IMG/VR virus record: IMGVR_UViG_2711768042_000003 | Length of the DNA stretch: 39,964 bases | DNA from: a virus | Taxonomy: Duplodnaviria; Heunggongvirae; Uroviricota; Caudoviricetes | Strand: one strand, 5' to 3' | In this document: piece after piece, positions 1-39,964 of the stretch | Position numbering within the stretch: the stretch's first letter is position 1 | Layout of the letters: each line of letters begins with the position of its first letter | The notes under the pieces: model-generated | Databases searched by the model: none | Told to the model about the DNA's origin: nothing | What the model saw: the letters and a program-made list of their open reading frames with translations, nothing else | Made by a program: the position numbers and the translations under genes

Positions 1-803
1 GCATTCGTTTCGCTGGTCTTCGCTGCCGTCTGGCTGGACTTTGCGTTAGTTTCACTCGTCTTCGCAGCTTTCTGGCTGTTAGCCGCAGCAGTTGCTGATC
101 CGGCAGCTGAAGTCGCAGAACCGGCAGCGGCACTCTCGCTTTGGGCTGCTGAAACCTGGCTGTTTTTTGCTGCAGTTTCACTGGCTTTAGCATTCGTTTC
201 GCTGGTCTTCGCTGCCGTCTGGCTGGACTTTGCGTTGGTTTCGCTCGTCTTTGCGGCTGTCTCGCTATTTTTCGCGTTGGTTTCTGATTTTTTGGCTGCT
301 GTCGCGTAGTTTGCCGATGCAGTCTTTGAGGTCGCTGCCGCCTGTGCACTATTAGCTGCATTCGTTTCTGAGGTTTTCGCTGCGTTCTTCGATGATGCCG
401 CTGCAGTTTCGGATTTCTTTGCCGCCGCTGCGCTCTGAGAGGCGGCTTCGGCGTTGCGTGCCGCTTCTTCCACCATTGCCTCAAAACGACGCAATGCCTC
501 CGGCATGACATCATCTTCCGTCATGGCACCGAGAAAATCATTCAGCGTACCTGGTCTGGAACCTTCATAGACGGTAATGGTCCCGGCATGTGAAGGCGGA
601 AAACCTTCAACCAGCAGGGTGACGCTGTACTGACCGTACTCAACATCCATGCTGTAACGCCCGGCTTCATCCGGATTTTCAGAGGCCACCGTGTTCACCA
701 GTACCGTGGTGCTGTTACGCTTTGCCTTCAGTTGAATAGTGCAGTTCTGTATTGGTTTTCCCGCACCATCTTTCAGCACACCTGAGATTTTTACTGCTGC
801 CAT
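1..803 (-). CDS. stf: side tail fibre protein, N-terminal part (runs off window start)
   Basis: Minus-strand ATG at 801-803; translation MAAVKISGVLKDGAGKPIQNCTIQLKA matches the lambda Stf N-terminus; open frame to position 1; Ala/Ser/Thr-rich KTSETNA repeats. Confidence 0.8.
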   Translation of the reverse strand, partial: MAAVKISGVLKDGAGKPIQNCTIQLKAKRNSTTVLVNTVASENPDEAGRYSMDVEYGQYSVTLLVEGFPPSHAGTITVYEGSRPGTLNDFLGAMTEDDVMPEALRRFEAMVEEAARNAEAASQSAAAAKKSETAAASSKNAAKTSETNAANSAQAAATSKTASANYATAAKKSETNAKNSETAAKTSETNAKSSQTAAKTSETNAKASETAAKNSQVSAAQSESAAAGSATSAAGSATAAANSQKAAKTSETNAKSSQTAAKTSETN

Positions 804-812
804 ATCCACTCC

Positions 813-841
813 ACAAAAAAGCCCGCCTGAACCGGCGGGCT
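813..841 (-). terminator. hairpin plus U-run downstream of lom
   Basis: Stem AGCCCGCC/GGCGGGCT (820-841) followed on the minus strand by TTTTTTGT. Confidence 0.5.
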
Positions 842-867
842 GTCATAACACTGTGTTACCTGGCTAA

Positions 868-1467
868 TCAGAACTTATAACCGACACCCACGATGAAACC
901 GTCAGTGCGCCAGTCGCCACTGCCGGAGCCTTCATAAGCAATATCAATGGCCACGGATTCGGTCGGGTTAAACTGCACGCCAGCTCCCCACGCCAGAGAC
1001 GTGTTGCTGTGGCGATCGTCATCACTTCCGGTCAGCACATCGTGCGTTTTCCCCTTGTTGTCAGTTACGCGGAGATAATCCCCGGAGAACGTCGAAACAC
1101 GGCTGTAAGCCACACCTGCCATCGCATAAGCACTGAACCATTCATTCACGCGTACAGATGGCCCCGCCATCATGCTGAACCAGCGGTTACGCACTGAATC
1201 TTCATGCCAGCGGGTATCGCTGTAATGCGTTTTTTGCTCATCTTTGGCATTGGCATAACTGAATGACGTCACCAGCCCCAGCGTGTCCGTAAATTCATAA
1301 CGGTATTTCACGTTAATGCCCTTCAGGTCATCACTGCCTGGCATATCAGTATGGGTTTGAAGATACCCGGCGCTTAGTGTGGACTGATGCTCTGCTGCGC
1401 TCGCTGGCGTACCAGCGGCAACCAGCCAGACTACTGCGGACAGAATAACAGCACATAATTTACGCAT
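868..1467 (-). CDS. lom: Ail/Lom-family outer membrane protein
   Basis: 199 aa with signal peptide, beta-barrel-like sequence ending GVGYKF; lambda Lom position after J. Confidence 0.9.
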   Translation of the reverse strand: MRKLCAVILSAVVWLVAAGTPASAAEHQSTLSAGYLQTHTDMPGSDDLKGINVKYRYEFTDTLGLVTSFSYANAKDEQKTHYSDTRWHEDSVRNRWFSMMAGPSVRVNEWFSAYAMAGVAYSRVSTFSGDYLRVTDNKGKTHDVLTGSDDDRHSNTSLAWGAGVQFNPTESVAIDIAYEGSGSGDWRTDGFIVGVGYKF

Positions 1468-1486
1468 AATTACCTCTCGCTTTTCT

Positions 1487-1515
1487 GCAATAAAAAAGGC
1501 GTCATTTCTGACGCC
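1487..1515 (-). terminator. hairpin plus U-run downstream of J
   Basis: Stem GGCGTCA/TGACGCC, then TTTTTTATT on the minus strand. Confidence 0.5.
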
Positions 1516-1534
1516 CGTATTGGGGTTATAAAAT

Positions 1535-4500
1535 TCAGCTGATACTGATGCCTGCGGTGGCTTTCTTCATCACCACAACCAGCAAATCACTGATACTTGC
1601 TGTGGGATACCAACCATTTACCCACCATGCTGATACAGAAAACTCCAGCGTCATGTGACCGCGACCAGCAGGCATATCAATAACACCACTGTAAACCAGC
1701 GTATTATCCAGCGCGGTACGGTTATAAATTTCAGCACCGTTTTTCTTCACTATCAGGCGGCATGACGAATAAGTATCGCTGTTCTCCCGCTCATGTCTGG
1801 CACCGCTGAAAGCCACCGCCGGAATAACAATCTGCCGGTCAAACGGCTGATCGTCATAAACCCTGACGGTAATGGTCCCTGATGGCCACCGCTCCGGTGC
1901 ACGGGAGTCCCGGGGGAAAGCTTTGCCCACCGTTTTAACAATATCGCCTTCAATCTGGTTGGCTGACAGTTTTCCCAGAATCCGGCAGTTCTGATTAATC
2001 GTGACATTGTTGAGCGTCCCGGAGTTCGCATTCACGTTACCGCTGATATCTGCATTTTTCGCCGTCAGCCGCCCGTCCGGTGTCAGGGAAAATGCCGGAG
2101 GATTACCGCCGCTGGTAATGGTGGGAGCCGTCAGGTATTTCAGGAACACTTCGTTCATGAATATCTGATCGCCCTGACCAACAAACATCGGCTTTGTGTT
2201 GCCATTCGCAGGATTAATCATCGCAATCCTGTCCGCCGCCAGCAGCACCTGACTCTGCATACCGTCAGGGGTATTCTCAATACCGGCACCAATACCCGCG
2301 ATATAAAGGCGTCCGTCCTGCATCTGCTGCAGCTTCACAGCCCACATGCTGTTCAGGTTATTATTTGTATCAACCTGAACCTTCTGTATCTGCTGGATTG
2401 CCGCACTCTGGTCTTCCAGTTTCTTATTGACGGTCTGCGTGATTTCATTACTGACATCCGTGATGGACGTTCTGATTTCCGCCAGGTCAGGCGCAAGCTG
2501 ACCGTTATCAATCTGCGTCCACAACTCCTGAGCCAGATGGGTTTTCCCTATCTCTCCTTTGAAAAAATTCAGATAGCCGGATGCATCATCACTCGGCTGG
2601 CCAACAGCCTCCACGAATGCCGATTTGCCAACGGTGTTCACACTGCGGATGTAAAAATAATAATCATGGCCCGGTTTGATATTGATACTGGCGGCTATCC
2701 AGTACAGCGCCGTGCCAAGATAGCGTGCTGTGGTTTCAACCTGCCTGATATCCGCAATCCGCTTTTCCGAGAACCAGAACTCAAACTGTACCGTCGGGTC
2801 ATAAACGGCAAGATGCGGCGTGGCGGTTATCTGAAAATACCCCGGTGTCAGCTCAATCCGCGACGGTGCTGCCGGTGCGGCAATCCGGAACGATACCGAC
2901 GCCGGATCGCCCTGCTGCCCCCAGGCATTTGCCGCCCGGACTGTCAGCCTGTAGTTTCCCAACGCCAGTTGCGTGAAGCGGTATGTGGTTTCCGTCGTCC
3001 GGGCCGTGCTGACCAGCCGCTCACTGCCGTCATCCGCTGCCACGGTCAGGCGAAGCATAAAGCTCACGCCCTTCACCACCTTCGGCGTGTCCCAGCGCGC
3101 CAGTACCTGATATTCCCCGCTGTCTGCGGTGACTTCGGCAGTCAGGTGCTGCACCGCTGGCGGCGTGACACCATTCACCGTGCCACTCTGGTCGCCGTCA
3201 AAGTGCGCCCCGTTATCCACGATGGCCTCTTTCTCCGGCACATGCTGCACGGCGGTGATGGCATACGTGCCGTCGTCGTTCTCACGGATACTCACACAGC
3301 GGAACAGGCGCTGACGCAGCATCGGCAGCTTCAGCCCCCACACGCTGTATTCGGCAACGCCGTCAGGAACACGGCTCACTTTTACCTTCACGCCGTCGGT
3401 GACGGACTGGACCTCCACGCTCACCGGATTACCCTGCCCGTCAACCAGGCTTATCAGCGTGGTGCCGGAGGATGGCAGCGTGATTTCACGGTCGAGCGTC
3501 AGCGTCCGGGTCTGGCTGTTCACCGCCAGCACGCGCCCGCCAATGCTGATCCCCGCATAGTCATCATCGCAGATTTCAATAACATCACCCGGTACATGGC
3601 GCAGCCCTTCTGCACCCACGCTGAAGTCCACGGTCTGCGTTTCCAGCAGTTCCGTTTTAATCAGCCACAGCCCGGCGCGGTGCGCCTGCCCCCGGCTGGT
3701 ACAGCCAAAGGCATCCATTTTCGTGACGTTACGACCGTAACGGGCAATGGCCTGCGTGTCCTCCACAAGCTCTGTTGCCGTTTCCCAGCCGTTATTCGGG
3801 TCAATCCAGTTCACCTCAACGGCATTATGGCGGTCCTTCAGGGAGCTGAAACTGTAGCGGAACGGCGCGCCATCATCCGGCATCACCACATTACTGCGGT
3901 TATAGGTCCACACCTTATCCGACGGCCGGTCCTGCACGAACGTCAGCGTCTGCCCGTTCCATACCGGCATACAGCGCATCGCCGAGCAGAAATCACTGAG
4001 CACATCCCACGCCTTGCGCTGTGTGGTCAGGTACGCATTACAGGTGATGCGCGGCTCCGTGCCACCAAAACCATCCGGCACCGACTGGTCGCAATACTGT
4101 CCGATGACATACAGCGCCCATTTGTCCACATCCGCCGCACCAAGACGTTTCCCCATGCCGTAGCGCGGATGGGTCAGCATATCCCACAGACACCATGCCA
4201 TGTTGTTGCTGTATGCCGGTTTAAACGTTCCGTCCCAGATACCGCTGTATTGCCGCCTCTGCGGGTTATAGTTCGACGGCACCTGCAGAATGCGCCCGCG
4301 AAGATGATAATTACGACTCACCTGCTGGCTGCCGAACTGTTCCGAGTCCACCTGCACGCCGACCAGTGCCGTGTTCGGGTAGCACTGTTTCACATCGATG
4401 ATTTCGGTGTATGACGACCAGAGCGTTTTGTTCTGCAGCTGGTCTGTGGTGCTGTCCGGTGTCATCCTGCGCATCCGGATATTGAACGGGCGCGGAGGCA

Positions 4501-5014
4501 GATTATCCACCACCACCGAGGCCAGATACTGCGAGGTGGTTTTGCCCTTAATGGTGATGTCTTTTTCCGTCACCCAGCCACCGTTACGTTGTATCTGAAC
4601 CAGCAGGCGAACTTCCGACGGATTCCGGTCCCCCTTTGAAGTGGTTTCCACCAGAGCCTGCACACCGAAGGTAAAGCGCAGACGGTCGATGTTTGCAGAC
4701 GTGATGGTCCGGGTGATCGGCGTGTCATATTTCACTTCCGTACCCAGCACCGTCTCGGATCCGGAGGATTCAAAACCCTCCGGCGGTGTCTGCTCCTGCT
4801 CACCTGCCCGGAACACCACCGTGACACCGGCGATGTTGGTATTCCCTTCACTGTCCAGCACCGGCGTACTGTTCAGCAGCACGCTTTTTAATCCATCCAC
4901 CGGACCTTCTATCGGTCCTTCGCTGATGGCATCGATCACACTCAGTAACTGCGTGGATTTCAGGTTGTCCTTCGCTTCGCGCGGGGTATGCCCCTTACTG
5001 CTGCCTTTACCCAT
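1535..5014 (-). CDS. J: tail tip / host specificity protein J
   Basis: 1159 aa, N-terminus [24 protein letters not shown] as in lambda J; position after I. Confidence 0.95.
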
Positions 5015-5074
5015 TCGTCATGCTCCATAAACGACAAAACCGCCCGCAGGCGGTTTCACATAAAACATTTTGCA

Positions 5075-5746
5075 TCAGCGACCAATCACCACAACCTGAC
5101 CACCATCCCCTTCGTCTGCCGTGCTGATCTCCTGAGAAACCACCCGCGACCCCACACGCATTTCACCGTACAGAACAGGCAGAACATTGCCCTGAGCAAC
5201 CATGTTATCCAGTGAGGAAAAATAGGTGTTCTGTTTGCCGTTATCTGTACTGGCTGCCGTGGACGTCCTGGCTTTCGGTGCCAGCATCTGAGCCACACCG
5301 CCGAGCACCATACTGGCACCGAGAGAAAACAGAATGCCGGTCATACCACCGGCCCCAATGGCTGTCCCCCATGCTGCAAGGGTGGCTCCGGCGGTAAAGA
5401 ATGATCCGGCAATGGCGGCTGCCCCCAGGACAATCTGGAATACGCCACCTGACTTGGCCCCGGCGACTCTAGGAACGATATGAATCACAGCGCCGTCAGG
5501 CAGATCCTCATGTAACTGCGCCGTTAATCCGGACGTGCTGACATCCTGCCCGGCAATACGTACCTGATACCAGCCGTCGCTCAGTTTCTGACGAAACGCA
5601 GGGAGCTGTGTGGCCAGCGCCCGGATGGCTTCGGCCCCCGTTTTCACACGAAGGTCGATGCGGCGGCCAAATCGTTGTAAATCCCCGTAAAGGCAGATGC
5701 GTGCCATGCCCGGTGACGCCAGAGGGAGTGTGTGCGTCGCTGCCAT
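5075..5746 (-). CDS. I: tail assembly protein I
   Basis: 223 aa, same length as lambda I; overlaps the K 3' end as in lambda. Confidence 0.9.
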   Translation of the reverse strand: MAATHTLPLASPGMARICLYGDLQRFGRRIDLRVKTGAEAIRALATQLPAFRQKLSDGWYQVRIAGQDVSTSGLTAQLHEDLPDGAVIHIVPRVAGAKSGGVFQIVLGAAAIAGSFFTAGATLAAWGTAIGAGGMTGILFSLGASMVLGGVAQMLAPKARTSTAASTDNGKQNTYFSSLDNMVAQGNVLPVLYGEMRVGSRVVSQEISTADEGDGGQVVVIGR

Positions 5747-6387
5747 TTGTCGGTATACCTCTCTCGTTTGCTCAGTTGTTCAGGAATATGGTGCAGCAGC
5801 TCGCCGTCACCACAGTAAATGGCGGCATGATTCGGCACAGATGAACCAAAACAGCACAGCAGCACATCGCCCGGCTGCGCCGCTGACAGCGGCACCTGAT
5901 ACAGCCCTGTGGCCTCCAGATTATCCAGATAGAGATTCTGACCGTGACGCCACCAGTCATCCTCACGATGAAAATCCGGCATCTCAATCCCCGCCAGATG
6001 GTAAGCATCCCGGAACAGCGTGTAACAGTCCGTCACCCCGTGCTCAAAGAGCCGCCCGGTAAGATGCGGCACACAGCGGAACTTATGAATCGCCCCCCGG
6101 CAGACCAGCCACCACGGCAAATCACTCTGCACCTGCAGCCGCCGGTCGGCTTCACTCAGCCAGGGCAGACCACCGGGATGGCTGTGCACCAGCGCGACTA
6201 TCTCACCCTGCATTTCTGCCTGCAGCCAGTCTTCCGGCGACATCCGGAAATACGCCTCAGGCTCACCGGAGATATTCACGCAGGGAAAATATCTTTCCCC
6301 CTCCGGCGTTCTCACCACGAAGCCGCACGACTCCGCTGGCGCACATCGCCGGGCGTGCGCCAGAATCGCTGATTCTGTCTCTGTCAT
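5644..6387 (-). CDS. K: tail assembly protein K (JAB/MPN plus NlpC/P60-like)
   Basis: HSHPGG motif and NlpC/P60-like C-terminal half; position between L and I; exact start uncertain. Confidence 0.85.
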   Translation of the reverse strand: MTETESAILAHARRCAPAESCGFVVRTPEGERYFPCVNISGEPEAYFRMSPEDWLQAEMQGEIVALVHSHPGGLPWLSEADRRLQVQSDLPWWLVCRGAIHKFRCVPHLTGRLFEHGVTDCYTLFRDAYHLAGIEMPDFHREDDWWRHGQNLYLDNLEATGLYQVPLSAAQPGDVLLCCFGSSVPNHAAIYCGDGELLHHIPEQLSKRERYTDKWQRRTHSLWRHRAWHASAFTGIYNDLAAASTFV

Positions 6388-6392
6388 GGGAT

Positions 6393-7091
6393 TTACTGCG
6401 AAAGTTTGTTAATGGAAAGGAAGCCGCCAAAGTTGCCGACGTTATTGCGAAACTTACAGCCACTCAGGCATTTGCTGCATTTATCCTTCGTGATATCGGT
6501 TGTCGGCTGGTCATATTCATCCGCGACAGCCGGACCGTGATAACCGCACTCATCACCGCGATAGGTCCAGGTGCAGGTGTTGGCCAGCATGATACGTCCC
6601 GGAAAAACAGCGCCATCCGTTTCCGTCGGCGTGGACAGTACAAAAGAGGCACTCACCGCGCTCAGTTCGCTGCACTGCTCAATGCGCCAGCGGCTGATCA
6701 CCTCCTGCTCCGGATCGGCGCCACTGTTTCCGTTGACGAAGTTCACCGCATCCAGAAAACGGGCGTAAACCTTACGCCGGACCACCGTTCCACCGACCAG
6801 ACTCTGCAGATCTTCCGCCATCCCGGTGACCATACCGTACAGGTTAGAAACCGTCAGTGTGGGGCGCGTACTGGTGCCTTTGCCATTCAGTTCAAAACCA
6901 CTTCCCTGAATGGGATACGGCTGATACTGTCGCCCCTGCCAGGTGACCGGCTCACCTTTTTCGTTCAGCTCATTACAGAAAAAATAACGTTCTCCACCGA
7001 CCTCTGTCAGGTCGATTTCCCAGAGCACCACGCTGGCCGACTGCTCCGCACGGGTGCATTCATTCAGTGTTTCCTGCCGGATATCCTGCAT
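6393..7091 (-). CDS. L: tail tip protein L
   Basis: 232 aa, lambda L-like throughout including C-terminal Cys cluster. Confidence 0.95.
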   Translation of the reverse strand: MQDIRQETLNECTRAEQSASVVLWEIDLTEVGGERYFFCNELNEKGEPVTWQGRQYQPYPIQGSGFELNGKGTSTRPTLTVSNLYGMVTGMAEDLQSLVGGTVVRRKVYARFLDAVNFVNGNSGADPEQEVISRWRIEQCSELSAVSASFVLSTPTETDGAVFPGRIMLANTCTWTYRGDECGYHGPAVADEYDQPTTDITKDKCSKCLSGCKFRNNVGNFGGFLSINKLSQ

Positions 7092-7420
7092 CAGTTCACC
7101 ACCTGTTCAAACTCTGCGCTGAACTCAACACGCAGCATACTGACCCGCGACGACCATTTTGCGCAGGTCACCTTTATCTGCCGCCACTCATAAGGCGGCG
7201 TCCACAGAAAGGCTTTCCAGCCCCCGTGCTCTTCCAGAAACGACTCCAGTACCGTGGCCTCCTCACGGGGGACAGAAAGCGTCACGCTGTACGTTTTCAG
7301 GTTGGCATTCAGCCCGGCAGGCGCTCGCTGGGAATAGCCATCACCAAAGCGCACCTTTCTTACAGAAGGGGCCGAAGCCACATCCATACCGGGTTTCACT
7401 TTCCAGCGGAAGGTTTTCAT
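7091..7420 (-). CDS. M: tail tip protein M
   Basis: 109 aa, lambda M-like. Confidence 0.95.
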   Translation of the reverse strand: MKTFRWKVKPGMDVASAPSVRKVRFGDGYSQRAPAGLNANLKTYSVTLSVPREEATVLESFLEEHGGWKAFLWTPPYEWRQIKVTCAKWSSRVSMLRVEFSAEFEQVVN

Positions 7421-9978
7421 CGTCCACCTCCGGAGAACAGGCCACCATCACGCATCTGTGTCTGAATTTCATCACGGGCACCCTTGCGGGCCATGTCATA
7501 CACTGCCTTCATCATCTGTGGACCTGGCAGACCATTCGTACCGTCGTTCTGAATCACCACGTGATTGTTCTGATTAAAATTAATGCCTTCAGCCCGCCGC
7601 ATCTGCGCCGGACTTCCGGCACCGCCCACATAACCACCTTCCGCATAGCCCCGCATCAGGCGGTACAGGTTGCCGACACCAATCCGGCTGGTTGCCTCCT
7701 TCGTGAAGACAAATTCACCACGGTGAACAATCCCCGCTGGCTCATATTTGCCGCCGGTTCCCGTAAATCCCCCGGTCGCAAAACGGAATTTCGCCGCAGC
7801 GGCCTGAATGGCTGTACCGCCTGACGCGGATGCTCCACCACTGGCAGCACCGCCAATGGCGCTGCCGATACTCCCGACAATCCCCACCATTGCCTGCTTA
7901 AGCAGAATTTCTGTCATCATGGACAGCACGGAACGGGTGAAGCTGCGCCAGTTCTGCTCACTGCCGGTCAGCATCGCCGCCATATTCTGTGCAATACCAT
8001 CAAAGGTCTGCGTGGCTGCACTTTTAACCTGCGACATACTGTCCGTGGCGCTCTCTTCCCACTCACTCCAGCCGGACTTCAGGCCTGCCATCCAGCTCCC
8101 GCGAAGCTGGTCTTCAGCCGCCCAGGTCTTTTTCTGCTCTGACATGACGTTATTCAGCGCCAGCGGATTATCGCCATACTGTTCCTTCAGGCGCTGTTCC
8201 GTGGCTTCCCGTTCTGCCTGCCGGTCAGTCAGCCCCCGGCTTTTCGCATCAATGGCGGCCCGTTTTGCCCGTTGCTGCTGTGCGAATTTATCCGCCTGCT
8301 GCGCCAGCGCGTTCAGGCGCTCCTGATACGTAACCTTGTCGCCAAGTGCAGCCAGCTGGCGTTTGTACTCCAGCGTCTCATCTTTATGCGCCAGCAGGGA
8401 TTTCTCCTGTGCAGACAGCTGGCGACGTTGCGCCGCCTCCTCCAGTACCGCGAACTGACTCTCCGCCTTCCACAAATCCCGGCGCTGCTGGCTGATTTTC
8501 TCATTCGCTCCGGCATGCTTCTCCAGCGTCCGGAGTTCTGCCTGAAGCGTCAGCAGGGCAGCATGAGCACTGTCTTCCTGACGATCGCCCGCAGACACCT
8601 TCACGCCGGACTGTTTCGGCTTTTTCAGCGTCGCTTCATAATCCTTTTTCGCCGCCGCCATCAGCGTGTTGTAATCCGCCTGCAGGATTTTCCCGTCTTT
8701 CAGTGCCTTGTTCAGTTCTTCCTGACGGGCGGTATATTTCTCCAGCGGCGTCTGCAGCCGTTCGTAAGCCTTCTGCGCCTCTTCGGTATATTTCAGCCGT
8801 GACGCTTCGGTATCGCTCTGCTGCTGCGCATTTTTGTCCTGTTGAGTCTGCTGCTCAGCCTTCTTTCGGGCGGCTTCAAGCGCAAGACGGGCCTTTTCAC
8901 GATCATCCCAGTAACGCGCCCGCGCTTCATCGTTAACAAAATAATCATCCTTGCGCAGATTCCAGATGTCGTCTGCTTTCTTAAACGCAGCCTCTGCCTT
9001 AATCAGCATCTCCTGCGCGGTATCAGGACGACCAATATCCAGCACCGCATCCCACATGGATTTGAATGCCCGCGCTGTCCTGTCTGCCCAGGTCTCCAGC
9101 GTGCCCATGTTCTCTTTCAGGCGGCGGGTCTGGTCATCAAACCCTTTCGTTGCGGCTTCGTTCGCCGCCTGCAATGCCCCGGCTTCATCGCCGGAACGCT
9201 GCAACTGAGCAACATACGCAATCTGCTCCGCCGTCACGTTATGGAACTGGCGCGCCATCGCCGTCAGCCCCGACGTCGGGTCAGTGGTCAGCTTCCCGAA
9301 GGCTTCAGCGACCTTGTCCACCTCCACGCCGGATGCAGAGGAGAAACGCGCCACACTCTGGCTGATGGACGCAATCTGAGCCTCACCGCTTACCCCCGCC
9401 TTAACCAGTGCACTGAGTGACTCGCTGGTCTGGTTAAACGTCAGCCCTGCCGCCTGCCCGGCTCTGGACAGGACCAGCATACGATCTGCCGTCAGACCTG
9501 ACTGATGACCGGAAAGGACCAGCGTTTTGTTGAAATCGGACAGGGTTGAGTTACCCTGATACCAGGCATACGCCAGCGCACCGGTCGCCACCGCCAGCGA
9601 GGTGGCCCCGACCATCGGCAGGGTGATCGCACCGGCAAGCCCCCGGAACATGGGGATCATCCCGCCGAAGGAGTCCTTAACCTGACCACCCTGTTGCAGC
9701 AGGATCAGCCACGGGCTTTGCCCGCCTGCAAGCTGCGTGGCCACGTCAGTGAACTGTGCAGGAAGCATACGCATGGCGGCTTTATACTGCCCGACGGAAA
9801 TCCCCGCTTTCTGTGCAGCCAGCGCCTGCCGGTTCATTGACTGTTCAACGACTGCCGCTGTTTTTTTCGCATCACTTTCCGTACCGGAAAAATGACGCCT
9901 GACTCTGGCCATCTGCTCGTCAAATCTGGCTGCATCCAGACTTAAATCAACGACCAGATCGCCTACCGGTTCAGCCAT
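7417..9978 (-). CDS. H: tail tape measure protein H
   Basis: 853 aa, same length as lambda H; coiled-coil centre, Gly-rich C-terminus. Confidence 0.95.
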   Translation of the reverse strand: MAEPVGDLVVDLSLDAARFDEQMARVRRHFSGTESDAKKTAAVVEQSMNRQALAAQKAGISVGQYKAAMRMLPAQFTDVATQLAGGQSPWLILLQQGGQVKDSFGGMIPMFRGLAGAITLPMVGATSLAVATGALAYAWYQGNSTLSDFNKTLVLSGHQSGLTADRMLVLSRAGQAAGLTFNQTSESLSALVKAGVSGEAQIASISQSVARFSSASGVEVDKVAEAFGKLTTDPTSGLTAMARQFHNVTAEQIAYVAQLQRSGDEAGALQAANEAATKGFDDQTRRLKENMGTLETWADRTARAFKSMWDAVLDIGRPDTAQEMLIKAEAAFKKADDIWNLRKDDYFVNDEARARYWDDREKARLALEAARKKAEQQTQQDKNAQQQSDTEASRLKYTEEAQKAYERLQTPLEKYTARQEELNKALKDGKILQADYNTLMAAAKKDYEATLKKPKQSGVKVSAGDRQEDSAHAALLTLQAELRTLEKHAGANEKISQQRRDLWKAESQFAVLEEAAQRRQLSAQEKSLLAHKDETLEYKRQLAALGDKVTYQERLNALAQQADKFAQQQRAKRAAIDAKSRGLTDRQAEREATEQRLKEQYGDNPLALNNVMSEQKKTWAAEDQLRGSWMAGLKSGWSEWEESATDSMSQVKSAATQTFDGIAQNMAAMLTGSEQNWRSFTRSVLSMMTEILLKQAMVGIVGSIGSAIGGAASGGASASGGTAIQAAAAKFRFATGGFTGTGGKYEPAGIVHRGEFVFTKEATSRIGVGNLYRLMRGYAEGGYVGGAGSPAQMRRAEGINFNQNNHVVIQNDGTNGLPGPQMMKAVYDMARKGARDEIQTQMRDGGLFSGGGR

Positions 9979-10405
9979 ACCGGACTCCTCCTGCGATCCC
10001 TTCTGATACTGTCATCAGCATTACGTCATCCTCCGTCATGTCCGCTACATCCGGGGAAGCGGGGATAACTTCATTCCCGTCCGGGCCAAAGCGGACGCCT
10101 CCGGCAAGCCCTGCCGCTTTCTGCATCAGCACATCATCTTCAGGCTCTTCGTCAGCCTCGCGCCGGTTCAGCAGACTGAAATCCAGCGGATGCATATCCG
10201 GATCGCTGAAAAACAGGCTGAGTACGGTGTACGTCAGCCCGGAAAAGTGCATATCCAGCAGGACATCATGAAAATAATGGGTACTGTAAAAGCGGTGCCA
10301 GTCGGCATACTCCGTGGATGACATCCCGGCAAGCATGGCGCGCCAGTCGGGTCGCCCCATCTCACGCGCCAGTTTCAGGGCAAAACTCAGCTCACCGTCG
10401 AACAC
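9971..10405 (-). CDS. T: T portion of the G-T tail assembly chaperone (reached by -1 frameshift from G)
   Basis: Open frame overlapping the G 3' end in the -1 frame; begins at the slippery heptamer. Confidence 0.8.
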   Translation of the reverse strand: MFDGELSFALKLAREMGRPDWRAMLAGMSSTEYADWHRFYSTHYFHDVLLDMHFSGLTYTVLSLFFSDPDMHPLDFSLLNRREADEEPEDDVLMQKAAGLAGGVRFGPDGNEVIPASPDVADMTEDDVMLMTVSEGIAGGVRYG

Positions 10406-10809
10406 TTTCCCGCAGAAACAGGCTCTGCAGGCCCGGCGTCATCTGCCTGTTCAGGGGCATTATTCACCACAAACTCAGACATTCCGGACAGACGTAACAC
10501 CACGTTTTCAGCCTGAGCAATTGCCTCCGTGGGCCAGGTGGTAAGCACTTCCTGCTCAATCTGTTTAATGGCTTCATTCATGGACGGCAGCTTTGTCTTC
10601 TGCGGATGGTTATGCCACAGAGACATCGCCACCAGAAACGCCCCGCCTCTGATAAGATCCTCTACAGACACCTGCAGGTTGCCACTGGATTCAGCCTTTT
10701 TTTCCTGCTCTTTCAACCAGGCAAGATGCTCAATACGCTGCAGGGCTGACAGTTCAGAAAGCGTGACGGTCACGCCGTTATGTTCAAATGATTCGGTTTT
10801 CAGGAACAT
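10387..10809 (-). CDS. G: tail assembly chaperone G
   Basis: 140 aa, lambda G-like; immediately downstream of V. Confidence 0.9.
   Translation of the reverse strand: MFLKTESFEHNGVTVTLSELSALQRIEHLAWLKEQEKKAESSGNLQVSVEDLIRGGAFLVAMSLWHNHPQKTKLPSMNEAIKQIEQEVLTTWPTEAIAQAENVVLRLSGMSEFVVNNAPEQADDAGPAEPVSAGKCSTVS
10405..10411 (-). other. programmed -1 ribosomal frameshift slippery site GGGAAAG
   Basis: Minus-strand GGGAAAG lies exactly at the G/T frame junction. Confidence 0.7.
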
Positions 10810-10824
10810 CGCTGACTCTCCGGA

Positions 10825-11565
10825 TTAACTGGCGGTGACGGTGATTTCTGCAACCGCAGCAAACTCACCATTACCGGATACCACCGGAATGTTGACCTTA
10901 CCTGCAGCAACGCCGTTCACGGTGATGGTCATACCACTGACCGACACGGTGGCTTTTGTTTTATCCGCAGACACCGCACGGAAGCTCTTGTCGGTTACGC
11001 CTTCCGGCTGGAATGCCACGGTCAGCGTGGTGCTCTGCCCTTTCACTACGGAAGCACTGGCTGGTGTTACCGTCATGCCGGTTGCCGCTGTTACTGTGCT
11101 GCGATCTTCTGCCATCGACGGGCGTCCCACATTGGTGACCTTCACCGTGCGGGTGATCACTTCCTTCGCCGTCACCGCCTTACCGATACTGCTGACCCAG
11201 CCACGGAACACATCGACCGTGCCGTTCGGAAAGCGGATTTTATAGGCACGGGTATCACCTTCATTAAACCACGCCAGCAGCGCCTGCTGCCCCTGCTCTC
11301 CGGGCATCCACGCCAGCGTGAAGCTGGTATCTCCGGCTGACTTCTGCCCCTGTCCGGTCGCGGTCCAGTCCGCATCTTCATCATCGAGATAACTGTCGTC
11401 ATAGGACTCAGCGGTCAGTTCGCCGGGCGTCAGGTCTTTAACTTTAGCCAGACGCGACCAGTCAACGTCTGAAAGCGGGTTCGCATAAGGGTCACCGTTC
11501 CCCTTATAAACCCACAGAGTGGTTCCGGCACCTTTCACCGGCATTGTTGGATTTGGTACAGGCAT
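10825..11565 (-). CDS. V: major tail tube protein V (with C-terminal Big_2-like domain)
   Basis: Start taken at internal Met ([12 protein letters not shown]) with GAGGA RBS; lambda V-like. Confidence 0.9.
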
Positions 11566-11572
11566 AGCGTCC

Positions 11573-11968
11573 TCACATTTCATAGGTAATGACATAAGTC
11601 AGATCGGCTGAACTCCACAGGCCCGCATCATCGTCGCGCCGGTAGTCATAGCCACTGGCCACCATACTGGTGATCAAATCTGACAGTGCCGGGATATCGC
11701 TCATCACCGGATAAATCCGGGACTCCATCCACGAATCCAGCTCTGAATCCGGCACCTGAGCAGGCAGGAAAACTTCAATATGCAGCTCCGCCTGCCAGGT
11801 ATCGCTGTCCAGCTCTTCGCCCGTGTATTCAGCGCCAGTGAGATAAACGGCAATTGCCGGAAAATCTTCCTCATCAAAAACAGCGGGGCGACCATCAAAA
11901 AGCGTCGCCCCGGTGTCATGCTTCTCCAGTGCATCCAGTACGGCTGCACGGAGTTCAGTATGTTTCAT
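11573..11968 (-). CDS. U: tail terminator protein U
   Basis: 131 aa, lambda U-like. Confidence 0.95.
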
Positions 11969-12543
11969 CGCTTTATTACCATTCTCAGTTGATGCTGCAG
12001 CGCATAGCCCAGCTCTTTCGGAAGACGTTCACGCCGTATCCGTTCAATATTCTGTTTAAACGCCGTGGTCAGCGGCACCGCCATCGGGATTTTCACCACA
12101 TCAATGGGGTAACGGTTTTTCCCGGCCACACGCTGCATGACATGCCACCGCCCATTTTTCAGTTGCTGAATAAACGCGCCGGGAATACGACGGTTACCCA
12201 CCACAAGCACGCTGCCGCCACCTTTCAGGGATGAACGCTGCCCCTTTTTACGACGCCTGCGTCGGGACAGGACAATCCGCGCATTACCCAGCTTGATTAC
12301 GGGCAAATCCCCCCGGTTAACTTTGATTCTGGCCTGCGGATTTTTGACCGTGGCCCTTTTCAGCCTGGCCCTTTCCTTTACCAGTTTCCGGCGTACCTTT
12401 GTCTCACGGGCAACCTGTGACGCAGACTGCGATATCGCGGATGAAGCAACGCGGTTAATGGCCATTGCGGCGGCACCAGGCACCGCCGTTTTGCTGATAC
12501 GGCTGAGGTTTTCAACGGCCTGCTCAAGACCTTTTATGGCCAT
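11965..12543 (-). CDS. Z: tail completion protein Z
   Basis: 192 aa, lambda Z-like. Confidence 0.9.
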   Translation of the reverse strand: MAIKGLEQAVENLSRISKTAVPGAAAMAINRVASSAISQSASQVARETKVRRKLVKERARLKRATVKNPQARIKVNRGDLPVIKLGNARIVLSRRRRRKKGQRSSLKGGGSVLVVGNRRIPGAFIQQLKNGRWHVMQRVAGKNRYPIDVVKIPMAVPLTTAFKQNIERIRRERLPKELGYALQHQLRMVIKR

Positions 12544-12554
12544 ACATCCCCCTT

Positions 12555-12908
12555 TCAGCGGCGACGGTTAACGGCAGGCGGCACGCCACGCCCAAGCCAG
12601 AGATGACAGCTTCCGCCATCATCCGGCGTAACCCGATCTACCCAGAAGTTTTCCTCACCGATGGTCAGCGTGTCTCCACGCCGCAGCTGCCGCACATCAT
12701 CAGTCCGGACAAACAGGGACGGGCTGGAGCCTTCAACGCGCACGCCCTGTCCGGCATAGCTGATATTTTCAGGGTCATCAAAAACACCACGTATTACTGC
12801 GCCGGACTGCTCACCGGATGTAATGGTGGCTGACGTTCCCATGTACCCGCGTATCGTTTCATCGGCGCGGGCAATGGCAGCATCGAACAGGTTATCGAAA
12901 TCAGCCAC
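12555..12908 (-). CDS. FII: head-tail joining protein FII
   Basis: 117 aa, lambda FII-like. Confidence 0.9.
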   Translation of the reverse strand: MADFDNLFDAAIARADETIRGYMGTSATITSGEQSGAVIRGVFDDPENISYAGQGVRVEGSSPSLFVRTDDVRQLRRGDTLTIGEENFWVDRVTPDDGGSCHLWLGRGVPPAVNRRR

Positions 12909-12919
12909 AGCGCCTCCCG

Positions 12920-13318
12920 TTATTGCATTCTGGCCAGGCTACGTTCTGTCATTTCGGCTGCCACACCGGCAGAGACACGAAACGCCGTTCCAGGCAGCAC
13001 AAATGCCACAGGTTCATCCCGGATGGCGTGAAGTGCATCGGTGTGCAGCGTCACCAGTGCCACGACCGTGACCAGATCAGCCGCATCCTGAATCACGGTA
13101 TCCGGCTGCGCTGATACAACCTCATTTTCATGCCCGGTCAGCACATTTTCCGGGCTGAGAGGGGTGTCCTGACCGGCAGTGTCATCCGTGTCATCAAGCT
13201 CTTCTTCCAGCTCTGCCACACGGAGCGCCAGTTCTTCTTTCGTCCCCGTCAGGCTGACATCACGGTTCAGTTGCTCACCCAGCGACCGGAGACGGGCAAT
13301 CAGTTCATCTTTCGTCAT
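12920..13318 (-). CDS. FI: DNA packaging protein FI
   Basis: Start at internal Met (MTKDELIARL) with GGAGG RBS. Confidence 0.85.
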   Translation of the reverse strand: MTKDELIARLRSLGEQLNRDVSLTGTKEELALRVAELEEELDDTDDTAGQDTPLSPENVLTGHENEVVSAQPDTVIQDAADLVTVVALVTLHTDALHAIRDEPVAFVLPGTAFRVSAGVAAEMTERSLARMQ

Positions 13319-13359
13319 GGACTCCTCCACAGAGAGAAAATGGCCCCGAAGGGCCACGA

Positions 13360-14385
13360 TTACGCCAGTTGTACAGACACGAATTCATCAGGGTCAGCCA
13401 GCAGCATCAGCGGTGCTGACTGAATCATGGTGAACTCACGCGCCGGATCGCCGGTGGTCACCCAGTTTTTCGGGTAACGGGCAGAGGCGTTAATGCCTTC
13501 GCGCTGTGCGTCCGCATCCTGAATGCAGCCATAGGTGCGCAGACCGCGTGCCTGAGTGTTCCCCAGCACCATCGTGTTGTCCGGCAGGAAGTTCTTTTTG
13601 ACGCCGTTTTCCACGTACTGTCCGGAATACACGACGATGGCCACATCGCCATACATTCCCTTATAAGACACCGCTTTGCCCAGGTCTTTTACCGCTGTCT
13701 CCAGCTCGGAATGAGAGCCGCGACGGGTATCCAGCTTCTCCTTGACGGCCTTGAAGGAACGGAACAGCGCCCAGCCTTTCGGATCAAACACGATGATATT
13801 CACCACGCCGCTGGCGTTCAGCGCGTAGGCTTCGATATCGTCGGTCGGGTCATACGTGGACTTGTCACGCTTGCTCCACTCCGTGCCGCCGGACTGCGTG
13901 ATGTTATTCGCCGCACTGCGGCCCATATCCACCTCAACCGGATCGAAGGCTTCACCGGTCATGGTGTATTTGCCCTTAAGCACGGCAGAAACTGCCTGCA
14001 TCTCTTCCACCTGGGCAATGGCCAGCTCTTCGTCACGCATGTTCTGCATGATGATGCGACGGCGACGGTAAGCCGGGTCCGCCAGATTCTGCGGATCTTC
14101 ATCCGGCAGGCGACGCAGGGTCATCTGCGGATTCACTTCATGCTTGGGTTTGACATATCCCGGCGTAAATTCAGAGGTGGAGCCGCCACGGGAGCGGATA
14201 ACCTCACCGGAAACAATCGGCGAAACGTACAGCGCCATGTTTACCAGTCCCGGAATTTGTGAGAGATAGACTTTCTCCGTGGTGAAGGGATAGCTTTCAC
14301 GGAAAAAGAGACGCAGAAACAGCGGATCAAACTTAAATTTCTGCTCATTTGCCGCCAGCAGTTGGGCGGTTGTGTACATCGACAT
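13360..14385 (-). CDS. E: major capsid protein E
   Basis: Start at MSMYTTAQLL; lambda E-like throughout. Confidence 0.95.
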   Translation of the reverse strand: MSMYTTAQLLAANEQKFKFDPLFLRLFFRESYPFTTEKVYLSQIPGLVNMALYVSPIVSGEVIRSRGGSTSEFTPGYVKPKHEVNPQMTLRRLPDEDPQNLADPAYRRRRIIMQNMRDEELAIAQVEEMQAVSAVLKGKYTMTGEAFDPVEVDMGRSAANNITQSGGTEWSKRDKSTYDPTDDIEAYALNASGVVNIIVFDPKGWALFRSFKAVKEKLDTRRGSHSELETAVKDLGKAVSYKGMYGDVAIVVYSGQYVENGVKKNFLPDNTMVLGNTQARGLRTYGCIQDADAQREGINASARYPKNWVTTGDPAREFTMIQSAPLMLLADPDEFVSVQLA

Positions 14386-14440
14386 AAAAAAATCCCGTAA
14401 AAAAAGCCGCACAGGCGGCCTTTAGTGATGAAGGGTAAGG

Positions 14441-14773
14441 TTAAACGATGCTGATTGCCGTTCCGGCAAACGCGGTCCGTTTTTTCGTCTCGTCGCTGGC
14501 AGCCTCCGGCCAGAGCACATCCTCATAACGGAACGTGCCGGACTTGTAGAACGTCAGCGCGGTGCTGGTCTGGTCAGCAGCAACCGCCAGAATGCCAACG
14601 GCAGCACCGTCGGTGGTGCCATCCCACGCAACCAGCTTACGGGTGGAGGTGTCCAGCATCAGCGGGGTCATTGCAGGCGCTTTCGCACTCAATCCGCCGG
14701 GCGCGGTTGCGGTATGAGCCGGGTCACTGTTGCCCAGCGGCTGGTAATGGGTAAAGGTTTCTTTGCTCGTCAT
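14441..14773 (-). CDS. D: head decoration protein D
   Basis: Start at [12 protein letters not shown]; lambda D-like. Confidence 0.95.
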
Positions 14774-14782
14774 AAACATCCC

Positions 14783-16082
14783 TTACACTGGTGTGTTCAG
14801 CAAATCGTTAACGGCATCAGATGCCGGGTTACCTGCAGCCAGCGGTGCCGGTGCACCCTGCATCAGACGATCCAGCGCAGTGTCACTGCGCGCCTGTGCA
14901 CTCTGTGGTGCTGCGGCCAGAATGCGGCGGGCCGTTTCCACGGTCATACCGGGGGTTTCTGCCAGCACGCGGGCCTGTTCTTCGCGTCCGTGAGCCTCCT
15001 CACAGTTGAGGATCCCCATAATGCGGCTGTTTTCTGCCGCAACCGCTGCGGTGATCTGCGCGTTCACGTCCGGCTGCGCCGCGCTGGCGTTTTCGCCCTC
15101 CGTCGCTGGCACCACGTCAGTAACGTCAGCCTGCGAAGCAGTGGCTGAAACAGTTGTTGATTGAGTCTCTTTGGTCATTCGCCCTCCTGAGAGACGGGAT
15201 TTACGTGCATCCAGTGCATCACGCATGACGGTGATCGCATCGGTGCTGTTAACAAGTTCATCAGCCAGTCCGGCATCAATGGCCTCCTGACCGCTGTACA
15301 CTGCAGCCTCGGTATCCAGCACAGCCTGCACAGACAGGCCGGTATATGCCGACACCTTCTGCGCAAACATCTGGCGGGTTGCGTCCATCCGGGACTGCAG
15401 TGTCTCCCGGACGTCATCCGGAAGATGGCTGTAGGGATTGCCATCCACCTTATGGCTGCCGCTGTAAATCAGCGTGATTTCCACGCCCTGTTTCTCCAGC
15501 GCAGCACCGTAATTACTGTGAGCCATCATGACGCCGATAGAGCCTGTCCGGGCGGTCTGCGTGACCAGACGCCGGGAGGCGGCACTGGCAAGCAGCTGAC
15601 CTGCACTGCAGTTCATGTCGTTGGCCAGCGCCCATACCGGTTTTATGTCACGCACACGGGCGATGATGTCAGCGCAGTCAAATGCCCCCGCCACCATCCC
15701 GCCGGGCGTGTCCATATCGAGCAGAATGCCGTCCACCATCGGATCGCTGGCAGCCTGTTGCAGACGGGCGATAATGCCGTTGTAACCGGTCATCCCCGAA
15801 TACGGCTGCAGCGCCCGCGTCCGGCTGACCAGCGTGCCGGACACCGGCAGCACGGCGATGCCGTTCATGATCTGATAACTGCGGGCCTGTCGTGGTCCGT
15901 CATCATCACCGGATAACGCCAGCGTCGCGGGTGCCTCTCCGGCAGCCAGGCTGTCACCGGACACCGCATCCGTCAGACGGCTGATCCCAAGCTGGCCTGC
16001 AAGCGCACAAAAGAAAACCCGCGCATAGGCGGGTTCAAGCATCAGCGGCTCATTAAAGGCCATGCTGGCAATATGCGGGAGA

Positions 16083-16102
<20 letters not shown>
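14783..16102 (-). CDS. C: head maturation protease C with nested in-frame scaffold Nu3
   Basis: S49 (ClpP/SppA-like) protease sequence; start taken at GTG (VTAELRNLPH) overlapping the B 3' end; an upstream in-frame ATG at 16237 is the alternative. Confidence 0.85.
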
Positions 16103-19783
<3,681 letters not shown>

Positions 19784-19809
<26 letters not shown>

Positions 19810-20329
19810 TCAGCAACCCCGGTATCAGTTCATCCAGCGCGGCTGCTTTGTTCATGGCTTTGATGATATCCCGTTTCAGGAAATCAATATGCCGGTTATC
19901 CAGCTCAGGAAAACGTCGCTGCACCGACAGAGGAATACCGTCGAGAATACTGGATATTTCCCTTGCTATACGCGACAGCACGAAAGTACAGAATGCGGTT
20001 TCCACCACTTCAGCCGATTCTTTGGCATTTTTCAGTTCTTGCGCCGTCGCCTGAGCACGAGTCAGGCGATGGCGCTCAAATTCAAGTGTTCCGGGGTGAA
20101 GATCTGCCTCGCTGGCCAGCCGTAATTCTTCAACCTCCCGGCGCAGCTTTTCGTTCTCAATTTCAGCATCCCTTTCGGCATACCATTTTATGACGGCGGC
20201 AGAGTCATAAAGCACCTCATTACCCTTTCCACCGCCTCGCAGAACGGGCATTCCCTGCTCCTGCCAGTTCTGAATGGTACGGATACTCGCACCGAAAATG
20301 TCAGCCAGCTGCTTTTTGTTGACTTCCAT
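19784..20329 (-). CDS. Nu1: terminase small subunit
   Basis: 181 aa, N-terminal HTH MEVNKKQLADIFGASIRTIQNWQ. Confidence 0.95.
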
Positions 20330-20339
20330 TGTTCATTCC

Positions 20340-20540
20340 ACGGACAAAAACAGAGAAAGGAAACGACAGAGGCCAAAAGGCCTGTTTTCAGCACCTGTCG
20401 TTTCCTTTCTTTTCAGGGGGTGTTTTAAATAAAAACATTAAGTTACGGAGAAGAAGAACGGAAACGCCTTAAACCGGAAAATTTTCATAAATAGCGAAAA
20501 CCCGCGCGCCTTCCGCCCCGTAGCCTGCCGGATCGCCGGA
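20340..20540. other. cos region (cosB-cosN-cosQ equivalent)
   Basis: Immediately upstream of Nu1; lambda-like flanks around a 12-mer at 20507-20518; nested inverted repeats at 20358-20407. Confidence 0.65.
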
Positions 20541-20590
20541 AAGGACCCGCAAAGGTGAGAATAATTATCACTTGCATTAATATCCAGCTT

Positions 20591-20760
20591 CTTCCACCAT
20601 CGCACCGGACGGGCGACTATGAGGGACAAAACCGCGCACCATAAACGCGGTAAAAACCCGGTGTGCATCGTTTTTGATTATTTCCGCACACTCGCGCAGA
20701 AGGAATTCCCCGTCGGGCTACGGTCATGGTTAATGCGGAAATACGGCGACGATGCAGCGC
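20591..20760. repeat. copy 1 of a duplicated ~170 bp element
   Basis: About 90 percent identical to 21542-21710, same orientation. Confidence 0.75.
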
Positions 20761-20880
20761 ATGATGTGTCAGGCTTGAATACCTTTATCCGTTAAAAGGG
20801 ATATCAGTTAAGTTATCCCGTGCAGGGTATAAGCCATTATCAAAGCCACTCAGTAGCGAATGGCTTTTGTAATGGACTAT

Positions 20881-21477
20881 TTAATTAGTGATGCTGCGTG
20901 GCTTCATACAAATTTCAGAAATATGATTCTTTTCGTCCAAATGATGCTGGACATCATTTTTATCATCACTCAACAACTCTGCTGTTAATACAATCCCTGC
21001 TGTCTCAGATTTCCAGGAAATGCTGATATCCTGATCATCTGCATCAACATCATATTTTATCGAGTAAGGACTAAAGCTACGTCCAACGAACGCATCATTT
21101 ACCAGTACACGCCCACCCTGTCTGACCTGAAAGTCAACGCGCCCTGAAAGCTGATTTGCTGTTACAAGCAATGCCTTTTTTCTTTTTGTTTTATTGCTCA
21201 TTGCCACCAACTGTTCAGCCATCTCTCTTGTCACACTACCAGAAACTCTTTCTTGAATTTTCACAGAAAATTTTCTGGATGTAGTAGCATCGACATTAAA
21301 AAATCTGGATGTCATCAGGCAGTTATTAACAATTGGCATCAGCTCACTTACGATTGTAAAAAATTCCCGGTAAAGCTCATTTTGCTTTTCAACACACAGC
21401 TTTCCACAATCGTCCAGCTTACGCTCAAGAGCACTTAATCTTTCCATTATTGAATTAATTTTTTGCAACTCTTTCAT
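20881..21477 (-). CDS. hypothetical protein, AT-rich cargo gene
   Basis: 198-aa ORF with GGAGG RBS 6 nt upstream of the ATG; visibly AT-rich against GC-rich neighbours; no family recognised. Confidence 0.7.
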   Translation of the reverse strand: MKELQKINSIMERLSALERKLDDCGKLCVEKQNELYREFFTIVSELMPIVNNCLMTSRFFNVDATTSRKFSVKIQERVSGSVTREMAEQLVAMSNKTKRKKALLVTANQLSGRVDFQVRQGGRVLVNDAFVGRSFSPYSIKYDVDADDQDISISWKSETAGIVLTAELLSDDKNDVQHHLDEKNHISEICMKPRSITN

Positions 21478-21500
21478 CAAAACCTCCTGACAAAGATACC

Positions 21501-21518
21501 GTGCGACCACGGTCGCAC
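21501..21518. promoter_or_regulatory. centromere-like palindrome GTGCGACC-AC-GGTCGCAC (sopC-core-like)
   Basis: Perfect 8-bp arms, 2-bp spacer; one of five copies in the window. Confidence 0.55.
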
Positions 21519-21541
21519 GCTCCTGAATACATGCCCTGTTT

Positions 21542-21710
21542 CTTCCACCCTCGCACAGGACTGGCGAGCATGAGGGACAAACCCGCGAATCATTAGCGCG
21601 GTAAAAACCCGGTGTGCATCGTTTTTGATTATTTCCGCACACTCGCGCAGAGGAGTTCCCCGTCGGGCTACGGTCATGGTTAATGCGGAAATACGGCGAC
21701 GATGCAGCGC
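21542..21710. repeat. copy 2 of the duplicated ~170 bp element
   Basis: Direct repeat of 20591-20760. Confidence 0.75.
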
Positions 21711-21720
21711 GGTATTTAAT

Positions 21721-21738
21721 GTGCGACCACGGTCGCAC
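21721..21738. promoter_or_regulatory. centromere-like palindrome GTGCGACC-AC-GGTCGCAC
   Basis: Identical to the copy at 21501-21518. Confidence 0.55.
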
Positions 21739-21757
21739 ACGAGAAACAAAGAGATTT

Positions 21758-22069
21758 TTATGCTACAGAGGAACAAGCTGGCGGGTAATTCAGCGTAGTG
21801 AATACCGGCATCTCCATCTTGTATGCGTAATGATACTCAGCAGTTGCTCCAGCAGACGCTTTCCAGCCAGGAAGCATCAAAATAGCATCAGCACAACGAA
21901 GCATTGCAAAGCAAATATCCATGTATTCACGTTGTGTCAGACCATTAGGCAAAGTGGCTGGATTCAAGACAGAGTGACCATGTCGTGACAAACGATCTGC
22001 CTCTTTATTAAAGGCGTCACGATTAAAGTTCTCATATCCAGTCATTGGCCCGGCAATATAAATTTTCAT
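21758..22069 (-). CDS. DUF4406-like (nucleoside 2-deoxyribosyltransferase-like) protein
   Basis: 103 aa, N-terminal MKIYIAGPMTG motif typical of this fold; assignment by eye. Confidence 0.55.
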   Translation of the reverse strand: MKIYIAGPMTGYENFNRDAFNKEADRLSRHGHSVLNPATLPNGLTQREYMDICFAMLRCADAILMLPGWKASAGATAEYHYAYKMEMPVFTTLNYPPACSSVA

Positions 22070-22110
22070 TCACTATCCAACAAATTGAGTTCGTTTTTGA
22101 TACAGAGGGA

Positions 22111-22578
22111 TTAATTCGGGCATTGCGTCTTGATGTATTCCTGAAGCGTTCTCAGTGCTGTCTGGTCTCTGATGATTCCGTCCCGGATACCGAGAACGTT
22201 TCGTCCAGCAACTGGAGAGAGTTCGACGGTGGCATCATTGCCCATGCCGGAGGCGCTGGAGGTTTCGGCTGAGGATGGCACAGAGCATTTTCCTTTGACG
22301 AGCACCCGACCACCATTATCAAGCTTGCGCCGAAGAGCATCATTTTCAGCTTTCGCATCAGCCAACTCCTTCGTGTATTTTGCATCGAGCGCAGCAACAT
22401 CACGCTGACGCTGCTGCATGTCAGCGATGGTGGCGGTCGCCTGCTTCAGCTCACTGACTTTTTTATCACGCTGTTCTTTGTAGGCGATGGCGTTATCACG
22501 GTAATGATTAACAGCCCACGACAGGCAGACGATGATGCAGATAACCAGTGCGGAGATAATTGCGGTTACTCTGCTCAT
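22111..22578 (-). CDS. Rz: i-spanin Rz
   Basis: N-terminal TM segment and coiled coil, lambda Rz-like over the N-terminal half; start at MSRVTAIIS. Confidence 0.85.
22152..22358 (-). CDS. Rz1: o-spanin Rz1 (lipoprotein embedded in Rz in the +1 frame)
   Basis: [19 protein letters not shown] lipobox followed by a Pro-rich segment. Confidence 0.7.
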
Positions 22579-23075
22579 TGCTGCCCCCACAAACAGACTT
22601 CACGCTCAATCTCACGGCGAGTCATCAGCCCTTTCCATTGCTTACCGCCAGCATATGTCCAGCGACGTAGTTGATCACATGCACCTTTGATATCGCCCTG
22701 GTTGATTTTGCGAAGAAGTGTCGATGTTCTGAAATTGCCTGCACCCACGTTGTAAACGAACGAGTAAAGAGCACCACGCGTTGTTTCCGGTATATCGACT
22801 TTGATGTACGGGTTAATTTGTCTGGCGACAGTAGCAAGGTCTTTATTCAGGAGAGCTTTGCATTCTGCTTCGGTATACGTTTTACCGAGCATAATGTCTT
22901 TTCCTGTATGCCCGTAACATACAGTCCATACACCAACGATGTCTTTGTAGGGGTTATGTCTCACACCTTCCAGACCATCGTTGCCGCTCGGACCAGAGAT
23001 GAGCACAGATGCTATGGCAATAGCCCCGCCACCAATAGCAGTTGCGACAGCTTTGCGTAATGATGACTGCATCAT
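22575..23075 (-). CDS. R: SAR endolysin (T4-lysozyme-like, GH24)
   Basis: N-terminal Gly/Ala-rich signal-anchor-release segment [20 protein letters not shown] followed by a lysozyme-like domain. Confidence 0.85.
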
Positions 23076-23344
23076 ATTTCCTTCGGTGCTCTCTTTCCCA
23101 ATTCACCAATAACCATCGCCGTGGCGGAAATATTATTGGCATCAGTTTTATCCAATATGTCCTGCAATATCTTCGTGCGCTTCATCTGCTCGCGTTTATT
23201 GAGCCGGTATGTAAGTACACCGAGGATAATGCTGAACGCGACACCGATAATGAAGCCCCAATCCTGCAATGACAGGCTGGCAAAGAACGCAGTAAGACCA
23301 GCACTACCATAAGATGCGCTGCTGTATCGTTCATCCATCTTCAT
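23072..23344 (-). CDS. S: holin with dual-start motif
   Basis: 90 aa, starts MKM (Met-Lys-Met), two predicted TM segments, directly upstream of the endolysin. Confidence 0.75.
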
Positions 23345-23439
23345 ATCTCTTACCTCGCAATAGTTGCTGAGGTTTCGGCTTGGAAACTATACGGCGAGAA
23401 ATAACCCCATCAAAAACGGCAAGGGAATATATTCTTCAG

Positions 23440-24516
23440 TTACTCAAATAACTTTTTCACTTCATCAACTGTCTGAAGATAACGTTCACCCTCAATCTCA
23501 ATACCGATTGCCTGACGACCTAACTTCAGCGCGGCTTTAATAGTAGAGCCTGATCCCATAAAGAAATCGGCAACGATATCTCCGGGGCGGGAACTACTTT
23601 TTATAATATGTTCCATCATCGCTGCAGGTTTTTCACATGGGTGCTTGCCAGGATAATATTGCACAGGAGGAAACTCCCATACATCGGTATAAGGTACATC
23701 AGCAGTAACATGAAATGGGCGGCGCAAATTTTCATACTGAGCCTTCAAATCATCATACTGCTTCTTTACTTCCTCATAACGCAATTTCAGATCGCTATAA
23801 CGCTTTTCATGTTCTGAATAATCAACATTAAAAGGATATGGACACGGGACACCGAGTGAATCTGCCTTCCTGCGAAATAATTCGCATAGTTTATTAAAAT
23901 CACTTAATGATGGAAGCCGCCACTGCGAATAAGAAAACCAGTGCGAACACATCTGCTTTCCTGTTGCTGAATTAATGTCTGCGGCTGATATATCTAACTG
24001 ACGGCGAGCCAGCGAAAAAGCATCAATTAGTGGAGAAAAAATATTTTTTCTTAAATCTGCACATTTTGAAGCATAACCTGACTGACCTTTAGCATAACCT
24101 GACGCGCCGTAATGCTCTGCAAATAATATTCTTTCAGTGGCAGGAAAATAAGCCCTTAAACTTTCTTTATGACAACCGCGCCACATACCACTGGGTTTAG
24201 CCCAAATGATATGGTTCAGAACATTGAAACGGTCGCGAGTTAATAATTCAATTTTTGACGCAAGGCGAGAGCCGGTAAACATATACAGGCTGCCATTAGG
24301 GGCCAATATCCGCCAAAATTCTGCCAAAAATTCATCAATCCACCCCAAAAAGTCAGCATCGCTATCCCACTGGTTATCCCATGCGTTAGCCTTTACGCCG
24401 AAGTATGGTGGGTCTGTTGCAATCAAATTGACCGAGTTATCAGGGATGGTTTTGATAAATTGCAGAGAATCTGCGCAAACGAGTTGCGCGCCATGAATAT
24501 TAGTGGTTTTGAACAT
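23440..24516 (-). CDS. DNA N6-adenine/N4-cytosine methyltransferase (orphan)
   Basis: DPPY catalytic motif near the N-terminus, C-terminal FxGSGST AdoMet motif; start taken at MFKTTNIHG, upstream ATG at 24561 possible. Confidence 0.85.
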   Translation of the reverse strand: MFKTTNIHGAQLVCADSLQFIKTIPDNSVNLIATDPPYFGVKANAWDNQWDSDADFLGWIDEFLAEFWRILAPNGSLYMFTGSRLASKIELLTRDRFNVLNHIIWAKPSGMWRGCHKESLRAYFPATERILFAEHYGASGYAKGQSGYASKCADLRKNIFSPLIDAFSLARRQLDISAADINSATGKQMCSHWFSYSQWRLPSLSDFNKLCELFRRKADSLGVPCPYPFNVDYSEHEKRYSDLKLRYEEVKKQYDDLKAQYENLRRPFHVTADVPYTDVWEFPPVQYYPGKHPCEKPAAMMEHIIKSSSRPGDIVADFFMGSGSTIKAALKLGRQAIGIEIEGERYLQTVDEVKKLFE

Positions 24517-24650
24517 AGCTATTATTTTTTTGCCTGGGTAAGCTAACCCGGTGATGCGCATCGCGGGTGGGCTTTAGGTTCAGCCTATAGCTCTGGCATG
24601 GGTTGACCGCAGGACAAGCTGCAACTTGTCCTGCGCCCACTTTTCAGGCA

Positions 24651-24676
24651 CAAAAAAACCGCCATAAAGGCGGCTT
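24651..24676 (-). terminator. intrinsic terminator in the late leader
   Basis: Minus-strand GCCGCC-TTTAT-GGCGG followed by seven U; an 11-bp stem hairpin lies at 24609-24636. Confidence 0.45.
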
Positions 24677-24712
24677 GTTGGCTGTTGGGTACAAAAAACC
24701 CAACTTAACAAA

Positions 24713-24741
24713 ACAATAACTAAAAACCGTAATTTTGCCAA
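24713..24741 (-). promoter_or_regulatory. candidate late promoter (-35 TTGGCA, 17 bp, -10 TATTGT)
   Basis: Sigma70-like hexamers on the minus strand upstream of the methyltransferase-lysis operon. Confidence 0.4.
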
Positions 24742-24758
24742 GCTTTTTCGTTTTTGTG

Positions 24759-24780
24759 CTGTGCGACCGTGGTCGCACAG
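24759..24780. promoter_or_regulatory. centromere-like palindrome, extended form CTGTGCGACC-GT-GGTCGCACAG
   Basis: 22-bp perfect palindrome 18 bp upstream of the candidate late promoter -35. Confidence 0.55.
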
Positions 24781-24783
24781 TTT

Positions 24784-25011
24784 TTAGAAAGTTGCCTGCT
24801 TATATTCATCGGTCAAAGAATATCGACCAGACCCGCTACGCTTTGCAACCCCAAAACAGATCATCTGTTCGATGATAAATTCAACGGCAGCTTGACTCAA
24901 AAAACAGGCTTCGCTTAACTCTTTCAGGGAAATGCGTGGGTATCCACGCATAACACATTCCACACTCAGGGCCGCTTCAGTCATATTTCCACGAATTTCA
25001 TTAATATTCAT
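24784..25011 (-). CDS. small winged-helix-like DNA-binding protein (hypothetical)
   Basis: 75-aa ORF, second gene of a two-gene minus-strand operon. Confidence 0.5.
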   Translation of the reverse strand: MNINEIRGNMTEAALSVECVMRGYPRISLKELSEACFLSQAAVEFIIEQMICFGVAKRSGSGRYSLTDEYKQATF

Positions 25012-25024
25012 AACGCCTCTCTAA

Positions 25025-25264
25025 TCAATCTTGAAACTGGAAATCAACATCAGCCATAAAGCGGTTCAACTCAGCCAGTTTTGGCCCCATAGTCCCAACT
25101 AAGCGACCAGCCAGTCGGTCTGCCAGGTTGGTACTGTTGAAACCATATTCCTTTTCGAAACGTTCAACCTTCTGCCACAACTCATACAGTTCGTTAGCTA
25201 TCTCCGCAACGTCGTCGCGCATTTTTTCGTTACCTTGATAATTCATAATATCCTCCAAATTCAT
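25025..25264 (-). CDS. hypothetical protein
   Basis: 79-aa ORF divergent from the toxin-antitoxin pair. Confidence 0.5.
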   Translation of the reverse strand: MNLEDIMNYQGNEKMRDDVAEIANELYELWQKVERFEKEYGFNSTNLADRLAGRLVGTMGPKLAELNRFMADVDFQFQD

Positions 25265-25411
25265 ATAGTTAGTGGGTTATTGCCCCTCAATGACACGAAC
25301 TGTAACTCTGCCAAACGAACACATCCAGTGTTATTTTTCACTTTTTAGTGAAATTTTTAATTTGCGCTTTTTTCTTGTTTTGGTGTATTTTATGGCTATG
25401 GAGGCTATAAT

Positions 25412-25723
25412 ATGTTTAACGTGATAACCCACCCTGCAGCACTGGATGAACTGCTTGAACTACCAGATGATTTGCGAGGTCGCATGACCAGATTAATTGA
25501 GCGACTGGAGAAGGAAGGCAACAAACTGAAGATGCCCCATAGCCGTGTAATAGGTGGAGGGCTTTTTGAACTACGAGTAGGGGATAAAAACATCGCAAGA
25601 ACGCTGTACGCCTACGCGACTGGTAACGAAATTTATCTATTGCATGCATTTGTAAAAAAGACACAGAAAACACCGGTGAAGGCTATCGAAATCGCCAGAA
25701 CTCGCCTGAAGGAGATGAACTGA
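25412..25723 (+). CDS. RelE/ParE-superfamily toxin, Gp49/HigB-like
   Basis: 103 aa; GGAGG RBS; toxin-first order with ATGA overlap onto an XRE antitoxin. Confidence 0.75.
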   Translation: MFNVITHPAALDELLELPDDLRGRMTRLIERLEKEGNKLKMPHSRVIGGGLFELRVGDKNIARTLYAYATGNEIYLLHAFVKKTQKTPVKAIEIARTRLKEMN

Positions 25724-26010
25724 TGAAAGCGAAAGGCATCCCGTTTAACGAAGTAAAAGAAAAACTTCTCAACACTCCAGAAGCCATCAAAGGATATGAA
25801 GAGGCCGATAAAGAGCTGGAGATGGTCGAAATGTTATACGAAATGAGGGAAAGAGCAGGTTTAACGAAGTCAGCTCTGGCTGAACGAATGGGATTGCGCC
25901 CGTCAGCTATCAGCCGCCTGGAAAGCAATCCTTTAGGGGCAAGCATGAAAACTTTATCAAAATATGCCCAAGCATGCGGTGCAACGATTAATATTAATGC
26001 CGTCTATTGA
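25723..26010 (+). CDS. HTH XRE-family antitoxin (HigA-like)
   Basis: 95 aa with XRE-type HTH (LTKSALAERMGLRPSAISRLE). Confidence 0.75.
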   Translation: MKAKGIPFNEVKEKLLNTPEAIKGYEEADKELEMVEMLYEMRERAGLTKSALAERMGLRPSAISRLESNPLGASMKTLSKYAQACGATININAVY

Positions 26011-26053
26011 TTAGACCCTTTTCGCTACCCCGTCCAGAAGGGCGGGGTGTGTA

Positions 26054-26272
26054 TCAATGATGCAAACACTCAACAGCAATAACTTGTTGGCAATTCTGAG
26101 CAATCTCCCGCGACATACTAACAAGTCGTGAAATCTCGCCAAGATGCAAGCTGGCTTCTGGAGAAGCCAGAGCAACGCTAACCAGATCTAAAACGGCGTC
26201 GATGTCTTTTAGGTTTGATCCGAGTTCTTCAAGAGTTGATACAGGTGCTTCAGTCATTGAATCTAATACCAT
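26054..26272 (-). CDS. hypothetical small protein behind a LexA-box-like site
   Basis: 72-aa ORF, start 23 bp from the CTGT-N8-ACAG site. Confidence 0.5.
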   Translation of the reverse strand: MVLDSMTEAPVSTLEELGSNLKDIDAVLDLVSVALASPEASLHLGEISRLVSMSREIAQNCQQVIAVECLHH

Positions 26273-26294
26273 TTAATTAAAAAAGGTTATTTGA

Positions 26295-26312
26295 TACTGT
26301 ATAAAATTACAG
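26295..26312. promoter_or_regulatory. LexA-box-like site TACTGTATAAAATTACAG
   Basis: CTGT-N8-ACAG with AT-rich spacer, matching the SOS box consensus. Confidence 0.5.
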
Positions 26313-26514
26313 GGTAAAACTCAAATTTTATAGCCAACTTTCAATGGATTAACTGGTTAAATATCTTTGTAGTCCGATACTTATGTTCCCTTCCTACGCC
26401 TCGCCCAACCACTTTCAAAAGCCCATCACCACCATCAGAAAAGCTCTTTTCGCTCCGTTTTCGTATCATTTCAAAAAGCAATGCCTTTTTGTCCATTTAT
26501 CCCTCCGTGACCAG

Positions 26515-26841
26515 TCACACTTTGAGCGCAAGTTTCAGCCTCGTGGTTGTAAGGTGGCATGAGCCTTCACCATCAAAAATGCATTCTGAAACAGGCATTT
26601 TTTGACCACATCGCGGACAAGTAGTAGATAGCTGTTTCTGCAACTCCTTATAGTTTTTCCTGATCAGCAGTCCGATGACTTCGTTCTCTGAATATGGAAC
26701 TCGCCCTGGTCTACGCAATACACAAATTTCCCCCAACATACGTAACTCGTCAGGTTCCAGAATCCAGTCACGTCTTGATGTTCCTTCCTTCTTCAACCGT
26801 TCCCTGCGTCTTCTTTGCCGTTCTGCCGGTGTCAGCGCCAT
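26515..26841 (-). CDS. hypothetical protein with Arg-rich N-terminus and Cys cluster
   Basis: 108 aa; ERQRRRRERLKK at the N-terminus; CPRCG...C...C motif. Confidence 0.55.
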   Translation of the reverse strand: MALTPAERQRRRRERLKKEGTSRRDWILEPDELRMLGEICVLRRPGRVPYSENEVIGLLIRKNYKELQKQLSTTCPRCGQKMPVSECIFDGEGSCHLTTTRLKLALKV

Positions 26842-26856
26842 AAATCCTCCTAAAAA

Positions 26857-27447
26857 TTACTTAACCCAATTAACTACACCGCCAGCGGCCACAACCGCTT
26901 TTTCACAGTCACGCTCATATCTCAAAGGTTGAAATACACCATCAATAAAATATTTATCTCCACCACATGCTGCTGGAAGTGAAACAGAAAACTGAATACG
27001 ACCATCATCTGGCATTTGCTCACTACAGCTTATCCAACCATCCGGAGTTACCGGAGAGTTGCCAGACAGCTTGTTCAACTTGTAAGTCTGGCTTACAGGT
27101 TTGACACCGTGAAGCATGGTGGCGCGGCAGGCGTTCCAGCCTTCATCAAAACCGACTATGCCATTATTTAAAGTCGGACGAGCATCTGGCACCACCGGCA
27201 CTGGCTTGGCTATATATAGCGGCTGAACATACCAGCCCTTTGATAACCAACTGTCAGCAATGTTTTTACTCCTGGTTATTGCTGGAATACCTAAGCCATT
27301 GTCTGAATGTAGCCATGCCACCGGCTCCTCTTCCAGCGATGCCAGTGCGATTTCATAAGCTCGGCGCTCAATATTGTCTCGAACGTCCAGGCTACCGATT
27401 CGCTCTTTGATTTCTTTAATCAGTTCTTTGTCGGTAAACGTGATCAT
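26857..27447 (-). CDS. hypothetical phage protein
   Basis: Start MITFTDKEL overlaps the upstream stop as TAATG. Confidence 0.55.
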   Translation of the reverse strand: MITFTDKELIKEIKERIGSLDVRDNIERRAYEIALASLEEEPVAWLHSDNGLGIPAITRSKNIADSWLSKGWYVQPLYIAKPVPVVPDARPTLNNGIVGFDEGWNACRATMLHGVKPVSQTYKLNKLSGNSPVTPDGWISCSEQMPDDGRIQFSVSLPAACGGDKYFIDGVFQPLRYERDCEKAVVAAGGVVNWVK

Positions 27448-28025
27448 TATGCTCCAGCCTCCGGTGCTTTCGGCATTACTGCCCAATGAGTGATATTGAC
27501 GTTTTCAAGATCCCCGACCTGAAATGTCCACTGCCAGTCTCCGGTTTCTTTTTGTCCCCAGGTGTACCAGAGAGAACGCCAGCCAATAAGCCAGCCTTCT
27601 CCGTTAGCATCGAATAACAAAACACTTTCATTTGCAGGTGGCAGTTCAACTGACACTGGTGTTACTTTGTTTCCCTGTTCTACAATTCGCTTTCTTGCAG
27701 CTTCCAGCTCAATAGACAATTTTTCCAACTGCTCTTTATGCTTTTTGTATTCCTGATATGCGTGCCAGGACTGTCCTTTGCGCACGCTTTCAGTAATATC
27801 AGCAACCTGCTCTGGAGTTAGCGTAGTCAGTTGCTGGGCTGGAAAAATCATTACTTGTCCGGAATCCCAGTCAAAACCAGCCTGAATTGACTGAACATCA
27901 ACTGATGGTGTTGAACCAATGCTACCTGGTGAATGAACAACAATCGTTACATTCATATCGCAACGCTGGCTGTGTTTGTTGGACAAGATACGATTCACCA
28001 ACTCAGAAAATTTGGAAAATTTCAT
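27447..28025 (-). CDS. DUF551-like phage protein
   Basis: Trp-rich C-terminal domain ending ITHWAVMP. Confidence 0.6.
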   Translation of the reverse strand: MKFSKFSELVNRILSNKHSQRCDMNVTIVVHSPGSIGSTPSVDVQSIQAGFDWDSGQVMIFPAQQLTTLTPEQVADITESVRKGQSWHAYQEYKKHKEQLEKLSIELEAARKRIVEQGNKVTPVSVELPPANESVLLFDANGEGWLIGWRSLWYTWGQKETGDWQWTFQVGDLENVNITHWAVMPKAPEAGA

Positions 28026-28312
28026 GCGGATTCCCCTTTCTCTGCTTTCTCCTGTCGGAACATCATGATCATCAGATCACCTTTGGTTGCCACTCTGACT
28101 GTTGTGCCTGGTTCAATGCTGTTAAGTTCAAATGCGTCATAGAACGCTTCTAATGCCTTCTGGCGTAGCTCCTGTTTGCGCCGTTTTTTCCACTGTTTTA
28201 GAAAAACAGTGGCCGCCCACTTCCCTGCGCTGAACATGATGTAAAAATAACCAAACAGGGCCAGACCAGTATTCAGAACCGTATCGACCGTCATTGTTGT
28301 GTCGATATTCAC
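28022..28312 (-). CDS. small membrane protein (hypothetical)
   Basis: 96 aa with one hydrophobic segment. Confidence 0.5.
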   Translation of the reverse strand: MNIDTTMTVDTVLNTGLALFGYFYIMFSAGKWAATVFLKQWKKRRKQELRQKALEAFYDAFELNSIEPGTTVRVATKGDLMIMMFRQEKAEKGESA

Positions 28313-28731
28313 CGCACCACCTCATGAAAATTTCCCTGATAAAACGCCAGTACACGCTGCATAACTTCGCTCTTCCGACAATCGTGACAAATCATGTTCA
28401 AGCGCCTGTCGTAACGACGTATTTCTCCGTCAGGTAATGACCAGATAAGGTCTGGATCAACCACTACCGATTTCTTCGGCTTTACTCTTGATAGTTTTTT
28501 ACGGGCGTTTTGCCAGTCCTTGCGTGCTTGTGCAGACAGAAATATCCCGGAGCCAGAGATATACAAATCACCACTGGCAGCAAGCTCTCTTGATAAACGA
28601 CTAACAGCACACCGGCTAATACCAGTTTCATCCGCAAGTTGCCTAACCGTTCCTCGTCCATTCAGGCGCACGAGTTCCACAATTTGTTTATTCAGTTCTT
28701 CCCTCTGTTCTGGTGTAAAAGCCTTTGCCAT
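28309..28731 (-). CDS. HTH-containing hypothetical protein
   Basis: 140 aa, N-terminal HTH-like segment VRQLADETGISRCAVSRLSRELA. Confidence 0.55.
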   Translation of the reverse strand: MAKAFTPEQREELNKQIVELVRLNGRGTVRQLADETGISRCAVSRLSRELAASGDLYISGSGIFLSAQARKDWQNARKKLSRVKPKKSVVVDPDLIWSLPDGEIRRYDRRLNMICHDCRKSEVMQRVLAFYQGNFHEVVR

Positions 28732-29330
28732 TACGATTCTCCTTGCCCTTTTACAAGACGGGAGAAAATTGCGGATACATACTTAGCCTGATGAATAGCA
28801 TCAGCCAGGGCATTGTGTCGTTCACCATCAAATGGCATATCTTTTTTAGGATTGAAACCAATAAACTGACCAAGATTAACGATTGTTCGAACATCCTGAT
28901 CATTAAAATATTCCCACGGACAGGCTAAGCCAACGCGCTCATAAGCACCGCGTAAAATTACATTGTCGAATGTTGCTCCATTTCCCCATACTTTCAATTT
29001 TTTTAAATTACATGCATGGCAAGTAATAAAGTGTGATAATTCAAAAAGTGCATCCTTAATATTAAGGGCATCATTAGTACAAATTGCGGCTCTGGCTTCC
29101 TTGCTCTGTTTCAACCACCATAAAATGGTATCACCATCGGCGACACCACCATTCAACATCGAGCTTCTGAGATTCACTGGCACATAAAAAGTAGGACCTA
29201 ATTCCTCACCTTCTGGAGAAAAAAACACTGCCCCGATAGAAACAATTGGAGCACATGTGTTAGTACCCATTGTTTCAAGGTCAATCATTACATCAGACCG
29301 TTTCCTGTCGTAAATAATCTGATTAGTCAC
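28731..29330 (-). CDS. DEDD-type 3'-5' exonuclease
   Basis: DLETMG Exo I motif and C-terminal H...ALAD motif. Confidence 0.7.
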   Translation of the reverse strand: MTNQIIYDRKRSDVMIDLETMGTNTCAPIVSIGAVFFSPEGEELGPTFYVPVNLRSSMLNGGVADGDTILWWLKQSKEARAAICTNDALNIKDALFELSHFITCHACNLKKLKVWGNGATFDNVILRGAYERVGLACPWEYFNDQDVRTIVNLGQFIGFNPKKDMPFDGERHNALADAIHQAKYVSAIFSRLVKGQGES

Positions 29331-29353
29331 GAATAATTCTCCTCAACGTTTAT

Positions 29354-29557
29354 CTATACCCAAATTTTCTGTTGATATGTTCTGGATGGTTTTGGTGTTC
29401 TTTCTGATTCAGGTAAATGAACATAAACGCAATATCCATCACCTAAAAAATCAGAACGAACAACCAGAACTTTCTTACCACGCCGCCGATAAGTATCTGA
29501 AAGACGCTCTGCTTCATCATGCGTCATCGGCCCCTGCTTAAATGGCGTTATTTTCAT
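29354..29557 (-). CDS. hypothetical small protein
   Basis: Start taken at MKITPF; the longer ORF start lies inside the palindrome and is probably an artefact. Confidence 0.45.
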   Translation of the reverse strand: MKITPFKQGPMTHDEAERLSDTYRRRGKKVLVVRSDFLGDGYCVYVHLPESERTPKPSRTYQQKIWV

Positions 29558-29783
29558 TTTCTTGTGCGACCACGGTCGCACCCTCTCTGATTTCCAAGTA
29601 ACGCTTAATCCAAAGATTTTCTATATGCTTATTACCTGGCTGATTTGATAAATACCAATCGGCAATTACAGACTGCTTATTACTATCTGGTCGTGTCCTG
29701 TAACCACAAGTTGGACACCAGATAACATATTCATTTCTTACCCCCGAATACCTTAATTCCGGCTTCGACGGTTTCCTGAACAT
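29538..29783 (-). CDS. small zinc-ribbon protein (hypothetical)
   Basis: CPTCGY motif; start taken at internal Met to avoid overlap; the longer ORF reaches 29858. Confidence 0.45.
   Translation of the reverse strand: MFRKPSKPELRYSGVRNEYVIWCPTCGYRTRPDSNKQSVIADWYLSNQPGNKHIENLWIKRYLEIREGATVVAQENENNAI
29564..29581. promoter_or_regulatory. centromere-like palindrome GTGCGACC-AC-GGTCGCAC
   Basis: Overlaps the 3' end of one ORF (encoding ATVVAQ) and the initiation region of the next. Confidence 0.55.
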
Positions 29784-29790
29784 AACTTGT

Positions 29791-30501
29791 TTACAAAGGC
29801 AGAATGGCACTTCCTGCCCGATGGCGTTTGATGATTTCACTGCGCTTCTCCGCCGCATTTAATAATGCAGTTCGATTTAAGCTCAGACATCGCGACTTAA
29901 TTAAAAGCCAGCGTTCTTTATAATCTTGTCTCCAGCTATCAATAGATATATTCAGTAGAAAACTCAGCTGCCTGTCCTGTTCTCTATCATCAACTGCCTC
30001 AGCACACGTAAGTTCTGACTTAACCTGCTGTGCCGCGTAATAAATCAATTTTCTCATGGCTTTTTTCGTGGAGGCCTTCATTTTTTTAAACCCGCCACCC
30101 GAATGCGCAACCAGAAAATCAAGCCATAACCACTGACAAACAATCACATCATTGTTGTAGTTAGGCTTGCATCCGTAGCAATAATAAAGCCAGGCTGATT
30201 CCTCGTTATTCAACTGACCAATAGCCCTGCGCCAGCTGGCGCTCTGAAAATCAATATCAGTGAGCAACATTGATGATTGTTTAAATGTTTTGCCCTGGTG
30301 GAATCTAACCGGCTCAGCAGGAACAGACACTTCGTATGAGTTATCATCACCTACACTGATTGACCGGACTGGTTTATTGTTAAAGCGTCCTGATCTGCCT
30401 AGACGCATCTGCTCAAGCTGGACCTCTAGGATGCCACGCTGGCGATAATGAATATCAGCCAATGCCGTGGAGACGCAGCTGCGTATATACTCAAGCTCCA
30501 C
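29791..30501 (-). CDS. hypothetical early protein, possible Q-like antiterminator by position
   Basis: 236 aa directly downstream of the cro-like gene; Cys cluster YYCYGC; no family recognised. Confidence 0.5.
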   Translation of the reverse strand: MELEYIRSCVSTALADIHYRQRGILEVQLEQMRLGRSGRFNNKPVRSISVGDDNSYEVSVPAEPVRFHQGKTFKQSSMLLTDIDFQSASWRRAIGQLNNEESAWLYYCYGCKPNYNNDVIVCQWLWLDFLVAHSGGGFKKMKASTKKAMRKLIYYAAQQVKSELTCAEAVDDREQDRQLSFLLNISIDSWRQDYKERWLLIKSRCLSLNRTALLNAAEKRSEIIKRHRAGSAILPL

Positions 30502-30739
30502 GCTTACGGCTCTCCTTAATCGACTGCTTTACCCGCCGAGTTGTAAAGTCACTCTTCAGCTTGTAAGCAGTACGAACTTCAATATCACTTTGCCGCAATG
30601 AAGGAATCTCTCCAGCGGTTAACCATTGGTAAACAGCACCGGGTGTTACACCTACCCCAGCCGCTGCTTTTTCTACACTGCCAAAGTGGCGAATAAGTTC
30701 TTCTGGTTTCATGCGGTTATTATAAGCAATAAATCGCAT
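30491..30739 (-). CDS. cro: Cro-like HTH regulator
   Basis: 82 aa with HTH (VEKAAAGVGVTPGAVYQWL), divergent from the CI-like repressor; start may be the internal Met at 30712. Confidence 0.7.
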   Translation of the reverse strand: MRFIAYNNRMKPEELIRHFGSVEKAAAGVGVTPGAVYQWLTAGEIPSLRQSDIEVRTAYKLKSDFTTRRVKQSIKESRKRGA

Positions 30740-30740
30740 T

Positions 30741-30780
30741 TAAAGCCAGCTATAATAAATAAATTTTATAGCCAGCTATA
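30741..30780. promoter_or_regulatory. immunity operators: two 14-bp sites TAAAGC-CA-GCTATA and TATAGC-CA-GCTATA
   Basis: Inverted-repeat half-sites, centres 26 bp apart, between the divergent repressor genes and overlapping TATAAT-like hexamers. Confidence 0.55.
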
Positions 30781-30803
30781 AGAAGATCATTTATGATTAA
30801 GCT

Positions 30804-31400
30804 ATGAAAACACGAGGCGAACGACTGAAAGCACGCCGTTTAGAGATGAAGCTGACGTTGCGAGAAGTTGCTGAGGCTGTCGATATCTCTATTGCAGGCG
30901 TCCAAAACTTAGAACGTGGCGACGTAATGCCGTCACTGGAGATAGGTATTGCCCTGGCTAAATGCTTACGCAAGCCAGTGCATTGGGTGCTGTATGGGAC
31001 AGAATATGACCCTGATCGCATTCCTGTTATTGGCACAACTGAAAGTGGACCTGATGAAGAGTGGAAGCCAGGACAGGTTCCAAATACTGAGCGATTCCTG
31101 CCATTCATCAGCCAGCGCAATACTGTTTATGCGTTAACTATCAGCAATCTGGCGCAGGGAAACTATCAGCCAGGCGATTTTCTCCTGGTCGATTCTGCGC
31201 TGGAACTGGTTCCCGGCGAGGATGTTCTGGTTCGTGATACTGCAGGAAATATCACCATCCAGCGCCTGGCCCGTTTTGATGATGAAAATTACTATCTGGA
31301 CGGAACAAATTCACAACGCGCCATCTTCAGGAAAAGCGATCTTGAATTTGTTCACCAAATAGTCGGAACGATCAAATCATTCATGGTTGAGGGTAGATGA
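30804..31400 (+). CDS. CI/LexA-like prophage repressor (HTH plus S24-like C-terminal domain)
   Basis: N-terminal XRE HTH; C-terminal LexA-like fold; Gln where the catalytic Lys is expected (ITIQRL). Confidence 0.85.
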   Translation: MKTRGERLKARRLEMKLTLREVAEAVDISIAGVQNLERGDVMPSLEIGIALAKCLRKPVHWVLYGTEYDPDRIPVIGTTESGPDEEWKPGQVPNTERFLPFISQRNTVYALTISNLAQGNYQPGDFLLVDSALELVPGEDVLVRDTAGNITIQRLARFDDENYYLDGTNSQRAIFRKSDLEFVHQIVGTIKSFMVEGR

Positions 31401-31501
31401 CTTAATACGGGGTTTATTGTTTGCTGTAAATCTGGTTTAATGCAGAGCATATGTTCTGTGGGTTGACTCAGGTTACAGCAGCAGAAAAAAGACGAAAAAA
31501 A

Positions 31502-31530
31502 ACCCGAGTCGGCAAACTCGGGTCCTTTTC
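31502..31530 (+). terminator. hairpin plus U-run downstream of the repressor
   Basis: Stem ACCCGAG/CTCGGGT, then CCTTTT; A-run upstream allows bidirectional use. Confidence 0.5.
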
Positions 31531-31645
31531 AGGAAGCAGCCACAGTAACGCGACGGATTCCGTCAATTCAAGATGCGTTTATTGTGGCTGCTCCTGCGGA
31601 TTTTTTCAACCCGAAAAAACATAATTCGCATGGAATGGCTAAAAA

Positions 31646-34600
31646 ATGACATTAAACGATTTCTATGCGGATCGCTTTGGCAGCGATCCGTTCTCGCTAA
31701 TTGAAGCAGCACGGGATGAACTAACCGAGCTGGCACAGATGGCTGGTATCAACTGGTCTGCCTGTTCCGACAACATCCAACTCAACCCTCGCGGGGGTGT
31801 TGAGCGTTACTCTTCATACAATAAAACATCTCCAGAAGCTCTCGAAAAGAGCCTCAAAGGACGCGTAGAAATTTACTCCCGGCTGGAACACAGCAAAGGG
31901 ATTGATTACCCGTTCATTAACTTCGTCCATAAAGGCAGCGATGCTGGCTCATGGAGCGGTTTCTCCTTCCTGTTTTCTGAATATCGCCGTGAGCAACAAC
32001 GGAATAATGCGACCGTGGTCGCACAACCGGAAGAAGAACGGGCAAGAATAGAACGTCAGGCCGAAGCACGTCGTCGCCGTGAAGAACAAAAACGAATTAA
32101 TGACCTGAAAAACAACCAAATGGACCATGAACGTTTGCTGGGATGGCTGGCATTCCACAGCGCGTGGGAACATGCTCCTGCAGAAGACGGCTCATGGCCA
32201 TATGCGATTAAAAAAGGTATTCGTGACGTTTTTAATTCGTGTGATGTGCGTCGCGTGACCAGTCACGACAGCGCAAAATGGAGCAGGGGGCCAACCACGT
32301 ATATGGCTATCCCTCTGGCTCACCTGGACGGTCGTTACGATGGTCGTATTGTGGGTTGGCAGCGAATCGACAAACAAGGTGGAAAATACCAGACCAGCGC
32401 CGTAACCAGCGGCGATTTCGTCGGTGCCTGCTTTGTTATCGGTGAGCTAAAAGGGGCGCAAAACATCGCTGTTACAGAAGGTTTTGCTACTGGTGCATCC
32501 ATCTGGCTTGCCACGAAAAAAGATAAACGCTTTGACGCTGTGGTTGTCGCTGTATCCGCTAATAACATGGTTCATGTTGTGGAACAACTGGTAAACATGT
32601 ACCCGGCGGCAAAAATCACCTGCGCACTGGATAATGACCGGAAATCAGCCACAGAAGGAAAAGGGAATACCGGCCTGCGGACTGGCTATGAAATCTTATC
32701 GAAATTCAACGATGTCCGCTGCGTCTATCCAACTTTTGAAGACGATCCGCAAATGGAGTGCAGTGACTTCAACGACCTGCACAAACTGCGTGGACTTCGT
32801 GAAACAGCACGTCAACTGTTTGCAACTGCAAACCGCCTGAAAACCGGCACTGATTTGCTATCTCTGACGCTCAACCGCCTGAAGACAATTAAGCGGGATA
32901 ACCGTCGTACTTTTGCCAAAGAGCTGCTGAGAGCGGTGGATATTGGCATGCTAACCTGTCCGGTTCCTAACAGTCCGTCAGACTTATTTAACATGTTCTG
33001 CATCGTTCTGCGTGAAATGGGGCTGGAAAATATCTATCGCGCTACGGTAAAAGACCACATTGCCCGTCGCCTGAATAAAAAGTGCCGTATTGCCCAGGCT
33101 CCGCGCTCATTCAGCGAACGCATAACTGATCCCAATAAACGTCCTCAACATATCACCTATAAGCGTTTTGAAACTTCGGTAATGACCGATGACGTCCTGA
33201 AGTATGTGCAATCACTACAGGGGATAGTCATCGTTCGTGCTGGTATGGGTTCCGGCAAATCTACTGGATTGTTACGACCTTTAATGCATAGCTCAGAACG
33301 TGGTATCTCTGTTGCTCACCGTGTTTCCCTTATTGGTGGCCTGTGGGAAATGATGACAGAAGGAAAAGGTGTAAAAGCCGATATCCTGCACTATCAGGAC
33401 CCTGGCTATCAGGAAATGGCTCCATACGCCAGTAAACTGACCATCTGCATAAACTCGATTGTTAAAAACTGCTGGCAACCGTTGATGCGCCAGCACGACT
33501 ATTTTGGCTTTGACGAGGCCACGCAAGGGCTACGTGCCGTTCTTTCCGGTCGGGCTATGGAAAACCCGGTGGCTGTATTCAATACGTTAATCGACGCGCT
33601 GGCCAGAACGGAACAACACCCAATAATGGTGGATGCTGATGCGAACGATCTGCTGGTTGACCTGGCTGAACTGGCTATGAAACGCCGTGAAGAACTAGGT
33701 TTACCGGCATGGCTGCAGATCCACGTAATTGAATTACCTGTTGATGTTCGCAACCGCGAAACAGGTGAGCCAATCCGGGTTTTTTATACAGAAAAAGATC
33801 GCATTATGACCGAGGTGGTGAAAGCTGTATCGGATGGCGAAAAAATCATGTTGGCCACCGACAGCTCCACCTTTGCAGAAGATGTGACAGCCACCCTGAG
33901 AATGCATTTTCCTGGTAAGAAATTTCTGTGTGTAAACCAGAAAAACAAACCAGAGCCAGAAGTTGAAGCATTTACCAATCAACCGAAAAAGATGGTCAAA
34001 AAATACGACGGCCTGATTTATAGCCCGTCTATTTCATCCGGTGTGTCGATTGAGCAAAAACATTTTGACCGTCATTTCGGCATGTTCTGTGGTGAAGTTG
34101 TACCCAGCGACGCAGTGCAAATGCTACGCCGCGACCGTACAGCAAAAGAATTTATTATCGGCTTTGATAAAGCTCGCGCAAAACGTGAAACTGACCCGCA
34201 AAAAATAGAACGAGCATTCGCCCAGGCATTGCTTGCTACCGCAGGCATGAACGGTGAACTGACGGATGTCGTTTTCGATGGCGACCGTATATCAATGGGG
34301 GTGGCCAATACCGACTTTACCAGGATGAAAATTAAAGCAGCCGCAATTGAAGCGTCTGCGCGTAACGACTACGCCAGCAACATGATCTGCATCATGCACA
34401 GCGACGGTTATAAGGTATCGCCGCTGGCCACCGATTATGCTGCGAATGATATCGGTAAAGATCTGCGTAAAGAAGCGCGGGATATTGTGTGGGAACAGAC
34501 ACTGGATCTGCATCTCAATACAGAAACTCCACAAGAATCAGAGCGTGAAGAACTGCTAAAAAAACGCGCGCTGACGCTTGAAGAACAAGCAAAACTTGTC

Positions 34601-35641
34601 CGCTGGGATATTGAGAACGAACTGAAACTACCGGTTGAAGAAGGCACGCTGAAATTCTATTTCGATGGTGCTCGAGACAAAGTTCGCCGCTATGAAACAA
34701 TGCTTTTAGATGAGGTAACAGCTCGTCGTTACGACCGGGAAGAAGCAGCCATCAATTTTACCTACGCATACCGTCAGGCGGGACAGTGGCAATATTTTGT
34801 AGTGACCGCGATGACTCGCGAGCAGGCTGATGATGTCTTTAAAACTAAATTCCCTGGAATAATCGACTACAAGGTAAAAGCTACTCCTACTGTTGAAGTC
34901 GGGGCGCGCGGTTTCTATGCGCTTAAATCAGCAACTCTCCGGCAGTACTTTATCGACTGCGGTATCAACCCTGAGACTATGACCGGCGAGGCGACTCAGG
35001 AGCGTCTCAAATTCGCTCGAGATAACCTCATGACAGCCGAACGCCGTGACCTGTTGAATAACGTTCTGCACATTGGTGGTTTTATGACGCCAAAAGGGAA
35101 GCCTAAAGTGCCGGAAGCGTTGTTTAAAAACATTTGCGACTCTCTTGGCCTTAAAACAGGTAAACGTCGCGGCAGAGACGGCGATAAGCGTCCAACCTTG
35201 CGTTTTGTTGAGCCTGAATCAGCGGCATTTATGCTGGATATTCTTGTTCAGCGTCAGAAAGATGGCCTAACCCTAAAAACGCGTAAAGCCGAGAAGACAG
35301 CCATCGAAATGGATCGCGATTTGGATCTCAATATATATATGGATGATAAAACGCGATCCACAAACGAGCAGGTTCAAAACGCCCCTCATTCAGTAATTTC
35401 TGAGGCTTTGGCCGTATTGCCGGTGGCTGTTCCTGAGTCCTGGGCGATGAGTGCGCTTTCCGGTGAGGAGCTGGCCACTATGTCATCATGGTCATCAGCC
35501 AGCATAGCTATGACGTTTGCATCTCTGTATCTCACAGAGTTCATGGATCACTTGTCCAGCAATGAATTGCGGCGGTTACGAGAATACATTACCGGGAATA
35601 GCTCATGCAGCTACGAAGAGCAGGGCGCTTTCTATGGGTAA
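31646..35641 (+). CDS. repA: multidomain replication protein RepA (primase Toprim plus P-loop helicase)
   Basis: 1331 aa; Toprim motifs (VTEGFATG, DND); Walker A GMGSGKST; Walker B FGFDEA. Confidence 0.9.
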   Translation: MTLNDFYADRFGSDPFSLIEAARDELTELAQMAGINWSACSDNIQLNPRGGVERYSSYNKTSPEALEKSLKGRVEIYSRLEHSKGIDYPFINFVHKGSDAGSWSGFSFLFSEYRREQQRNNATVVAQPEEERARIERQAEARRRREEQKRINDLKNNQMDHERLLGWLAFHSAWEHAPAEDGSWPYAIKKGIRDVFNSCDVRRVTSHDSAKWSRGPTTYMAIPLAHLDGRYDGRIVGWQRIDKQGGKYQTSAVTSGDFVGACFVIGELKGAQNIAVTEGFATGASIWLATKKDKRFDAVVVAVSANNMVHVVEQLVNMYPAAKITCALDNDRKSATEGKGNTGLRTGYEILSKFNDVRCVYPTFEDDPQMECSDFNDLHKLRGLRETARQLFATANRLKTGTDLLSLTLNRLKTIKRDNRRTFAKELLRAVDIGMLTCPVPNSPSDLFNMFCIVLREMGLENIYRATVKDHIARRLNKKCRIAQAPRSFSERITDPNKRPQHITYKRFETSVMTDDVLKYVQSLQGIVIVRAGMGSGKSTGLLRPLMHSSERGISVAHRVSLIGGLWEMMTEGKGVKADILHYQDPGYQEMAPYASKLTICINSIVKNCWQPLMRQHDYFGFDEATQGLRAVLSGRAMENPVAVFNTLIDALARTEQHPIMVDADANDLLVDLAELAMKRREELGLPAWLQIHVIELPVDVRNRETGEPIRVFYTEKDRIMTEVVKAVSDGEKIMLATDSSTFAEDVTATLRMHFPGKKFLCVNQKNKPEPEVEAFTNQPKKMVKKYDGLIYSPSISSGVSIEQKHFDRHFGMFCGEVVPSDAVQMLRRDRTAKEFIIGFDKARAKRETDPQKIERAFAQALLATAGMNGELTDVVFDGDRISMGVANTDFTRMKIKAAAIEASARNDYASNMICIMHSDGYKVSPLATDYAANDIGKDLRKEARDIVWEQTLDLHLNTETPQESEREELLKKRALTLEEQAKLVRWDIENELKLPVEEGTLKFYFDGARDKVRRYETMLLDEVTARRYDREEAAINFTYAYRQAGQWQYFVVTAMTREQADDVFKTKFPGIIDYKVKATPTVEVGARGFYALKSATLRQYFIDCGINPETMTGEATQERLKFARDNLMTAERRDLLNNVLHIGGFMTPKGKPKVPEALFKNICDSLGLKTGKRRGRDGDKRPTLRFVEPESAAFMLDILVQRQKDGLTLKTRKAEKTAIEMDRDLDLNIYMDDKTRSTNEQVQNAPHSVISEALAVLPVAVPESWAMSALSGEELATMSSWSSASIAMTFASLYLTEFMDHLSSNELRRLREYITGNSSCSYEEQGAFYG
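32008..32025. promoter_or_regulatory. centromere-like palindrome inside repA (outer base of one arm mismatched)
   Basis: ATGCGACC-GT-GGTCGCAC, encodes NATVVAQ in the RepA frame. Confidence 0.45.
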
Positions 35642-35829
35642 TCAGTGGATATTATCTTTGTGTCTCTTGCTTTGTGTGTTCCAGCAATGGTTTTGGTTCA
35701 TAGATCGAAAGTCTCACAAGGAAAACATGAAGGCCAGGAAGGCGATGTTTCGTGGTGAACAACTCGCGCAGACTTATCGTATGTGGAAACGCTTCTATCG
35801 TGATTTTTCGGTGAACGGGGAGTAAAAAT

Positions 35830-36156
35830 ATGTCTACTACTGCATTTTTGGACAAACTTGATTACCGTCAGCTGCAGTTCTGCCGGGATGAATGCGATCG
35901 ACGCATTAAGGCTATCCAGGAGGAAGAAAAAAAGGTCGCCTGGGCTGTAACAGATCGTGGCCTTATCTTTGGCTGGTTCCGTACGGAGGATTACCTGAAA
36001 GCAGTGGAATTATTGGCGCGTAAGGCTGCTGAGCGTTGGGAACGAGCCGACAAGGAAAACCCGGAGACGAAGTATGAACTGAATCTCTACATCGAGGGCA
36101 ACCGTCTACCATTGTCAGAGTATAACGCTTTGTTTGCTGATGGTGAGTGGGGTTAA
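35830..36156 (+). CDS. hypothetical protein
   Basis: 108-aa ORF, first of three co-directional genes after repA. Confidence 0.5.
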   Translation: MSTTAFLDKLDYRQLQFCRDECDRRIKAIQEEEKKVAWAVTDRGLIFGWFRTEDYLKAVELLARKAAERWERADKENPETKYELNLYIEGNRLPLSEYNALFADGEWG

Positions 36157-36158
36157 AA

Positions 36159-36554
36159 ATGGCTTTTCAATCATACAAATACGAATCCCCTTTGGATAAG
36201 GGATACATTCGTATCAAGTTAAGTCGTTCTCAGCATAAGGCTATTTTTAAGGTAAGGAAAATTCGCATATTGGATGCGTATGCGTATTACTACAACGGTG
36301 AAAATGTTGTTGTTGAACACTTTCTTGCACGATGGTTTGTAGCTCTGATTTTTGTCCCTCTCCTGTTAATTGGTACTTTTGTGGATGGTTTTCCTAGTAC
36401 ATGGCGGGAGATAAAGAAAGGCCTATTCCCGCGTAAGTACGGCAGATTTTCGCAAGATAGCTGGCGAGTTATACCTGGTAAACATTCTGTGGATGAGCAG
36501 CCGATTGTTGATTACTGGTTGAAGCGTATGGCTGATGCTAAAAAAGTTGATTGA
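36159..36554 (+). CDS. hypothetical membrane protein
   Basis: Start MAFQSYKYE; hydrophobic segment WFVALIFVPLLLIGTF. Confidence 0.5.
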   Translation: MAFQSYKYESPLDKGYIRIKLSRSQHKAIFKVRKIRILDAYAYYYNGENVVVEHFLARWFVALIFVPLLLIGTFVDGFPSTWREIKKGLFPRKYGRFSQDSWRVIPGKHSVDEQPIVDYWLKRMADAKKVD

Positions 36555-36581
36555 GTTGTGATAACTGTTACAGGAGATAAA

Positions 36582-36869
36582 GTGAAGAGTTTTATTTTGG
36601 TTTTATGTTTTGCCTTTTCTGCTGCGGTTTATGCCCAGGAAGATAGCATTTCTGTTATTAACTCATCAGCGGAGCTTGCATGTAAAAATAATCCCGATGC
36701 TGCATCAAAAGAATCATGCAAAGAACTGCTCCTTTCGACGGCTGCTTTTGCTTCTGAAAATGCGAAATTTTATTCAGCCTTCTGTCGCGGCTATGTTAAG
36801 GAAGAAGATAAAGAAAAATGTGATGATGCCGGTAAGTTAGTTAGGTATTTCCACTCTCTTAATCCGTAA
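36582..36869 (+). CDS. small secreted protein (signal peptide)
   Basis: GTG start with AGGAG RBS; signal peptide VKSFILVLCFAFSAAVYA-QE; four Cys in the mature part; ATG at 36558 is the alternative start. Confidence 0.5.
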   Translation: MKSFILVLCFAFSAAVYAQEDSISVINSSAELACKNNPDAASKESCKELLLSTAAFASENAKFYSAFCRGYVKEEDKEKCDDAGKLVRYFHSLNP

Positions 36870-36970
36870 TGGCCTTTGATTAACGATCAACTTCTGATCA
36901 CTCGTTCAAGCAAACTATAAAAACACCTGTCCCCGTGACTGGTCACGGGGTAAAATGTCTTTGCAAATTA

Positions 36971-37083
36971 TTGACGTGTGCGTCGTTTTGGAGGTAAAGT
37001 CACCTCGCTGCGGTAAATCCCGCAGTCGGGACTTCGCAATCCTGGCAAAACGAAGCGCACAACACGCGCCAGCGTGTTTTTTT
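36971..37083 (+). ncRNA. candidate small regulatory RNA (c4/CI-like) with promoter and terminator
   Basis: Possible -35 TTGACG, 18 bp, -10 TAAAGT; stem-loop 37008-37025; terminator ACACGC-GCCA-GCGTGT plus U-run at 37062-37083; no long ORF. Confidence 0.35.
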
Positions 37084-37249
37084 GTGTGTATAGACCTGCG
37101 CATATCCGAATTATGGTGGCTCAGGTGGGGCTGACTTCGGTCGGGCCGGTTTCTTCGTTTACCGGTATTGCGAACCCCGCCTGGGCTACCACCAATAAAG
37201 AGATTCGCAACTCTGGTGGTAGCACGACCAATAAAACGGAGTGCATACC

Positions 37250-37414
37250 ATGTTCAAATTCAAATTTGCGGCAGTCGTTCGCACAGACAAAAAGTCCCAC
37301 ATTCATCATCTTTCCACTATCGCGTCATCTGAACGGGAAGCTCGTCGCCAGTTCGCCAGCCGGTTTGTCCTGGTATTGTCTGCCCGTATTCCGGTGCGCG
37401 AGGTGGCTGCATGA
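37250..37414 (+). CDS. small ORF (54 aa), first of three translationally coupled ORFs
   Basis: GGAG RBS; sequence MFKFKFAAVVRTDKK; stop overlaps the next start as ATGA. Confidence 0.45.
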   Translation: MFKFKFAAVVRTDKKSHIHHLSTIASSEREARRQFASRFVLVLSARIPVREVAA

Positions 37415-37644
37415 ATCAGGTAAAAATGAACACTGTTGGCCTGCTGGAATCGTTGGATGAACGTCTGGCTCAGGTCTATGCGCTCGTATCATCAGCCCAT
37501 CGGACAGTCTCCAGTTGTGAGGCGTCGATTTACCTCTCAGAGGCTGGAAAACTTCTGCAGATTGCGTGTGAGTTAACGCATGAAGCACAGGGATATTCTG
37601 CGTCTCTCTCGTCGCACTTGCTGCGCGATAAGGAGGCTGAATGA
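37411..37644 (+). CDS. hypothetical protein (77 aa)
   Basis: ATGA overlaps at both ends. Confidence 0.5.
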   Translation: MNQVKMNTVGLLESLDERLAQVYALVSSAHRTVSSCEASIYLSEAGKLLQIACELTHEAQGYSASLSSHLLRDKEAE

Positions 37645-37805
37645 GCGCGTTAGCAGTCTTTTCCTTTCAGGAAGAGCATCAGGTTCGTGTAGTGATGATC
37701 AACGGCGAACCGTGGTTTGTTGCATCTGATGTGTGTATGGCGGCGGGTATTGATTCTACGGCTATCAGAAAGTTGGATGAGGACGAAAAGGGGCAGGCGA
37801 GGTAG
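37641..37805 (+). CDS. short Bro-N-like ORF (antirepressor N-domain fragment)
   Basis: AAGGAGG RBS; HQVRVVMINGEPWFVASDVCMAAG resembles the start of Bro-N/antirepressor domains but the ORF is only 54 aa. Confidence 0.45.
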   Translation: MSALAVFSFQEEHQVRVVMINGEPWFVASDVCMAAGIDSTAIRKLDEDEKGQAR

Positions 37806-37815
37806 ACCACACAAC

Positions 37816-37839
37816 AAGGCACCGATAATTCGGTGCCTT
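37816..37839. terminator. hairpin between convergent operons
   Basis: Stem AAGGCACCG/CGGTGCCTT with loop ATAATT; weak U-tract. Confidence 0.35.
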
Positions 37840-37850
37840 TACCGTATGCT

Positions 37851-39764
37851 TTATCCGAAATATGTCAGCCATGCTAACTGCATTGCTGATATAGGGCTGT
37901 TTGCACTGCCGGACCAAGCATAATTCTGGCCATTATAATGAAATTCAACAACGTATGATCCATCACCAATATTTCTCACAGGCTTAAATACCGGCTTAGA
38001 TACAGGTGAAGAAGGCGCGGGCGGTTGCTGTTCTTCTACGCTCTCTTCCTCTTCCTCTTCCTCTTCCTCTTCCTCTATCTCTATCTCAATTTCGTCGTCA
38101 TCCAGATCGTCATCCTCTGATAATTCATCCGTCTGTTCAGGTATTGCTTCCAGCTCTTCTTCGTCAGGCATAACGATTTCTGGAGAATCTATTTTCAGCT
38201 GCCATTGTCCATTTTCGCCAACAAATTGCCCCAGAGCATCAGCAGCAAATTCTAGGTATCGACTAATCATTGTAGGGCTAAATTTGAATGCTCTTAGAGT
38301 GCTGTTCGTGATTTTTATAGAGGGGTCCTGCTCTACCAGCTGCTTAACTGTGTTATGCAGACGAACTCCGGCATCTCCTCTGGCGAATCCTGGCATTTCG
38401 TCATCAAGCTGCTGCAATGCTTCCAGCCTGGTATTTTCGTTTCCAGTATTTGGCCTCCATGTCTTTGAGAAGTTGGCCAGCTTGAATTGCTTATAGTGTA
38501 ATTGAGTGTTTTCATCGTCATGGCCTAAAATTTCCATAAAGAAAACATCCTCATCTACGTTTTTCCAACGAGGATCTACGCGGAAAAACATTTCATACGC
38601 AATACGGGCATAAATAGCACGACTATCTTTATAAACACGGCGGTCATCTTTGAAAAATGATTTAACCCACGGGTTAAAAGCCTTTGCTAATATGGCATTA
38701 ATCCGTCCGTTTTCAGAGCGTGTGTCGTTATCTCCATAACCTTTAACGACATCATCAAAATCAGATGCTGCTGGGCATGAGCGAAGTACATTTATTAAAT
38801 AAACAAATGTTTTTGCTTCGCATAATGTATATATTTTTCTGGTTATATCATCAGAAGTTCTTTTTTTTGCTTGGCCTAAAAAATCAACGGTATACTTACC
38901 AGAAACAGTAAATGTACCTTGATACATAATCTCAATCATTCGTCTTCCTGACAATGCAGCAAGTGCAAATGCCAAAGGAGCCATACCTGAACGAGTGTTT
39001 AGATTATTTAATGTAGCAGGGCTATTTATAATATCGTAAATAGCTTGCATATATTTGGGGTAATCAATGACCACCACGTTACGTTTCTTATTGTGCAGAA
39101 CGTCCGCCCATCGTTGCTGGATAGATGCGCGTTCGGCAGGGCTTAGTTGAAGATGATAGAGAATCTCATGGTTAACTTTTAGCTGATTCAACTCCTCAAG
39201 TAAGGCAGATCCTTGCTGTAGTAATTTATATAAATAATCGCGCTTATCTTTCCAGTTATCGCTAGTTAAATCAGAAATGGCGAATTGCCACTCTTTATAT
39301 TTATTTGATAATTTTAATAACTTATTATGATTTTTGTTATCGCCAATTCTGATATTAGATAAATCTTCTGATAGAGGGAGAATTAATTTTAATTTTGCCT
39401 GTAAAGCTGACATTCTCTGGCGAATATCGGCAGCAGGTAGAGAAAGCCATGATAATAGCTCCTCATTATATAAAGGATACTTTTCAGATAGGCGATGTAT
39501 ATTTTTTTCAAAGCTATGATGAAGTTTATCATCAAACCGTTTTCTGGCCCTGCTCATATAGGCATTGAATGTGTTCGCTGTAATTCTTTTTTCTAATCCT
39601 TTACCCCTAAACTTTCGCTTGTCATTAAATAATGCATTTTTAAATTTTAATGCAACAGCCTTTATTTTTTTTGTTTTCTCCCCTTGAGGACGGTCAGAGT
39701 TATCTATTGACTCAACATCGCTAACAAGTGAGTTTATTAATTCACCGATTTTTACTTTGCTCAT
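37851..39764 (-). CDS. telN: protelomerase (telomere resolvase)
   Basis: 637 aa; N-terminus MSKVKIGELIN and long conserved blocks match N15 TelN as I recall it; AGGAGAGG RBS. Confidence 0.95.
   Translation of the reverse strand: MSKVKIGELINSLVSDVESIDNSDRPQGEKTKKIKAVALKFKNALFNDKRKFRGKGLEKRITANTFNAYMSRARKRFDDKLHHSFEKNIHRLSEKYPLYNEELLSWLSLPAADIRQRMSALQAKLKLILPLSEDLSNIRIGDNKNHNKLLKLSNKYKEWQFAISDLTSDNWKDKRDYLYKLLQQGSALLEELNQLKVNHEILYHLQLSPAERASIQQRWADVLHNKKRNVVVIDYPKYMQAIYDIINSPATLNNLNTRSGMAPLAFALAALSGRRMIEIMYQGTFTVSGKYTVDFLGQAKKRTSDDITRKIYTLCEAKTFVYLINVLRSCPAASDFDDVVKGYGDNDTRSENGRINAILAKAFNPWVKSFFKDDRRVYKDSRAIYARIAYEMFFRVDPRWKNVDEDVFFMEILGHDDENTQLHYKQFKLANFSKTWRPNTGNENTRLEALQQLDDEMPGFARGDAGVRLHNTVKQLVEQDPSIKITNSTLRAFKFSPTMISRYLEFAADALGQFVGENGQWQLKIDSPEIVMPDEEELEAIPEQTDELSEDDDLDDDEIEIEIEEEEEEEEEEESVEEQQPPAPSSPVSKPVFKPVRNIGDGSYVVEFHYNGQNYAWSGSANSPISAMQLAWLTYFG
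38045..38074. repeat. hexanucleotide repeat (CTTCCT)x5 inside telN
   Basis: Five perfect tandem units; encodes part of the poly-Glu linker on the minus strand. Confidence 0.8.
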
Positions 39765-39928
39765 CTTTCCTCTCCTGATTATCCGCTCGGATTATCGTAA
39801 CACAATTTGAGAATAAGATAACTAATAACGCGTTAACTTAGTCACAAATTAACATAACACAATAACGGATAATAAATAAAAACACAATATCGGAACATTA
39901 AAATTTGTTCCTTGACTTTGTTCTGAAA

Positions 39929-39964
39929 ATCAGCACATAATTCCCCATTATACGCGCGTATAAT
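39929..39964. other. telomere-resolution palindrome (telO-like); window ends 9 nt past its centre
   Basis: ATCAGCACATAATTCCCCATTATACGCG|CGTATAAT; perfect palindrome centred between 39955 and 39956. Confidence 0.7.

Follow-up and report, generated by a model that had tools for sequence, protein, structure and literature searches.

A probably decayed accessory gene slot next to cos in an N15-like phage-plasmid, with a duplicated lambdoid block and SopB-type sites alongside

It was shown previously that IR1-IR4 are the SopB-binding sites of N15 (Ravin & Lane 1999, cited in PMC7205306), with the sequences of IR1 and IR4 given in Table 4 of the citing study (PMC7205306), and that F sopC differs from the N15 site at position 4 of each half-site (PMC2910045). 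In the N15 genome, IR1 is situated within repA, IR2 after Q, IR3 before the late methylase region, and IR4 (45561) between gene 58, which encodes Dcm, and gene 59, just before cos. The part of the genome between the lysis genes and cos is also where phage λ carries bor, a gene of the moron type that is equipped with a promoter of its own and expressed in the lysogen.

Here, we describe the corresponding locus in the window, by which we mean the whole analysed stretch of 39,964 nucleotides of viral DNA. Over positions 20330-22110 the window is 100% identical to YDC107_1, an Escherichia phage classified in Ravinvirus, to which N15 also belongs; a homologue with 76% identity to the N15 protelomerase TelN is encoded in it, and a RepA-sized ORF is also present. 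Judged by these resemblances, the source of the window is an N15-like linear phage-plasmid. All its late genes lie on the minus strand (Table 1). By alignment to the N15 end sequence, GGGCGGCGTCCG, and to the λ ends, cosN would be placed at about 20508-20519, with cosB and Nu1 on its lower-coordinate side. The assignment of the locus to the cos-to-lysis slot, made in the earlier note, was correct: Nu1 and terminase A are found on one side, and the DUF4406, Rz, lysozyme and holin genes on the other. The locus is a variable accessory (moron) slot extending from the lysis cassette to cos.

The DUF4406 gene (Pfam PF14359, E 3.7e-34) encodes a protein 82.7% identical to N15 gp57, and the order of the DUF4406 gene, IR4, the last cargo gene and cos is syntenic with the region of N15 genes 57-59. 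The two regions differ in that N15 has the Dcm methylase gene there and the window does not, whereas the conserved block described below is present in the window and absent from N15. The slot genes of N15 (gene 58 and gene 59) are unrelated to the window cargo; N15 gp59, considered as a possible homologue of the product of the 198-codon cargo gene, ORF198, was ruled out (BLASTP E 2.3).

Table 1. Features of the locus around cos and the lysis genes (positions are those of the window)
Feature	Position	Strand	Basis or remark
Terminase A	17884-19809	-	
Nu1	19784-20329	-	
Putative cosN cohesive ends (late strand, GGGCGGAAGGCG)	20508-20519	-	alignment to N15/λ ends
Repeat copy A, full conserved lambdoid block of ~290-300 bp	20573-20873	-	conservation boundaries
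58-aa ORF in copy A, antisense to the late operon	20619-20795	+	annotated in some records
Remnant (last 23 nt) of the phrog_3054 gene for the 149-aa protein, otherwise deleted; contains GCTGCGT at 20893-20899	20877-20899	-	BLAST against PhiR46_1
ORF198, truncated phrog_2571 gene, 198 aa, ATG start	20881-21477	-	
Shine-Dalgarno sequence of ORF198, AGGAGG, 5 nt before the start codon	21483-21488	-	read from sequence
IR4b, palindrome GTGCGACCACGGTCGCAC	21501-21518	.	identical to N15 IR1 and IR4
Repeat copy B, 187-nt core of the block only	21524-21710	-	repeat comparison
IR4a, second copy of GTGCGACCACGGTCGCAC	21721-21738	.	identical to N15 IR1 and IR4
DUF4406 gene, N15 gp57 homologue, upstream neighbour of ORF198 in the late operon	21758-22069	-	
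Rz	22111-22590	-	
Lysozyme	22575-23075	-	
Holin	23072-23344	-	
DNA methylase	23440-24561	-	

The palindromes noticed previously beside the promoter-side repeat are indeed there, but they are not promoter elements; as shown by comparison of their sequences, they are N15-type SopB centromere sites. Exact sites are found in the window at 21501, 21721, 24761 and 29564, and one with a single mismatch at 32007, with 0.02 expected by chance. Their consensus of 16-18 bp, GTGCGACC-NN-GGTCGCAC, is identical to N15 IR1-IR4, and they occupy positions equivalent to those of the four N15 sites. The likeness to the N15 centromere thus includes both the 18-bp sequence and the positions. The difference is in number, as the window has five sites versus four, with the IR4 equivalent doubled: in place of the single IR4 of N15, two copies, IR4b and IR4a, lie 220 bp apart and flank repeat copy B, with its 187-nt core between them. 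No sopA or sopB was found within the window; ParB of the sibling phage PhiR46_1 is 75.6% identical to N15 SopB. SopB-mediated silencing was used as an assay in a previous study (PMC7205306), and occupancy by SopB beside the start of ORF198 could influence expression of this gene. In a terminator scan, IR4b was scored as a terminator-like hairpin, too.

The direct repeats of about 90% identity reported in the earlier note are real and far beyond chance, and they extend 18 nt further on the low-coordinate side than was claimed. Positions 20573-20700 and 21524-21651 are 87% identical over 128 nt, and positions 20701-20760 and 21651-21710 are 98% identical over 60 nt; the two segments are separated by a 1-nt indel, which makes each copy about 187-188 nt long (BLAST between the copies gives 92-93% identity over 172 nt). 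Copy A is a full block; what is duplicated of it is the 187-nt core on the cos side (20573-20760). The boundaries of the block, about 20580 and 20873, are alike in 86 unique IMG/VR contigs. The ends of copy B coincide with those of the conserved core, that is, with the points at which homology breaks in other phages, and several flank types occur at each core end (alignment A4).

Matches to the block were found in 427 phage records and in 4073 of the 5426 complete E. coli genomes, at up to eight places per genome, and in mEp460 and Ayreon it is present as a single copy downstream of Rz. Among 185,579 species-representative genomes it is essentially restricted to Escherichia, as judged by a pattern scan in which most matches were due to chance. 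The block records from outside Escherichia are two contigs shorter than 500 bp, resembling contamination, and two MAG contigs. The resemblance of part of the repeat to the region upstream of λ bor, which had been put forward in the earlier note, was borne out: positions 20654-20761 of the core, the 108 nt that are conserved best, are 81% identical over 109 nt to λ 46868-46974, a segment located 116-222 bp upstream of bor, between bor and lambdap78. The core also matches the borD-ybcV spacer of DLP12 in K-12, and its orientation relative to the late operon is alike in λ, DLP12 and the window. Comparison of these sequences shows the repeats to be two copies of a resident backbone block of Escherichia lambdoid phages.

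A 58-aa ORF located in copy A figures as a gene in the annotation of PhiR46_1, and gene calling also picked it out in another relative (L006). Its frame is interrupted in copy B and in some 27 of 72 unique homologues, it shows no excess of variation at third codon positions (0.149, 0.134 and 0.135), and has no match in Pfam or PHROG. Considered as a coding sequence it was rejected, and, on this pattern of variation, it is probably not coding.

The gene between the two repeats has a full-length relative. PhiR46_1 is 99.3% identical to the window across the region and contains an additional 833 bp; in that phage (L002) the window reading frame runs on to 286 aa and is followed by an ORF of 149 aa. 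In BLAST comparison, window 20330-20899 corresponds to L002 3001-3570, and window 20893-22110 to L002 4397-5614, so the two segments overlap by 7 nt at the junction, which is the microhomology GCTGCGT. The tail of ORF198, ITN-stop, is the remnant of the 149-aa gene read out of frame. ORF198 is a member of phrog_2571 (E 9e-108), but it covers positions 1-200 of the 291 in the profile, and not its full length as does the 286-aa protein of PhiR46_1 (positions 1-291). The other complete relatives are all of 276-286 aa, and the window allele is therefore the derived, truncated one. Alignment with these relatives shows that the part missing from ORF198 is a C-terminal alpha/beta domain of about 90 aa, which was lost together with nearly the whole 149-aa gene. 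The sequences thus show ORF198 to be a deletion derivative, formed by loss of 833 bp at a 7-bp microhomology, and the previous description of it as a cargo gene has to be corrected to that of a 3'-truncated remnant of the 286-aa gene, with the neighbour deleted too.

The truncated product may nevertheless be functional rather than a relic, since the allele is common and the cut is located at a module boundary. The exact 198-aa sequence is present on 495 contigs, and any full-length variant among those listed on at most 29; it was also found on further linear plasmids, some 46 kb in size (e.g. pPEC1013-3), and in H61 and H62. The truncation point is a boundary between modules or domains, at which one relative (P0012) is frameshifted, and the C-terminal part exists as a separate ORF beginning at or near M197 in two others (P0136 and P0015).

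As claimed previously, the ORF198 protein belongs to no recognisable family in the sense that no curated match was found in Pfam or NCBIfam. To our knowledge, no function has been assigned to phrog_2571 or phrog_3054. Searches of Pfam, PADLOC and NCBIfam with ORF198, the 286-aa and the 149-aa proteins gave nothing meaningful. In PADLOC-DB v2, the best match of ORF198 was DrmMII (E 0.01, 12.7 bits), the 286-aa protein had none, and the 149-aa protein had only a weak 'Effector' match (E 0.03-0.05). Nothing in PADLOC, Pfam or NCBIfam ties ORF198 to the exclusion or defence function suggested for it. A profile search of the PDB with the 286-aa family (alignment A3) likewise found nothing.

Two parts can be distinguished in ORF198: residues 1-95 or so make up a helical hairpin at the N-terminus, and residues 98-170 or so a beta domain. 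An AlphaFold2 model of the 286-aa protein built from 6 sequences was unusable (pLDDT 53.8); with a deeper alignment, a beta sandwich was predicted for residues 100-170 (pLDDT 88-92), and the N-terminal helical hairpin with moderate confidence. Fold searches with the predicted model returned generic matches only. A likeness of the N-terminal helices to the C-terminus of another protein (P0144) was not significant.

An exhaustive HMMER search over 1.84 billion cluster representatives detected one full-length representative, the rest being fragments, and weak matches of residues ~95-170 to small proteins. A profile of this segment collected 67 proteins, mostly of 69-74 aa, from E. coli, Salmonella and Providencia. 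In the contexts examined (E. coli and Salmonella prophages), the genes of small proteins that are 32-48% identical to ORF198 residues 98-170 overlap the Rz stop codon or start no more than 24 nt after it. From these similarities we infer that the beta domain of ORF198 belongs with small proteins encoded directly after Rz. This bears in part on the reservation made in the earlier note, that the protein might prove to be a conserved lysis component, as the beta domain appears homologous to such post-Rz proteins.

The deleted neighbour has a different distribution. The 149-aa protein of PhiR46_1 matches phrog_3054 (137 positions, E 8e-59), and, with two hydrophobic helices recognised by eye, its sequence looks like that of a two-helix membrane protein. 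The gene is intact in PhiR46_1 and absent from the window except for its last 23 nt. Homologues of phrog_3054 (74-76% identical) occur in the PL region, from N to cIII, of P22-like and lambdoid prophages, where they adjoin SieB, RexAB or pentapeptide-repeat genes. Because phrog_3054 is far more widespread (488 clusters versus 15 for phrog_2571), widely occurs without phrog_2571 and has this separate prophage setting, it is an independent moron and not an obligate partner of phrog_2571.

The features of ORF198 read directly from the DNA agree with what was described before: the 198-aa ORF is present, its strong ribosome-binding site is AGGAGG, 5 nt before the ATG, and its AT-richness is confirmed by a GC content of 0.38-0.41, whereas the terminase genes have 0.50-0.56, and values over the DUF4406, Rz and lysozyme genes range from 0.44 to 0.54. 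Among relatives the cassette is full, truncated, partial or absent, so that it combines atypical composition with variable presence among close relatives, as is characteristic of morons. It shares with the bor-type morons of λ this composition, this variability and the slot between Rz and cos. On the other hand, ORF198 is unrelated to Bor in sequence, and bor lies on the opposite strand, whereas ORF198 is co-oriented with the late operon and begins 23 nt after a SopB-type site. No sigma-70-like promoter was detected upstream of ORF198 on the minus strand by a simple consensus scan, which could miss a real promoter. Because no promoter was detected, and in view of the late-operon orientation and the start 23 nt past a SopB site, the likeliest source of ORF198 is Q-antiterminated late transcription alone, and the protein would be a dispensable accessory.

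A probable origin of the duplication is suggested by the arrangements found in relatives. In two of them (L009 and L010) the order is DUF4406, IR, gene280, gene149, block, IR, cos; in two others (L006 and L007), which have a single copy, it is Rz, core, IR, gene276, cos; and in the window and PhiR46_1 it is DUF4406, IR, core, IR, gene, (gene149), block, cos. An IR site lies about 16 nt past the core in many N15-like contigs. These three arrangements indicate that the window is a composite of orders that differ in the side of the cargo on which the 'core plus IR' unit lies, and homologous or illegitimate recombination between such genomes would be the simplest origin of the duplication. The suspicion that recombination had shaped the region was therefore well founded, as it is a recombination mosaic.

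Taken together, we consider it probable that the locus is a decayed accessory slot of an N15-like phage-plasmid, in which the resident block is duplicated and SopB-type sites lie alongside. On this reading, phage genomes with 'core plus IR' on opposite sides of the cargo would have recombined to give the duplicated unit, and the core, since it is present in so many phages, could double as a homology patch for module shuffling. A deletion of 833 bp at GCTGCGT cut the 286-aa gene to ORF198 and removed almost all of the 149-aa gene, and ORF198 would be produced from the Q-antiterminated late transcript only, as a dispensable accessory. The opposite view of the gene, favoured in the earlier note, is that ORF198 is intact and functional in lysogenic conversion, serving exclusion or defence in a way not yet described, and was acquired by recombination at the flanking repeats. 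It would agree with the low GC (0.38-0.41) and the moron slot, with the abundance of the 198-aa allele (495 contigs) and its truncation at a domain boundary, and with the company of phrog_3054 homologues, which adjoin SieB, RexAB and pentapeptide-repeat genes. However, ORF198 is truncated and its candidate membrane partner is gone, phrog_3054 is mostly found without phrog_2571 (488 versus 15 clusters), the searches of PADLOC, Pfam and NCBIfam gave no meaningful match, and an own promoter was not detected. Moreover, the genes that encode beta-domain homologues follow directly on Rz, and the repeats are part of the phage backbone, not of the cassette, all of which makes this view an unlikely one.

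The post-Rz homologues could be given more weight, and the ORF198 family regarded as late lysis or envelope proteins, an elaborated post-Rz small protein belonging to the lytic programme and not to the cargo. The identity of 32-48% between residues 98-170 and the 69-74-aa proteins, the occurrence of family members also in Providencia, the late-operon orientation and the failure to detect an own promoter all speak for it. Such an assignment is nevertheless improbable: we know of no requirement for a post-Rz small gene for lysis in either λ or N15, the slot genes of N15 (gene 58 and gene 59) are unrelated, the full-length family is very narrow, with one representative in 1.84 billion, and deletion alleles are common, which argues that the gene is dispensable. 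Direct repeats around a gene of foreign composition might also suggest the ends of a mobile element or of a site-specific cassette (att- or transposon-like), or else sequences encoding the 58-aa protein, the ORF of which is annotated in PhiR46_1 and called in L006. We regard this as very improbable. The block occurs as a single copy, at the same position, in hundreds of lambdoid phages that have no cassette, so that it cannot be taken for cassette ends, and in relatives the cassette is accompanied by a single copy of the block, on one side or the other. No transposase or integrase gene is located nearby. A 58-aa protein is made unlikely by the interruption of its ORF in copy B and in some 27 of 72 homologues, and by the lack of codon periodicity. 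The decayed slot with a duplicated resident block accordingly remains the reading that we prefer.

A separate problem is the nature of the duplicated core itself. RNAalifold gave -40 kcal/mol for the late strand versus -18.5 for the opposite strand; the fold is strand-specific because it contains many G-U pairs. The prediction comprises a stem-loop of three tiers (GYAUCGU/ACGAUGC, UAUUYCCGC/GCGGRAAUA and inner hairpins) and, after it, a 3' hairpin. In an alignment of 65 closely related sequences, nearly all from Escherichia, from which the structure itself was derived, 98.9% of cells pair, versus 27-61% when the partners are slid. Compensatory changes occur in six pairs and 47 cells, and none of 500 shuffles reached as many. 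In the 3' hairpin, for example, 33 sequences have U-A where 27 have G-C, and both λ and the window show compensatory changes in stem two. Folding of either copy as a single sequence was no better than that of shuffled sequences (z = -0.74 and -0.98), and the evidence for RNA structure is therefore the covariation. On this modelling, the 187-nt core would fold into a conserved stem-loop on the late transcript.

Rfam gave no relevant match to the core region, whether 20000-22500 was searched with E up to 1 or 20555-20885 with E up to 10; the matches at chance level were to three eukaryotic small-RNA families and Leu_leader, far below gathering scores. AgvB, AsxR, STnc100 and Esr41 were rejected as identities of the block, as these families are in Rfam and yet gave no match to it. 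The Pas sRNAs adjoin Q and the holin/lysozyme region and are not located downstream of Rz. A search of the literature on sRNA in the borD-ybcV spacer found nothing relevant. That the duplicated core represents an undescribed, conserved cis-acting structured RNA of the lambdoid late operon is a tentative proposal, suggested by the modelled fold, which we hold to be possible though somewhat doubtful.

In large part, then, the locus is a matter of ordinary phage mosaicism, that is, a truncated hypothetical gene in a well-known variable slot, beside palindromes already described for N15. Some of its parts may be of experimental use. The duplicated SopB site could be employed in studies of centromere dosage and of the effects of SopB on neighbouring late genes, and PhiR46_1, in which the two-gene module is complete, forms with the deletion-bearing YDC107_1 a natural, near-identical pair suited to asking whether phrog_2571 and phrog_3054 act, e.g. 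in exclusion. What remains of most interest is the conserved core with its wide distribution, possibly a structured RNA that has not been described before. If so, it could serve in processing, stability or termination at the 3' end of the lysis transcript, and, being so constant, it would offer a preferred point of crossover in the exchange of accessory genes beside cos. It would also mean that an RNA element present in about three-quarters of complete E. coli genomes, and in phage λ, has no Rfam family, and the widespread unannotated block downstream of the lambdoid lysis genes may thus be a real RNA element of λ-like phages.

By sequence identity, five dispersed palindromes in the late and replication regions of the window would be SopB centromere sites of the N15 type, as compared with four such sites in N15. 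The surplus fifth one is a second copy of the site equivalent to IR4, the N15 palindrome located just before cos. One mismatch is present in the palindrome at 32007, as it is in its N15 counterpart within repA. The cohesive end predicted from alignment, GGGCGGAAGGCG, differs in its 3' half both from that of lambda, GGGCGGCGACCT, and from that of N15, GGGCGGCGTCCG.

In CP025712.1, the GenBank record of the Ravinvirus phage YDC107_1, repA, gp36, BRO, the protelomerase gene and others are entered twice, in mirror order and with protelomerase at the centre; it looks as if the assembly had run through the hairpin telomere. The sop genes are absent from this record.

Location of features in the window and in related loci
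Feature	Location	Remark
N15-type SopB palindromes	window 21501-21518, 21721-21738, 24761-24778, 29564-29581, 32007-32024	
Cohesive-end sequence	window 20508-20519	assigned by alignment
Post-Rz 69-74-aa genes	L142 4001-4225; L145 4001-4225	family proteins P0163-P0222
phrog_3054 gene	4001-4450 in L136-L141	
HicA/HicB pair	L006 2238-2876	
Mirrored genes of YDC107_1	L012 (CP025712.1) ~28000-46300	

The beta domain of ORF198, the truncated 198-aa product, is homologous to a family of 69-74-aa proteins that has no model in Pfam or NCBIfam. Genes of this family overlap Rz or directly follow it in E. coli and Salmonella prophages, and members occur also in Providencia. Among the ORF198 relatives, P0012, P0136 and P0015 represent alleles of the 286-aa gene split or frameshifted where ORF198 is cut too, about M197. 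The C-terminal domain is then found as an ORF of its own, which suggests that two modules have been fused in the long protein.

The block, a ~290-bp sequence conserved downstream of lambdoid lysis genes, was found in its E. coli phage form, at 88-92% identity, on four contigs with other taxon labels: L170 (351 bp; Pseudomonas yangonensis), L178 (468 bp; Thiomicrorhabdus heinhorstiae), L157 (4 kb; MAG of Nanosynbacter) and L204 (92.5 kb; MAG of a soil Proteobacteria). The two contigs below 500 bp most likely represent contaminated assemblies.

In L006, a related N15-like contig, the late methylase gene and that for holin are separated by a HicA/HicB toxin-antitoxin pair, and the methylase-holin interval is a further variable cargo slot. 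The 149-aa putative membrane protein of phrog_3054, deleted from the window, is frequent in P22-like and lambdoid prophages, where its gene occupies the N-cIII interval. Its neighbours there are SieB, RexAB or pentapeptide-repeat genes, a setting typical of superinfection exclusion.

Follow-up and report, generated by a model that had tools for sequence, protein, structure and literature searches.

The centromere of the linear phage-plasmid N15 consists of the experimentally defined SopB-binding sites IR1-IR4; their oligonucleotide sequences are given in Table 4 of PMC7205306, and they are credited to Ravin and Lane 1999 and Grigoriev and Lobocka 2001 in the papers that cite those studies (PMC7205306, PMC5016525). 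N15 SopB forms foci on the IR array, is 49% identical to F SopB, and binds sites that are not used by F SopB (PMC7205306). For phiKO2, GenBank record NC_005857 (Casjens et al. 2004) labels four sites as 'putative plasmid partitioning site', and these are predicted only. The F plasmid sopC centromere is made of tandem 43-bp repeats, with TGGGACCACGGTCCCA in each, at one locus adjoining sopAB. In PY54 (SpyAB) and in chromosomal ParB-parS systems, several single palindromes scattered on the replicon are recognized by a ParB-family protein.

We analyzed a viral DNA stretch of 39,964 nt, referred to throughout as the window. Its content (protelomerase, a 1331-aa RepA, Q, cos and late genes of the lambda kind) identifies it as a linear phage-plasmid of the N15 type. 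The genes and signals relevant here are as follows.

31646-35641, plus strand: repA, encoding a multifunctional primase/helicase-type replication protein of 1331 aa; contains the IR1-type site
29538-29858, minus strand: conserved Lar-like restriction-alleviation gene of 106 aa (phrog_6795, E=1.5e-45); contains the IR2-type site
29791-30501, minus strand: Q-type late antiterminator (Pfam Phage_antiter_Q, E=4e-85)
21758-22069, minus strand: DUF4406 gene (Pfam DUF4406, E=3.7e-34), the conserved left neighbor of the IR4 position
37851-39764, minus strand: protelomerase of the TelN/TelK type (Pfam TelK domains, E down to 1.6e-50)
24713-24741, minus strand: late promoter TTGGCA-17-TATTGT from a promoter scan, presumed Q-dependent, with the -35 TTGGCA at 24741-24736
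24656-24676, minus strand: terminator hairpin downstream of the late promoter from a scan, presumed target of Q antitermination

The protelomerase identifies the replicon as a linear plasmid with hairpin ends, and the window ends about 200 bp past this gene, at the telomere; telL of PhiR46_1 is found at the corresponding end. In a near-identical record, PGAP names the repA product 'plasmid replication protein, CyRepA1 family'. Escherichia phage PhiR46_1 and YDC107_1 share 97-98% identity with the window. The sequence-only reading had expected sopAB to lie beyond the window; these genes are indeed absent from its 39,964 nt, and PhiR46_1 bears the expectation out by proxy, carrying SopA/SopB (ParA/ParB) genes beside telR, in the roughly 6 kb at the other telomere that the window lacks. 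PhiR46_1 ParB has a SopB_HTH domain, is 74% identical to N15 SopB, and has F SopB (3MKY) as its best solved relative. Of 5426 complete E. coli genomes, 15 have close sopAB genes by megablast (at least about 85% nucleotide identity); in all records but one the genes are on N15-type replicons of about 46 kb, and these plasmids match the window at 99.8-100% over the compared stretch. That the window's own replicon carries sopAB we infer from relatives with 98-100% identity in the parts compared. NZ_CP126957.1 matches the window at 100% but was rejected as its exact record, as it contains capsid pseudogenes and is an inverted-duplication assembly.

Searching the whole window with the pattern GTGCGACC-NN-GGTCGCAC and allowing up to two mismatches returned five dispersed copies of a palindrome, TGCGACC-NN-GGTCGCA, confirming the number and the sopC-like character proposed from the sequence alone. 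All five have a perfect 16-bp core, starting at 21502, 21722, 24762, 29565 and 32008. Four of the 18-mers are also perfect, as had been proposed; the fifth has one outer-base mismatch (ATGCGACC...) and begins at 32007, the previously given position of 32008 being the start of its core. The copies, all single and with no tandem arrangement anywhere in the window, are the following.

32007-32024 (core 32008-32023): IR1-type site with a mismatched outer base, inside repA, where RepA codons of about 122-127 read ATVVAQ
29564-29581: IR2-type site, downstream of Q in the C-terminal codons of the Lar-like gene
24759-24780 (18-mer 24761-24778): IR3-type site, extended to 22 bp of perfect palindrome, its core 20 nt ahead of the -35 of the late promoter
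21721-21738: IR4a, 20 nt past the stop codon of the DUF4406 gene
21501-21518: IR4b, 12 nt before the RBS (AGGAGG) of the cargo gene

From the lowest position upwards, spacings between the copies are 220, 3040, 4803 and 2443 bp, over a span of 21.5-32.0 kb. Among perfect palindromes with 7-nt arms in the window, this is the only one that recurs at least three times. One could suppose that the copies arose by chance or compositional bias and have no function, and in a scan of one genome per species for TGCGACCNNGGTCGCA, a query with 14 specified bases, the matches listed were indeed isolated single sites from unrelated taxa, often of high GC content. However, only 0.01 copies are expected in the window from 100 dinucleotide-preserving shuffles, none of which reached five, and genomes with only about 75% identity retain the copies at syntenic positions; in the genome-wide scan, there was one site per 8 kb or less at every locus among the matches listed. 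The shuffle statistics and the syntenic conservation refute a chance or compositional origin, to which we assign virtually no probability.

The sites of N15, phiKO2 and an Enterobacter Ravinvirus lie in the same contexts as those of the window. The published IR1-IR4 oligonucleotides correspond to four sites in the N15 genome that share the 16-bp core of the window (N15 IR1 with one mismatch), and these are likewise dispersed rather than tandem and occupy the same four contexts: one within repA, one following Q, one about 20 nt ahead of the late -35, and one past the DUF4406 region, close to cos. The IR1-type site is orthologous to N15 IR1 (N15 33480) and to the phiKO2 partitioning site at 37905. 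The flanks of the IR2-type site are conserved with N15 IR2 (35931) and phiKO2 40345; the Lar-like gene that contains it overlaps the 3' end of Q, and in the window, as in N15, phiKO2 and the Enterobacter phage, its open frame is exactly 321 nt long. The IR3-type site is orthologous to N15 IR3 (41125; -35 annotated at 41162) and to phiKO2 45384 (-35 at 45421), the late promoter being collinear with the annotated promoters of both phages, whose records also annotate a terminator at the place equivalent to 24656-24676. IR4a takes the position of phiKO2 site 48618, which lies 17 nt after the DUF4406-like gp58 (the counterpart of the window's DUF4406 gene, as is N15 gene 57), and IR4b with its flanks is identical to N15 IR4 at 22 of 22 bases (window 21500-21521, N15 45560-45581, 100%). 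With the 74% identity of the PhiR46_1 proxy to N15 SopB, the likeness extends to the presumed binding protein. The window differs from N15 in having five sites rather than four, its IR4 position being present twice, at a distance of 220 bp, on either side of a 188-bp lambdoid element; in its IR1 core, which is perfect where that of N15 has one mismatch; in the central dinucleotides; and in a late-gene module that is lambda-like where N15 has its own. phiKO2, with the same core at the four syntenic positions, also has four sites. IMG/VR contigs carry 2-4 palindrome copies per locus in contexts as in the window, Klebsiella-type relatives have extra sites after the capsid gene, and PhiR46_1 has the same five sites as the window and none besides. 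Thus the layout of the N15 centromere is conserved while site number varies: four in N15, phiKO2 and the Enterobacter phage, five in the window, and at least eight in PY54.

F sopC can also be compared. Its 16-bp inverted repeat is of the same class and is recognized by the HTH domain of a homologous SopB, and the F core given in the sequence-only reading agrees with PMC3597684, differing by one base per arm from that of the window (TGGGACC versus TGCGACC). In the window the sites are single, spread across about 10.5 kb and distant from the location of sopAB in relatives, with no tandem array; on these grounds, and on that of the differing core, an F-type sopC centromere was rejected. Chromosomal parS sites have another sequence (TGTTNCACGTGAAACA) and are clustered near oriC. 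In PY54, the ParB is more divergent (about 52% identical) and the arm is of the F type, with eight perfect and three near sites of the form TGGGACC-NN-GGTCCCA (8-11 in all). One of these F-type palindromes occupies the same RepA codons as the IR1-type site, where mirror-symmetric changes keep the palindrome and alter the protein from ATVVA to GTTVP. Since the palindrome is kept while the peptide changes, it is the DNA site that is conserved, and the comparison provides a clean example of an embedded DNA-binding site shaping protein-coding sequence. The observation that both intragenic copies encode ATVVAQ also held, in RepA and in the Lar-like protein, because the same 18 nt are read in the same frame.

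[quoted passage not shown] The basis is the identity to N15 sites, the synteny, the sopAB genes of near-identical replicons and the family-wide co-variation of site and ParB, from which we infer binding, partition and transcriptional effects in this phage. A dimer of SopB (ParB family, helix-turn-helix), encoded by the other telomere outside the window, would bind each 16-bp inverted repeat; bound sites would nucleate partition complexes, the SopA ATPase would position them, and the low-copy linear prophage would be inherited by each daughter cell. Scattered SopB docking sites of this sort are, by comparison with N15, of an already known kind and ordinary for the N15-like group. The gain is that five unannotated sites can be labeled in a common group of E. 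coli phage-plasmids, the PhiR46_1/YDC107_1 type of linear plasmids of about 46 kb found in clinical and animal isolates, with little wider importance.

Since sites are found within repA, behind Q and ahead of the late promoter, their loading with SopB would probably also modulate late transcription, as reported for N15. Two copies do lie beside expression signals, as noted from the sequence alone: the 24762 core is 20 nt from the late -35 and the 21502 copy is 12 nt upstream of the cargo gene AGGAGG. It had further been suggested that the sites could silence nearby promoters. SopB silencing near IR arrays has served as an assay (PMC7205306), which agrees with that suggestion, but the sole dedicated N15 study (Ravin, Rech and Lane 2008) reports, according to its title as cited in PMC11652158, that the Sop system facilitates late gene expression.

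The palindromes might instead act as RNA hairpins, either rho-independent terminators or RNA-processing signals in late or early transcripts. All five copies can fold into hairpins of 6-9 bp, the N15 record annotates IR4 as 'putative rho-indep. transcription terminator', and a terminator scan found the 21502 copy to be terminator-like on the minus strand. However, the fold z-scores are mostly an unremarkable -1.3 to -2.7, only this one of the five copies has even a weak T-rich tail, and termination would be harmful about 120 codons into the essential repA and inside the Lar-like gene. Nor does a hairpin model predict identical arms at all sites or the switch of arm with ParB type in PY54. Rho-independent terminators (a G+C-rich hairpin and U-tract at the end of a unit) were rejected, given the single weak tail and the two copies in ORFs, and we regard RNA hairpins in general as extremely unlikely.

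The extra copy at the IR4 position lies in a rearranged region beside cos.

21524-21710: copy A of a 188-bp lambdoid element, between IR4b and IR4a
20573-20760: copy B of the element, adjoining cos
20881-21477, minus strand: cargo gene encoding a truncated phrog_2571 member of 198 aa, bracketed by the two element copies

Copies A and B are 87-98% identical to each other, and copy A shares 92-94% identity with phages 2B8 and Ayreon. Copy B carries an intact 58-aa ORF (20619-20795, plus strand) that is called by PGAP and in the PhiR46_1 annotation in relatives and matched no Pfam or PHROG family. The extra site probably arose by local duplication of the IR4 position through insertion or duplication of the element and cargo gene beside cos. 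Two other candidates from this region were discarded: the cargo protein proved unrelated to N15 gp59 on comparison, and a 66-aa minus-strand ORF running through IR4b is in no annotation and is broken by a 1-nt indel between the element copies.

The same module is found in host chromosomes. Integrated prophages of RM14723, M18, AR_0085, WP9 and MS1657 carry the perfect palindrome TGCGACCACGGTCGCA alongside the 188-bp element and cos. Chromosomal occurrence was gauged by BLAST with a 261-bp IR-element-IR query rather than with the 16-mer itself; at least 80% of this query was matched in 212 of 5426 E. coli genomes, compared with close sopAB in 15, and the element itself was present in 3181. Equal frequency of the motif in the host chromosome, as a host repeat, had been named as evidence against a centromere; the cos-proximal palindrome does occur on E. 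coli chromosomes, but there it lies in integrated prophages, with one or two copies in each, and is not a host-wide repeat. Close sopAB genes were not detected by megablast in the genomes whose integrated lambdoid prophages carry it.

These findings raise the idea that the palindrome is a general lambdoid element and that at least the two cos-near copies have a SopB-independent role, for example as an operator of the antisense ORF or a packaging-related site. In some genomes PGAP calls an ORF of 58-60 aa about 53 nt downstream of the palindrome, and phage 2B8 keeps a symmetric variant. Yet the small ORF belongs to no known family. Of the 3181 genomes with the element only 212 reach 80% coverage, so that most copies of the element lack aligned flanks bearing the palindrome, which is therefore no intrinsic part of it. 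Several of the chromosomal copies match the plasmid module at 99-100% identity, which fits recent exchange between mosaic lambdoid genomes, and in the CFSAN029787 chromosome the second site has decayed (GAGCGACCACGATCGCAC). Moreover, a general element cannot account for the three copies away from cos, namely those within repA, downstream of Q and next to the late promoter, and we consider it very unlikely. In prophages without detectable close sopAB, the cos-proximal palindrome is most likely hitch-hiking by module exchange. A perfect site alone is no proof of centromere function, and the two cos-proximal copies in the window could be passengers.

A further, very unlikely possibility is that the prophage palindrome acts as a decoy centromere, titrating or mis-pairing SopB and thereby destabilizing N15-type phage-plasmids, or as an operator for the small antisense ORF. 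If the decoy reading were true, it would amount to competition between prophages, directed against incoming or resident N15-type phage-plasmids. The integrated palindromes pose a small question of module exchange between phage-plasmids and lambdoid phages. In IMG/VR, the 2B8 variant TGCAACCNNGGTTGCA gave a single match per locus, with no multi-copy lineage that would indicate its dispersed use as a centromere. In 2B8 itself, TGCAACC..GGTTGCA stands at the spot homologous to the cos-proximal palindrome, and its symmetry hints at either a constraint on palindromy outside the Sop context or templated correction of a quasi-palindrome.

A pattern search found GTGCGACC-NN-GGTCGCAC five times in the window, at the following positions.

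Palindrome copies in the window
21501: perfect 18-mer palindrome
21721: perfect 18-mer palindrome
24761: perfect 18-mer palindrome, with palindromy perfect to 22 bp (24759-24780)
29564: perfect 18-mer palindrome
32007-32024: fifth copy, outermost base mismatched

The 16-bp core TGCGACC-NN-GGTCGCA was free of mismatches in all five copies and was the only recurrent palindrome with 7-nt arms in the window. Dinucleotide-preserving shuffles gave a mean of 0.01 matches to the pattern and never reached five, which excludes a chance origin. Interpretation of the palindromes as terminators or hairpins also fails: only one of the five copies has a weak T-tail, two copies are intragenic, and a hairpin model gives no reason for the arms to be the same at each site. 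The sequence-only reading had described the palindromes accurately, apart from a start for the last copy that was off by one base, and had correctly given the F sopC core, TGGGACCACGGTCCCA (PMC3597684), which differs from the window core at one base per arm.

Head, tail, and lysis genes of lambda-like type form a block on the minus strand of the window, which also encodes a RepA of 1331 aa, a protelomerase in which all four TelK domains are present, and a Q antiterminator (Pfam E=4e-85). The Escherichia phages PhiR46_1 and YDC107_1 matched the window at 97-98% identity over 94% of a 12-kb test stretch, and N15 and phiKO2 were about 75% identical to it in the repA-Q region. Together, this gene content and these identities indicate that the window is an N15-type linear phage-plasmid. 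A hairpin telomere coincides with its right end, and telL is annotated at the equivalent end of PhiR46_1. An E. coli plasmid labelled circular (NZ_CP126957.1, 68,426 bp) was 100% identical to the window over 3.6 kb and contained the protelomerase-to-repA region twice, inverted and joined head to head. Because such an inverted duplication is the artefact expected when long reads pass through a hairpin telomere, this plasmid is probably a linear molecule of ~46 kb that was wrongly assembled into a circle. In the same record, the genes for the capsid and for head-tail joining are marked as pseudogenes.

The N15 genome carries a TGCGACC-type core at four places, which are the published centromere sites IR1-IR4 (sequences in PMC7205306). 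The phiKO2 GenBank record holds four features labelled 'putative plasmid partitioning site', all four of which carry a TGCGACC-type core.

Sites in N15 and phiKO2
N15, 33480: in repA
N15, 35931: after Q
N15, 41125: upstream of the annotated late -35 at 41162
N15, 45562: before gene 59
phiKO2, first site: in repA
phiKO2, second site: after Q
phiKO2, third site: 20 nt before the late -35
phiKO2, fourth site: 17 nt after a DUF4406-like gene

In N15 orientation, the window flanks at 32008, 29565, and 24762 aligned with those of N15 IR1, IR2, and IR3, respectively, and window 21500-21521 was identical to N15 IR4 and its flanks at 22 of 22 positions. A consensus scan of the window independently recovered the late promoter, TTGGCA-17-TATTGT, at a distance of 20 nt from the IR3 core; in N15 this distance is 21 nt. 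The copy at 21722 occupies the position of the phiKO2 site, directly after DUF4406. N15 SopB forms foci on an IR array and is 49% identical to F SopB, which is functional only on its own site (PMC7205306); such repeats have been described as 'scattered across the genome' (PMC5016525, which cites Ravin and Lane 1999).

Both sopA and sopB are absent from the window. The genes had been predicted to lie outside it, and in the near-identical PhiR46_1, which has the same five sites as the window and no additional ones, they do lie beside the other telomere: the ParA and ParB genes adjoin telR, in a stretch of ~6.3 kb to the left of where the window starts. PhiR46_1 ParB contains a SopB_HTH domain and shares 74% identity with N15 SopB, the HTH region being almost unchanged between the two; its closest solved relative is F SopB (3MKY, E=6e-39). 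By megablast, which is blind to sopAB below roughly 85% identity, sopAB of this type was present in 15 genomes among the 5426 complete ones of E. coli. With a single exception, the carrier was an N15-type replicon of ~46 kb, and these included replicons 99.8-100% identical to the window over the compared 3.6-kb stretch.

Relatives differed in site number and in the sequence of the arm.

Sites per replicon and arm sequence
N15, phiKO2, and an Enterobacter Ravinvirus: four sites each, arm TGCGACC
Window and PhiR46_1: five sites each, arm TGCGACC
PY54: eight perfect and three near sites, arm TGGGACC (F type)

The arm change in PY54 is mirror-symmetric and tracks the partition protein, which in PY54 is only about 52% identical. 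RepA codons ~122-127 read GCG ACC GTG GTC GCA (ATVVA) in the N15 group and GGG ACC ACG GTC CCA (GTTVP) at the homologous position in PY54; the palindrome is retained there at the price of A-to-G and A-to-P replacements. The single mismatch in the N15 IR1 core is synonymous (GCA-to-GCT). The second intragenic copy is part of a gene for a Lar-like restriction-alleviation protein of 106 aa. This gene shares sequence with the end of Q, and in four phages its frame stays open for exactly 321 nt. The ATVVAQ peptide noticed earlier in both intragenic copies is real and is a mere by-product of the DNA site, since among copies of the Lar-like gene the arms are constant while the two central bases vary freely (ATVVA, ATSVA, ATTVA). 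These data suggest that the selected entity is the DNA site.

The sites themselves, their synteny with N15, the cognate SopAB of near-identical replicons, and the co-variation of arm and partition protein, all shown here, support the original proposal of a dispersed SopB/ParB-type centromere: the five palindromes very probably constitute the known N15-type dispersed centromere, with one extra copy, in a lineage where it was previously unannotated. From the N15 and F literature, the HTH domain of a SopB dimer would contact each repeat, bound dimers would assemble partition complexes, and SopA would place these complexes such that the linear prophage is segregated. By analogy, Q-dependent late transcription is probably influenced by SopB bound at IR2 and IR3; the only N15 study devoted to this question (Ravin, Rech and Lane 2008, by its title) reportedly found late gene expression to be facilitated by the Sop system. 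The suggestion that the sites could silence nearby promoters thus agrees only in part with the published N15 work. In its favour, silencing by SopB is measurable beside the IR array, where an excess of the protein can silence neighbouring genes (PMC7205306).

Between IR3 and IR2, a RelE/ParE-family toxin gene is followed by an HTH gene (25412-26010, plus strand), as called by PGAP in the near-identical NZ_CP126957.1 (24113-24711); the counterparts are N15 genes 48-49, and the pair would be a second plasmid-stability module.

The region of the doubled IR4 contains a 188-bp direct repeat with copies 87-98% identical.

Features around the doubled IR4
21524-21710: element copy A, with an ORF stopped after 8 codons
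20881-21477, minus strand: cargo gene, product a truncated phrog_2571 member
20573-20760: element copy B
20619-20795, plus strand: intact 58-aa ORF of copy B, antisense to the late operon

Late transcription would run from DUF4406 through IR4a, copy A, IR4b, the cargo gene, copy B, and a lambda-like cos to terminase, such that the repeat copies bracket the cargo gene and IR4b. Given this layout, and as the element is frequent beside cos in lambdoid phages (e.g., 2B8 and Ayreon), the doubling of IR4 is a local rearrangement or insertion and not a new kind of site. The 58-aa ORF is called by PGAP in some genomes and matched no Pfam or PHROG family. Relative to PhiR46_1 (L001 18054-19487), an 826-bp deletion at 20881-21477 (minus strand) shortens the cargo protein from 286 aa to 198 aa and also eliminates the next gene (149 aa). 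Window ~20320-20560, between the small terminase gene and copy B, probably corresponds closely in sequence to both ends of the phage lambda genome, with a putative cosN near 20505-20520. The region also has an imperfect inverted repeat of 25 nt at 20354-20410.

The IR4-type palindrome and the element also occur in lambdoid prophages integrated in E. coli chromosomes. In strain MS1657, the chromosome holds a lambdoid prophage, recognizable by its nin genes, rusA, and Q, that carries the whole IR-element-IR module at 99.7-100% identity. The complete module was found in about 11 chromosomes and about 14 plasmids, and other chromosomal prophages had a single perfect palindrome beside the element. 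With a 261-bp module query (window 21490-21750; matches in comparison loci L123 6203-6438, L370 2503, L371 2503, L372 2513, and L373 2688), 3181 of 5426 genomes matched the element itself and 212 matched at least 80% of the query. The 15 genomes scored sopAB-positive by megablast, a search that genes below ~85% identity would escape, included none of the chromosomes examined. We read the palindrome in prophages as hitch-hiking, because most element copies are without aligned palindrome-bearing flanks (3181 versus 212 genomes), several chromosomal copies hardly differ from the plasmid module, and IR4a has decayed in one chromosome. That the cos-proximal copies instead serve a role independent of SopB seems to us very improbable. 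Phage 2B8, at the place that corresponds by homology to window 21502, has TGCAACCACGGTTGCA (L124 94-109, 92 bp from the right cos end), a variant (TGCAACC..GGTTGCA) with a mirror-symmetric two-base change that leaves the palindrome perfect and for which no multi-copy lineage was found in IMG/VR. Quasi-palindromes are subject to templated correction, and this process could have produced the symmetric variant.

Site number varies in the family, as Klebsiella-type N15 relatives in IMG/VR have additional copies of the same 18-mer (e.g., L250 14593, L284 9382, and L253 7220). These fall into two classes, neither of which is present in phiKO2: one lies directly between the stop of the major capsid gene and its terminator (about 27 loci), and the other, seen at about 10 loci, is within a downstream gene, adjacent to short tandem repeats.

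Follow-up and report, generated by a model that had tools for sequence, protein, structure and literature searches.

The intergenic region ahead of the methyltransferase, holin, endolysin and spanin genes raises the question of how late transcription is switched on in this virus, and whether a partition protein has a part in it. The DNA analysed here (the window) is the whole stretch of 39,964 nt. In the original prediction the region was read as a late promoter of lambdoid type with an antitermination-dependent terminator, served by a distant Q-like gene and adjoined by a centromere-like palindrome. All of the sequence features described there were found on the minus strand, i.e. the palindrome, the hexamers at a spacing of 17, the hairpins and the U7 terminator (Table 1). 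Comparison with related phages makes it very probable that the region is the orthologue of the late-transcription control region of phage N15, and that it would work by the steps proposed below.

Judged by its sequence, the window is an N15-like linear phage-plasmid (Ravinvirus), an assignment based on sequence identity, gene order and plasmid-only occurrence. Over the 800 bases around the feature, identity is 99.9% to Escherichia phages YDC107_1 and PhiR46_1 (genus Ravinvirus), 76% to phage N15 and about 68% to Klebsiella phage phiKO2; for the intergenic region alone, identity to N15 is 83%. Homologues of telN, repA, cB, cro, Q, gp50, gp51, gp52 and the small terminase subunit gene lie in N15 order. 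The succession of gp50-gp51, intergenic region, and DNA methylase-holin-endolysin is common to the window and N15, and the intergenic DNA itself can be aligned. Among 5426 complete E. coli genomes, 16 contain the intergenic region, on a plasmid in every case. The sequence features, the orthology and conservation, the protein families and the covariation within the leader (see below) are all direct observations.

Two side observations concern other parts of these genomes. The YDC107_1 record (L090, CP025712.1) has its right arm repeated in inverted orientation around the protelomerase region (about nt 32000-46701) and carries no sopAB; it looks like a fold-back assembly through a hairpin telomere, and since the arm expected to bear sopAB is missing from it, the record could not be used to locate these genes. 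On the plus strand of the window, adjoining Rfam matches to isrK (52.8 bits) and C4 antisense RNA (82.3 bits), the sole families matched anywhere in the window at gathering score, occupy nt 37007-37196, a position that presumably fits the anti-immunity (antirepressor control) locus of N15.

Table 1. Features of the late control region, its surroundings in the window, and leader copies in other phages
Feature	Position (nt)	Strand	Remarks
Palindrome, 22 bp, perfect	24759-24780		putative N15-type SopB (ParB) site; positional homologue of N15 IR3
-35 hexamer TTGGCA	24736-24741	minus	invariant in N15-type group; minus_35_signal in N15 and phiKO2 records
-10 hexamer TATTGT	24713-24718	minus	homologous to annotated minus_10_signal (N15 TATCTT, phiKO2 TATCGT)
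TTTGT-TAAGTTGG block	24700-24712	minus	most conserved block of the region, more so than the hexamers
Leader hairpin 1	24684-24704	minus	7-bp stem GUUGGGU/ACCCAAC (DNA GTTGGGT/ACCCAAC), 7-nt loop; retained in relatives
Intrinsic terminator GCCGCC-UUUAU-GGCGG + U7	24649-24676	minus	annotated terminator in N15 and phiKO2
Structured leader, about 133 nt, helices P1-P5	24514-24646	minus	between terminator and methylase ATG; covariance model R1
Long hairpin = helix P2	24608-24635	minus	14-nt arms, 93% complementary; 12 pairs in the fold
Helix P4 dyad (GCGATGCGCATCAC here)	24547-24568	minus	palindromic through its centre in most lineages
gp51 homologue, 75 aa, winged-helix-like	24784-25011	minus	ends 3 bp before the palindrome
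N6/N4 DNA methyltransferase, first late gene	23440-24516	minus	PF01555, E = 1e-46; start as in YDC107_1
Holin	23072-23344	minus	Pfam match
Endolysin	22575-23075	minus	Pfam match
Rz-type spanin	22111-22590	minus	Pfam match
Q antiterminator gene (Q82 family)	29791-30501	minus	overlaps the end of cro; PF06323, E = 4e-85, full length
SopB-site copy	29564-29581		about 210 bp downstream of Q; positional homologue of N15 IR2
SopB-site copy	32007-32024		inside repA; positional homologue of N15 IR1
SopB-site copies (two)	21501-21518, 21721-21738		between lysis genes and terminase gene; N15 IR4 region
Leader copy, SfV	L087 2510-2646
Leader copy, Stx2a_1447	L089 2998-3134
Leader copy, Morganella phage	L088 3300-3438

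The two hexamers match the consensus at 9 of 12 positions and are separated by a 17-nt spacer. Promoter-like sites of this kind are not in excess in the window (14 found, against 15.6 expected from shuffled sequence), and the hexamers alone are not significant; nor are terminator-like sites rarer than chance would have it (11 found, 8.9 expected in shuffled sequence). The promoter and terminator are considered real because they are conserved in the same order, and not because they are rarer than in shuffles. The GenBank record of N15 (AF064539) has homologous -35, -10 and terminator features in the interval from gene 51 to gene 52, and at the homologous places the phiKO2 record has a "putative late promoter", a "terminator" and a "putative plasmid partitioning site", the last of these at the counterpart of the palindrome. 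The elements of the region all occur in unchanged order in N15, phiKO2, PY54 and 11 further lineages, and conservation across 15 lineages takes in the promoter, the TAAGTTGG block, hairpin 1, the terminator and its U-tract. The predicted late promoter and antitermination-type terminator thus have homologous annotated counterparts in both N15 and phiKO2.

Either TAAGTTGG or a one-base variant of it is present in 15 of 15 lineages, always about 5 nt past the -10 hexamer, and the block includes an invariant -10-like TAAGTT at about -1 to +5. The transcription start is probably near nt 24706, within this block, and by analogy with lambda TTTGT-TAAGTTGG is a candidate for a sigma-dependent pause and Q-loading element. 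When the promoter region was compared with those of lambdoid phages that have Q82-family proteins, no likeness was seen, so that no Q-binding element can be named. A scan with promoter patterns found no antisense promoter on the plus strand near nt 24500-24650. The genes gp50 and gp51 lie co-oriented just upstream with no terminator between, and read-through transcripts would therefore also enter the leader.

The terminator stem (nt 24676-24656) has five G-C pairs and is followed by seven U (nt 24658-24652); stem and U-tract are invariant in the 15 lineages, while the loop varies. Folding of the 58-nt short leader gives z = -3.8, and that of the 197-nt leader z = -4.9. The terminated transcript is predicted to be about 55 nt long. 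Neither hairpin 1 nor the terminator shows compensatory double changes in relatives. Covariation was rejected for hairpin 1, where changes are one-sided and wobble-compatible only and their count does not exceed that in shuffles. The original prediction had listed a hairpin with an 11-bp stem after the short hairpin and the terminator. The hairpin exists, but it is no part of the antitermination unit, being helix P2 of the structured leader described below; its reading as a second terminator was also rejected, as it has no U-tract and is part of a leader that is found without the promoter as well.

A short motif, (A/G)TGCCTGAAA, follows the N15-type terminator. It is also seen after unrelated terminator hairpins ahead of the leader in phages of Morganella type (about nt 1290-1330 in L062 and L070, about nt 4770-4802 in L102). 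In phages of Stx type, another terminator hairpin directly precedes the leader.

The candidate antiterminator gene was correctly picked out as lying beside cro and far from the promoter. Its product belongs to PF06323, which is the Q82 family according to the family names used in PMC9388147, and is 67% identical to N15 gp40, a protein annotated as "late transcription activator" whose gene likewise adjoins cro. From the stop of Q at nt 29791 to the -35 hexamer at nt 24741 there are 5.05 kb and about 15 genes, and the layout of N15 is equal. In lambdoid phages Q genes normally occupy equivalent positions beside their target, immediately upstream of the promoter (PMC7171158); this is not so here, and a gap of about 5 kb is an oddity for which N15 is already known. 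Among solved structures there is no sequence relative of the Q protein. Two elements of a lambdoid-type Q unit are nevertheless in place, namely a Q-family gene and an intrinsic terminator between the promoter and the late genes, and the methyltransferase-holin-endolysin-spanin operon that had been named as the target is borne out by Pfam matches, in the order methylase, holin, endolysin, spanin and then terminase.

The closest known system is the N15 unit gp51-IR3-promoter-terminator-gp52 (AF064539, nt 41124-41250) with its Q-like gp40. The window shares with it the gene order, the -35 hexamer, a homologous -10 hexamer, an identical terminator stem with U7, the 18-bp SopB core at the matching place and a Q gene beside cro about 5 kb away. 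It differs in the central dinucleotide of the site (AC here, AT in N15), in having five copies of the site rather than four, in a Q protein that is only 67% identical, and in the first half of the spacer between the hexamers. As in pR'-qut-tR' of lambda, an intrinsic terminator stands a short way past the promoter and before the lysis and structural genes, and by analogy it would be overridden by Q. Unlike in lambdoid phages, Q is 5 kb off, a partition site abuts the promoter, and the predicted short RNA measures about 55 nt. Short late transcripts of this kind are known as 6S RNA in lambda and as StxS in Stx2 phages. A late promoter of this type is always active, and the short RNA that ends at the terminator can serve as a regulatory small RNA (PMC7547250).

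For the start site, the pause site, the dependence on Q, the effect of SopB and the function of the leader, we infer the following course of events. The sigma-70 promoter TTGGCA-17-TATTGT would start transcription near nt 24706, and unmodified RNA polymerase would make a leader of about 55 nt, consisting of hairpin 1 and the terminator, and stop at U7. The operon of methylase, lysis, head and tail genes would stay off because polymerase stops at this terminator. After induction, the Q82-family antiterminator would be supplied by the early operon beside cro, 5 kb away, and would load on to polymerase paused just past the start, for which the invariant TAAGTTGG is the candidate pause and loading site; polymerase carrying Q would then be terminator-resistant. 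The palindrome, with its centre about 63 bp upstream of the start, would be a SopB site, acting both as centromere and, as the title of a paper on N15 (see below) has it for that phage, as a helper of late expression. The long hairpin past the terminator would be part of a separate leader which in many phages accompanies the first late gene and probably has a role after initiation.

The palindrome consists of two 10-nt arms, 100% complementary, around a central dinucleotide (CTGTGCGACC-AC-GGTCGCACAG, reading from nt 24780 to 24759 on the minus strand). It lies upstream of the -35 hexamer as predicted, with 17 bases between the two and not 18. It contains the published core of the N15 SopB centromere, GTGCGACCNNGGTCGCAC (nt 24761-24778), so that its description as centromere-like proved apt, and N15 IR3 (nt 41124-41141) aligns with it. 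The N15 centromere sites IR1-IR4 are printed in Table 4 of PMC7205306 and have the common core GTGCGACC-NN-GGTCGCAC, a pattern to which the palindrome conforms. The 18-bp core has five copies in the window, where 0.01 would be expected, and these mirror the positions of N15 IR1, IR2, IR3 and IR4, i.e. in repA, after Q, before the late promoter and near terminase. One of the N15 centromere sites is located within repA (PMC2847241). In place of the single IR4 of N15 the window has two copies, 220 bp apart; N15 IR4 itself overlaps a feature annotated as a terminator. On this evidence the palindrome is a predicted binding site for the partition protein SopB. Homologue comparison found neither sopA nor sopB within the 39,964 nt of the window; the near-identical PhiR46_1 encodes ParA and a ParB that is 75.6% identical to N15 SopB. 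On the plus strand (nt 24754-24780) the palindrome is followed by TTTTT and resembles an intrinsic terminator for antisense transcription, an arrangement that is not conserved in N15.

Sites of a related kind are known from sopC of the F plasmid. The palindrome core is identical to the N15 IR sites, and the N15 and F SopB recognition sites differ by one position per half-site (PMC2910045). The sites in the window are dispersed single copies and not a tandem array, and the copy considered here stands beside a promoter. A palindrome lies upstream of the promoter in 14 of the 15 related lineages and comes in four half-site types, GTGCGACC (N15 type), TTGGGACC (PY54 group), GTGGGGCC (L029) and GTGGGACC (L077). 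The sites at the matching place in relatives of the PY54 group are of GGGACC type, which we take to be the type of F sopC. From the centre of the palindrome to the TAAGTT anchor the distance is 62-64 bp in N15-type sequences and L029, 50-51 bp in PY54-type sequences and 94 bp in L077, so that the steps between distance classes are about 11 and 32 bp, or roughly one and three helical turns; the phasing rests on three or four independent distance classes only, and 48ST307 has a second copy whose distance, 109 bp, does not fit the phase. This pattern argues that the pairing of site and promoter has been selected and that it is perhaps helically phased, the independent classes being few, and it suggests that SopB may act on the promoter in a manner that depends on the face of the helix.

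Ravin, Rech and Lane (2008, J Bacteriol 190:3538) reportedly found that the Sop system of N15 "facilitates" the expression of late genes. The direction and mechanism assumed here for SopB follow the title of that paper, and text searches of the literature found no paper describing the mechanism by which Sop affects late expression. The tie between partition protein and late transcription that was originally proposed accordingly agrees with the title, but the word "gated" goes beyond the published "facilitates".

It is unlikely, though not far-fetched, that the palindrome is a centromere only, placed beside the promoter incidentally (for instance where intergenic space was the sole room) and with no effect on transcription. 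Elsewhere in the window the site is found within repA or in gaps between unrelated genes, the promoter occurs in lineage L027 with no palindrome, and in L077 the palindrome is as far as 94 bp away; against this, adjacency is kept in 14 of 15 lineages through changes of site type (GCGACC, GGGACC, GGGGCC), the distances fall into the clusters given above, and by its title the 2008 N15 paper reports that the expression of late genes is affected. That title, with its "facilitates", also weighs against an effect of opposite sign, in which SopB bound at the palindrome would spread and silence the late promoter in the plasmid prophage, as a brake and not a helper. ParB and SopB do spread from their sites, SopB-mediated silencing has served as an assay (PMC7205306), and the palindrome is only 17 bp from the -35 hexamer, but the terminator would already block the late genes in the prophage, and we consider such a brake very unlikely.

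Less likely again is a switch that does without Q, for example gp51 or read-through from gp50-gp51, with the terminator as an ordinary attenuator. The gp51 homologue is 73% identical to N15 gp51, with a weak HTH_24 match and weak similarity to SfV orf47; a winged-helix-like protein encoded so close to the palindrome would suit such a role, SfV, Stx2 and Morganella phages likewise have a small winged-helix gene ahead of leader and methylase, and no element for the binding of Q could be identified. All these phage-plasmids have, however, a full-length Q82-family gene, its N15 homologue is annotated as the late activator, and a promoter with a short leader and a strong U7 terminator has the classical layout of a Q target. 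The small winged-helix gene, moreover, lies downstream of the Q-controlled terminator in the lambdoid relatives and is therefore itself a late gene. A Q-dependent promoter with a SopB site as helper remains the preferred reading.

Past the terminator, the extent of the leader is set by the start of the methylase gene. The original prediction implied a start at nt 24561; the ATG at nt 24516 is most likely the true one, in keeping with the annotation of YDC107_1 and the alignment of relatives, and the leader therefore extends to nt 24517. No Shine-Dalgarno sequence is obvious ahead of the methylase gene, and its ATG directly follows the end of a stem. In N15 (L004, nt 41386-41621) gp52 is annotated as 285 aa with a start well inside the frame, while an upstream ATG aligned with nt 24516 is kept; the start given for the N15 methylase may thus be wrong. 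The idea of a small ORF within the leader was rejected, as there are indels among relatives and the phiKO2 frame stops after five codons.

The leader sequence is conserved ahead of homologous methylase genes in phages that have no N15-type promoter. A covariance model (R1), for which eight sequences of phiKO2 and PY54 type were used, detects it on the mRNA strand in each of the clades, with 38.6 bits (E about 2e-7) for the window, 58-60 bits for SfV, an Stx2 phage and a Morganella phage, and 23-27 bits for Vibrio phages. In the model-fitted alignment (43 distinct sequences), 89.8% of cells are paired, a share that is 69.5% for shuffles and 29-46% for slid partners. Changes on both sides are seen in 25 of the 29 leader pairs and in 10 of the 11 in P2, and covariation is strong in P2 and P4. 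P1, P2 and the core of P4 are recovered independently by RNAalifold. A plain MAFFT alignment with RNAalifold yielded P1 only, which is why the covariance model was needed. The 5' UGGGC is able to pair with either of two downstream CCCA motifs. Rfam has no match to the leader at gathering score and nothing meaningful up to E 10 in nt 24400-24900, and none at the homologous leaders of SfV, Stx2, Morganella, phiKO2 and PY54 phages; weak matches (AgrB, ctRNA, Trp leader and others) were rejected, since only terminator hairpins were matched.

Reading downstream, the SfV, Stx2 and Morganella phages have Q, promoter and terminator, small winged-helix gene, leader and methylase, and their Q proteins are of three different families, so that all three Q families are represented. 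A tie of the leader to one Q family was rejected accordingly. A pattern scan of viral contigs matched 120 stretches; among the 80 listed loci that were tested, 13 proved to be true leader copies, followed by an N6/N4 methylase gene in 11 contigs, a C5 cytosine methylase gene in one and a holin gene in one. The last two cases are lambdoid phages with the 5' leader domain (L107, nt 3305-4464; L147, nt 5743-6254), and in the contig with the holin it is this 5' domain only that is present. With these two loci, exclusive association with N6 methylases was rejected, and the leader appears to mark the start of the late operon and not one methylase family.

The long hairpin and the rest of the leader might be dyads at the DNA level, i.e. 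sites for dimeric proteins or cruciforms; we regard this as rather doubtful, but as deserving real weight. In about 15 of 17 lineages the palindrome of P4 runs through its centre and leaves no loop, the non-Watson-Crick cells of P2 on the mRNA strand are A.C in 21 cases against G.U in 4, and many P2 hairpins fold better on the complementary strand. P1, on the other hand, pairs segments about 60 nt apart, P2 has a real loop of 6-7 nt with semi-conserved sequence, the stems vary in length and bulges with both-side changes in nearly all P2 pairs (see above), G.U pairs occur in the lambdoid clade, and the mRNA strand is certainly transcribed in late expression.

A structured RNA leader is preferred on these grounds, and its role would probably lie in the processing, stability or translation of the methylase mRNA, a view favoured because the methylase gene lacks a Shine-Dalgarno sequence, a stem stands right before its ATG, and the context is widespread. 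Phage Mu has, in com-mom, a system of translational control of a phage DNA-modification gene. As there, a late DNA-modification gene lies behind a structured leader in the window, but the window has no com-like gene and no sequence similarity to mom. In the Vibrio phage relatives (L038, about nt 1330-1440; L039, L072, L078 and L080) a small zinc-ribbon ORF (MTLLKELRCPHCNKLLC...KCSRCK) lies between leader and methylase; from its sequence it looks like a Com-type zinc ribbon, which hints at translational control of the methylase. Tentatively, then, the leader may quite possibly be a cis-acting element, undescribed and widespread among temperate phages. It would be a folded RNA, perhaps combined with a dyad in the DNA at P4, and would control the processing, the stability or the translation of the first late gene, in most cases one for a DNA methyltransferase.

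The late control region as such is already known biology, covered by the annotation of N15 and phiKO2 and by the 2008 N15 paper, and as a re-identification of the control region in an N15 relative the finding matters little. What may be new is the comparative evidence for a selected pairing of centromere and promoter, and a structured leader that is not in the catalogues. That the pairing is kept across changes of specificity gives comparative support to a coupling of partition and the late switch. In the Stx2 phage examined, the leader stands ahead of the methylase gene, which itself lies ahead of stx2. Many E. coli prophages contain a close copy of this Stx2-phage version, the Stx-type leader being present in 1854 of 5426 complete E. 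coli genomes (34%), with up to seven copies per genome. If it controls the expression of late genes or of the methylase, the leader would be a common, overlooked regulatory element.

Follow-up and report, generated by a model that had tools for sequence, protein, structure and literature searches.

The window, by which we mean the whole 39,964-nucleotide stretch of DNA that was analysed, is an N15-like (Ravinvirus) linear phage-plasmid whose DNA is 96-98% identical to that of the Ravinvirus phages YDC107_1 and PhiR46_1. This identity, together with the protelomerase and RepA that are encoded elsewhere in the window along with cI and Q, bore out the phage-plasmid context that had been assumed in a sequence-only reading of the same DNA. 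The block studied here, positions 24784-26010, is the gene 48-51 segment of the N15-like linear phage-plasmid, and the four open reading frames that the sequence-only reading had placed in it were all present. The features of the block and of its immediate flank are as follows.

Positions 24759-24780, after gp51: candidate N15/F Sop-type centromere site, a palindrome with putative SopB binding.
Positions 24784-25011, minus strand: gp51, orthologue of N15 gene 51, predicted winged helix-turn-helix protein of 75 aa, encoded 13 nt downstream of gp50 in the same operon.
Positions 25025-25246, minus strand: gp50, orthologue of N15 gene 50, YubE family, 73 aa (from Pfam, homologues and a start-codon argument).
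Positions 25336-25353, no strand assigned: inverted repeat TTTCAC-TTTTTA-GTGAAA, candidate antitoxin operator (from its conservation and its place upstream of the presumed toxin-antitoxin promoter).
Positions 25362-25404, plus strand: inferred toxin-antitoxin promoter and toxin ribosome-binding site, with -35 TTGCGC at 25362-25367, -10 TATTTT at 25386-25391 and GGAGG at 25400-25404.
Positions 25412-25723, plus strand: toxin, orthologue of N15 gene 49 (Gp49/Tad family, RelE/ParE superfamily), 103 aa (from the open reading frame and Pfam).
Positions 25723-26010, plus strand: antitoxin, orthologue of N15 gene 48 (XRE/Cro-type HTH, Ata-like), 95 aa (from the open reading frame and Pfam).

In comparisons with N15 and phiKO2, pN was 0.06-0.17 and pS 0.64-1.0 (saturated) across all four genes and, judged by these rates, all four are clearly coding and under strong purifying selection. 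The 1.2-kb block was found, 100% identical, on RefSeq E. coli plasmids where a toxin-antitoxin system is already annotated. It was present in 16 of 5426 complete E. coli genomes, on plasmids only and at no chromosomal place, and 34 of the 35 PLSDB records that carry it are non-mobilizable. Sop-type centromere palindromes, GTGCGACC-NN-GGTCGCAC, occur in five copies against 0.15 expected, and the copy that follows gp51 aligns with a site annotated in phiKO2 as a 'putative plasmid partitioning site'. A search for related loci with one single-sequence query found nothing, and an Rfam scan of positions 24300-27000 (E<=1) gave four matches, which were rejected as lying far under their gathering scores (26 bits against 55 for RyhB).

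The toxin matched the Pfam family Gp49 (PF05973) over residues 12-100 (E=2.5e-29, 101.6 bits, cut-off 23.9), and was 92% identical to N15 gp49, after which this family is named, and 91% identical to phiKO2 Gp49 (pN 0.058 against pS 0.65 in the comparison with N15). By sequence search, its closest solved structure was the HigB toxin chain 6af3_A (E=5.5e-5, residues 24-101), and N15 gene 49 itself is labelled in RefSeq as a 'type II toxin-antitoxin system RelE/ParE family toxin'. The antitoxin matched Pfam HTH_3 over residues 38-88 (E=1.6e-12, 47.7 bits, cut-off 23) and phrog_1373 (E=3.4e-36), was 86% identical to N15 gp48 and 83% to phiKO2 Gp48, and resembled HipB antitoxin structures weakly. 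These family searches and identities upheld the proposed order of a Gp49/RelE-superfamily toxin first and an XRE antitoxin second. The overlap of the two genes, which had been given as ATGA (4 nt), had to be corrected: the junction reads ...CTGATGAAA, with the toxin stop TGA at 25721-25723 and the antitoxin ATG at 25723-25725, an overlap of 1 nt (TGATG). In NCBIfam and PADLOC the pair gave domain-level or generic matches only (the C-terminal part of NsnC, HipB, RmrA, capH), and membership was rejected; the toxin match to NsnC (E=2.6e-7, residues 43-95) covered only the RelE-like C-terminal part of a 293-position profile. By its sequence, the pair is a Tad-Ata / Gp49-XRE type II module of the N15 gp49-gp48 type.

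Such modules have been described before. Makarova et al. (2009) assigned N15 gp49 to the Tad toxins (COG4679/DUF891), which are paired with XRE antitoxins and are similar to RelE. According to its title, the study of Dziewit et al. (2007; J Bacteriol 189:1983) concerns a stabilising toxin-antitoxin system of linear prophage N15 that is homologous to tad-ata. The archetype is tad-ata of Paracoccus aminophilus pAMI2. The pair is one that is already characterised, the prototype Gp49 system of N15, and there is nothing new about it. One Klebsiella telomere-phage paper terms its RelE/ParE toxin-antitoxin pair 'novel' and leaves the N15 work uncited. Proteomics of the related Klebsiella telomere-phage lysogen NAR688 recorded nine phage proteins under the paper's own gene numbering and named no toxin-antitoxin pair among them. 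Small proteins easily escape proteomics of this kind.

The first gene of the divergent operon had been read as an open reading frame of 79 aa (25025-25264, minus strand) of unknown family. That it is a real gene held, and both its length and its family were revised. GGAGG lies 5 nt upstream of the second ATG (25246), the first ATG being without a Shine-Dalgarno, and the homologues in N15, phiKO2 and plasmid YubE all begin MNYxG; from this pattern, gp50 most likely starts at the second ATG and is 73 rather than 79 aa long. With the start at 25246, the intergenic region, which had been taken as 25265-25411, becomes 25247-25411 (165 bp). The YubE family, PF27407, is precomputed for all 28 gp50 homologues, 'YubE family protein' is the product name in RefSeq, and gp50 also matched phrog_4830 (E=3.6e-40). 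It was 81% identical to N15 gp50 and 70% to phiKO2 gp50, and BLASTP aligned it with plasmid YubE over 73 of 73 residues at 34% identity (E=4e-13). The AF2 model, with helices at residues 3-34 and 41-72 and a pLDDT of 73, predicts a two-helix hairpin. No published function was found for gp50 or plasmid YubE, and literature searches for YubE, YubD and YubF gave nothing relevant among the papers listed.

The second gene of the operon, gp51, had been called winged-helix-like, and a winged helix was again predicted, with no curated family to hold it. Every Pfam match was under its cut-off (HTH_24 17.7 against 21.9). A family search of the two divergent small proteins, as suggested in the sequence-only reading, reached YubE for gp50 and no Pfam family over the cut-off for gp51; in NCBIfam and PADLOC neither gp50 nor gp51 gave a match. 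At 75 aa, gp51 is a bare domain and lacks the flanking helices through which MarR/ArsR proteins dimerise. It was rejected as a member of the MarR/ArsR family, with the fold present and the curated-family match and flanking dimerisation helices absent, and is confidently predicted by modelling to be a stand-alone winged helix of a narrow family. A relationship of gp51 to the DUF1380 protein that comes after plasmid YubE was also rejected, there being no similarity.

The inverted repeat in the spacer had been put forward as an autoregulatory operator. The repeat is present, at 25336-25353, and is conserved: it is invariant in N15, phiKO2 and YDC107_1, most of 37 distinct upstream regions have it in the same place, and in loci L060 and L012 it takes the form TTTCTA-N6-TAGAAA, with a different antitoxin recognition helix. 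When the AT-rich spacer was shuffled with its dinucleotides preserved, 27% of the shuffles held a perfect inverted repeat with 6-bp arms, so the repeat alone is at chance level and its weight comes from conservation only. It lies upstream of the inferred -35, outside the core promoter, the promoter itself being inferred from the sequence, in which TTG..G and GT(A/G)TATTT blocks are conserved, with the GGAGG, in N15 and phiKO2. The consensus promoter scanner, which performed at chance (3 sites found against 3.4 expected), did not call this promoter; for gp50-51 it gave none, and no convincing sigma-70 promoter was seen by eye. The geometry of the operator is uncertain because several close relatives carry uncompensated substitutions in a single arm (TTTAAC, TTTCGC, TTTCTC, GTTAAA) and loci L061 and L057 have direct repeats where others have the dyad. 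In N15 and phiKO2-like relatives the -35 is overlapped by a second GTGAAA-like half-site, which is degenerate in this window, and the spacer holds further conserved blocks, ACGAACTGTAACTCTG and CACATCCAG. On this comparative evidence it is plausible, and not proven, that the inverted repeat is the antitoxin operator.

The same repeat might instead act as an RNA element that separates the two divergent units as a weak intrinsic terminator or an insulator, or as a site for another protein, for example gp51; we regard this as unlikely. On the plus strand it can form a hairpin of -6.2 kcal/mol (z=-3.6), followed by UUUUUAAUUU, and the N15 record marks the same stem-loop as a 'putative rho-indep. 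transcription terminator'. The stem, however, has just 6-7 mostly A-T pairs, and real terminators nearby are far stronger (-13 and -20 kcal/mol). A promoter-like site that reads rightwards, at 25242-25269, lies upstream of the repeat, but it comes from the scan that found sites at chance frequency. While the position of the repeat outside the inferred core promoter and the DNA-binding fold encoded next door by gp51 are both compatible with this reading, both arms are altered in L060 along with the antitoxin recognition helix, and L057 keeps related repeats with the toxin-antitoxin pair and has no gp50/gp51, which links the repeats with the pair rather than with gp51.

Taken as a whole, the block is very probably (roughly 0.85) an N15-type Tad-Ata addiction module, with gp50-gp51 as a separate conserved module beside it. 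A single toxin-first transcript serves genes 49 and 48, as the 1-nt overlap and the ribosome-binding site show. The toxin would be RelE/HigB-like and, going by its family, presumably a ribosome-dependent mRNA endonuclease; the N-terminal part of the antitoxin would bind and neutralise it, and a dimer of the C-terminal HTH would repress the operon, probably at TTTCAC-N6-GTGAAA near the promoter. In a daughter cell left without the low-copy linear plasmid prophage, the antitoxin, being labile, would decay and the toxin would arrest growth, so that the prophage would be stabilised alongside Sop partition, as reported for N15 and as the 92%/86% protein identity suggests here. Toxicity, neutralisation, stabilisation and RNase activity are in each case transferred to this pair from N15 and from the family.

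A role of the pair chiefly in defence, by abortive infection or by superinfection exclusion for lysogens, with addiction as a secondary effect, appears to us unlikely. RelE-family and other toxin-antitoxin systems can function in phage defence, and Gp49-type toxin homologues are also found in prophages that are integrated, Stx prophages among them, for which a role in addiction is harder to see. The toxin also partly matches the C-terminal part of the PADLOC candidate defence protein NsnC, but this is a match to the RelE-like domain only and not membership. Moreover, the block is without other defence genes, its E. coli occurrences are on plasmids only, and the published phenotype of the N15 orthologue, to go by the title of that work, is stabilisation. 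Defence and addiction are mutually compatible roles for such a pair.

The four genes lie together, divergent around one 165-bp spacer, in 53 of the 54 viral loci that carry this toxin. As gp50 and gp51 are both under purifying selection and kept in those 53 loci, the conservation of the divergent frames on which the sequence-only reading had depended was confirmed. The two gene pairs also separate: L057 has the toxin-antitoxin pair without gp50/gp51, more than 5000 plasmids carry YubE and lack this toxin-antitoxin pair, and gp50/gp51 diverge faster (45%/41% identity in L012, against 73%/52% for the toxin-antitoxin pair). We think that the gp50-gp51 operon is a separate conserved module, outside the toxin-antitoxin system, and would guess that its small products serve as a pair in DNA-binding regulation or in establishment, tied to the adjacent DNA methylase and late-promoter region. 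In a bolder version, which we hold improbable, gp50, gp51 and the neighbouring N6_N4 DNA methylase would form an establishment/anti-restriction module common to telomere phage-plasmids and to IncF/IncI leading regions; at entry, the YubE hairpin might then modulate either the orphan methylase or some restriction or defence factor of the host, and gp51 would couple expression to the centromere site and the late promoter next to it. Hardly credible is the proposal that gp50/gp51 are part of the toxin-antitoxin system itself (a three- or four-component system in which they serve as regulator, chaperone or second pair sharing the control region), since the intact quartet around a shared spacer with conserved blocks, which speaks for it, is confined to one phage lineage and may be mere synteny, while L057 has the pair alone, thousands of conjugative plasmids have a YubE homologue beside a methylase and no Gp49 toxin in its neighbourhood, neither protein matches toxin, antitoxin or defence families in Pfam, NCBIfam or PADLOC, and both evolve much faster than the toxin-antitoxin pair.

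If the block is, as we favour, an N15-type addiction module with a separate gp50-gp51 module, the toxin-antitoxin pair matters little, being the founding Gp49 family member re-identified in a close N15 relative. The gain is modest and lies in gp50/gp51, which are real, selected genes, and in the link from gp50 to YubE, which thousands of conjugative plasmids of clinical importance carry beside a methylase. Knowing what YubE does would have practical value with regard to plasmid establishment, a question that concerns YubE and not this window.

Among known systems, N15 genes 49/48 (Tad-Ata type) belong to the same element lineage and share with the window the toxin-first order, the position between antC/gene 47 and genes 50-51, and the upstream dyad. 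At 92%/86% protein identity, the difference is sequence drift only, of 8 and 13 amino acids, and, with synonymous sites saturated, the DNA of the window and that of N15 are not similar enough for megablast. HigBA (Rts1 HigBA; structures 6AF3/6AF4) is likewise toxin-first, with a RelE-superfamily toxin and an XRE-HTH antitoxin, but the window toxin is in Pfam Gp49 (PF05973), has no match to a HigB-type Pfam model and resembles the solved HigB weakly; by analogy, the window pair would work like HigBA as a member of a sister family. The small phiKO2 methylase gp42 was rejected as a relative of the plasmid YubD-type methylase, with no similarity between them. The YubE of IncF/IncI plasmids (PF27407) has the same length as gp50, 73 aa, and each is close to an N6_N4-family DNA methylase. 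Their settings differ, in that plasmid YubE comes directly after a 225-aa methylase and before DUF1380 and ArdA-type genes, in the leading-region anti-restriction cluster, whereas in the window gp50 precedes gp51, and a 373-aa methylase lies downstream, beyond the centromere site, a late promoter and a terminator.

All four open reading frames that the sequence-only reading had claimed, a toxin-antitoxin pair facing a divergent two-gene operon, were found in the region; that reading described a real feature and interpreted it essentially correctly.

Features of the block and its immediate neighbours
23440-24561, minus strand, gp52-type methylase, 373 aa, downstream of gp51
24784-25011, minus strand, gp51, 13 nt apart from the gp50 frame
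25025-25264, minus strand, gp50 frame as first read
25336-25353, inverted repeat TTTCAC-TTTTTA-GTGAAA
25362-25391, plus strand, predicted toxin-antitoxin promoter TTGCGC-N18-TATTTT, in conserved blocks
25412-25723, plus strand, toxin, 103 aa
25723-26010, plus strand, antitoxin, 95 aa
26023-26051, strong hairpin (-20.6 kcal/mol) between the antitoxin gene and the convergent 72-aa ORF
26054-26272, minus strand, 72-aa ORF convergent with the antitoxin gene
26312-26297, LexA-type box CTGT-N8-ACAG in the promoter of the 72-aa ORF

The toxin and antitoxin genes had been described as sharing a four-base ATGA overlap, but in the DNA the junction is TGATG, with one base in common (toxin stop TGA at 25721-25723, antitoxin ATG at 25723-25725). 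Similarly, gp50 had been read as 79 aa from its first ATG; its start is almost certainly the second, at 25246, giving 73 aa, because this ATG has GGAGG five bases upstream whereas the first has no Shine-Dalgarno sequence, and because the homologues from N15, phiKO2 and plasmids share an MNYxG N-terminus. This start places the divergent spacer at 25247-25411 (165 bp, 34% G+C).

At the DNA level the region shares 96% identity with two Escherichia phages, PhiR46_1 and YDC107_1 (a Ravinvirus by classification), and 76% with phiKO2 of Klebsiella, and the gene neighbourhood of the block is the same as that of N15 genes 47 to 52. Matches to these phages extend over the remainder of the window, across annotations of protelomerase, origin-binding protein (RepA), cI and Q as well as lambda-like structural genes, which on homology identifies the window as an N15-like linear phage-plasmid with the cos junction read through as in the prophage form. 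The head and tail half (1-23065) is also ~95% identical to integrating lambdoid phages (e.g. mEp332, Kati and Turner), and the element is therefore mosaic, its morphogenesis arm lambda-like and its plasmid arm N15-like. The exact 1227-bp block was found at 100% identity on RefSeq plasmids of E. coli and E. fergusonii. Of 5426 complete E. coli genomes, 16 carry it, every copy being plasmid-borne and none chromosomal; the RefSeq plasmid copies are already annotated as RelE/ParE-family toxin and HTH protein, with one record naming a 'YubE family protein'.

The inverted repeat TTTCAC-N6-GTGAAA, proposed earlier as an autoregulatory operator, is present and conserved in position, but alone it is at chance level: when the spacer was shuffled 2000 times with dinucleotide counts preserved, 27% of the products had one or more perfect repeats with 6-bp arms and a gap of 3-9 nt. 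Taken alone the dyad means little, and its weight comes from comparison across relatives. It is invariant across N15, phiKO2 and YDC107_1 (the remaining spacer being 88% conserved on average), and lies at an equal distance from the start codon in most of the 37 distinct upstream regions obtained from 54 fetched viral loci with the toxin. In the phage that diverges most (L012/L060; toxin 75% and antitoxin 52% identical) this position holds TTTCTA-TTTTAA-TAGAAA, both arms altered and the dyad retained, and the recognition helix of its antitoxin is QSGINSLM as against PSAISRLE. Counting against a simple operator are uncompensated one-arm substitutions in several close relatives (TTTAAC, TTTCGC, TTTCTC, GTTAAA), a second GTGAAA ~18 bp downstream in many N15- and phiKO2-like relatives, overlapping the likely -35 and degenerate in the window, and direct repeats in place of inverted ones in the related loci L061 and L057. 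The N15 record annotates the dyad as a putative terminator stem-loop, but as an RNA hairpin it is weak (-6.2 kcal/mol, compared with -13 and -21 kcal/mol for hairpins nearby), and the dyad is a likely, though unproven, candidate for the antitoxin operator. The promoter scanner made no call at the predicted toxin-antitoxin promoter. Two more spacer blocks within 25293-25328, ACGAACTGTAACTCTG and CACATCCAG, are invariant in N15, phiKO2 and the window; they matched no promoter or known site and may be a promoter or operator of gp50-51.

The divergent pair is N15 genes 50 and 51, and the role of this conserved YubE/winged-helix pair is the sole item beyond known biology. The precomputed Pfam label of gp50 is PF27407 (YubE), and its AF2 model is a two-helix hairpin (pLDDT 73) with which a fold search recovered generic coiled coils only. 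The gp51 protein matched no curated family in Pfam or NCBIfam, and its own family is narrow (31 matches among 1.84 billion representatives, some twenty being proteins of 70-80 aa). Conservation of the two frames, on which the sequence-only reading depended, was found: the four-gene arrangement is retained in 53/54 loci, including L012, where the homologues have drifted to 45% (gp50) and 41% (gp51) identity, and pN of 0.11-0.17 lies well below pS of 0.64-1.0, so both genes are selected. Gene content suggests that they are probably not part of the toxin-antitoxin system, because locus L057 has the toxin-antitoxin pair alone and YubE occurs in thousands of plasmids without it. L057 (1-5279) holds a relative of the pair (toxin 80% identical) without gp50/gp51, downstream of a 433-aa ORF that enters from the locus end and is probably a protelomerase. 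A second small RelE-like/HTH pair and a TnpB-like ORF lie next to this relative, and upstream of it two direct repeats of TTTTAGTTAAAT stand in place of the dyad.

A gp50 homologue with ~34% identity across all 73 residues was detected by tblastn in at least 5000 plasmid records, most of them from IncF/IncI conjugative plasmids in Enterobacteriaceae; no paper on YubE came up in a literature search. Five plasmids were inspected (L010 at 3324-4222; L011, L067, L068 and L069 at equivalent positions). In each, the gene for a 225-aa N6_N4 DNA methylase immediately precedes that for YubE; four have an antirestriction gene (ArdA or 'antirestriction protein') a few genes further downstream (the fifth stretch ended sooner), and the cluster adjoins the partition genes. 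The gp52-type methylase is likewise of the N6_N4 family, with 54% identity to the plasmid enzyme over the AdoMet-binding motif region, and its residues 44-361 span the 221-position Pfam N6_N4_Mtase profile, so that, set against the profile and the plasmid methylase, it has an insertion of ~100-150 aa. Compared with the YDC107_1 annotation, its ORF has ~15 more codons at the 5' end.

Sites beyond gp51 and related copies
24759-24780, palindrome CTGTGCGACC-GT-GGTCGCACAG, 5 bases past the gp51 stop
21501-21518, 21721-21738, 24761-24778, 29564-29581 and 32007-32024, copies of GTGCGACC-NN-GGTCGCAC
24741-24736 (-35) and 24718-24713 (-10), minus strand, late promoter TTGGCA-N17-TATTGT, conserved, annotated in phiKO2
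24676-24656, minus strand, intrinsic terminator, annotated in phiKO2, followed by methylase and lysis genes

Five copies of the palindrome's 18-bp core are present in the window, where 0.15 would be expected; the one at 24761 aligns with the 'putative plasmid partitioning site' annotated in phiKO2, and together they are probably a dispersed set of N15-type Sop centromere sites. In L012, a divergent telomere phage, the N15-type palindrome is replaced just past the gp51 homologue (3243-3262) by TTTGGGACCACGGTCCCAAA, which we take to be the F sopC-type core; by this comparison the position of the site is retained and the predicted centromere specificity is different. The phiKO2 annotation of late promoter and terminator suggests a Q-antitermination leader, and transcription of gp50-51 heads directly into this region. 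Past the late terminator and ahead of the methylase gene (24608-24635) lies a further palindrome, CGCAGGACAAGCTG/CAACTTGTCCTGCG, with 14-nt arms, 93% complementary and without spacer, common to N15 and absent from phiKO2. With low confidence, gp50/gp51 may be a small DNA-binding or establishment pair tied to the methylase and late-promoter region.

On the antitoxin side, the 72-aa ORF has a match to phrog_6301 and a weaker one to an anti-repressor family, and the N15 RefSeq record has a homologous, unannotated ORF in the same place (4164-4403). Because of these matches and the LexA-type box, it looks like AntC, the SOS-controlled antirepressor described in the literature for N15.

The assignment of a Gp49/RelE-superfamily toxin and an XRE antitoxin was borne out by matches to Pfam Gp49 (PF05973, 'Phage derived protein Gp49-like'; E=2.5e-29) and HTH_3 (E=1.6e-12). 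Compared with N15, both genes show pN of only 0.06-0.07 at saturated pS (0.65-0.78) and are therefore strongly constrained. The toxin shares 92% identity with N15 gp49 and 91% with phiKO2 Gp49, and the antitoxin 86% and 83% with the respective gp48 proteins; judged by homology, this is N15's textbook gp49/gp48 module, already known and not a discovery. These two genes are reportedly those tested by Dziewit et al. (2007), whose study, going by its title and by texts citing it, describes a toxin-antitoxin stabilising system of linear prophage N15 homologous to tad-ata. Among solved structures, the toxin is closest in sequence to a HigB toxin chain (6af3_A, E=5.5e-5), and the antitoxin HTH weakly resembles HipB. 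Phage N15 gp49 was named as a member of the Gp49 toxin family by Makarova et al. (2009), who also described Tad-Ata, in which the Tad toxins (COG4679/DUF891) are RelE RNase-like and the Ata antitoxins carry an Xre/Cro HTH.

What the first reader, a model, noticed from the sequence alone, without database searches (positions are those of the whole stretch)
26054..26312. LexA-box-like site directly upstream of a 72-aa gene: candidate SOS-controlled antirepressor
TACTGTATAAAATTACAG (26295-26312) fits CTGT-N8-ACAG with an AT-rich spacer and sits 23 bp upstream of the start of the small minus-strand ORF 26054-26272. The CI-like repressor here appears non-cleavable (separate finding), so induction may instead run through a LexA-repressed antirepressor. 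This small acidic protein is a candidate.
Basis: inference. Interest (0 to 1): 0.6.

Follow-up and report, generated by a model that had tools for sequence, protein, structure and literature searches.

The report
SOS-controlled antirepressor of N15-like phage-plasmid
A small gene with a binding site for the bacterial DNA-damage repressor LexA in its promoter is the counterpart of the known N15 phage "antC" switch, which wakes a dormant plasmid-phage after DNA damage; it is real, but ordinary for this phage group.

Summary
TACTGTATAAAATTACAGGG (26295-26314) is the only strong LexA box in the window: 20.2 bits against 10.6 for the next best site, and 0 of 300 shuffles reach it. It lies upstream of a real small minus-strand gene.

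The window is an E. coli N15-like linear phage-plasmid. The gene is the positional and sequence counterpart (57% identity) of an unannotated ORF in phage N15, which carries the same LexA box at the same distance. Among 31 distinct promoter sequences (window included) from relatives down to 46% protein identity, all keep the box 36-40 nt upstream of a conserved ATG.

That ATG is the second one in the ORF. The gene is therefore most likely 67 aa (26054-26257), not 72 aa.

The protein is a predicted acidic helical hairpin. At profile level (hhalign 91.6%, E 8e-7) it is homologous to N15 AntA, an established antirepressor of the CB repressor.

The window's CI-like repressor is 78% identical to N15 CB, which has been shown experimentally not to self-cleave. 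It has Asn and Gln where the catalytic Ser and Lys should be.

The mechanism was published for N15 (AntC, Mardanov & Ravin 2007), so this is a new, unannotated member of a known kind.

The parts
26295..26314 (.). LexA (SOS) box TACTGTATAAAATTACAGGG, a near-palindrome with core CTGT-N8-ACAG at 26297-26312
   Evidence: It scores 20.2 bits, the next best site in the window scores 10.6, and 0 of 300 shuffles reach it. It is conserved 36-40 nt upstream of the conserved ATG in 30 distinct related loci. CTGT and TATACAGTA are invariant in 31 distinct upstream sequences.
26296..26324 (-). Inferred sigma-70 promoter: -35 TTGAGT (26319-26324), 17-nt spacer, -10 TACAGT (26296-26301). The LexA box covers the spacer and the -10.
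   Evidence: Coordinates were checked. TTG of the -35 and TACAGT are invariant across relatives. The match is only 8 of 12 to consensus, so the consensus scan did not call it. This part is inferred, not shown.
26054..26257 (-). antC-like gene, 67 aa from the conserved start (an in-frame upstream ATG at 26272 would give 72 aa). The product is an acidic helical-hairpin protein and the presumed antirepressor of CB.
   Evidence: ORF. Conserved start. It is 57% identical to the N15 ORF at 39604-39807. It matches phrog_6301 at 3.6e-36 and phrog_10889 'anti-repressor' at 1.4e-6. hhalign against the AntA profile gives 91.6%, E 8.3e-7. The AF2 model is a helical hairpin with pLDDT 87.8. pI is 4.5.
26027..26048 (.). 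GC-rich hairpin between the convergent antC-like gene and the antitoxin gene. It may act as a terminator.
   Evidence: Fold energy is -22.4 kcal/mol on the + strand (z -3.5) and weaker on the - strand (z -1.25). No T-run follows, so the terminator scan did not call it. Its role is uncertain.
30804..31400 (+). CB (CI-like) prophage repressor, the presumed target. It has an HTH domain plus a degenerate S24-like C-terminal domain without the catalytic dyad.
   Evidence: It is 78% identical to N15 CB. The Peptidase_S24 match is below Pfam's cut-off. UmuD Ser60 aligns with Asn and Lys97 with Gln, in 'ITIQRL'. Lys is absent at that position in all 29 distinct CB/AntC pairs. There is no Ala-Gly or Cys-Gly in the linker.
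37411..37623 (+). antA-like gene, a 70-aa remote paralogue of the antC-like gene. It lies in the immA operon behind a C4-type antisense RNA.
   Evidence: It matches phrog_6301 at 1.1e-36 and phrog_10889 at 4e-18, and is 63% identical to N15 gp31. phiKO2 Gp28 is annotated 'similar to antirepressor encoded by N15 AntA'. The C4 RNA is at 37109-37196.

Best explanation
The window is an N15-like linear phage-plasmid of E. coli. The gene at 26054-26257 (minus strand) is its antC: a small antirepressor whose own promoter is shut off by host LexA.

In an undamaged cell, LexA sits on the box at 26295-26314. The box covers the spacer and the -10 hexamer of the promoter, so the gene is silent. The CB repressor (30804-31400) then keeps cro/Q, and hence the lytic genes, off.

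DNA damage activates RecA, and LexA cleaves itself. The promoter opens and the 67-aa acidic helical-hairpin protein is made. It binds CB and takes it off its operators without proteolysis. CB cannot cleave itself because its S24-like domain lacks the Ser/Lys dyad. Lytic growth follows.

Shown here by computation:
- the strength, position and deep conservation of the box;
- orthology to the N15 LexA-box ORF;
- homology to the AntA antirepressor;
- loss of the catalytic residues in CB.

Taken from the literature on N15: LexA control of antC, AntC acting against CB, and the non-proteolytic nature of CB.

Inferred: that the N15 ORF at 39604/39619-39831 is antC; the exact promoter hexamers; and that this diverged protein (57% identity to the N15 one) still binds this CB.
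For: LexA box:
- 20.2 bits against 10.6 for the next best site, and 0 of 300 shuffles reach it.
- The PWM was validated on the Gifsy-1 dinI-gfoA operon.

Conservation:
- All 30 distinct related loci have a box of 17.8-26.2 bits ending 36-40 nt before the conserved ATG, with protein identity down to 46%.
- CTGT, TATACAGTA and the TTG of the -35 are invariant while the flanks vary.
- More distant homologues at 33-34% identity to the window protein, at the same genome position, also carry the box (L063, L065; also L064, whose identity was not computed).

Orthology:
- The gene order is gene 46 - gene 47 - ORF - gene 48/49 toxin-antitoxin - 50 - 51 - methylase - lysis, as in N15.
- tblastn to N15 39604-39807 gives 57% identity, E 2e-17.
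- The N15 genome has only two strong LexA boxes. One precedes the umuD-like gene 26, the other precedes this ORF.

Literature:
- AntC is a LexA-controlled antirepressor (PMC3121763; PMC11652158).

Family:
- The protein and N15 gp31 (AntA) hit the same PHROGs.
- The profile-profile match is 91.6%, E 8.3e-7 over 56 columns.
- gp31 is identified as AntA by the phiKO2 annotation. AntA is used experimentally as the N15 antirepressor (PMC2847241).

Target:
- CB is 78% identical to N15 CB.
- The catalytic Ser and Lys are replaced by Asn and Gln.
- The N15 repressor was shown to be non-proteolytic (PMC10432266).

Coding and structure: substitutions are mostly at third positions, and the model is a confident two-helix hairpin.
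Against: - There is no experimental datum for this element.
- The primary paper (Mardanov & Ravin 2007) could not be read. That the N15 ORF is antC rests on elimination and on my recollection.
- The promoter hexamers are weak (8 of 12) and were not called by the consensus scan.
- There is no canonical terminator downstream.
- Pairwise BLASTP between the antC-like and antA-like proteins of the window is not significant. The link exists only at profile level.
- The protein is only 57% identical to the N15 one, whereas CB is 78% identical, so retention of binding is inferred.
- One distant branch (L068/L069) has the gene but no LexA box, so LexA control is not universal in the family.
- The gene runs in the same direction as the upstream early genes, so it may also be expressed by read-through.
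Confidence: 0.85

Rival explanations
1. The gene is LexA-regulated, but the protein has another SOS-time role. It could modulate RecA or LexA (as DinI or GIL01 gp7 do), inhibit cell division, or serve the neighbouring toxin-antitoxin pair, rather than inactivate CB.
For: No curated family (Pfam, NCBIfam) names a function. All database names are 'hypothetical protein'. The fold is a generic helical hairpin with no informative structural neighbour. The gene always lies next to a toxin-antitoxin module, which differs in family between relatives.
Against: It is homologous at profile level to AntA, a demonstrated antirepressor. It has no similarity to DinI or other SOS proteins. It co-occurs with a CB repressor lacking the catalytic Lys in all 29 distinct pairs. 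The literature states that N15 needs a LexA-controlled antirepressor, and apart from the umuD-like gene 26 this is the only LexA-box gene in N15.
Confidence: 0.08
2. The antC-like protein is an antirepressor, but in this element it is no longer matched to its CB. It would be a decayed or mismatched module, and induction would run through the antA paralogue or read-through instead.
For: The protein is only 57% identical to the N15 one, while CB is 78% identical. Neighbouring genes are decayed: the gp47 homologue has an internal deletion and antB is truncated. An element with an identical CB carries an AntC only 79% identical.
Against: The ORF is intact and its substitution pattern is that of a coding gene. 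25 columns are 90% or more conserved and 2 are invariant over 30 sequences. The LexA box and promoter are fully conserved. The exact protein occurs on at least 1000 contigs, which is not the picture of a decaying gene.
Confidence: 0.05
3. The LexA-like site is a chance or non-functional match, and the ORF is simply the last gene of the early operon.
For: CTGT-N8-ACAG alone is short: 8 of 100 shuffles of the window give two or more matches. No promoter was called by the generic scan.
Against: The full 20-mer score was never reached in 300 shuffles. The site is kept at a fixed distance in every one of 30 distinct relatives and in most distant ones, while the surrounding bases diverge.
Confidence: 0.02

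Closest known systems
AntC of linear plasmid-prophage N15 (Mardanov & Ravin 2007, J Bacteriol 189:6333)
   Same: Same kind of element: telN, repA, cB, cro and Q are 67-87% identical. Same genome position, same LexA box at the same distance, 57% protein identity, and the same non-cleavable CB-type repressor.
   Different: The protein has diverged more than its presumed target (57% against 78%). The N15 records do not annotate the ORF, so the equation with antC is inferred. Nothing has been tested for this element.
AntA of the N15 immA operon (icd-antA-antB, controlled by the CA/C4 antisense RNA; Ravin et al. 1999)
   Same: Same protein family at profile level (phrog_6301; hhalign 91.6%, E 8.3e-7). 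Similar size, about 70 aa. The loop motif S-x-E-A-S-[LI]-[HY] is shared. Both are described as acting against CB.
   Different: About 27% identity, and pairwise BLAST is not significant. The locus is different (next to telN) and so is the input: an antisense RNA rather than LexA. There is no LexA box there.
GfoA/GftA antirepressors of Salmonella Gifsy prophages (Lemire et al. 2011, PMC3121763)
   Same: Same logic: a small protein of about 70 aa, encoded outside the immunity region and directly repressed by LexA, inactivates a non-cleavable repressor by binding it.
   Different: There is no detectable sequence relationship (hhalign probability 0.3%; different PHROG). In Gifsy the gene is second in a dinI-antirepressor-irsA operon, whereas here it is monocistronic. 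The Gifsy repressors are short (about 150 aa), while CB keeps a degenerate S24-like domain.
Tum of coliphage 186 (Shearwin et al. 1998)
   Same: A LexA-controlled antirepressor that binds the repressor and prevents operator binding (PMC3121763).
   Different: Tum is 146 aa with a DinI-like C-terminal half. No DinI or other Pfam domain is found here. The phage type is different (P2-like).

Membership tests
N15 AntC-type LexA-controlled antirepressor locus | Sequence homology to the N15 LexA-box ORF (39604/39619-39831) | tested here: met
   tblastn gives 57% identity over 68 aa, E 2e-17, and BLASTP gives 8.9e-27. That the N15 ORF is antC is inferred, because the primary paper was not readable.
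N15 AntC-type LexA-controlled antirepressor locus | Same genome position: after genes 46/47, convergent with the gene 48/49 toxin-antitoxin pair, and upstream of genes 50-52 and the lysis genes | tested here: met
   The N15 annotation and pairwise identities of the flanking genes are 73-92%, apart from the decayed gp47.
N15 AntC-type LexA-controlled antirepressor locus | LexA box overlapping the gene's own promoter | tested here: met
   The box scores 20.2 bits. It covers the spacer and the -10 of the conserved TTGAGT-17-TACAGT. It is conserved in 30 of 30 distinct loci. Promoter activity itself was not tested.
N15 AntC-type LexA-controlled antirepressor locus | Partner repressor of CB type that does not self-cleave | tested here: met
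   By sequence only: 78% identity to N15 CB, Ser replaced by Asn and Lys by Gln, the same in all 29 pairs, and no Ala-Gly in the linker. N15 CB is experimentally non-proteolytic (PMC10432266).
N15 AntC-type LexA-controlled antirepressor locus | LexA binds the site, and the transcript is induced by DNA damage in a RecA/LexA-dependent way | not testable with these tools
   This needs EMSA or a footprint, and qRT-PCR in lexA+ and lexA(Ind-) hosts.
N15 AntC-type LexA-controlled antirepressor locus | The protein binds CB and relieves repression, and is required for SOS induction | not testable with these tools
   This needs a pull-down or two-hybrid assay, a reporter assay and a deletion mutant.
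AntA/AntC small antirepressor protein family (phrog_6301 / phrog_10889) | Significant profile match to the family that contains N15 AntA (gp31) | tested here: met
   phrog_6301 at 3.6e-36 and phrog_10889 'anti-repressor' at 1.4e-6. gp31 and the window's antA-like protein hit the same two PHROGs. hhalign A2 against A3 gives 91.6%, E 8.3e-7. gp31 is identified as AntA from the phiKO2 annotation.
Gifsy GfoA/GftA antirepressors | Sequence homology to GfoA (the ORF after dinI in Gifsy-1) | tested here: not met
   hhalign probability is 0.3%. GfoA falls in phrog_4847, a different PHROG. The two work alike, but this protein is not a member.
Tum (186) / DinI-fused antirepressors | DinI-like domain or Tum homology | tested here: not met
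   No Pfam or NCBIfam family matches, DinI included. The size is 67 aa against 146 aa.
Ant/BRO-KilAC antirepressors (P22 Ant, P1 Ant, N15 AntB) | BRO-N / Ant / KilA-C domains | tested here: not met
   There is no Pfam hit. N15 AntB hits the Ant PHROGs, but the 67-aa protein does not.

The most novel reading that the evidence does not exclude
N15-like phage-plasmids use one family of ~70-aa helical-hairpin antirepressors (AntA/AntC) as a common effector on the non-cleavable CB repressor, and connect paralogous copies to different sensors. These are LexA/SOS for antC, a C4-type antisense RNA for antA, and an unknown, LexA-independent input in the branch represented by L068/L069.

The antirepressor evolves faster than CB: 79% against 100% identity between the window and L087, and 57% against 78% against N15. 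Variants could therefore set which co-resident phage-plasmids are induced together.

I found no statement of the AntA-AntC homology in the papers I could read. It may be in the unread primary paper.
Probability: 0.4. Interest if true: 0.4.

Novelty: new member of a known kind. Interest (0 to 1): 0.25.

Why it matters
The finding explains how this widespread E. coli phage-plasmid is likely induced by DNA damage, including by antibiotics that trigger the SOS response. The exact protein is on at least 1000 contigs, and 11 of 5426 complete E. coli genomes carry the locus, always on plasmids.

It also exposes an annotation gap. The gene is missing from the N15 reference records. It is 'hypothetical protein' everywhere else, and its PHROG is labelled 'unknown function', although the function was published for N15 in 2007. 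Transferring the name antC or 'LexA-controlled antirepressor' to this family, and noting its homology with AntA, would be useful. It is not a new mechanism.

Tried and rejected
- Pfam and NCBIfam scans of the 72-aa protein gave nothing.
- The generic promoter and terminator scan called nothing at the locus, so the promoter was defined from conservation instead.
- The primary N15 antC paper is not held, under either its PMC id or its DOI. Other papers mention antC without coordinates.
- Database names for the N15, phiKO2 and window proteins are all 'hypothetical' or 'GpNN'.
- I tested whether phrog_10889 'anti-repressor' is the Gifsy GfoA family. It is not, and GfoA is unrelated.
- tblastn at E up to 10 against phages found no relatives outside N15-like phages.
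- Foldseek searches of the AF2 model against PDB and BFVD gave only generic helical hairpins, with no match below E 0.1.
- AntC-CB co-variation (Spearman 0.93, Mantel p 5e-4) was rejected as evidence of co-evolution, because both genes share the genome's phylogeny.
- A fused-chain AF2 'complex' was considered and dropped. The tool returns no contacts or PAE and would refuse non-window sequences.
- The second CTGT-N8-ACAG (7911-7926) was dismissed as chance.

Full report
**What is there.** The stated sequence TACTGTATAAAATTACAG is at 26295-26312, and a minus-strand ORF runs from 26272 to 26054.

- The bare pattern CTGT-N8-ACAG occurs twice in the window, against 0.48 expected. That alone is weak evidence.
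- I built a 20-position weight matrix from 24 E. coli SOS boxes. The list was recalled from Lewis 1994 and Fernandez de Henestrosa 2000, so it rests on memory and is not a curated file.
- The 20-mer at 26295-26314 scores 20.2 bits, about the median of the genuine boxes.
- The next best site in the 40-kb window scores 10.6, and none of 300 shuffles reached 20.2.
- As an independent control, the matrix ranks the LexA box in front of the Gifsy-1 dinI-gfoA operon first in that genome. That operon is experimentally LexA-controlled (PMC3121763).

**What the element is.** The window matches E. coli plasmid pEND_Eco 123-2 (NZ_CP126957.1) at 100% identity over the two stretches I searched (25400-27500 and 26040-26345). 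It is collinear with phage N15.

- Shared genes are the protelomerase, RepA, CB, Cro, Q, genes 46-51, the methylase and the lysis genes, at 67-92% protein identity.
- It is therefore an N15-like linear phage-plasmid.
- The locus is on plasmids only, in 11 of 5426 complete E. coli genomes.

**The gene.** tblastn finds the ORF in only 13 phage records, all N15-like: N15, phiKO2, the Klebsiella telomere phages, an Enterobacter Ravinvirus, and two E. coli phages.

- In N15 the match (57% identity) falls in an unannotated gap between gene 47 and gene 48.
- That gap carries CCTGTGTTTATATACAGTA at the same distance from the ORF.
- The whole N15 genome has just two strong LexA boxes: this one, and one in front of the umuD-like gene 26.
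- Published statements say that N15 induction is started by antC. Its product acts against the prophage repressor, it is a locus separate from immA and immB, and it is LexA-controlled (PMC4488713; PMC3121763; PMC11652158).
- By elimination, and by my recollection of Mardanov & Ravin 2007, the N15 ORF is antC. I could not read that paper, so this step is inferred.

**Start codon.**

- In PhiR46_1 the first ATG is followed two codons later by a stop.
- In phiKO2 it is CTG, and in the Klebsiella group it is absent.
- The second ATG is present in every relative.
- RefSeq annotates the 67-aa form.
- The gene is therefore most likely 26054-26257, and the box ends 37 nt before it.
- Substitutions between homologues are concentrated at third codon positions, for example 21, 11 and 37 differences at positions 1, 2 and 3 between the window and N15.

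**Conservation of the site.** I collected 52 viral contigs, 2 genome contigs and 4 phage records.

- These give 30 distinct locus types, with protein identity from 97% down to 46%.
- Every one has a LexA box of 17.8-26.2 bits ending 36-40 nt upstream of the conserved ATG.
- In the alignment of 31 distinct upstream sequences, CTGT, TATACAGTA and a TTG 17+3 nt upstream are invariant, while the bases around them differ between clades.
- This fits a promoter TTGAGT-17-TACAGT (-35 at 26319-26324, -10 at 26296-26301). The LexA box lies over the spacer and the -10.
- That overlap also explains why the ACAGTA half-site never varies.
- The hexamers match consensus at only 8 of 12 positions, so the generic scan did not call them. 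The promoter is an inference from conservation.

**More distant relatives.** An exhaustive profile search of 1.84 billion proteins found only 10 cluster representatives.

- I looked up four of the six distant ones (P0076, P0077, P0080, P0081).
- All four sit at the same place in N15-like elements.
- Three of the four locus types carry a strong LexA box.
- One type (L068/L069) has none.

**The protein.** It is acidic (pI 4.5) and has no Pfam or NCBIfam family.

- It matches phrog_6301 ('unknown function', 3.6e-36) and, weakly, phrog_10889 ('anti-repressor', 1.4e-6).
- AlphaFold2 with a 30-sequence alignment gives a confident two-helix hairpin: helices 4-30 and 39-66, pLDDT 87.8, with the nearly invariant ASPEASLH in the loop.
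- Structure searches return only generic hairpins.

**The paralogue.** The informative link came from elsewhere in the window.

- The 70-aa ORF at 37411-37623 is homologous to N15 gene 31. It hits the same two PHROGs, at 1.1e-36 and 4e-18.
- A profile-profile comparison of the two families gives 91.6% probability, E 8.3e-7, over 56 columns.
- Pairwise BLASTP between the two window proteins is not significant.
- The phiKO2 record annotates the gene 31 homologue as 'similar to antirepressor encoded by Bacteriophage N15 AntA', with icd upstream and the 'auxiliary anti-repressor AntB' downstream.
- N15 gp32 and the window's 37238-37411 product (the C-terminal part of the gp32 homologue) both match the Icd-like NCBIfam model.
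- AntA is used experimentally as the N15 antirepressor (PMC2847241).
- The LexA-box gene therefore belongs to a protein family with a demonstrated antirepressor member. This does not depend on the antC coordinate question.

**The target.** The CI-like protein at 30804-31400 is 78% identical to N15 CB.

- Its C-terminal half resembles Peptidase_S24 only weakly (21.3 bits, below the cut-off).
- In the alignment to UmuD, Ser60 aligns with Asn and Lys97 with Gln, in the motif ITIQRL. N15 CB has the same residues.
- All 29 distinct CB/AntC pairs lack Lys at that position: Gln in 26, and Phe, Arg or Leu in the distant ones.
- There is no Ala-Gly or Cys-Gly in the linker.
- Silpe et al. 2023 showed directly that the N15 repressor is not proteolysed on SOS induction (PMC10432266).

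**Mechanism.**

1. LexA occupies the box and blocks the antC-like promoter.
2. After DNA damage, LexA self-cleavage opens the promoter.
3. The 67-aa hairpin protein accumulates, binds CB and removes it from its operators.
4. Cro and Q, and then the lytic genes, are expressed.

The sequence-level predictions are met. LexA binding, damage induction and CB binding are taken from the N15 literature and were not tested for this element. I put this explanation at 0.85.

**Rivals.**

- A different SOS-time function for the protein: 0.08.
- A mismatched or decayed module: 0.05.
- A chance site: 0.02.

**Comparison with known systems.** The locus works like Gifsy GfoA/GftA and 186 Tum, which are LexA-controlled antirepressors of non-cleavable repressors.

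- It is not a member of those families. GfoA is unrelated.
- No DinI, Tum or BRO/Ant domain is present.
- It is a member of the N15 AntC locus type and of the AntA/AntC protein family.

**Novelty and interest.** The mechanism is published for the type phage of this group, so this is a new, unannotated member of a known kind.

- Its value is mainly in annotation. The gene is absent from the N15 records.
- It is called 'hypothetical' in every source I saw.
- The AntA-AntC homology, and the LexA-less branch, suggest one effector family wired to several inputs. That is the most novel reading left open.
- Interest: 0.25.

Noticed in passing
window 37007-37850: A complete N15-type immA (secondary immunity) module lies next to telN. 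It holds an isrK-like RNA (37007-37082, 52.8 bits), a C4 antisense RNA (37109-37196, 82.3 bits), an icd-like ORF (37238-37411) and antA-like (37411-37623). antB is cut to 52 codons by a stop (37641-37799), against 264 aa in N15. The 'auxiliary antirepressor' is therefore probably non-functional here.
   Followed up: partly
window 26341-26496 (-): The homologue of N15 gene 47 is a 51-aa remnant with an internal deletion of about 22 codons (38% identity over the alignment). RefSeq does not annotate it in the identical plasmid.
   Followed up: partly
window 25412-26010 (+); L063 6267-7089: A Gp49/RelE-type toxin plus HTH antitoxin pair (N15 genes 49/48, Tad-Ata type) is convergent with the antC-like gene. 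In the distant relative L063 the same slot holds a HicA/HicB pair instead. The position seems to be a toxin-antitoxin 'cassette' site.
   Followed up: partly
L068 and L069, 5431-6213: A distant antC-like gene (P0081) in an N15-like element has no LexA box anywhere nearby (best site in the locus 9.6 bits). A divergent 106-aa gene with no Pfam match lies directly upstream. This may be a different, SOS-independent input.
   Followed up: partly
L087 versus window: An element whose CB repressor is 100% identical to the window's carries an AntC-like protein only 79% identical. Across all pairs the antirepressor diverges faster than its presumed target.
   Followed up: partly
L006 (N15) 39604-39831 and 21658-21677: The N15 reference and GenBank records do not annotate the LexA-box ORF at all. 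The only other strong LexA box in N15 precedes the umuD-like gene 26, which has no homologue in this window.
   Followed up: yes
L008/L009, L033/L034, L045/L048, L044/L053, L047/L052: Several viral contigs carry two inverted copies of the locus on one contig. The source plasmid record is 68 kb and 'circular', against about 46 kb for N15. These are probably assembly artefacts caused by hairpin telomeres.
   Followed up: no
L060: A Klebsiella-type N15-like element (51% identity to the antC-like protein) is on a 52-kb contig of a genome labelled Limoniibacter endophyticus, which I take to be an alphaproteobacterium (lineage not checked). This is either contamination or an unexpected host.
   Followed up: no
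window 7911-7926: The second CTGT-N8-ACAG in the window (CTGTCATCATGGACAG) has a GC-rich spacer and lies inside a tail gene. It does not score as a LexA box and is a chance match.
   Followed up: yes

Follow-up and report, generated by a model that had tools for sequence, protein, structure and literature searches.

The CB repressor of an N15-like telomere phage carries an S24 domain with its catalytic residues replaced and is very probably switched off by a LexA-controlled antirepressor

The open reading frame at positions 30804..31400 (+ strand) is, judged by homology and gene order, the gene for CB, the main prophage repressor of the N15 type. The DNA that carries it, a 39,964-nucleotide stretch from the IMG/VR virus record IMGVR_UViG_2711768042_000003 (hereafter, the window), is by the same comparisons that of an N15-like telomere phage, i.e. 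a linear plasmid-prophage. In the alignments described below, the C-terminal domain of CB is an S24 domain with other residues in place of the nucleophilic Ser, the general-base Lys and the Ala of the scissile bond. The loss of the Ser, the Lys and the Ala-Gly site argues that CB works as a non-cleavable repressor and not as an active S24 peptidase. We consider it very probable that the gene is an N15-type cB with a dead S24 domain and that the small antirepressor AntC, encoded elsewhere in the window under the control of LexA, is the likely off-switch. The CB/AntC circuit of the window is, by homology, the already known, published N15 circuit in a 78%-identical allele.

Similar to lambda CI, CB (198 residues) follows a two-domain plan of an HTH domain and a C-terminal β domain. 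The DNA-binding domain (residues 8–61, positions 30825..30986, + strand) is a Pfam HTH_3 domain (PF01381, E 3.4e-11) and matched the HTH domains of DdrO, P22 C2 and 434 Cro/CI in a search of the PDB, and the protein as a whole is assigned to phrog_4, 'transcriptional repressor' (PHROG, E 2.9e-25). The C-terminal domain is less easily recognised. Residues 99–171 give a sub-threshold Pfam match to Peptidase_S24 (PF00717) with 21.3 bits vs a cut-off of 23.3, and in a single-sequence phmmer search of CB against the PDB the HTH domain alone matched convincingly, UmuD being found at E ~0.7. Scores above the Pfam cut-off are reached by N15 CB (P0004, 34.9 bits) and by the homologue P0054 (61.7 bits, a full-length S24 match). 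The AlphaFold2 model of CB has a mean pLDDT of 88.4, and its top Foldseek matches are the C-terminal domains of lambda CI, LexA and UmuD (E 4e-6 to 1e-3), with which the C-terminal domain of CB has its fold in common. By this model and by the hhalign comparison described below, the domain is an S24 fold, and the first-pass annotation, which had called the gene CI-like with a C-terminal domain of the LexA/CI S24 type, was right on both counts. Inside cB, there is an antisense ORF of 107 codons (30797–31120, − strand). A similar ORF, labelled 'unknown' and with a ribosome-binding site of its own, is annotated in N15 record U45242. The ORF in the window was considered as a gene and set aside, as no evidence was found in support of it or of its expression.

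Three alignments (a family alignment, a HMMER profile and hhalign) agree on which residues of CB occupy the catalytic positions. The family alignment consists of 23 homologues and includes P0054, which is 42% identical to CB and has an intact Ser-Lys dyad. Here, QAGPD, GDSMK and VMVKRL of P0054 stand opposite ESGPD, SNLAQ and ITIQRL of CB, and the cleavage region reads IGTTESGPD in CB and IGNTQAGPD in P0054. In the HMMER profile comparison of the C-terminal domains (E 0.012), GDSM (S60) and FTVKKL (K97) of UmuD fall opposite the profile columns of A117 and Q153, and the K97A mutant chain of UmuD, 8gmt_B, confirms which Lys is catalytic. In the hhalign comparison of the CB family with LexA, CI and UmuD (probability 89%, E 2.3e-6), for which P0054 was left out of the CB set and the reference sequences had their catalytic residues at the expected numbering when checked, LexA S119 is opposite A117 and LexA K156 is opposite Q153. 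Taken singly, the sequence-profile matches to S24 structures are weak (E 0.01–0.5), and the mapping of A117 and Q153 is accepted because these matches agree with hhalign and with the family alignment.

The Ser nucleophile (LexA S119, CI S149, UmuD S60) is thus absent in CB, where its position is taken by Ala117 (GCG, 31152..31154, + strand), and the general-base Lys (LexA K156, CI K192, UmuD K97) gives way to Gln153 (CAG, 31260..31262, + strand) in the strand NITIQRL (residues 149–155 of the translated ORF). Over the alignments, SNLAQ of CB stands opposite GDSM or GMSM, and ITIQRL opposite VTVKRL, FTVKKL and VMVKRL. The linker has neither an Ala-Gly nor a Cys-Gly scissile bond and carries Ser81-Gly82 (AGT GGA, 31044..31049, + strand) at this place, a mapping that comes from the family alignment, as the segment lies outside the hhalign alignment. 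The first-pass annotation had noticed the Gln and the lack of a GDSM-type Ser by eye and had proposed an alignment against LexA, lambda CI and UmuD as a check; that alignment finds no Ser or Lys at the catalytic positions. N15 CB likewise has Gln at the Lys position and a residue other than Ser at the Ser position. The latter is Ala in the window, but Ile in the GenBank sequence of N15 CB and Ile or Val in other N15-type homologues.

Despite the predicted loss of cleavage, the former cleavage-site loop IPVIGTTESGP (residues 72–83, positions 31017–31052) belongs to the best-conserved segments of the clade in which the dyad is dead. Across 20 sequences of this clade, P74, G77, G82 and P83 do not vary, and the motif can be written as PVIGxxx[ST]GP.

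The strong conservation of a PVIGxxxxGP motif in the cleavage region is one of the observations that would fit a CB that cleaves itself through another Ser/Lys pair, e.g. K191-S192 in GTIKSF, or through S114. Other Ser and Lys residues are present in the C-terminal domain, and conservation of K191 and S192 is good within the close clade, although P0055–P0058 have Asn for K191. We nevertheless regard self-cleavage of this kind as highly improbable: S114 is unconserved and is a Gly in N15, all three alignments place non-catalytic residues in the canonical pocket of CB, and the scissile Ala is a Ser or Thr across the CB clade. Moreover, the 78%-identical N15 protein is non-proteolytic under SOS; in-gel labelling after ciprofloxacin treatment showed no proteolysis of the N15 repressor (Silpe et al. 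2023, PMC10432266, Fig. 1b).

The surroundings of the gene are those of the N15 immB region. The 1.3 kb segment 30400–31700 is 100% identical in DNA sequence to Escherichia phage PhiR46_1 and 97% identical to YDC107_1, shows ~77.5% identity to immB of the linear plasmid-prophage N15, and resembles phiKO2 and a group of telomere phages of Klebsiella to a comparable degree. With the immB DNA as query, 14 records were found in the phage collection. The CB protein is 78% identical to N15 gp38 (CB) over 198 residues (E 3e-121), a divergence of 22%, and the cB ORF of the window starts four codons later than that of N15. The layout Q-cro-cB-repA is common to the two. A Q-type late antiterminator (29791..30501, − strand; PF06323, E 4e-85) and a cro gene of the P22_Cro family (30491..30739, − strand; PF14549, E 2.4e-22) are divergent from cB, and downstream of it runs repA (31646..35641, + strand), an ORF for a 1331-residue primase/replication protein syntenic with N15 gene 37.

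The operator architecture is shared as well. In the N15 records, CB has three annotated operators in the cro-cB interval (OR1–3) and two upstream of repA (OL1–2), and CB operators have been described as 16-bp elements with a T-A-N10-T-A motif (PMC4997575). All five are recognisable in the window as predicted 16-bp operators with this motif. OR1 (TTATTATAAGCAATAA, 30717–30732), OR2 (TTAAAGCCAGCTATAA, 30740–30755) and OR3 (TTATAGCCAGCTATAA, 30766–30781) were located by alignment to the annotated N15 operators, and OL2 (31414–31429) and OL1 (31437–31452), upstream of repA, by alignment to the N15 cB-repA spacer, which shows 89% column identity to the window. OR1 overlaps the mechanically assigned start of the cro ORF (30739, 82 residues). 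This placement of OR1 suggests that the true start of cro is probably Met10 at 30712 (73 residues), as in N15, in which case OR1 would lie upstream of the gene. The leader of repA contains a GC-rich hairpin (AAAAAAACCCGAGTCGGCAAACTCGGGTCCTTTT, 31480–31535) that is almost identical to its N15 counterpart, for which the annotation gives a bidirectional terminator serving both the repA leader and an antisense (inc) RNA.

The intact operators are also at odds with the idea that cB is a decaying or non-functional remnant whose catalytic residues were lost under relaxed selection. The sub-threshold Pfam S24 score of CB and the truncation or frameshift of some database relatives (P0026, P0036, P0038, P0039) would be expected of such a remnant. 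The ORF, however, is full length, its AlphaFold2 model is a confident one (pLDDT 88), and 33 columns of its highly conserved C-terminal domain are invariant among 20 clade sequences. The 99%-identity cluster of CB counts 156 member sequences, and in N15 and phiKO2 CB functions as a repressor (PMC4997575). Decay is, in our view, scarcely credible.

For N15 itself, the absence of catalytic residues and the dependence on an antirepressor have been reported. Hammerl et al. 2016 (PMC4997575) report for CB of phiKO2 and N15 that neither a RecA cleavage site nor the essential Ser and Lys could be detected. Silpe et al. (PMC10432266) state that N15 'is known to be subject to antirepression' and classify 210 of 271 repA-telN phages as N15-like with putatively non-autoproteolytic repressors. 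AntC is described as a LexA-controlled antirepressor that acts on the N15 repressor, and N15 induction as AntC-dependent, in Mardanov & Ravin 2007 as that work is cited by Lemire et al. 2011 (PMC3121763) and Hammerl et al. 2015 (PMC4488713). For the N15 orthologue, the two experimental checks that the first-pass annotation had asked for are thus in effect available. By analogy with these N15 experiments, CB of the window would not be cleaved, AntC would interact with it, and LexA would control AntC.

Both parts of an AntC module are found in the window, away from immB. The antC orthologue (26054..26272, − strand) encodes a small putative antirepressor of 72 residues, which is 57% identical (E 9e-27) to an unannotated, syntenic 75-residue N15 ORF located behind the N15 LexA box (CTGTATATAAACACAG), i.e. 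to antC. With no more than 57% identity, binding of AntC to its cognate CB in the window is a presumption by analogy with N15. The protein belongs to phrog_6301 and has a weak match to phrog_10889, 'anti-repressor'. Its ATG is preceded, 24 nt upstream, by a LexA (SOS) box, CTGTATAAAATTACAG (26297..26312), of the pattern CTGT-N8-ACAG. The first-pass annotation had reasoned that a repressor without the dyad implies antirepressor-dependent induction, and the antC orthologue behind its LexA box supports that reasoning. The pattern has two matches in the window vs 0.48 expected, and two or more matches occur in 8 of 100 shuffles. The second match (7911–7926) was rejected as a LexA box: it lies inside a minus-strand ORF (7417–9978), has a GC-rich core and was treated as a chance occurrence.

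The box has counterparts in relatives with a dead dyad. In L004 (Salmonella) and L006, a near-consensus LexA box precedes a small ORF with the AntC motif, and in an alignment of four loci CTGT-N8-ACAGTA is the invariant core and the most conserved upstream element. Upstream of antC, a scan with the promoter consensus gave no sigma-70 promoter at its threshold. A candidate weak promoter can be read by eye, with a −35 hexamer TTGAGT (26324–26319) and a −10 hexamer TACAGT (26301–26296) that together have 8 of 12 matches and overlap the LexA box. The phage collection has 13 records with an AntC homologue. Twelve of them belong to the 14 retrieved by the immB DNA query, and Kpn_R1 was retrieved by the AntC query only. 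On its other side, antC adjoins two overlapping ORFs (103 and 95 residues, + strand, 25412–26010) that are homologous to N15 gp49 and gp48. The syntenic pair in L006 carries the Pfam Gp49 (PF05973) and HTH_3 domains, so the two ORFs probably form a HigB/HigA-like toxin–antitoxin pair.

The window has a second candidate antirepressor. Positions 37007–37805 amount to a complete secondary immunity (immA) locus of the N15 type, with antB reduced to a remnant. The locus begins with an isrK-like element (Rfam, 37007–37082) and a C4-type antisense RNA (37109..37196, + strand; RF01695, 82.3 bits vs a gathering score of 45), the equivalent of the CA RNA of N15 immA. The role of this C4-type RNA in the anti-immunity operon of N15 is the subject of Ravin et al. 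1999, going by the title under which it is cited in PMC4488713. A small icd-like ORF (37241–37414) follows, then the orthologue of the immA antirepressor gene antA (37411..37644, + strand, 63% identity to N15 gp31), and, at the position of N15 antB, a 54-residue Bro-N-like remnant (37641–37805). The combination of a C4-type RNA and antA is common to the window and N15 immA, whereas the N15 antB gene (gene 30) spans 795 bp. A C4 RNA upstream of an antirepressor operon is also found in the immI regions of P1/P7 and P22, where c4/sar RNA controls ant, but the AntA of the window is an AntC paralogue of ~77 residues and not a large Ant like that of P1 or P22.

AntA and AntC show no similarity to each other in BLASTP (E 0.19). 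An HMM of five AntC-like proteins, however, matches both AntA of the window (E 1.6e-8) and N15 gp31 (E 3.3e-10), and AntA and AntC therefore appear, by profile comparison, to be paralogues, a relationship that may be new. The two proteins have the core motif S-x-[ED]-[AC]-S-[LI]-[HFY]-x-x-E in common. A pair of such paralogues is also present in L001 (1274–1498 and 13017–13244).

With an intact C4 RNA (82 bits) and an antA orthologue paralogous to AntC in the window, AntA, which is controlled by antisense RNA and independent of SOS, might be the main inactivator of CB, and AntC a minor or non-functional one. At least one relative (L005), whose AntC homologue has no LexA box, would be in line with this. 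We hold it to be improbable, since the window has an intact antC ORF with an intact LexA box, both placed as in N15, and since N15 induction is reported to require AntC as its antirepressor, going by the title and citations of Mardanov & Ravin 2007. Besides, the AntA and AntC routes are not mutually exclusive. L005 itself deserves a brief description. The AntC homologue of this dead-dyad CB relative (6829–7041, − strand) lacks a LexA box, and upstream of it an inverted repeat, TTTAGTGC-N7-GCACTAAA, adjoins a divergent ORF of 106 residues (7291–7611, + strand). By analogy, the repeat and the 106-residue ORF could be a transcription-factor/small-ORF induction module as described in PMC10432266.

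In the preferred reading, with AntC as the likely off-switch, the circuit would operate as follows. CB would bind the 16-bp operators OR1–3 and OL1–2 with its HTH_3 domain and keep the transcription of cro/Q and repA off. Its C-terminal domain would be a descendant of an S24 peptidase in which Ser has become Ala117, Lys has become Gln153 and Ala-Gly has become Ser81-Gly82; RecA-stimulated autocleavage would not take place, and the domain would be kept, presumably, for oligomerisation and/or as the receptor of the antirepressor. DNA damage would be sensed indirectly, with LexA repressing antC via the SOS box in the antC promoter. Upon LexA cleavage, AntC would accumulate, bind CB and inactivate it. 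AntA under the C4-type antisense RNA would provide a second, SOS-independent route. The regulatory logic of a non-cleavable repressor combined with a small LexA-controlled antirepressor encoded outside the immunity region is also that of the Gifsy-1/-3 repressors with GfoA/GftA and of coliphage 186 CI with Tum (PMC3121763). The repressor and antirepressor families of Gifsy-1/-3 and 186 are unrelated or distantly related to CB and AntC, and the likeness meant here is one of logic.

The loss of the dyad extends well beyond the window. Both residues are missing in 46 of the 48 close homologues of CB that could be aligned. Of the other two, P0057 has the Ser without the Lys at the aligned columns, and P0054 is the sole keeper of both. 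A search of 1.8 billion representatives with the CB profile gave 5416 matches and retrieved dyad-intact HTH-S24 repressors at E ~1e-20. A distant set (P0064–P0207) was composed of those among the best 150 of the 5416 matches that were new relative to the first set, and 105 of its members were alignable over the C-terminal domain. Both Ser and Lys are kept by 75 of the 105, whose cleavage site reads AG, GG, LG or MG, 20 have neither residue and mostly TG or SG at the site, and the remaining 10 keep one of the two alone. From these counts, the CB clade is a branch within the ordinary HTH-S24 repressors that is catalytically dead. Within the aligned family, dyad loss is recurrent among HTH-S24 repressors, and in CB it is neither chance nor a one-off. 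Apart from the catalytic positions, a few homologues are altered on a larger scale. In four Klebsiella sequences (P0036, P0039, P0045, P0046), an unrelated stretch, LVLNLILTAFLLLAQQ..., replaces the linker and cleavage loop, which looks like a local double frameshift, and P0026 and P0038 are truncated at the C-terminus.

The gene for P0054 is located at 10001–10606 of L003, a Logan contig (SRR11077329), in the same Q-cro-cB arrangement as in the window. In the available 10.7 kb of this contig, which is a single case and incomplete, no AntC-like ORF and no LexA box were found. From its sequence, P0054 may resemble a self-cleaving ancestor of the CB clade. As a dyad-intact protein from an antC-less stretch in the same gene context, it hints at how self-cleavage gave way to antirepression, and this may be new. 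A more far-reaching proposal, which we put forward as a speculation that is rather unlikely to hold in full, is that the CB clade records a switch in SOS sensing: members with a dead dyad would have acquired AntC-like ORFs with LexA boxes, and the cleavage loop and the dead cleft would have been reused as a docking surface for AntC and AntA, making CB a pseudo-protease receptor.

Since the CB/AntC system of N15 is already known, the antirepressor reading is not a new inference. Nor does it bring an open question within reach of a test for the first time, as the key experiments have been done in N15. The importance of the finding lies mainly in annotation. The closest database record labels cB as 'cI' and antC as 'hypothetical protein', and the RefSeq label of the N15 orthologue is 'LexA family transcriptional regulator'. 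Such 'cI' and LexA-family labels could wrongly suggest RecA-dependent self-cleavage. A circuit of the N15 type, with CB and LexA-controlled AntC, predicts instead that induction would be SOS-dependent but indirect, that mutations in antC can uncouple induction from SOS, and that the antirepressor of one N15-like element may act in trans on another that resides in the same cell.

Follow-up and report, generated by a model that had tools for sequence, protein, structure and literature searches.

The region at 31401-35641 of the window (by which we mean the whole stretch of viral DNA that was analysed, 39,964 nucleotides) is, judging from its sequence, very probably the replication and copy-control module of a linear E. 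coli plasmid-prophage of the N15-like (Ravinvirus) type. At its centre is a single gene, repA, an ORF opening with ATG and coding for 1331 amino acids, which is separated from the end of the prophage repressor gene cB (31400) by a leader of 245 bp, an arrangement already seen in the original prediction, which was made from the sequence alone.

30804..31400, plus strand: cB, prophage repressor gene, 198 amino acids, immediately 5' of the module
31646..35641, plus strand: repA, replication initiator, 1331 amino acids, assigned by homology to RepA of N15 and phiKO2

RepA is 76% identical to N15 gp37/RepA and to phiKO2 gp35 over 1319 amino acids and 49% identical to PY54 RepA, each of the three alignments covering about 99% of its length; the match to PHROG 4913 'replication' also spans the full length. 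The product of cB matches Pfam HTH_3 (E 3e-11) and, weakly, Peptidase_S24, and it is 78% identical to N15 CB. The module thus agrees with what had been proposed, one of the N15 RepA type beside the immunity repressor, repA lying directly 3' of a CB-type repressor gene. The telN gene and the hairpin telomere are found about 4 kb from repA, with TelN encoded at 37851-39764 and a telomere half-site at the end of the window. An adjoining cB, telN and a hairpin telomere close by, and a linear plasmid make up the context in which an N15-type RepA is found, and the repA studied here lies in this context.

Over 31401-35641 the DNA shows 100% identity, without any difference, to Escherichia phage PhiR46_1 (PV340565.1); several E. 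coli plasmids of RefSeq, e.g. NZ_CP126957, match equally. The window is in essence the PhiR46_1 prophage read as its reverse complement from the telomere inward. In these records the gene is called 'primase protein' or 'plasmid replication protein, CyRepA1 family', and leader elements, inverted repeats and origin are left without annotation. The same module is carried by 214 plasmids of PLSDB. Of 5426 complete E. coli genomes, 18 have it, always plasmid-borne, and each of the 23 E. coli matches falls on a plasmid. The repA module, its upstream control region and the partition site inside the gene are already well studied in N15-like E. coli phages, and there is nothing new in them here.

Domains of the RepA protein

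Two domains can be delimited in RepA:

32003..32842, plus strand: primase domain of the DnaG/T7-gp4 type, residues 120-399 approximately, with a Toprim core at residues 274-383
33218..34747, plus strand: helicase/NTPase domain of superfamily SF2 (UL9/CyRepA1 type), from profile matches
33242-33265, plus strand: Walker A motif GMGSGKST, residues 533-540, from alignment
33512-33517, plus strand: Walker B/DEAT motif, D623-E624, from alignment (FDEAT)

The original prediction had read Toprim primase motifs and a Walker A/B NTPase into the polypeptide and had proposed domain annotation by HMM as a check; both readings hold. The primase motifs are E278, D329-N-D331 and D374-F-N-D377, and E278 and D329/D331 are kept in distant primase/helicases. 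The Pfam model Toprim_3 scores 22.4 bits on RepA and remains under its gathering score of 27.2, but the PHROG 'DNA primase' families match at E 4e-35, and an AF2 model of the domain (pLDDT 83.7) finds its best PDB matches with Foldseek in the T7 gp4 primase and the RPD of Mtb (M. tuberculosis) DnaG, at E 8e-7 to 1e-4. For the NTPase, with G533 to GKST540 and D623-E624 in place, the profiles speak for an SF2 helicase: NCBIfam CyRepA1 matches residues 525-1034 (E 1.2e-76), Pfam Herpes_ori_bp reaches 25.2 bits, over its gathering score of 20, and there are weak PDB sequence matches to the herpesvirus origin-binding protein. The resemblance to herpesvirus UL9 and cyanobacterial CyRepA1 lies in this SF2 core; those proteins, unlike RepA, have no primase fused to it and recognize origins in an unrelated way. 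Profiles and structural model together support a RepA made of a DnaG-type primase fused to an SF2 helicase, both activities being predictions here. The RepA proteins of N15 and PY54 have been classed in the same way, as SF2 helicases fused to a DnaG primase, and helicase function has been confirmed (PMC4889955).

It is very improbable that RepA is instead a primase-helicase of the P4-alpha type, or that replication needs further phage initiators (lambda O/P-like) or loaders. The primase region does have Toprim_3/Toprim_4 motifs in common with proteins annotated as 'putative DNA primase/helicase', whose other domains, DUF927 and DUF3987, we take to be P4-alpha-like. The NTPase (residues 522-1034), however, matches only SF2 models of the UL9/CyRepA1 type and not SF3. 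RepA was rejected as a member of the P4 alpha type, in which an SF3 helicase domain lies C-terminal to the primase; only SF2-type models match there. As for additional replication genes, homologues of O and P elsewhere in the phage had been named beforehand as evidence that would speak against a self-contained module; neither these nor homologues of DnaB or DnaC were found among the non-structural ORFs of the window or in the annotation of the identical PhiR46_1. Published minimal replicons likewise require repA only: repA alone gives circular replication, and repA with telN and telRL gives linear replication (PMC10612081).

Predicted control elements in the repA leader

Every element annotated in the N15 leader aligns with the window. 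The leader can be resolved into the following parts:

31413..31452, plus strand: repA promoter PL, -35 TTTATT at 31413-31418 and -10 TTTAAT at 31436-31441, from alignment to N15 U45242
31414-31429, plus strand: CB operator OL2, TTATTGTTTGCTGTAA, overlapping PL, from the same alignment
31437-31452, plus strand: CB operator OL1, TTAATGCAGAGCATAT, overlapping PL, from the same alignment
31495..31530, no strand: bidirectional rho-independent terminator hairpin, stem CCCGAGT/ACTCGGG, from a consensus scan
31530..31596, plus strand: long leader hairpin of 67 nt, holding the inverted repeat first predicted, -37.7 kcal/mol, z -7.0
31581..31609, minus strand: Pinc-type countertranscript promoter, -35 TTGAAA at 31609-31604, 17-nt spacer, -10 CACAAT at 31586-31581, from a consensus scan
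31596..31645, plus strand: third leader hairpin (GCGGAUUUUUUC...AAUUCGC), pairing with part of the ribosome-binding region
31629-31641, plus strand: ribosome-binding region CATGGAATGGCTA, from alignment to the N15 annotation

The comparison supports a predicted regulatory region with CB operators, a bidirectional terminator and an antisense promoter, all of which the original prediction had missed. The -10 of PL and the TA-N10-TA frame of the operators are kept in 13 relatives, and CB is known to bind OL1/OL2 and to lower copy number in N15 and phiKO2 (PMC4997575). The terminator hairpin is invariant across the 13 relatives; read antisense it is strong, with a T8 tail, and read in the sense direction it is weak, with TCCTTTT. 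In the N15 record it is annotated as ending both the repA leader transcript and an antisense RNA. The Pinc hexamers, also invariant in 13 relatives, are those of the N15 feature 'Pinc; promoter of putative antisense RNA'. From this promoter an RNA of about 80-90 nt is predicted, running from approximately 31574 to 31487 and ending at the bidirectional terminator. No Rfam family matches this putative antisense RNA, and the N15 record U45242 itself labels its counterpart 'putative'. All positions of the third hairpin are invariant among the relatives compared, and the fold of the leader as a whole has a z of -4.7.

The long hairpin contains the inverted repeat that had been proposed as a possible attenuator or regulator of repA, a cautious wording consistent with the N15 annotation of the leader as a regulatory region. 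The repeat is real, with its left arm GCAGCCACA at 31536-31544 as described, but its right arm TGTGGCTGC is at 31583-31591, 3 nt to the left of the 31586-31594 originally given. The 9-mer repeat says little by itself, at least 2 matches arising in 17 of 100 shuffles; it extends, though, to arms of 14 nt (31535-31548 and 31579-31592) that are 93% complementary. The -10 region of the predicted Pinc lies in its right arm. Among relatives the left arm and the loop vary and the right arm does not, and the variable part is probably the antisense target that sets the specificity of control. All 13 sequences have the lower 13 bp of the stem, and their RNAalifold consensus keeps the hairpin. Substitutions in this target hairpin are one-sided throughout (C to U, leaving G-U pairs) because the right arm is invariant; no pair is compensatory, and the covariation term is +0.47. 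In PY54 a hairpin of unrelated sequence occupies the same place in the leader.

Two other readings of the repeat have to be weighed. The first, which we consider unlikely, is that it acts chiefly as an attenuator on the sense strand: U6 (31601-31606) comes 4 nt after the 67-nt hairpin, which would make repA transcripts end there, to an extent modulated by antisense RNA paired with the left arm. The great stability of the hairpin (-37.7 kcal/mol) fits such a role, as do a UCC/GGA extension, read from the sequence, that would carry the stem to the U-run, left-arm substitutions that all preserve G-U pairing in the sense RNA, and, in PY54, a hairpin directly 5' of the repA ribosome-binding site that, read in the sense direction, has a U8 terminator. 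Yet the long hairpin is not called as a terminator in the consensus scan, the minimum-energy fold locks its U-run into the third hairpin, the N15 depositors put the leader terminator at the upstream hairpin, and compensatory covariation is absent. The second reading, to which we give somewhat less credence still, denies the repeat any structural role: the right arm would be kept only because the antisense promoter has its -10 and spacer there, and its match to the left arm would be incidental or a feature at the DNA level. An invariant stretch of about 50 nt, formed by the right arm and its 3' flank, does coincide with Pinc, the left arm of phiKO2 and of Enterobacter-type sequences tolerates mismatches as well as indels, and the 9-mer match is by itself not significant. 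Against this stand the z of -7.0, the presence of the lower 13 bp in 13 of 13 sequences with changes (C to U) that are compatible with wobble pairing, and PY54, where an unrelated sequence again forms a long hairpin in this position and the antisense strand of its right arm contains TACAAT.

Probable partition site and origin candidate within repA

Two further elements lie inside the coding sequence, and the first of them recurs elsewhere in the window:

32008..32023, no strand: sopC-type centromere palindrome TGCGACC-GT-GGTCGCA, orthologue of N15 IR1
21502, 21722, 24762, 29565 and 32008: copies of the 16-bp palindrome found by scanning the window
35305..35366, no strand: probable origin core at the 3' end of repA, from its sequence signature of repeats and an AT-rich core

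A centromere-like palindrome had been predicted in the 5' coding region of repA at 32008-32025; it is indeed there, but ends 2 nt earlier, at 32023. It occupies 16 bp in codons 121-126 and is one of just three invariant runs of at least 14 nt among 10 repA orthologues. It is no product of chance: the window has five copies against 0.28 expected, and 0 of 100 shuffles reached five. The palindrome fits the N15 site pattern GTGCGACC-NN-GGTCGCAC, and its core agrees at every base with N15 IR1 and IR4 (PMC7205306, Table 4), IR1-4 being the SopB sites of that phage (PMC7205306); the homologous palindrome is labelled 'putative plasmid partitioning site' in the phiKO2 record. The centromere-like reading is thereby upheld, in position and in sequence, and supports 32008-32023 as the orthologue of N15 IR1 and a predicted SopB-binding site. 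The sopAB genes are outside the window; the identical PhiR46_1 record has ParA/ParB at 43667-45822. The geometry is that of sopC of the F plasmid, with 7-nt arms and a 2-nt spacer (TGGGACC-AC-GGTCCCA in F, TGCGACC-AC/GT-GGTCGCA in the window), but F has 10 tandem copies at one locus, whereas those of the window are single, dispersed and in one case within a coding sequence. N15 SopB, 49% identical to F SopB, binds F sopC too (PMC7205306).

The origin is probably at 35305-35366, the sole spot of the window with three GATC in 70 bp. Three 11-bp repeats of the GATCCA type, two in the same orientation (35305-35315 and 35317-35327) and one inverted (35356-35366), flank an AT-rich core (AATATATATATGGATGATAAAA) of 23% GC, with an inverted repeat and an AT palindrome. 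The candidate is conserved among repA orthologues though the encoded peptide varies, and the homologous N15 repeats appear in an old record, U63085.1, as 'repeat_region' features without a note. For PY54, Ziegelin et al. reportedly described in 2005 a 212-bp origin in the 3' part of repA. In N15, 'Replication is initiated within the repA gene', which there holds both the centromere site and the replication start (PMC2847241).

Relatives of the module and a second palindrome

Comparison with N15 (AF064539, U45242, U63085) reveals the same architecture of primase and SF2 helicase at 76% amino-acid identity over the full length, the same leader layout (OL1/OL2, PL, bidirectional terminator, Pinc and ribosome-binding site), IR1 at the same codons, ori-type repeats at the same 3' position, cB upstream and telN downstream. 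Megablast aligns the DNA of the two over the first 1.4 kb only, the rest being too diverged. They differ further in the variant of the AT-rich ori core and in the C-terminal tail of RepA, and N15 has four IR sites, at homologous places, versus five in the window. N15 also has other inner bases in its operators and another antisense target, in loop as well as left arm; immunity and incompatibility specificity may therefore differ. Yersinia phage PY54 shares a centromere-type palindrome at the same repA codons and a leader of about 250 nt in which a terminator of antisense direction is followed by a long hairpin, despite unrelated leader sequence. It differs in its palindrome, which is of the F type (TGGGACC-AC-GGTCCCA, with GGGACC arms), and in having a single reported CB-type operator (PMC4488713).

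In the working that we propose for the module, RepA would open and prime an origin in the 3'-terminal part of repA itself, and replication would proceed bidirectionally, after which TelN would resolve the replicated hairpin telomeres. Control of repA would act at two levels. At the first, extrapolated here from N15 and phiKO2, the neighbouring CB would act on OL1/OL2 over PL; the second would be the structured 245-nt leader, with its bidirectional terminator and the convergent Pinc, whose predicted product, an antisense RNA some 80 nt long, would be the complement of the terminator and of the left arm and loop of the long hairpin. The five dispersed IR copies would let SopAB segregate a low-copy plasmid.

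A further palindrome, which we call pal2, was observed in repA:

32254..32267, no strand: pal2, CGTGAC-CA-GTCACG, 14 bp, repA codons 203-208

Among 10 repA orthologues, pal2 falls in the longest run of invariant nucleotides (19 nt) and in the sole run of at least five invariant codons. More copies are present at 26506 and at 36934, the latter just 5' of the promoter of immA/C4-RNA, and N15 carries pal2 at all three homologous places. PY54 has genuine sopC-like palindromes at two of the pal2-equivalent positions, and a second such site in that phage stands where N15-like phages carry pal2. At this point we may only tentatively propose that pal2 is an undescribed cis-element of N15-like phage-plasmids; it could be a protein-binding site of a second class that arose from centromere sites of the sopC type. 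If so, pal2 could tie partition, or another DNA-binding factor, to repA and to the control of the anti-repressor operon.

The repA module, its relatives and its genomic setting

The original prediction placed a 1331-aa primase-helicase, RepA, behind a structured leader and beside the immunity repressor, and this arrangement is what the ORF list gives: a single plus-strand frame with an ATG start at 31646..35641, separated by 245 bp from a 198-aa ORF that stops at 31400 and encodes a CB repressor 78% identical to that of N15. In DNA, the 4.2-kb region has 100% identity with Escherichia phage PhiR46_1 (from E. coli ECOR13), 94.6% with phage YDC107_1 and about 78% with Klebsiella N15-like phages, while N15 DNA matches only across the first 1.4 kb. 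At the protein level, N15 gp37 (RepA) and phiKO2 gp35 are each 76% identical to the window RepA (1319 residues), PY54 RepA is 49% identical, and the versions of RepA in VP882 and phiHAP-1 are at around 30%. The leader was matched in 214 PLSDB plasmids (176 from Klebsiella, 28 from Escherichia), and the whole module was found in 18 of 5426 complete E. coli genomes, each time on a plasmid.

The end of the window lies in a telomere palindrome (…CCATTATACGCGCGTATAAT) and is preceded by the gene for TelN:

37851-39764, minus strand, telN, TelN-coding

From these two features, the window is an N15-like linear plasmid-prophage, running from the tail genes to one hairpin end. The stretch concerned is 39925-39964 (CCATTATACGC|GCGTATAAT), and the window extends 9 nt beyond the centre of the palindrome, which indicates that the source assembly continued around the hairpin. 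The repA region is present twice in several RefSeq plasmid records (61-75 kb); this is probably the same read-around artefact on a larger scale. Elsewhere in the prophage, two plus-strand genes at 25412-26010, one for a Gp49-like protein (HigB-type toxin family) and the other for an HTH_3 protein, look like a toxin-antitoxin pair.

The prediction is correct, and the module is a known and experimentally characterised one, the sequence of which is already deposited in GenBank and RefSeq. Work on N15 RepA, on the leader controlled by CB and on the dispersed SopB sites goes back to the 1990s, and the N15 module underlies commercial linear cloning vectors (pJAZZ). As a discovery the finding counts for little. 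The practical gain is better annotation: in public records of this phage-plasmid lineage the gene has no fuller name than ‘primase’ or ‘CyRepA1 family’, and neither the operators nor the terminator, the antisense promoter, the centromere site or the origin are annotated.

RepA and a candidate origin at the end of its gene

Domain annotation by HMM, the check proposed with the original prediction, returned both primase-type and helicase-type matches (Pfam, NCBIfam, PHROGs). Pfam Toprim_3 matches residues 274-383 with 22.4 bits, which is below its gathering score of 27.2, and Herpes_ori_bp matches residues 522-674 with 25.2 bits, above its gathering score of 20; the Pfam search gave no match in residues 1-200 or 1034-1331. 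NCBIfam CyRepA1 covers residues 525-1034 (E 1.2e-76), a PHROGs ‘replication’ family matches the full length of the protein, and PHROGs ‘DNA primase’ families match residues 106-399 (best E 4e-35). The predicted Toprim motifs could be located by alignment with distant primase/helicases, as EGFATGAS (E278), DxD (D329, D331) and DFNDLH. This alignment has 13 rows and comes from a homologue search with residues 100-420 that gave 22 matches, mostly fragments, a set that suffices for alignment but is too thin for a family survey. An AlphaFold2 model of the same residues (mean pLDDT 83.7) most closely resembles, among PDB structures, the T7 gp4 primase domain and the RNA-polymerase domain of M. tuberculosis DnaG (E 8e-7 to 1e-4). 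The predicted NTPase motifs are also present, with Walker A, GMGSGKST, at residues 533-540 and Walker B, DEAT (D623, E624), both within the SF2 domain. The literature classes N15 RepA and PY54 RepA as SF2 helicases that carry a DnaG primase at the N-terminus, and experiments have confirmed their replicative function (PMC4889955).

Dependence on O/P homologues elsewhere in the phage was the alternative named with the prediction of a self-contained module; homologues of O, P, DnaB and DnaC were absent from the non-structural ORFs of the window and from the annotation of the identical PhiR46_1 record. In PY54 and N15, repA by itself sustains circular replication, and together with telN and the telomere site it sustains linear replication (PMC10612081).

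The last 350 nt of repA contain an inverted pair, TGGATCGCGATTT / AAAACGCGATCCA, flanking an AT-rich palindrome. Nowhere else in the 40-kb window do three GATC sites fall within 70 bp; the core is 23% GC, and the DNA of the segment is kept among orthologues while the encoded peptide varies. Three 11-bp repeat_region features are annotated in the homologous segment of N15 (U63085.1), and bidirectional replication is reported to start within repA (PMC2847241). Taking together the repeats, the GATC cluster, the conservation, the N15 repeats and the published start of replication, we infer that 35305-35366 is the probable core of the origin.

Two other observations concern the ends of the gene. 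At the C-terminus of RepA (35560-35641), the last ~15 residues vary among otherwise close orthologues (EQGAFYG, QRQAVAI, TDEALAV, SDEFCVV), which suggests recombination breakpoints at the 3′ end of repA. At the opposite end, codons 8-15 contain a perfect 9-nt inverted repeat with two GATC sites (31668-31690, CGGATCGCT / AGCGATCCG) within a stretch of depressed synonymous variation; it may be a structure of the translation-initiation region or a DNA site.

Palindromic sites within repA

The centromere-like palindrome predicted in the 5′ part of repA begins, as proposed, at 32008, but ends before the proposed 32025: TGCGACC-GT-GGTCGCA spans 32008-32023. The label itself is appropriate, since this is a site of the N15 IR type in the homologous place. 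The window holds five copies of the palindrome (21502, 21722, 24762, 29565 and 32008) against 0.28 expected, whereas N15 has four such sites, in homologous places. The four of N15 are its SopB-binding centromere sites, IR1-IR4. The IR1 oligonucleotide of PMC7205306 (Table 4) bears the flanks of the repA-internal site, a centromere site is reported inside N15 repA (PMC2847241), and in the phiKO2 record the homologous site bears the label of a putative partitioning site. When ten repA orthologues are aligned by codon, no more than 56% of nucleotides are the same in all. Just three unchanged runs reach 14 nt or more, and the 15-nt core TGCGACCGTGGTCGC is among them; synonymous variation is also lowered around the palindrome. 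At the same codons PY54 has an F-plasmid type of site, CTGGGACCACGGTCCCA, with a different encoded peptide, which argues for selection on the DNA site there. The sopAB genes are outside the window, at the opposite end of the prophage. Two of the palindromes, 21502-21517 and 21722-21737, are just 220 bp apart, the extra copy being in or near a 285-aa ORF (20881-21738) that has no Pfam match.

The longest invariant run in the ten orthologues is another one, of 19 nt (32252-32270); it is the only stretch of five or more invariant codons in repA and holds a second palindrome, of 14 bp, CGTGAC-CA-GTCACG (pal2). This dispersed family, CGTGAC-CA/TG-GTCACG, is distinct from the sopC-type sites and has the following copies:

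26506-26519, pal2 copy with one mismatch
32254-32267, pal2 copy in repA
36934-36947, pal2 copy

N15 (locus L021) has copies at three homologous positions (33236, 39268 and 28549). In PY54 repA, the position is occupied instead by a 4-codon insertion encoding a sopC-like palindrome, and another perfect site of the sopC type is present between tel and ORF33. When viral contigs were scanned for the 14-mer, >120 matches came up, mostly chance singles. Informative contigs are only those with two or three matches, some of them at the 4680-bp spacing of two copies in the window. No description of pal2 was found in annotation or papers, and a sequence search of the literature led to unrelated primers only.

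Some 25 nt downstream of the 36934 copy is a promoter-like site that precedes two RNA matches, both at Rfam gathering level:

37007-37082, plus strand, isrK
37109-37196, plus strand, C4 antisense RNA

This segment (37007-37196) is a P1/P4-like RNA immunity region (immA, anti-immunity) and has an Ash-family ORF next to it. ORF 37074-37460 is listed with a GTG start that overlaps the matches and is probably set too far upstream. A nearby 103-aa plus-strand ORF (36558-36869), with a hydrophobic N-terminus and no Pfam match, is named ‘Spackle exclusion protein’ in the identical PhiR46_1 record.

The leader as a putative control region

In the N15 record U45242, the cB-repA interval is annotated with the promoter PL, overlapped by two CB operators, with one hairpin marked as terminator for both the leader transcript and the antisense RNA, with ‘Pinc; promoter of putative antisense RNA’, and with an RBS. 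Every one of these elements aligns with the window:

31414-31429, operator OL2
31436-31441, PL -10 box, TTTAAT
31437-31452, operator OL1
31495-31530, terminator
31609 to 31581, minus strand, Pinc, with -35 TTGAAA and -10 CACAAT

Pinc was also recovered independently by a consensus scan, which called the terminator in the minus direction only. In N15 and phiKO2, binding of CB to OL1/OL2 is accompanied by a drop in copy number (PMC4997575). A permissive Rfam scan of 30700-36000 gave a sub-threshold NsiR1 match over the terminator and nothing else, and thus no known RNA family covers the leader. A 57-aa ORF in the leader (31451-31624) is not taken to be a gene, since its frame is disrupted among relatives by indels of 1-3 nt in the variable region. 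On the other side of cB, the cB-cro intergenic region (30740-30803) aligns to N15 and phiKO2 only across the operators OR3 and OR2 (TTATAGCCAGCTATAA, TTAAAGCCAGCTATAA); the OR1 portion is inside the listed cro ORF, the first ATG of which is probably not the true start.

The left half of the predicted leader repeat, GCAGCCACA, is at 31536-31544 as proposed, and the right half, TGTGGCTGC, is at 31583-31591, 3 nt to the left of the proposed place. The bare pair of 9-mers is not significant, being equalled in 17 of 100 shuffles, but it grows to 14-nt arms in a 67-nt hairpin of -37.7 kcal/mol (z = -7.0); the whole sense leader and the predicted antisense RNA have z-scores of -4.7 and -4.1. RNAalifold retains the hairpin, and the changes in it are one-sided only, from C to U, which yields G-U pairs in the sense RNA. 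When covariation was tested across 13 leaders, the long hairpin showed no compensatory pairs, one of its arms being invariant. The terminator and a block of ~50 nt over the right arm and Pinc are invariant in 13 relatives. The left arm and loop vary more than any other part of the leader and contain indels. The PY54 leader has no sequence similarity to that of the window, yet it also contains an antisense-direction terminator hairpin followed by a long hairpin, with TACAAT on the antisense strand of the right arm (z = -4.6 for the leader fold).

We conclude that the inverted repeat is a real and conserved structural element of a putative control region of the countertranscript type. The hairpin may act in attenuation, antisense recognition or translation. 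Its right arm is under double constraint, as pairing partner and as promoter, and specificity is probably set by the target formed by the variable left arm and loop. The variability of this antisense target and the differences between operators suggest that several immunity or incompatibility types exist in the family.

Follow-up and report, generated by a model that had tools for sequence, protein, structure and literature searches.

Organization of the locus

The window, by which we mean the whole stretch of 39,964 nucleotides analysed here, carries three small consecutive genes on the plus strand, of 54, 77 and 54 amino acids, which an earlier note on this DNA had correctly described as open reading frames joined by ATGA overlaps. 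The first of them, icd (37250-37414), encodes an Icd-like host cell division inhibitor that is recognized by the NCBIfam model NF033153 (phage_ICD_like) with 67 bits against a cut-off of 25; its product is 94% identical to Icd of N15, 87% identical to Gp29 of phiKO2, which is annotated as Icd-like, and 50% identical to the product of an ORF in the cI region of P4. The second gene, antA (37411-37644), is coupled to icd by the overlap at 37411-37414 and encodes an antirepressor homologue with 63% identity to N15 gp31 (E = 1e-29), which matches phrog_6301 with 125 bits and phrog_10889, annotated 'anti-repressor', with 67.6 bits. In phiKO2, the annotation of its counterpart, Gp28, notes a similarity to the N15 AntA antirepressor. 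The third gene, antB' (37641-37805), overlaps antA at 37641-37644 and encodes a 54-residue remnant of AntB. Judging by homology, AntA would act against the CB prophage repressor and Icd against cell division.

Upstream of icd, the stretch 36870-37249 contains mechanical ORFs alone and forms the gene-free gap that had been noticed before. The order of the elements is that of N15, with the repA block followed by Pa, a leader, the cA RNA, icd, antA, antB and the convergent telN, and synteny extends over N15 genes 37 to 29 and phiKO2 genes 35 to 26. Switches of this kind are known, in which a small processed antisense RNA silences a cell division inhibitor together with an antirepressor. The anti-immunity system immA of N15, consisting of Pa, CA RNA, icd, antA and antB, was reportedly described by Ravin, Svarchevsky and Deho in 1999. 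One later account gives immA as an operon of antA, icd and antB (PMC4488713), and another places the N15 antirepressor under negative control by the small RNA CA (PMC10732415).

A search of the whole 40-kb window with the Rfam models returned just two matches, C4 and isrK, both above their gathering scores and both within this locus. The isrK match adjoins the C4 match in all 11 relatives examined as well as in P4, although in one relative (L007) the isrK match, clipped by the end of the record, falls below the cut-off. Structurally similar systems that combine an IsrK-like with a C4-like element are used by P4, P1, P7 and N15 (PMC3632133).

Promoter-like site, leader RNA and terminator

A promoter-like site, the equivalent of Pa, lies on the plus strand at 36971-37000 and consists of the -35 hexamer TTGACG (36971-36976), an 18-nt spacer and the -10 hexamer TAAAGT (36995-37000). 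With 9 of 12 positions matching the sigma-70 consensus, it is the sole plus-strand candidate between 36500 and 38000, in line with the possible promoter proposed earlier. Across 10 homologous modules, the TTG of the -35 hexamer never varies, nor do the T, A and final T of the -10 hexamer. Transcription is predicted to start near 37007, the position at which the match to the Rfam isrK model begins.

From this position onwards the plus strand would give rise to an IsrK/seqA-type leader RNA (37007-37083), composed of a first stem-loop, SL1 (37007-37026), a second one, SL2 (37027-37044), whose loop holds a sequence termed b1, a single-stranded segment termed a1, and an intrinsic terminator. The isrK model (RF01394) matches 37007-37082 over its full length (model positions 1-77 of 77) with 52.8 bits against a gathering score of 50, a small margin of 2.8 bits; 10 relatives score between 54.9 and 67.0 bits, and the clipped sequence of L007 reaches 38.7. 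The Rfam model c4-a1b1 stays below its threshold here (24.8 against 46.7). The leader folds with -27.3 kcal/mol (z = -2.29), and an RNAalifold analysis found compensatory changes in five of the six pairs of SL1. The terminator (37061-37083, plus strand) has a 7-bp stem with four G-C pairs (37061-37067 with 37072-37078), the loop GCCA and a T-run extending to 37083, and confirms the intrinsic terminator recognized in the earlier note. A terminator is also annotated at the homologous site in N15 (28413-28435) and in phiKO2; the pairs of the core stem are conserved, while some outer pairs are broken in two relatives. Promoter-like site and terminator, both conserved, are spaced as would be expected for a primary transcript of the IsrK/seqA type. 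The RNA of about 77 nt that had been postulated earlier agrees end to end with an established RNA family; what did not hold is the function given to it, as the RNA is a leader carrying the b1 target and very probably not the repressor RNA.

Further upstream, 20 bp before the -35 hexamer, the palindrome CCCCGTGAC-TGG-GTCACGGGG (36931-36951) can be read from the sequence. Its core, CGTGAC-TGG-GTCAC, is kept in N15, YDC107_1 and Kpn74 as well as in phiKO2, where an A stands in for its last G. The palindrome may serve to bind a protein, or it may insulate the genes upstream of it or terminate their transcription. The outer bases of its arms differ between the elements without compensation, which speaks against an RNA hairpin, and neither its reading as the 'stem-loop' of the earlier note nor that as a terminator gained support, its outer arms showing no covariation and no T-run following it.

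A C4-family antisense RNA between terminator and icd

The second Rfam match, to RF01695, spans 37109-37196 on the plus strand and covers the model completely (positions 1-87 of 87) with 82.3 bits against a gathering score of 45, identifying a C4-family antisense RNA homologous to CA of N15, c4 of P1 and P7 and CI of P4. A 17-bp closing helix (37114-37130 with 37175-37191) encloses hairpin 1 (37131-37144) and hairpin 2 (37145-37166), and the two recognition elements of the family are found in their usual places, a' in the loop of the second hairpin and b' ahead of the 3' half of the closing helix. The RNA folds with -48.1 kcal/mol (z = -5.56), its minimum-free-energy structure being identical to the centroid structure, and of the 28 pairs predicted for it by RNAalifold from 11 sequences, 13 show compensatory changes. 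RNase P cleaves C4 at a GGW site, and the RNA works via a' and b' (PMC5320573); in P1, P4 and N15 the C4-type RNA is viewed as the repressor (PMC3632133, PMC10732415). The corresponding processing determinants are present in the window, where a GGU (37115-37117) opens the closing helix and the sequence ACCA (37191-37194) stands behind it. We predict a mature species of approximately 37115-37194, reaching from the RNase P site to the tRNA-like 3' ACCA.

The same stretch has often been read as protein-coding. In the N15 record (GenBank U63086) an old CDS named 'cA secondary immunity repressor' overlaps the RNA, further CDSs are annotated on the homologous stretch in P4 (X51522), phiKO2 and RefSeq plasmids, some under the name 'ash family protein', and mechanical ORFs of 59 and 128 amino acids exist in the window. 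That 37074-37249 encodes a protein instead of an RNA is nevertheless hardly credible: the changes in this stretch keep base pairs, not codons, the icd frame is closed upstream by a TAG at 37220, RefSeq flags the ORF as partial in a plasmid that has the same sequence as the window, and the determinants of N15 and P4 are described in the literature as small RNAs. Public records matching the element leave the RNA genes without annotation or call them 'hypothetical', 'ash family' or 'cA repressor' proteins. The main practical value of the present analysis lies in annotation, as a guide to the correct reading of such RNA genes.

Recognition elements covary among related elements

In the C4-type RNA, the recognition element a' (CUUCGUUU, 37153-37160) occupies the loop of hairpin 2, and b' (AUUGCGAA, 37167-37174) forms the 8-nt single strand between hairpin 2 and the closing helix. 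Sequences complementary to both lie on the plus strand on either side of this RNA. Upstream, in the leader, the target b1 (TTCGCAAT, 37033-37040) in the SL2 loop is complementary to b', and the single-stranded target a1 (AAACGAAG, 37048-37055), 5 nt upstream of the terminator stem, is complementary to a'. Downstream, the target b2 (UUCGCAA, 37204-37210) sits in the loop, 8 nt in size, of a small hairpin that closely follows the C4-type RNA (37199-37214), and the target a2 (AAACGGAG, 37234-37241) contains the Shine-Dalgarno sequence of icd, GGAG (37238-37241), 8 nt before the ATG. The pairing of a2 with a' comprises 8 bp including one G.U pair, and in the relatives, too, a2 coincides in part with the Shine-Dalgarno region ahead of the first ORF. 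The offset of b2 is similarly constant, all relatives having it 2-7 nt past the point where the C4 match ends, and b2 covaries with its partner.

A single 8-nt complement between stretches of 77 nt and about 165 nt is expected about 0.17 times by chance, so the complementary octamer pair in the window is not significant on its own and its significance comes from covariation in the relatives. We assessed this covariation in an alignment-free manner, searching for the longest complement anywhere and comparing cognate combinations with all derangements, because the columns of a MAFFT alignment were out of register (the SL2 loop of the window is one nucleotide longer, and in distant relatives b2 is not properly aligned). 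Across 12 related elements representing eight specificity types, b1, b' and b2 covary, as do a1, a' and a2. The cognate complementarity sum is 114 for b' and 119 for a', against maxima of 81 and 85, respectively, among 14,833 derangements each. For a1, the longest-complement search yields a cognate match of 8 nt, while non-cognate matches mostly measure 5 nt or less. RNA duplex prediction, a check suggested at the outset, points in the same direction, with the duplex energy of the a'/b' core surpassing 497 of 500 shuffles when paired with the leader and 492 of 500 when paired with the downstream region. The complementarity is conserved in related elements, through compensatory change, so that the lack of conservation named in the earlier note as a ground for refutation is not observed. 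Plasmids about 90% identical to the window bear other b types with all three sites switched, and pCAVP367-48 combines the a' of the window with the b' of phiKO2. The assignment of the flanking sites as predicted partners of a' and b' is supported by this covariation. In silico, b1/b'/b2 and a1/a'/a2 are two three-site sets whose joint evolution amounts to an immunity-specificity code of N15-like plasmid prophages, and the differing codes of closely related E. coli plasmids predict which telomere phages are able, and which unable, to restrain each other's antirepressor.

These results bear on the model put forward in the earlier note, in which the transcript of about 77 nt (37007-37083) is a trans-acting repressor that pairs with the leader of the first ORF at 37167-37174. 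The octamers themselves, TTCGCAAT at 37033-37040 and ATTGCGAA at 37167-37174, are as they were given there, their complementarity is real and covaries, a short RNA is predicted with its promoter and terminator, and the founding member of its family is a stable Hfq-binding sRNA (PMC4825925). However, ATTGCGAA is b' and lies inside a C4/CA/CI-type antisense RNA gene (Rfam, 82.3 bits) rather than in a target leader; it is located about 80 nt upstream of the icd start, within a conserved RNA that has its nearest homologues in the known repressor RNAs of N15, P1 and P4. Pairing at 37167-37174 would leave the ribosome-binding site of icd unmasked, whereas pairing of a' with a2 would mask it, and in Gifsy-1 the short RNA activates and does not repress its target. 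We therefore consider it very improbable that the leader RNA is the repressor. The strongly structured C4-family RNA at 37109-37196, the a1/a'/a2 set and a third occurrence of the octamer core (37204-37210) had been overlooked in the earlier note.

Relation to known immunity systems

Taken together, we read the locus as an immA-type anti-immunity operon of an N15-like telomere (linear plasmid) prophage that is controlled by a processed antisense RNA of the C4/CA family, a reading to which we assign a probability of about 0.85. RNA-based immunity in the manner of P1 c4-icd-ant and P4 CI had been suspected before; the class was right and can be narrowed to N15 immA, but the target had been taken for the regulator.

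With N15 immA the locus shares its position between the repA block and the convergent telN, the place of the terminator, a nucleotide identity of 78% over 706 bp that covers the promoter, leader, RNA, icd and half of antA, and the combination of a C4-family RNA with an isrK-type leader, next to the 94% identical Icd and the 63% identical AntA. It differs in its upstream cargo genes, in AntB (264 amino acids in N15, 54 here) and in both recognition elements: b' is AUUGCGAA here and GUUGAGAA in N15, where C37171 is replaced by A as the single difference, and a' is CUUCGUUU here and CUUCUUGU in N15. As all target sites have changed to match the divergent a' and b', cross-control with N15 is unlikely.

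The published descriptions of P1 and P7 immI (PMC5320573, PMC12197685) agree with the present locus in a C4-family RNA that derives by processing from the leader of the very operon under its control, in a' and b' with flanking complementary sites, in an Icd-type first gene coupled to an antirepressor, and in a specificity set by few nucleotides. Here, in contrast, an intrinsic terminator stands between the first target set and the RNA, and the antirepressor is a small AntA together with a Bro-N protein instead of Ant1/2. According to the summary of PMC5320573, it is b' that occludes the ribosome-binding site in P1, whereas in the window the partner of a' overlaps the Shine-Dalgarno sequence.

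The P4 immunity region (seqA, CI RNA with seqB, and seqC) likewise shows an isrK-type match (60.8 bits) and a C4 match (74.9 bits) followed by the Icd-like ORF with 50% identity, and has target sites upstream and downstream of the RNA. Leader and RNA are spaced 107 nt apart in P4 and 26 nt apart here, and the genes controlled in P4 are the replication genes epsilon and alpha, with no antirepressor. The isrK locus of Gifsy-1 (IsrK, STnc1160/orf45, anrP) has in common with the window a short terminated leader RNA and a read-through mRNA, a stable processed RNA downstream of the terminator (all of them predicted in our case), a translationally coupled antirepressor and a middle hairpin of the leader that is complementary to a downstream segment. 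It differs in that the C4-like stretch is read as the translated orf45 and the short RNA as a trans-activator; an Icd homologue is unreported there, while here icd is the first coupled gene and the C4 stretch is without a conserved ORF. The locus is an ordinary addition to the known systems of the P1, P4 and N15 type, set apart in minor ways by its hypervariable specificity cassette and by an operon that lacks a complete AntB, and the established picture of these systems is unaltered by any of our results.

A model for the control of icd and antA

In the model that we propose, transcription would start near 37007 from the promoter at 36971-37000, as suggested by its consensus match and conservation, and many transcripts would end at the terminator (37061-37083), releasing a leader RNA of about 77 nt with b1 in a hairpin loop and a1 in a single strand, for which the Gifsy-1 homologues provide an experimental precedent. 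Read-through transcripts would carry the C4-type RNA, from which, following P1/P7 and P4, RNase P cleavage before G37115 and 3' trimming that halts at ACCA would generate a stable species of about 77-80 nt. The a' loop and the b' strand of this RNA would pair with a1 and b1 on nascent leaders, next to the terminator, and also with a2 and b2 on the read-through mRNA; covariation argues for both pairings, and their presumed consequences follow the related phages. On the nascent leader, pairing would favour termination as in the P4/N15 model. The CA RNA of N15 is said to act by promoting termination, as the analogy with P4 would also have it. For P4, CI RNA is described as arising by processing and bringing about premature termination (PMC4825925). 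A search of the leader for an antiterminator that pairing of a' with a1 could disrupt gave no convincing candidate, the sole one being a 4-bp GCGC/GCGC helix (37055-37058 with 37066-37069); this helix is too weak against the 7-bp terminator stem, and the termination step hence remains an analogy.

On the read-through mRNA, icd would stay untranslated because a2 comprises its Shine-Dalgarno sequence, and since antA and antB' start within ATGA overlaps, they would depend on translation of icd and be silenced along with it. Where the RNA is absent or outcompeted, as might happen upon fresh infection or with an excess of decoy, Icd would stop division and AntA would inactivate the prophage repressor, as is known for N15; the auxiliary antirepressor AntB is here cut to 54 amino acids.

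A further layer of control, compatible with this antisense model, would be a two-RNA switch of the IsrK type, in which the leader RNA acts in trans as an anti-antisense RNA or activator on b' and a' of the C4-type segment, either free or within the long transcript; by titrating the repressor or changing the fold of the mRNA, this pairing would make icd-antA translatable. In Gifsy-1, the short IsrK was shown experimentally to bind the read-through transcript over the C4-like STnc1160 and to turn on the coupled orf45-anrP, and the window shares this layout of leader, C4 and coupled ORFs. The segment UGGUGGUAGC (37214-37223) moreover has two possible pairing partners, the start region of icd and the 3' strand of the C4 helix, which give alternative structures. 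On the other hand, the case for N15-like phages is drawn from Gifsy-1, the authors of the Gifsy-1 study failed to show STnc1160 as a termination factor, and the alternative helix covaries weakly, its core CCACC/GGUGG being nearly invariant. Such a switch is possible, if on the unlikely side. The short leader RNA may still have a role in trans, as its Gifsy-1 counterpart is a stable species that activates in trans (PMC4825925). As a tentative and rather doubtful extension, an abundant leader RNA could act on the C4-type RNA in trans, as a decoy or activator in the manner of IsrK in Gifsy-1, with the a and b pairs as separately exchangeable cassettes that change far more quickly than other parts of the phage and give rise to new anti-immunity specificities, and with a minimal icd-antA output, without a complete AntB, being enough. 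The alternative helix UGGUGGUAGC/GCUACCACCA was rejected as a feature in view of its weak covariation; we keep it as a remark and base no claim on it.

The AntB remnant and the end of the operon

AntB, annotated as an auxiliary antirepressor, is 258-264 amino acids long in YDC107_1, N15 and phiKO2. The antB' product matches positions 1-41 of 96 of the Pfam Bro-N model with 30.7 bits (cut-off 25.6), which bears out the resemblance to the N-terminus of such domains that had been pointed out for the third ORF. Just the first half of this domain remains. The alignment of antB' with full-length AntB ends at residue 51, and the complete AntB of the N15 operon is not found here. Relative to YDC107_1, a deletion of 735 bp (L003, 2409-3143) has removed AntB residues 52-258, leaving a junction at approximately 37790-37792.

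This loss of four-fifths of the length of a Bro-N antirepressor gene, together with five synonymous and three non-synonymous codon differences in antB' among the shortened lineages, a ratio that gives no clear signal of constraint, could be taken to mean that the locus is a decaying, non-functional remnant. We regard this as improbable. The annotation as antirepressor falls on AntA, AntB being auxiliary, and PY54 is without antB. Both icd and antA are still under purifying selection: against three relatives, icd shows 9 synonymous differences and 1 non-synonymous one in total, and the synonymous to non-synonymous counts for antA are 14:3, 14:4 and 19:6. The three-site complementarity has been upheld through specificity switches among plasmids that all bear the deletion. 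The deletion is common to several E. coli plasmid lineages, an identical 54-residue protein is annotated in other E. coli plasmids, and the cut-down form occurs in at least 13 of them. A complete AntB may not be essential to the immA-type family of N15, and the output of the switch may differ from that of N15, AntB being cut.

Beyond the deletion, the region of a hairpin (GGCACCG-ATAATT-CGGTGCC, 37818-37837) read from the sequence between the convergent antB' and telN has been kept. The hairpin is probably a bidirectional terminator, and a putative bidirectional terminator is annotated at the equivalent place in phiKO2.

An immA-type locus between repA and telN

The window holds an N15-like telomere phage present as a linear plasmid, in which gene order follows that of N15 genes 37 to 29: four small genes separate repA (31646-35641) from the locus studied here, and the convergent telN (37851-39764) comes next. 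The telomere palindrome makes up its final bases. Since the sequence stops inside this palindrome (39930-39964, …CCCATTATACGCGCGTATAAT, with CGCG at the centre) and extends about 10 nt beyond the end of the PhiR46_1 record, in which telL is annotated over the first 22 nt of the palindrome, it represents the prophage as a linear plasmid, sequenced as far as the hairpin or slightly through it. Over 36870-37850 the window is identical to the Escherichia phage PhiR46_1 (100%) and to several E. coli plasmids of ~46 kb, with 89% identity to YDC107_1 and 78% to the N15 immA region. The element belongs to the immA kind, immA being the N15 operon of antA, icd and antB (PMC4488713), but differs from it in carrying its own recognition code and in lacking most of AntB.

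A C4-type RNA follows a short leader RNA

An earlier note had placed a possible promoter, an intrinsic terminator and a candidate ~77-nt RNA upstream of the first ORF, with one octamer of this RNA complementary to the ORF's leader. The sole promoter-like site on the + strand (TTGACG, 18-nt spacer, TAAAGT; 36971-37000), the terminator (37061-37083) and both octamers (37033-37040 and 37167-37174) are indeed found at the positions given. The candidate short RNA is an IsrK/seqA-type leader (Rfam isrK, RF01394, 37007-37082; 52.8 bits, cut-off 50), and the supposed ORF leader is a C4-type RNA gene (C4 antisense RNA, RF01695, 37109-37196; 82.3 bits, cut-off 45). These are the only two matches above gathering score in an Rfam scan of the whole 40-kb window; the c4-a1b1 target motif matches at 36994-37048 below threshold. 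Repression by the short leader RNA is unlikely, as the octamer taken for its target sits within the repressor-type RNA, far from the icd start.

The C4-type RNA is predicted to fold into a 17-bp closing helix enclosing two hairpins (-48.1 kcal/mol, z = -5.56). Hairpin 2 and the closing helix are joined by an 8-nt single strand made up entirely of the recognition element b' (37167-37174, AUUGCGAA), whose leader target b1 (37033-37040) lies within the loop of SL2, a hairpin of the leader. The earlier note missed a third copy of the octamer core, b2 (UUCGCAA, 37204-37210), in the loop of a small hairpin directly after the C4-type RNA, as well as a second set of pairings: element a' (37153-37160, CUUCGUUU), the hairpin-2 loop, is complementary to a1 (37048-37055, AAACGAAG), 5 nt upstream of the terminator stem, and pairs with one G.U to a2 (37234-37241, AAACGGAG), which includes the icd Shine-Dalgarno sequence.

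Just upstream of the -35 hexamer of the promoter-like site, the counterpart of N15 Pa, lies a conserved palindrome core (CGTGAC-TGG-GTCAC, 36931-36951). As there is no covariation in its outer arms, it looks like a putative protein-binding site. A CTGATCAG-GTT-CTGATCAG repeat with two GATC sites within it is found further upstream in N15, YDC107_1 and phiKO2; the window counterpart is degenerate (CGATCAACTTCTGATCAC, 36893-36912).

Recognition sites co-vary as two independent specificities

As about 0.17 complements of 8 nt are expected by chance in stretches of this size (our own arithmetic), the octamer complementarity alone is weak and derives its meaning from comparison with relatives. We compared the module in N15, YDC107_1, phiKO2, Kpn74, PY54, Aeromonas phiARM81ld, an Stx2a phage, a P88-like phage and P13771, adding two E. 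coli plasmids that share 90-92% identity with the window. In P4 and in all the relatives retrieved, a C4 match is adjoined by an isrK match, the latter falling below cut-off in one record (L007), where it is cut by the record end. The complementarity proposed earlier is clearly conserved: b' occurs in eight versions, with a matching change in b1 and b2 every time, and the a' loop and both its partners co-vary likewise. In an alignment-free score, the cognate sum is 114 for b' against a mean of 63.6 and a maximum of 81 for mismatched assignments (n=14,833), and 119 for a' against a maximum of 85. The two types assort independently, pCAVP367-48 combining the a' of the window with the b' of phiKO2/PY54. 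Three closely related E. coli plasmid forms, the window among them, vary at 118 columns over 920 bp, and 88 of these columns belong to the 250-bp RNA module (36991-37238); promoter, palindrome and ORFs are nearly identical between the window and its relatives L014 and L015. The specificity cassette, hypervariable and made of two independently assorting parts, is a result worth keeping.

The substitutions also preserve base pairs, with compensatory changes at 13 of 28 pairs of the C4-type RNA across 11 homologues; this argues against the region being protein-coding, as does the stop codon that closes the icd frame at 37220. Protein CDSs are annotated over the leader and C4 RNA region in four fetched records (L002 413-715, L015 402-572, L016 2244-2366, L017 449-865), with the product names 'cA secondary immunity repressor', 'ash family protein' and 'cI gene product'. 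Such entries are a legacy of older annotation, the literature describing an RNA determinant, and it is worthwhile to correct protein annotations placed on top of an RNA gene. Among the matches listed, a C4 antisense RNA is annotated in only one phage record, LC710660.1.

The operon encodes an Icd-like protein, AntA and a truncated AntB

The three ORFs (37250-37414, 37411-37644 and 37641-37805) are coupled by ATGA overlaps, as had been noted. By sequence similarity, ORF1 encodes a cell-division inhibitor of the Icd-like type (NCBIfam NF033153, 67 bits; 94% identity to N15) and ORF2 is AntA, with 63% identity to N15 gp31, antirepressor PHROG matches and a phiKO2 homologue annotated as resembling the N15 AntA antirepressor. 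ORF3, antB', aligns to the first 41 positions of Pfam Bro-N, bearing out the resemblance seen earlier, and consists of residues 1-51 of the auxiliary antirepressor AntB plus three other residues. A 735-bp deletion relative to YDC107_1 (positions 2409-3143 of its record L003), with GGG microhomology at the junction (37790-37792), took away residues 52-258 together with the beginning of a small ORF further downstream. The short form occurs in at least 13 E. coli plasmids, full-length antB being rarer in that collection, and the identical 54-aa product (WP_001542490.1) is annotated in other E. coli plasmids, among them a lineage with no more than 92% identity over the locus, so that the truncation must be old and is tolerated. 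Two observations speak against decay of the locus as a whole: icd and antA are under selection, synonymous differences far outnumbering non-synonymous ones, and the three-site complementarity is maintained. A naturally occurring operon without complete AntB is likewise worth recording.

In YDC107_1 (CP025712.1), a second match to the locus lies at about 40012-40173, ~6 kb from the syntenic immA, and includes an icd copy whose protein is 100% identical to the Icd of the window; the match may reflect duplication of the immA-like module or the presence of a second one.

A model for repression by the C4-type RNA

CA, the C4-type RNA of N15, reportedly enhances termination, in line with the P4 model. 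In the most likely mechanism, transcription from Pa would yield mostly the short leader, and read-through transcripts would give rise to the C4-type RNA, which RNase P would cut before GGU at 37115, by analogy with P1/P7; its 3' end bears a tRNA-like ACCA. Through a' and b', the mature RNA would pair with the leader beside the terminator, and also with the mRNA at b2 and the icd ribosome-binding site, turning off icd and, via the ATGA couplings, antA and antB'. No convincing antiterminator was found at the locus. By analogy, the mode of action would resemble that of P1 immI and P4 immunity, and P4 has the same order of isrK, C4 and Icd-like ORF. Published work is in keeping with this frame: CA negatively regulates the N15 antirepressor (PMC10732415), and in the arrangement of IsrK-like and C4-like RNAs common to P4, P1, P7 and N15 the C4-like RNA is regarded as the main repressor (PMC3632133).

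Compatible with repression by the C4-type RNA, the short RNA might activate translation of the read-through transcript in trans, as was found experimentally in Gifsy-1 (PMC4825925), whose isrK locus shares its layout with our element. The segment 37214-37223 (UGGUGGUAGC) is a perfect complement of GCUACCACCA (37185-37194), which forms the 3' strand of the closing helix in the C4-type RNA; for the processed mRNA, it is predicted to pair as well with CAUACCAUG (37244-37252) in the icd start region. These alternative pairings could form a structural switch that would permit such activation; covariation in relatives is weak here because the core is invariant.

Genes flanking the locus

The ORF directly upstream (36558-36869, 103 aa) has a hydrophobic, signal-peptide-like N-terminus. 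PhiR46_1 annotates it as 'Spackle exclusion protein', and its PHROG match is phrog_26765 (unknown function). The corresponding position in Kpn74 is taken by a pore-forming protein of colicin-like type, which gives the site the look of a variable cargo slot adjoining immA. On the other side, the C-terminal part of TelN contains an acidic run (EEEEEEEEEE and D/E-rich repeats; 38040-38110, - strand), coded by a simple repeat that is CTC/TTC-rich as read on the + strand.
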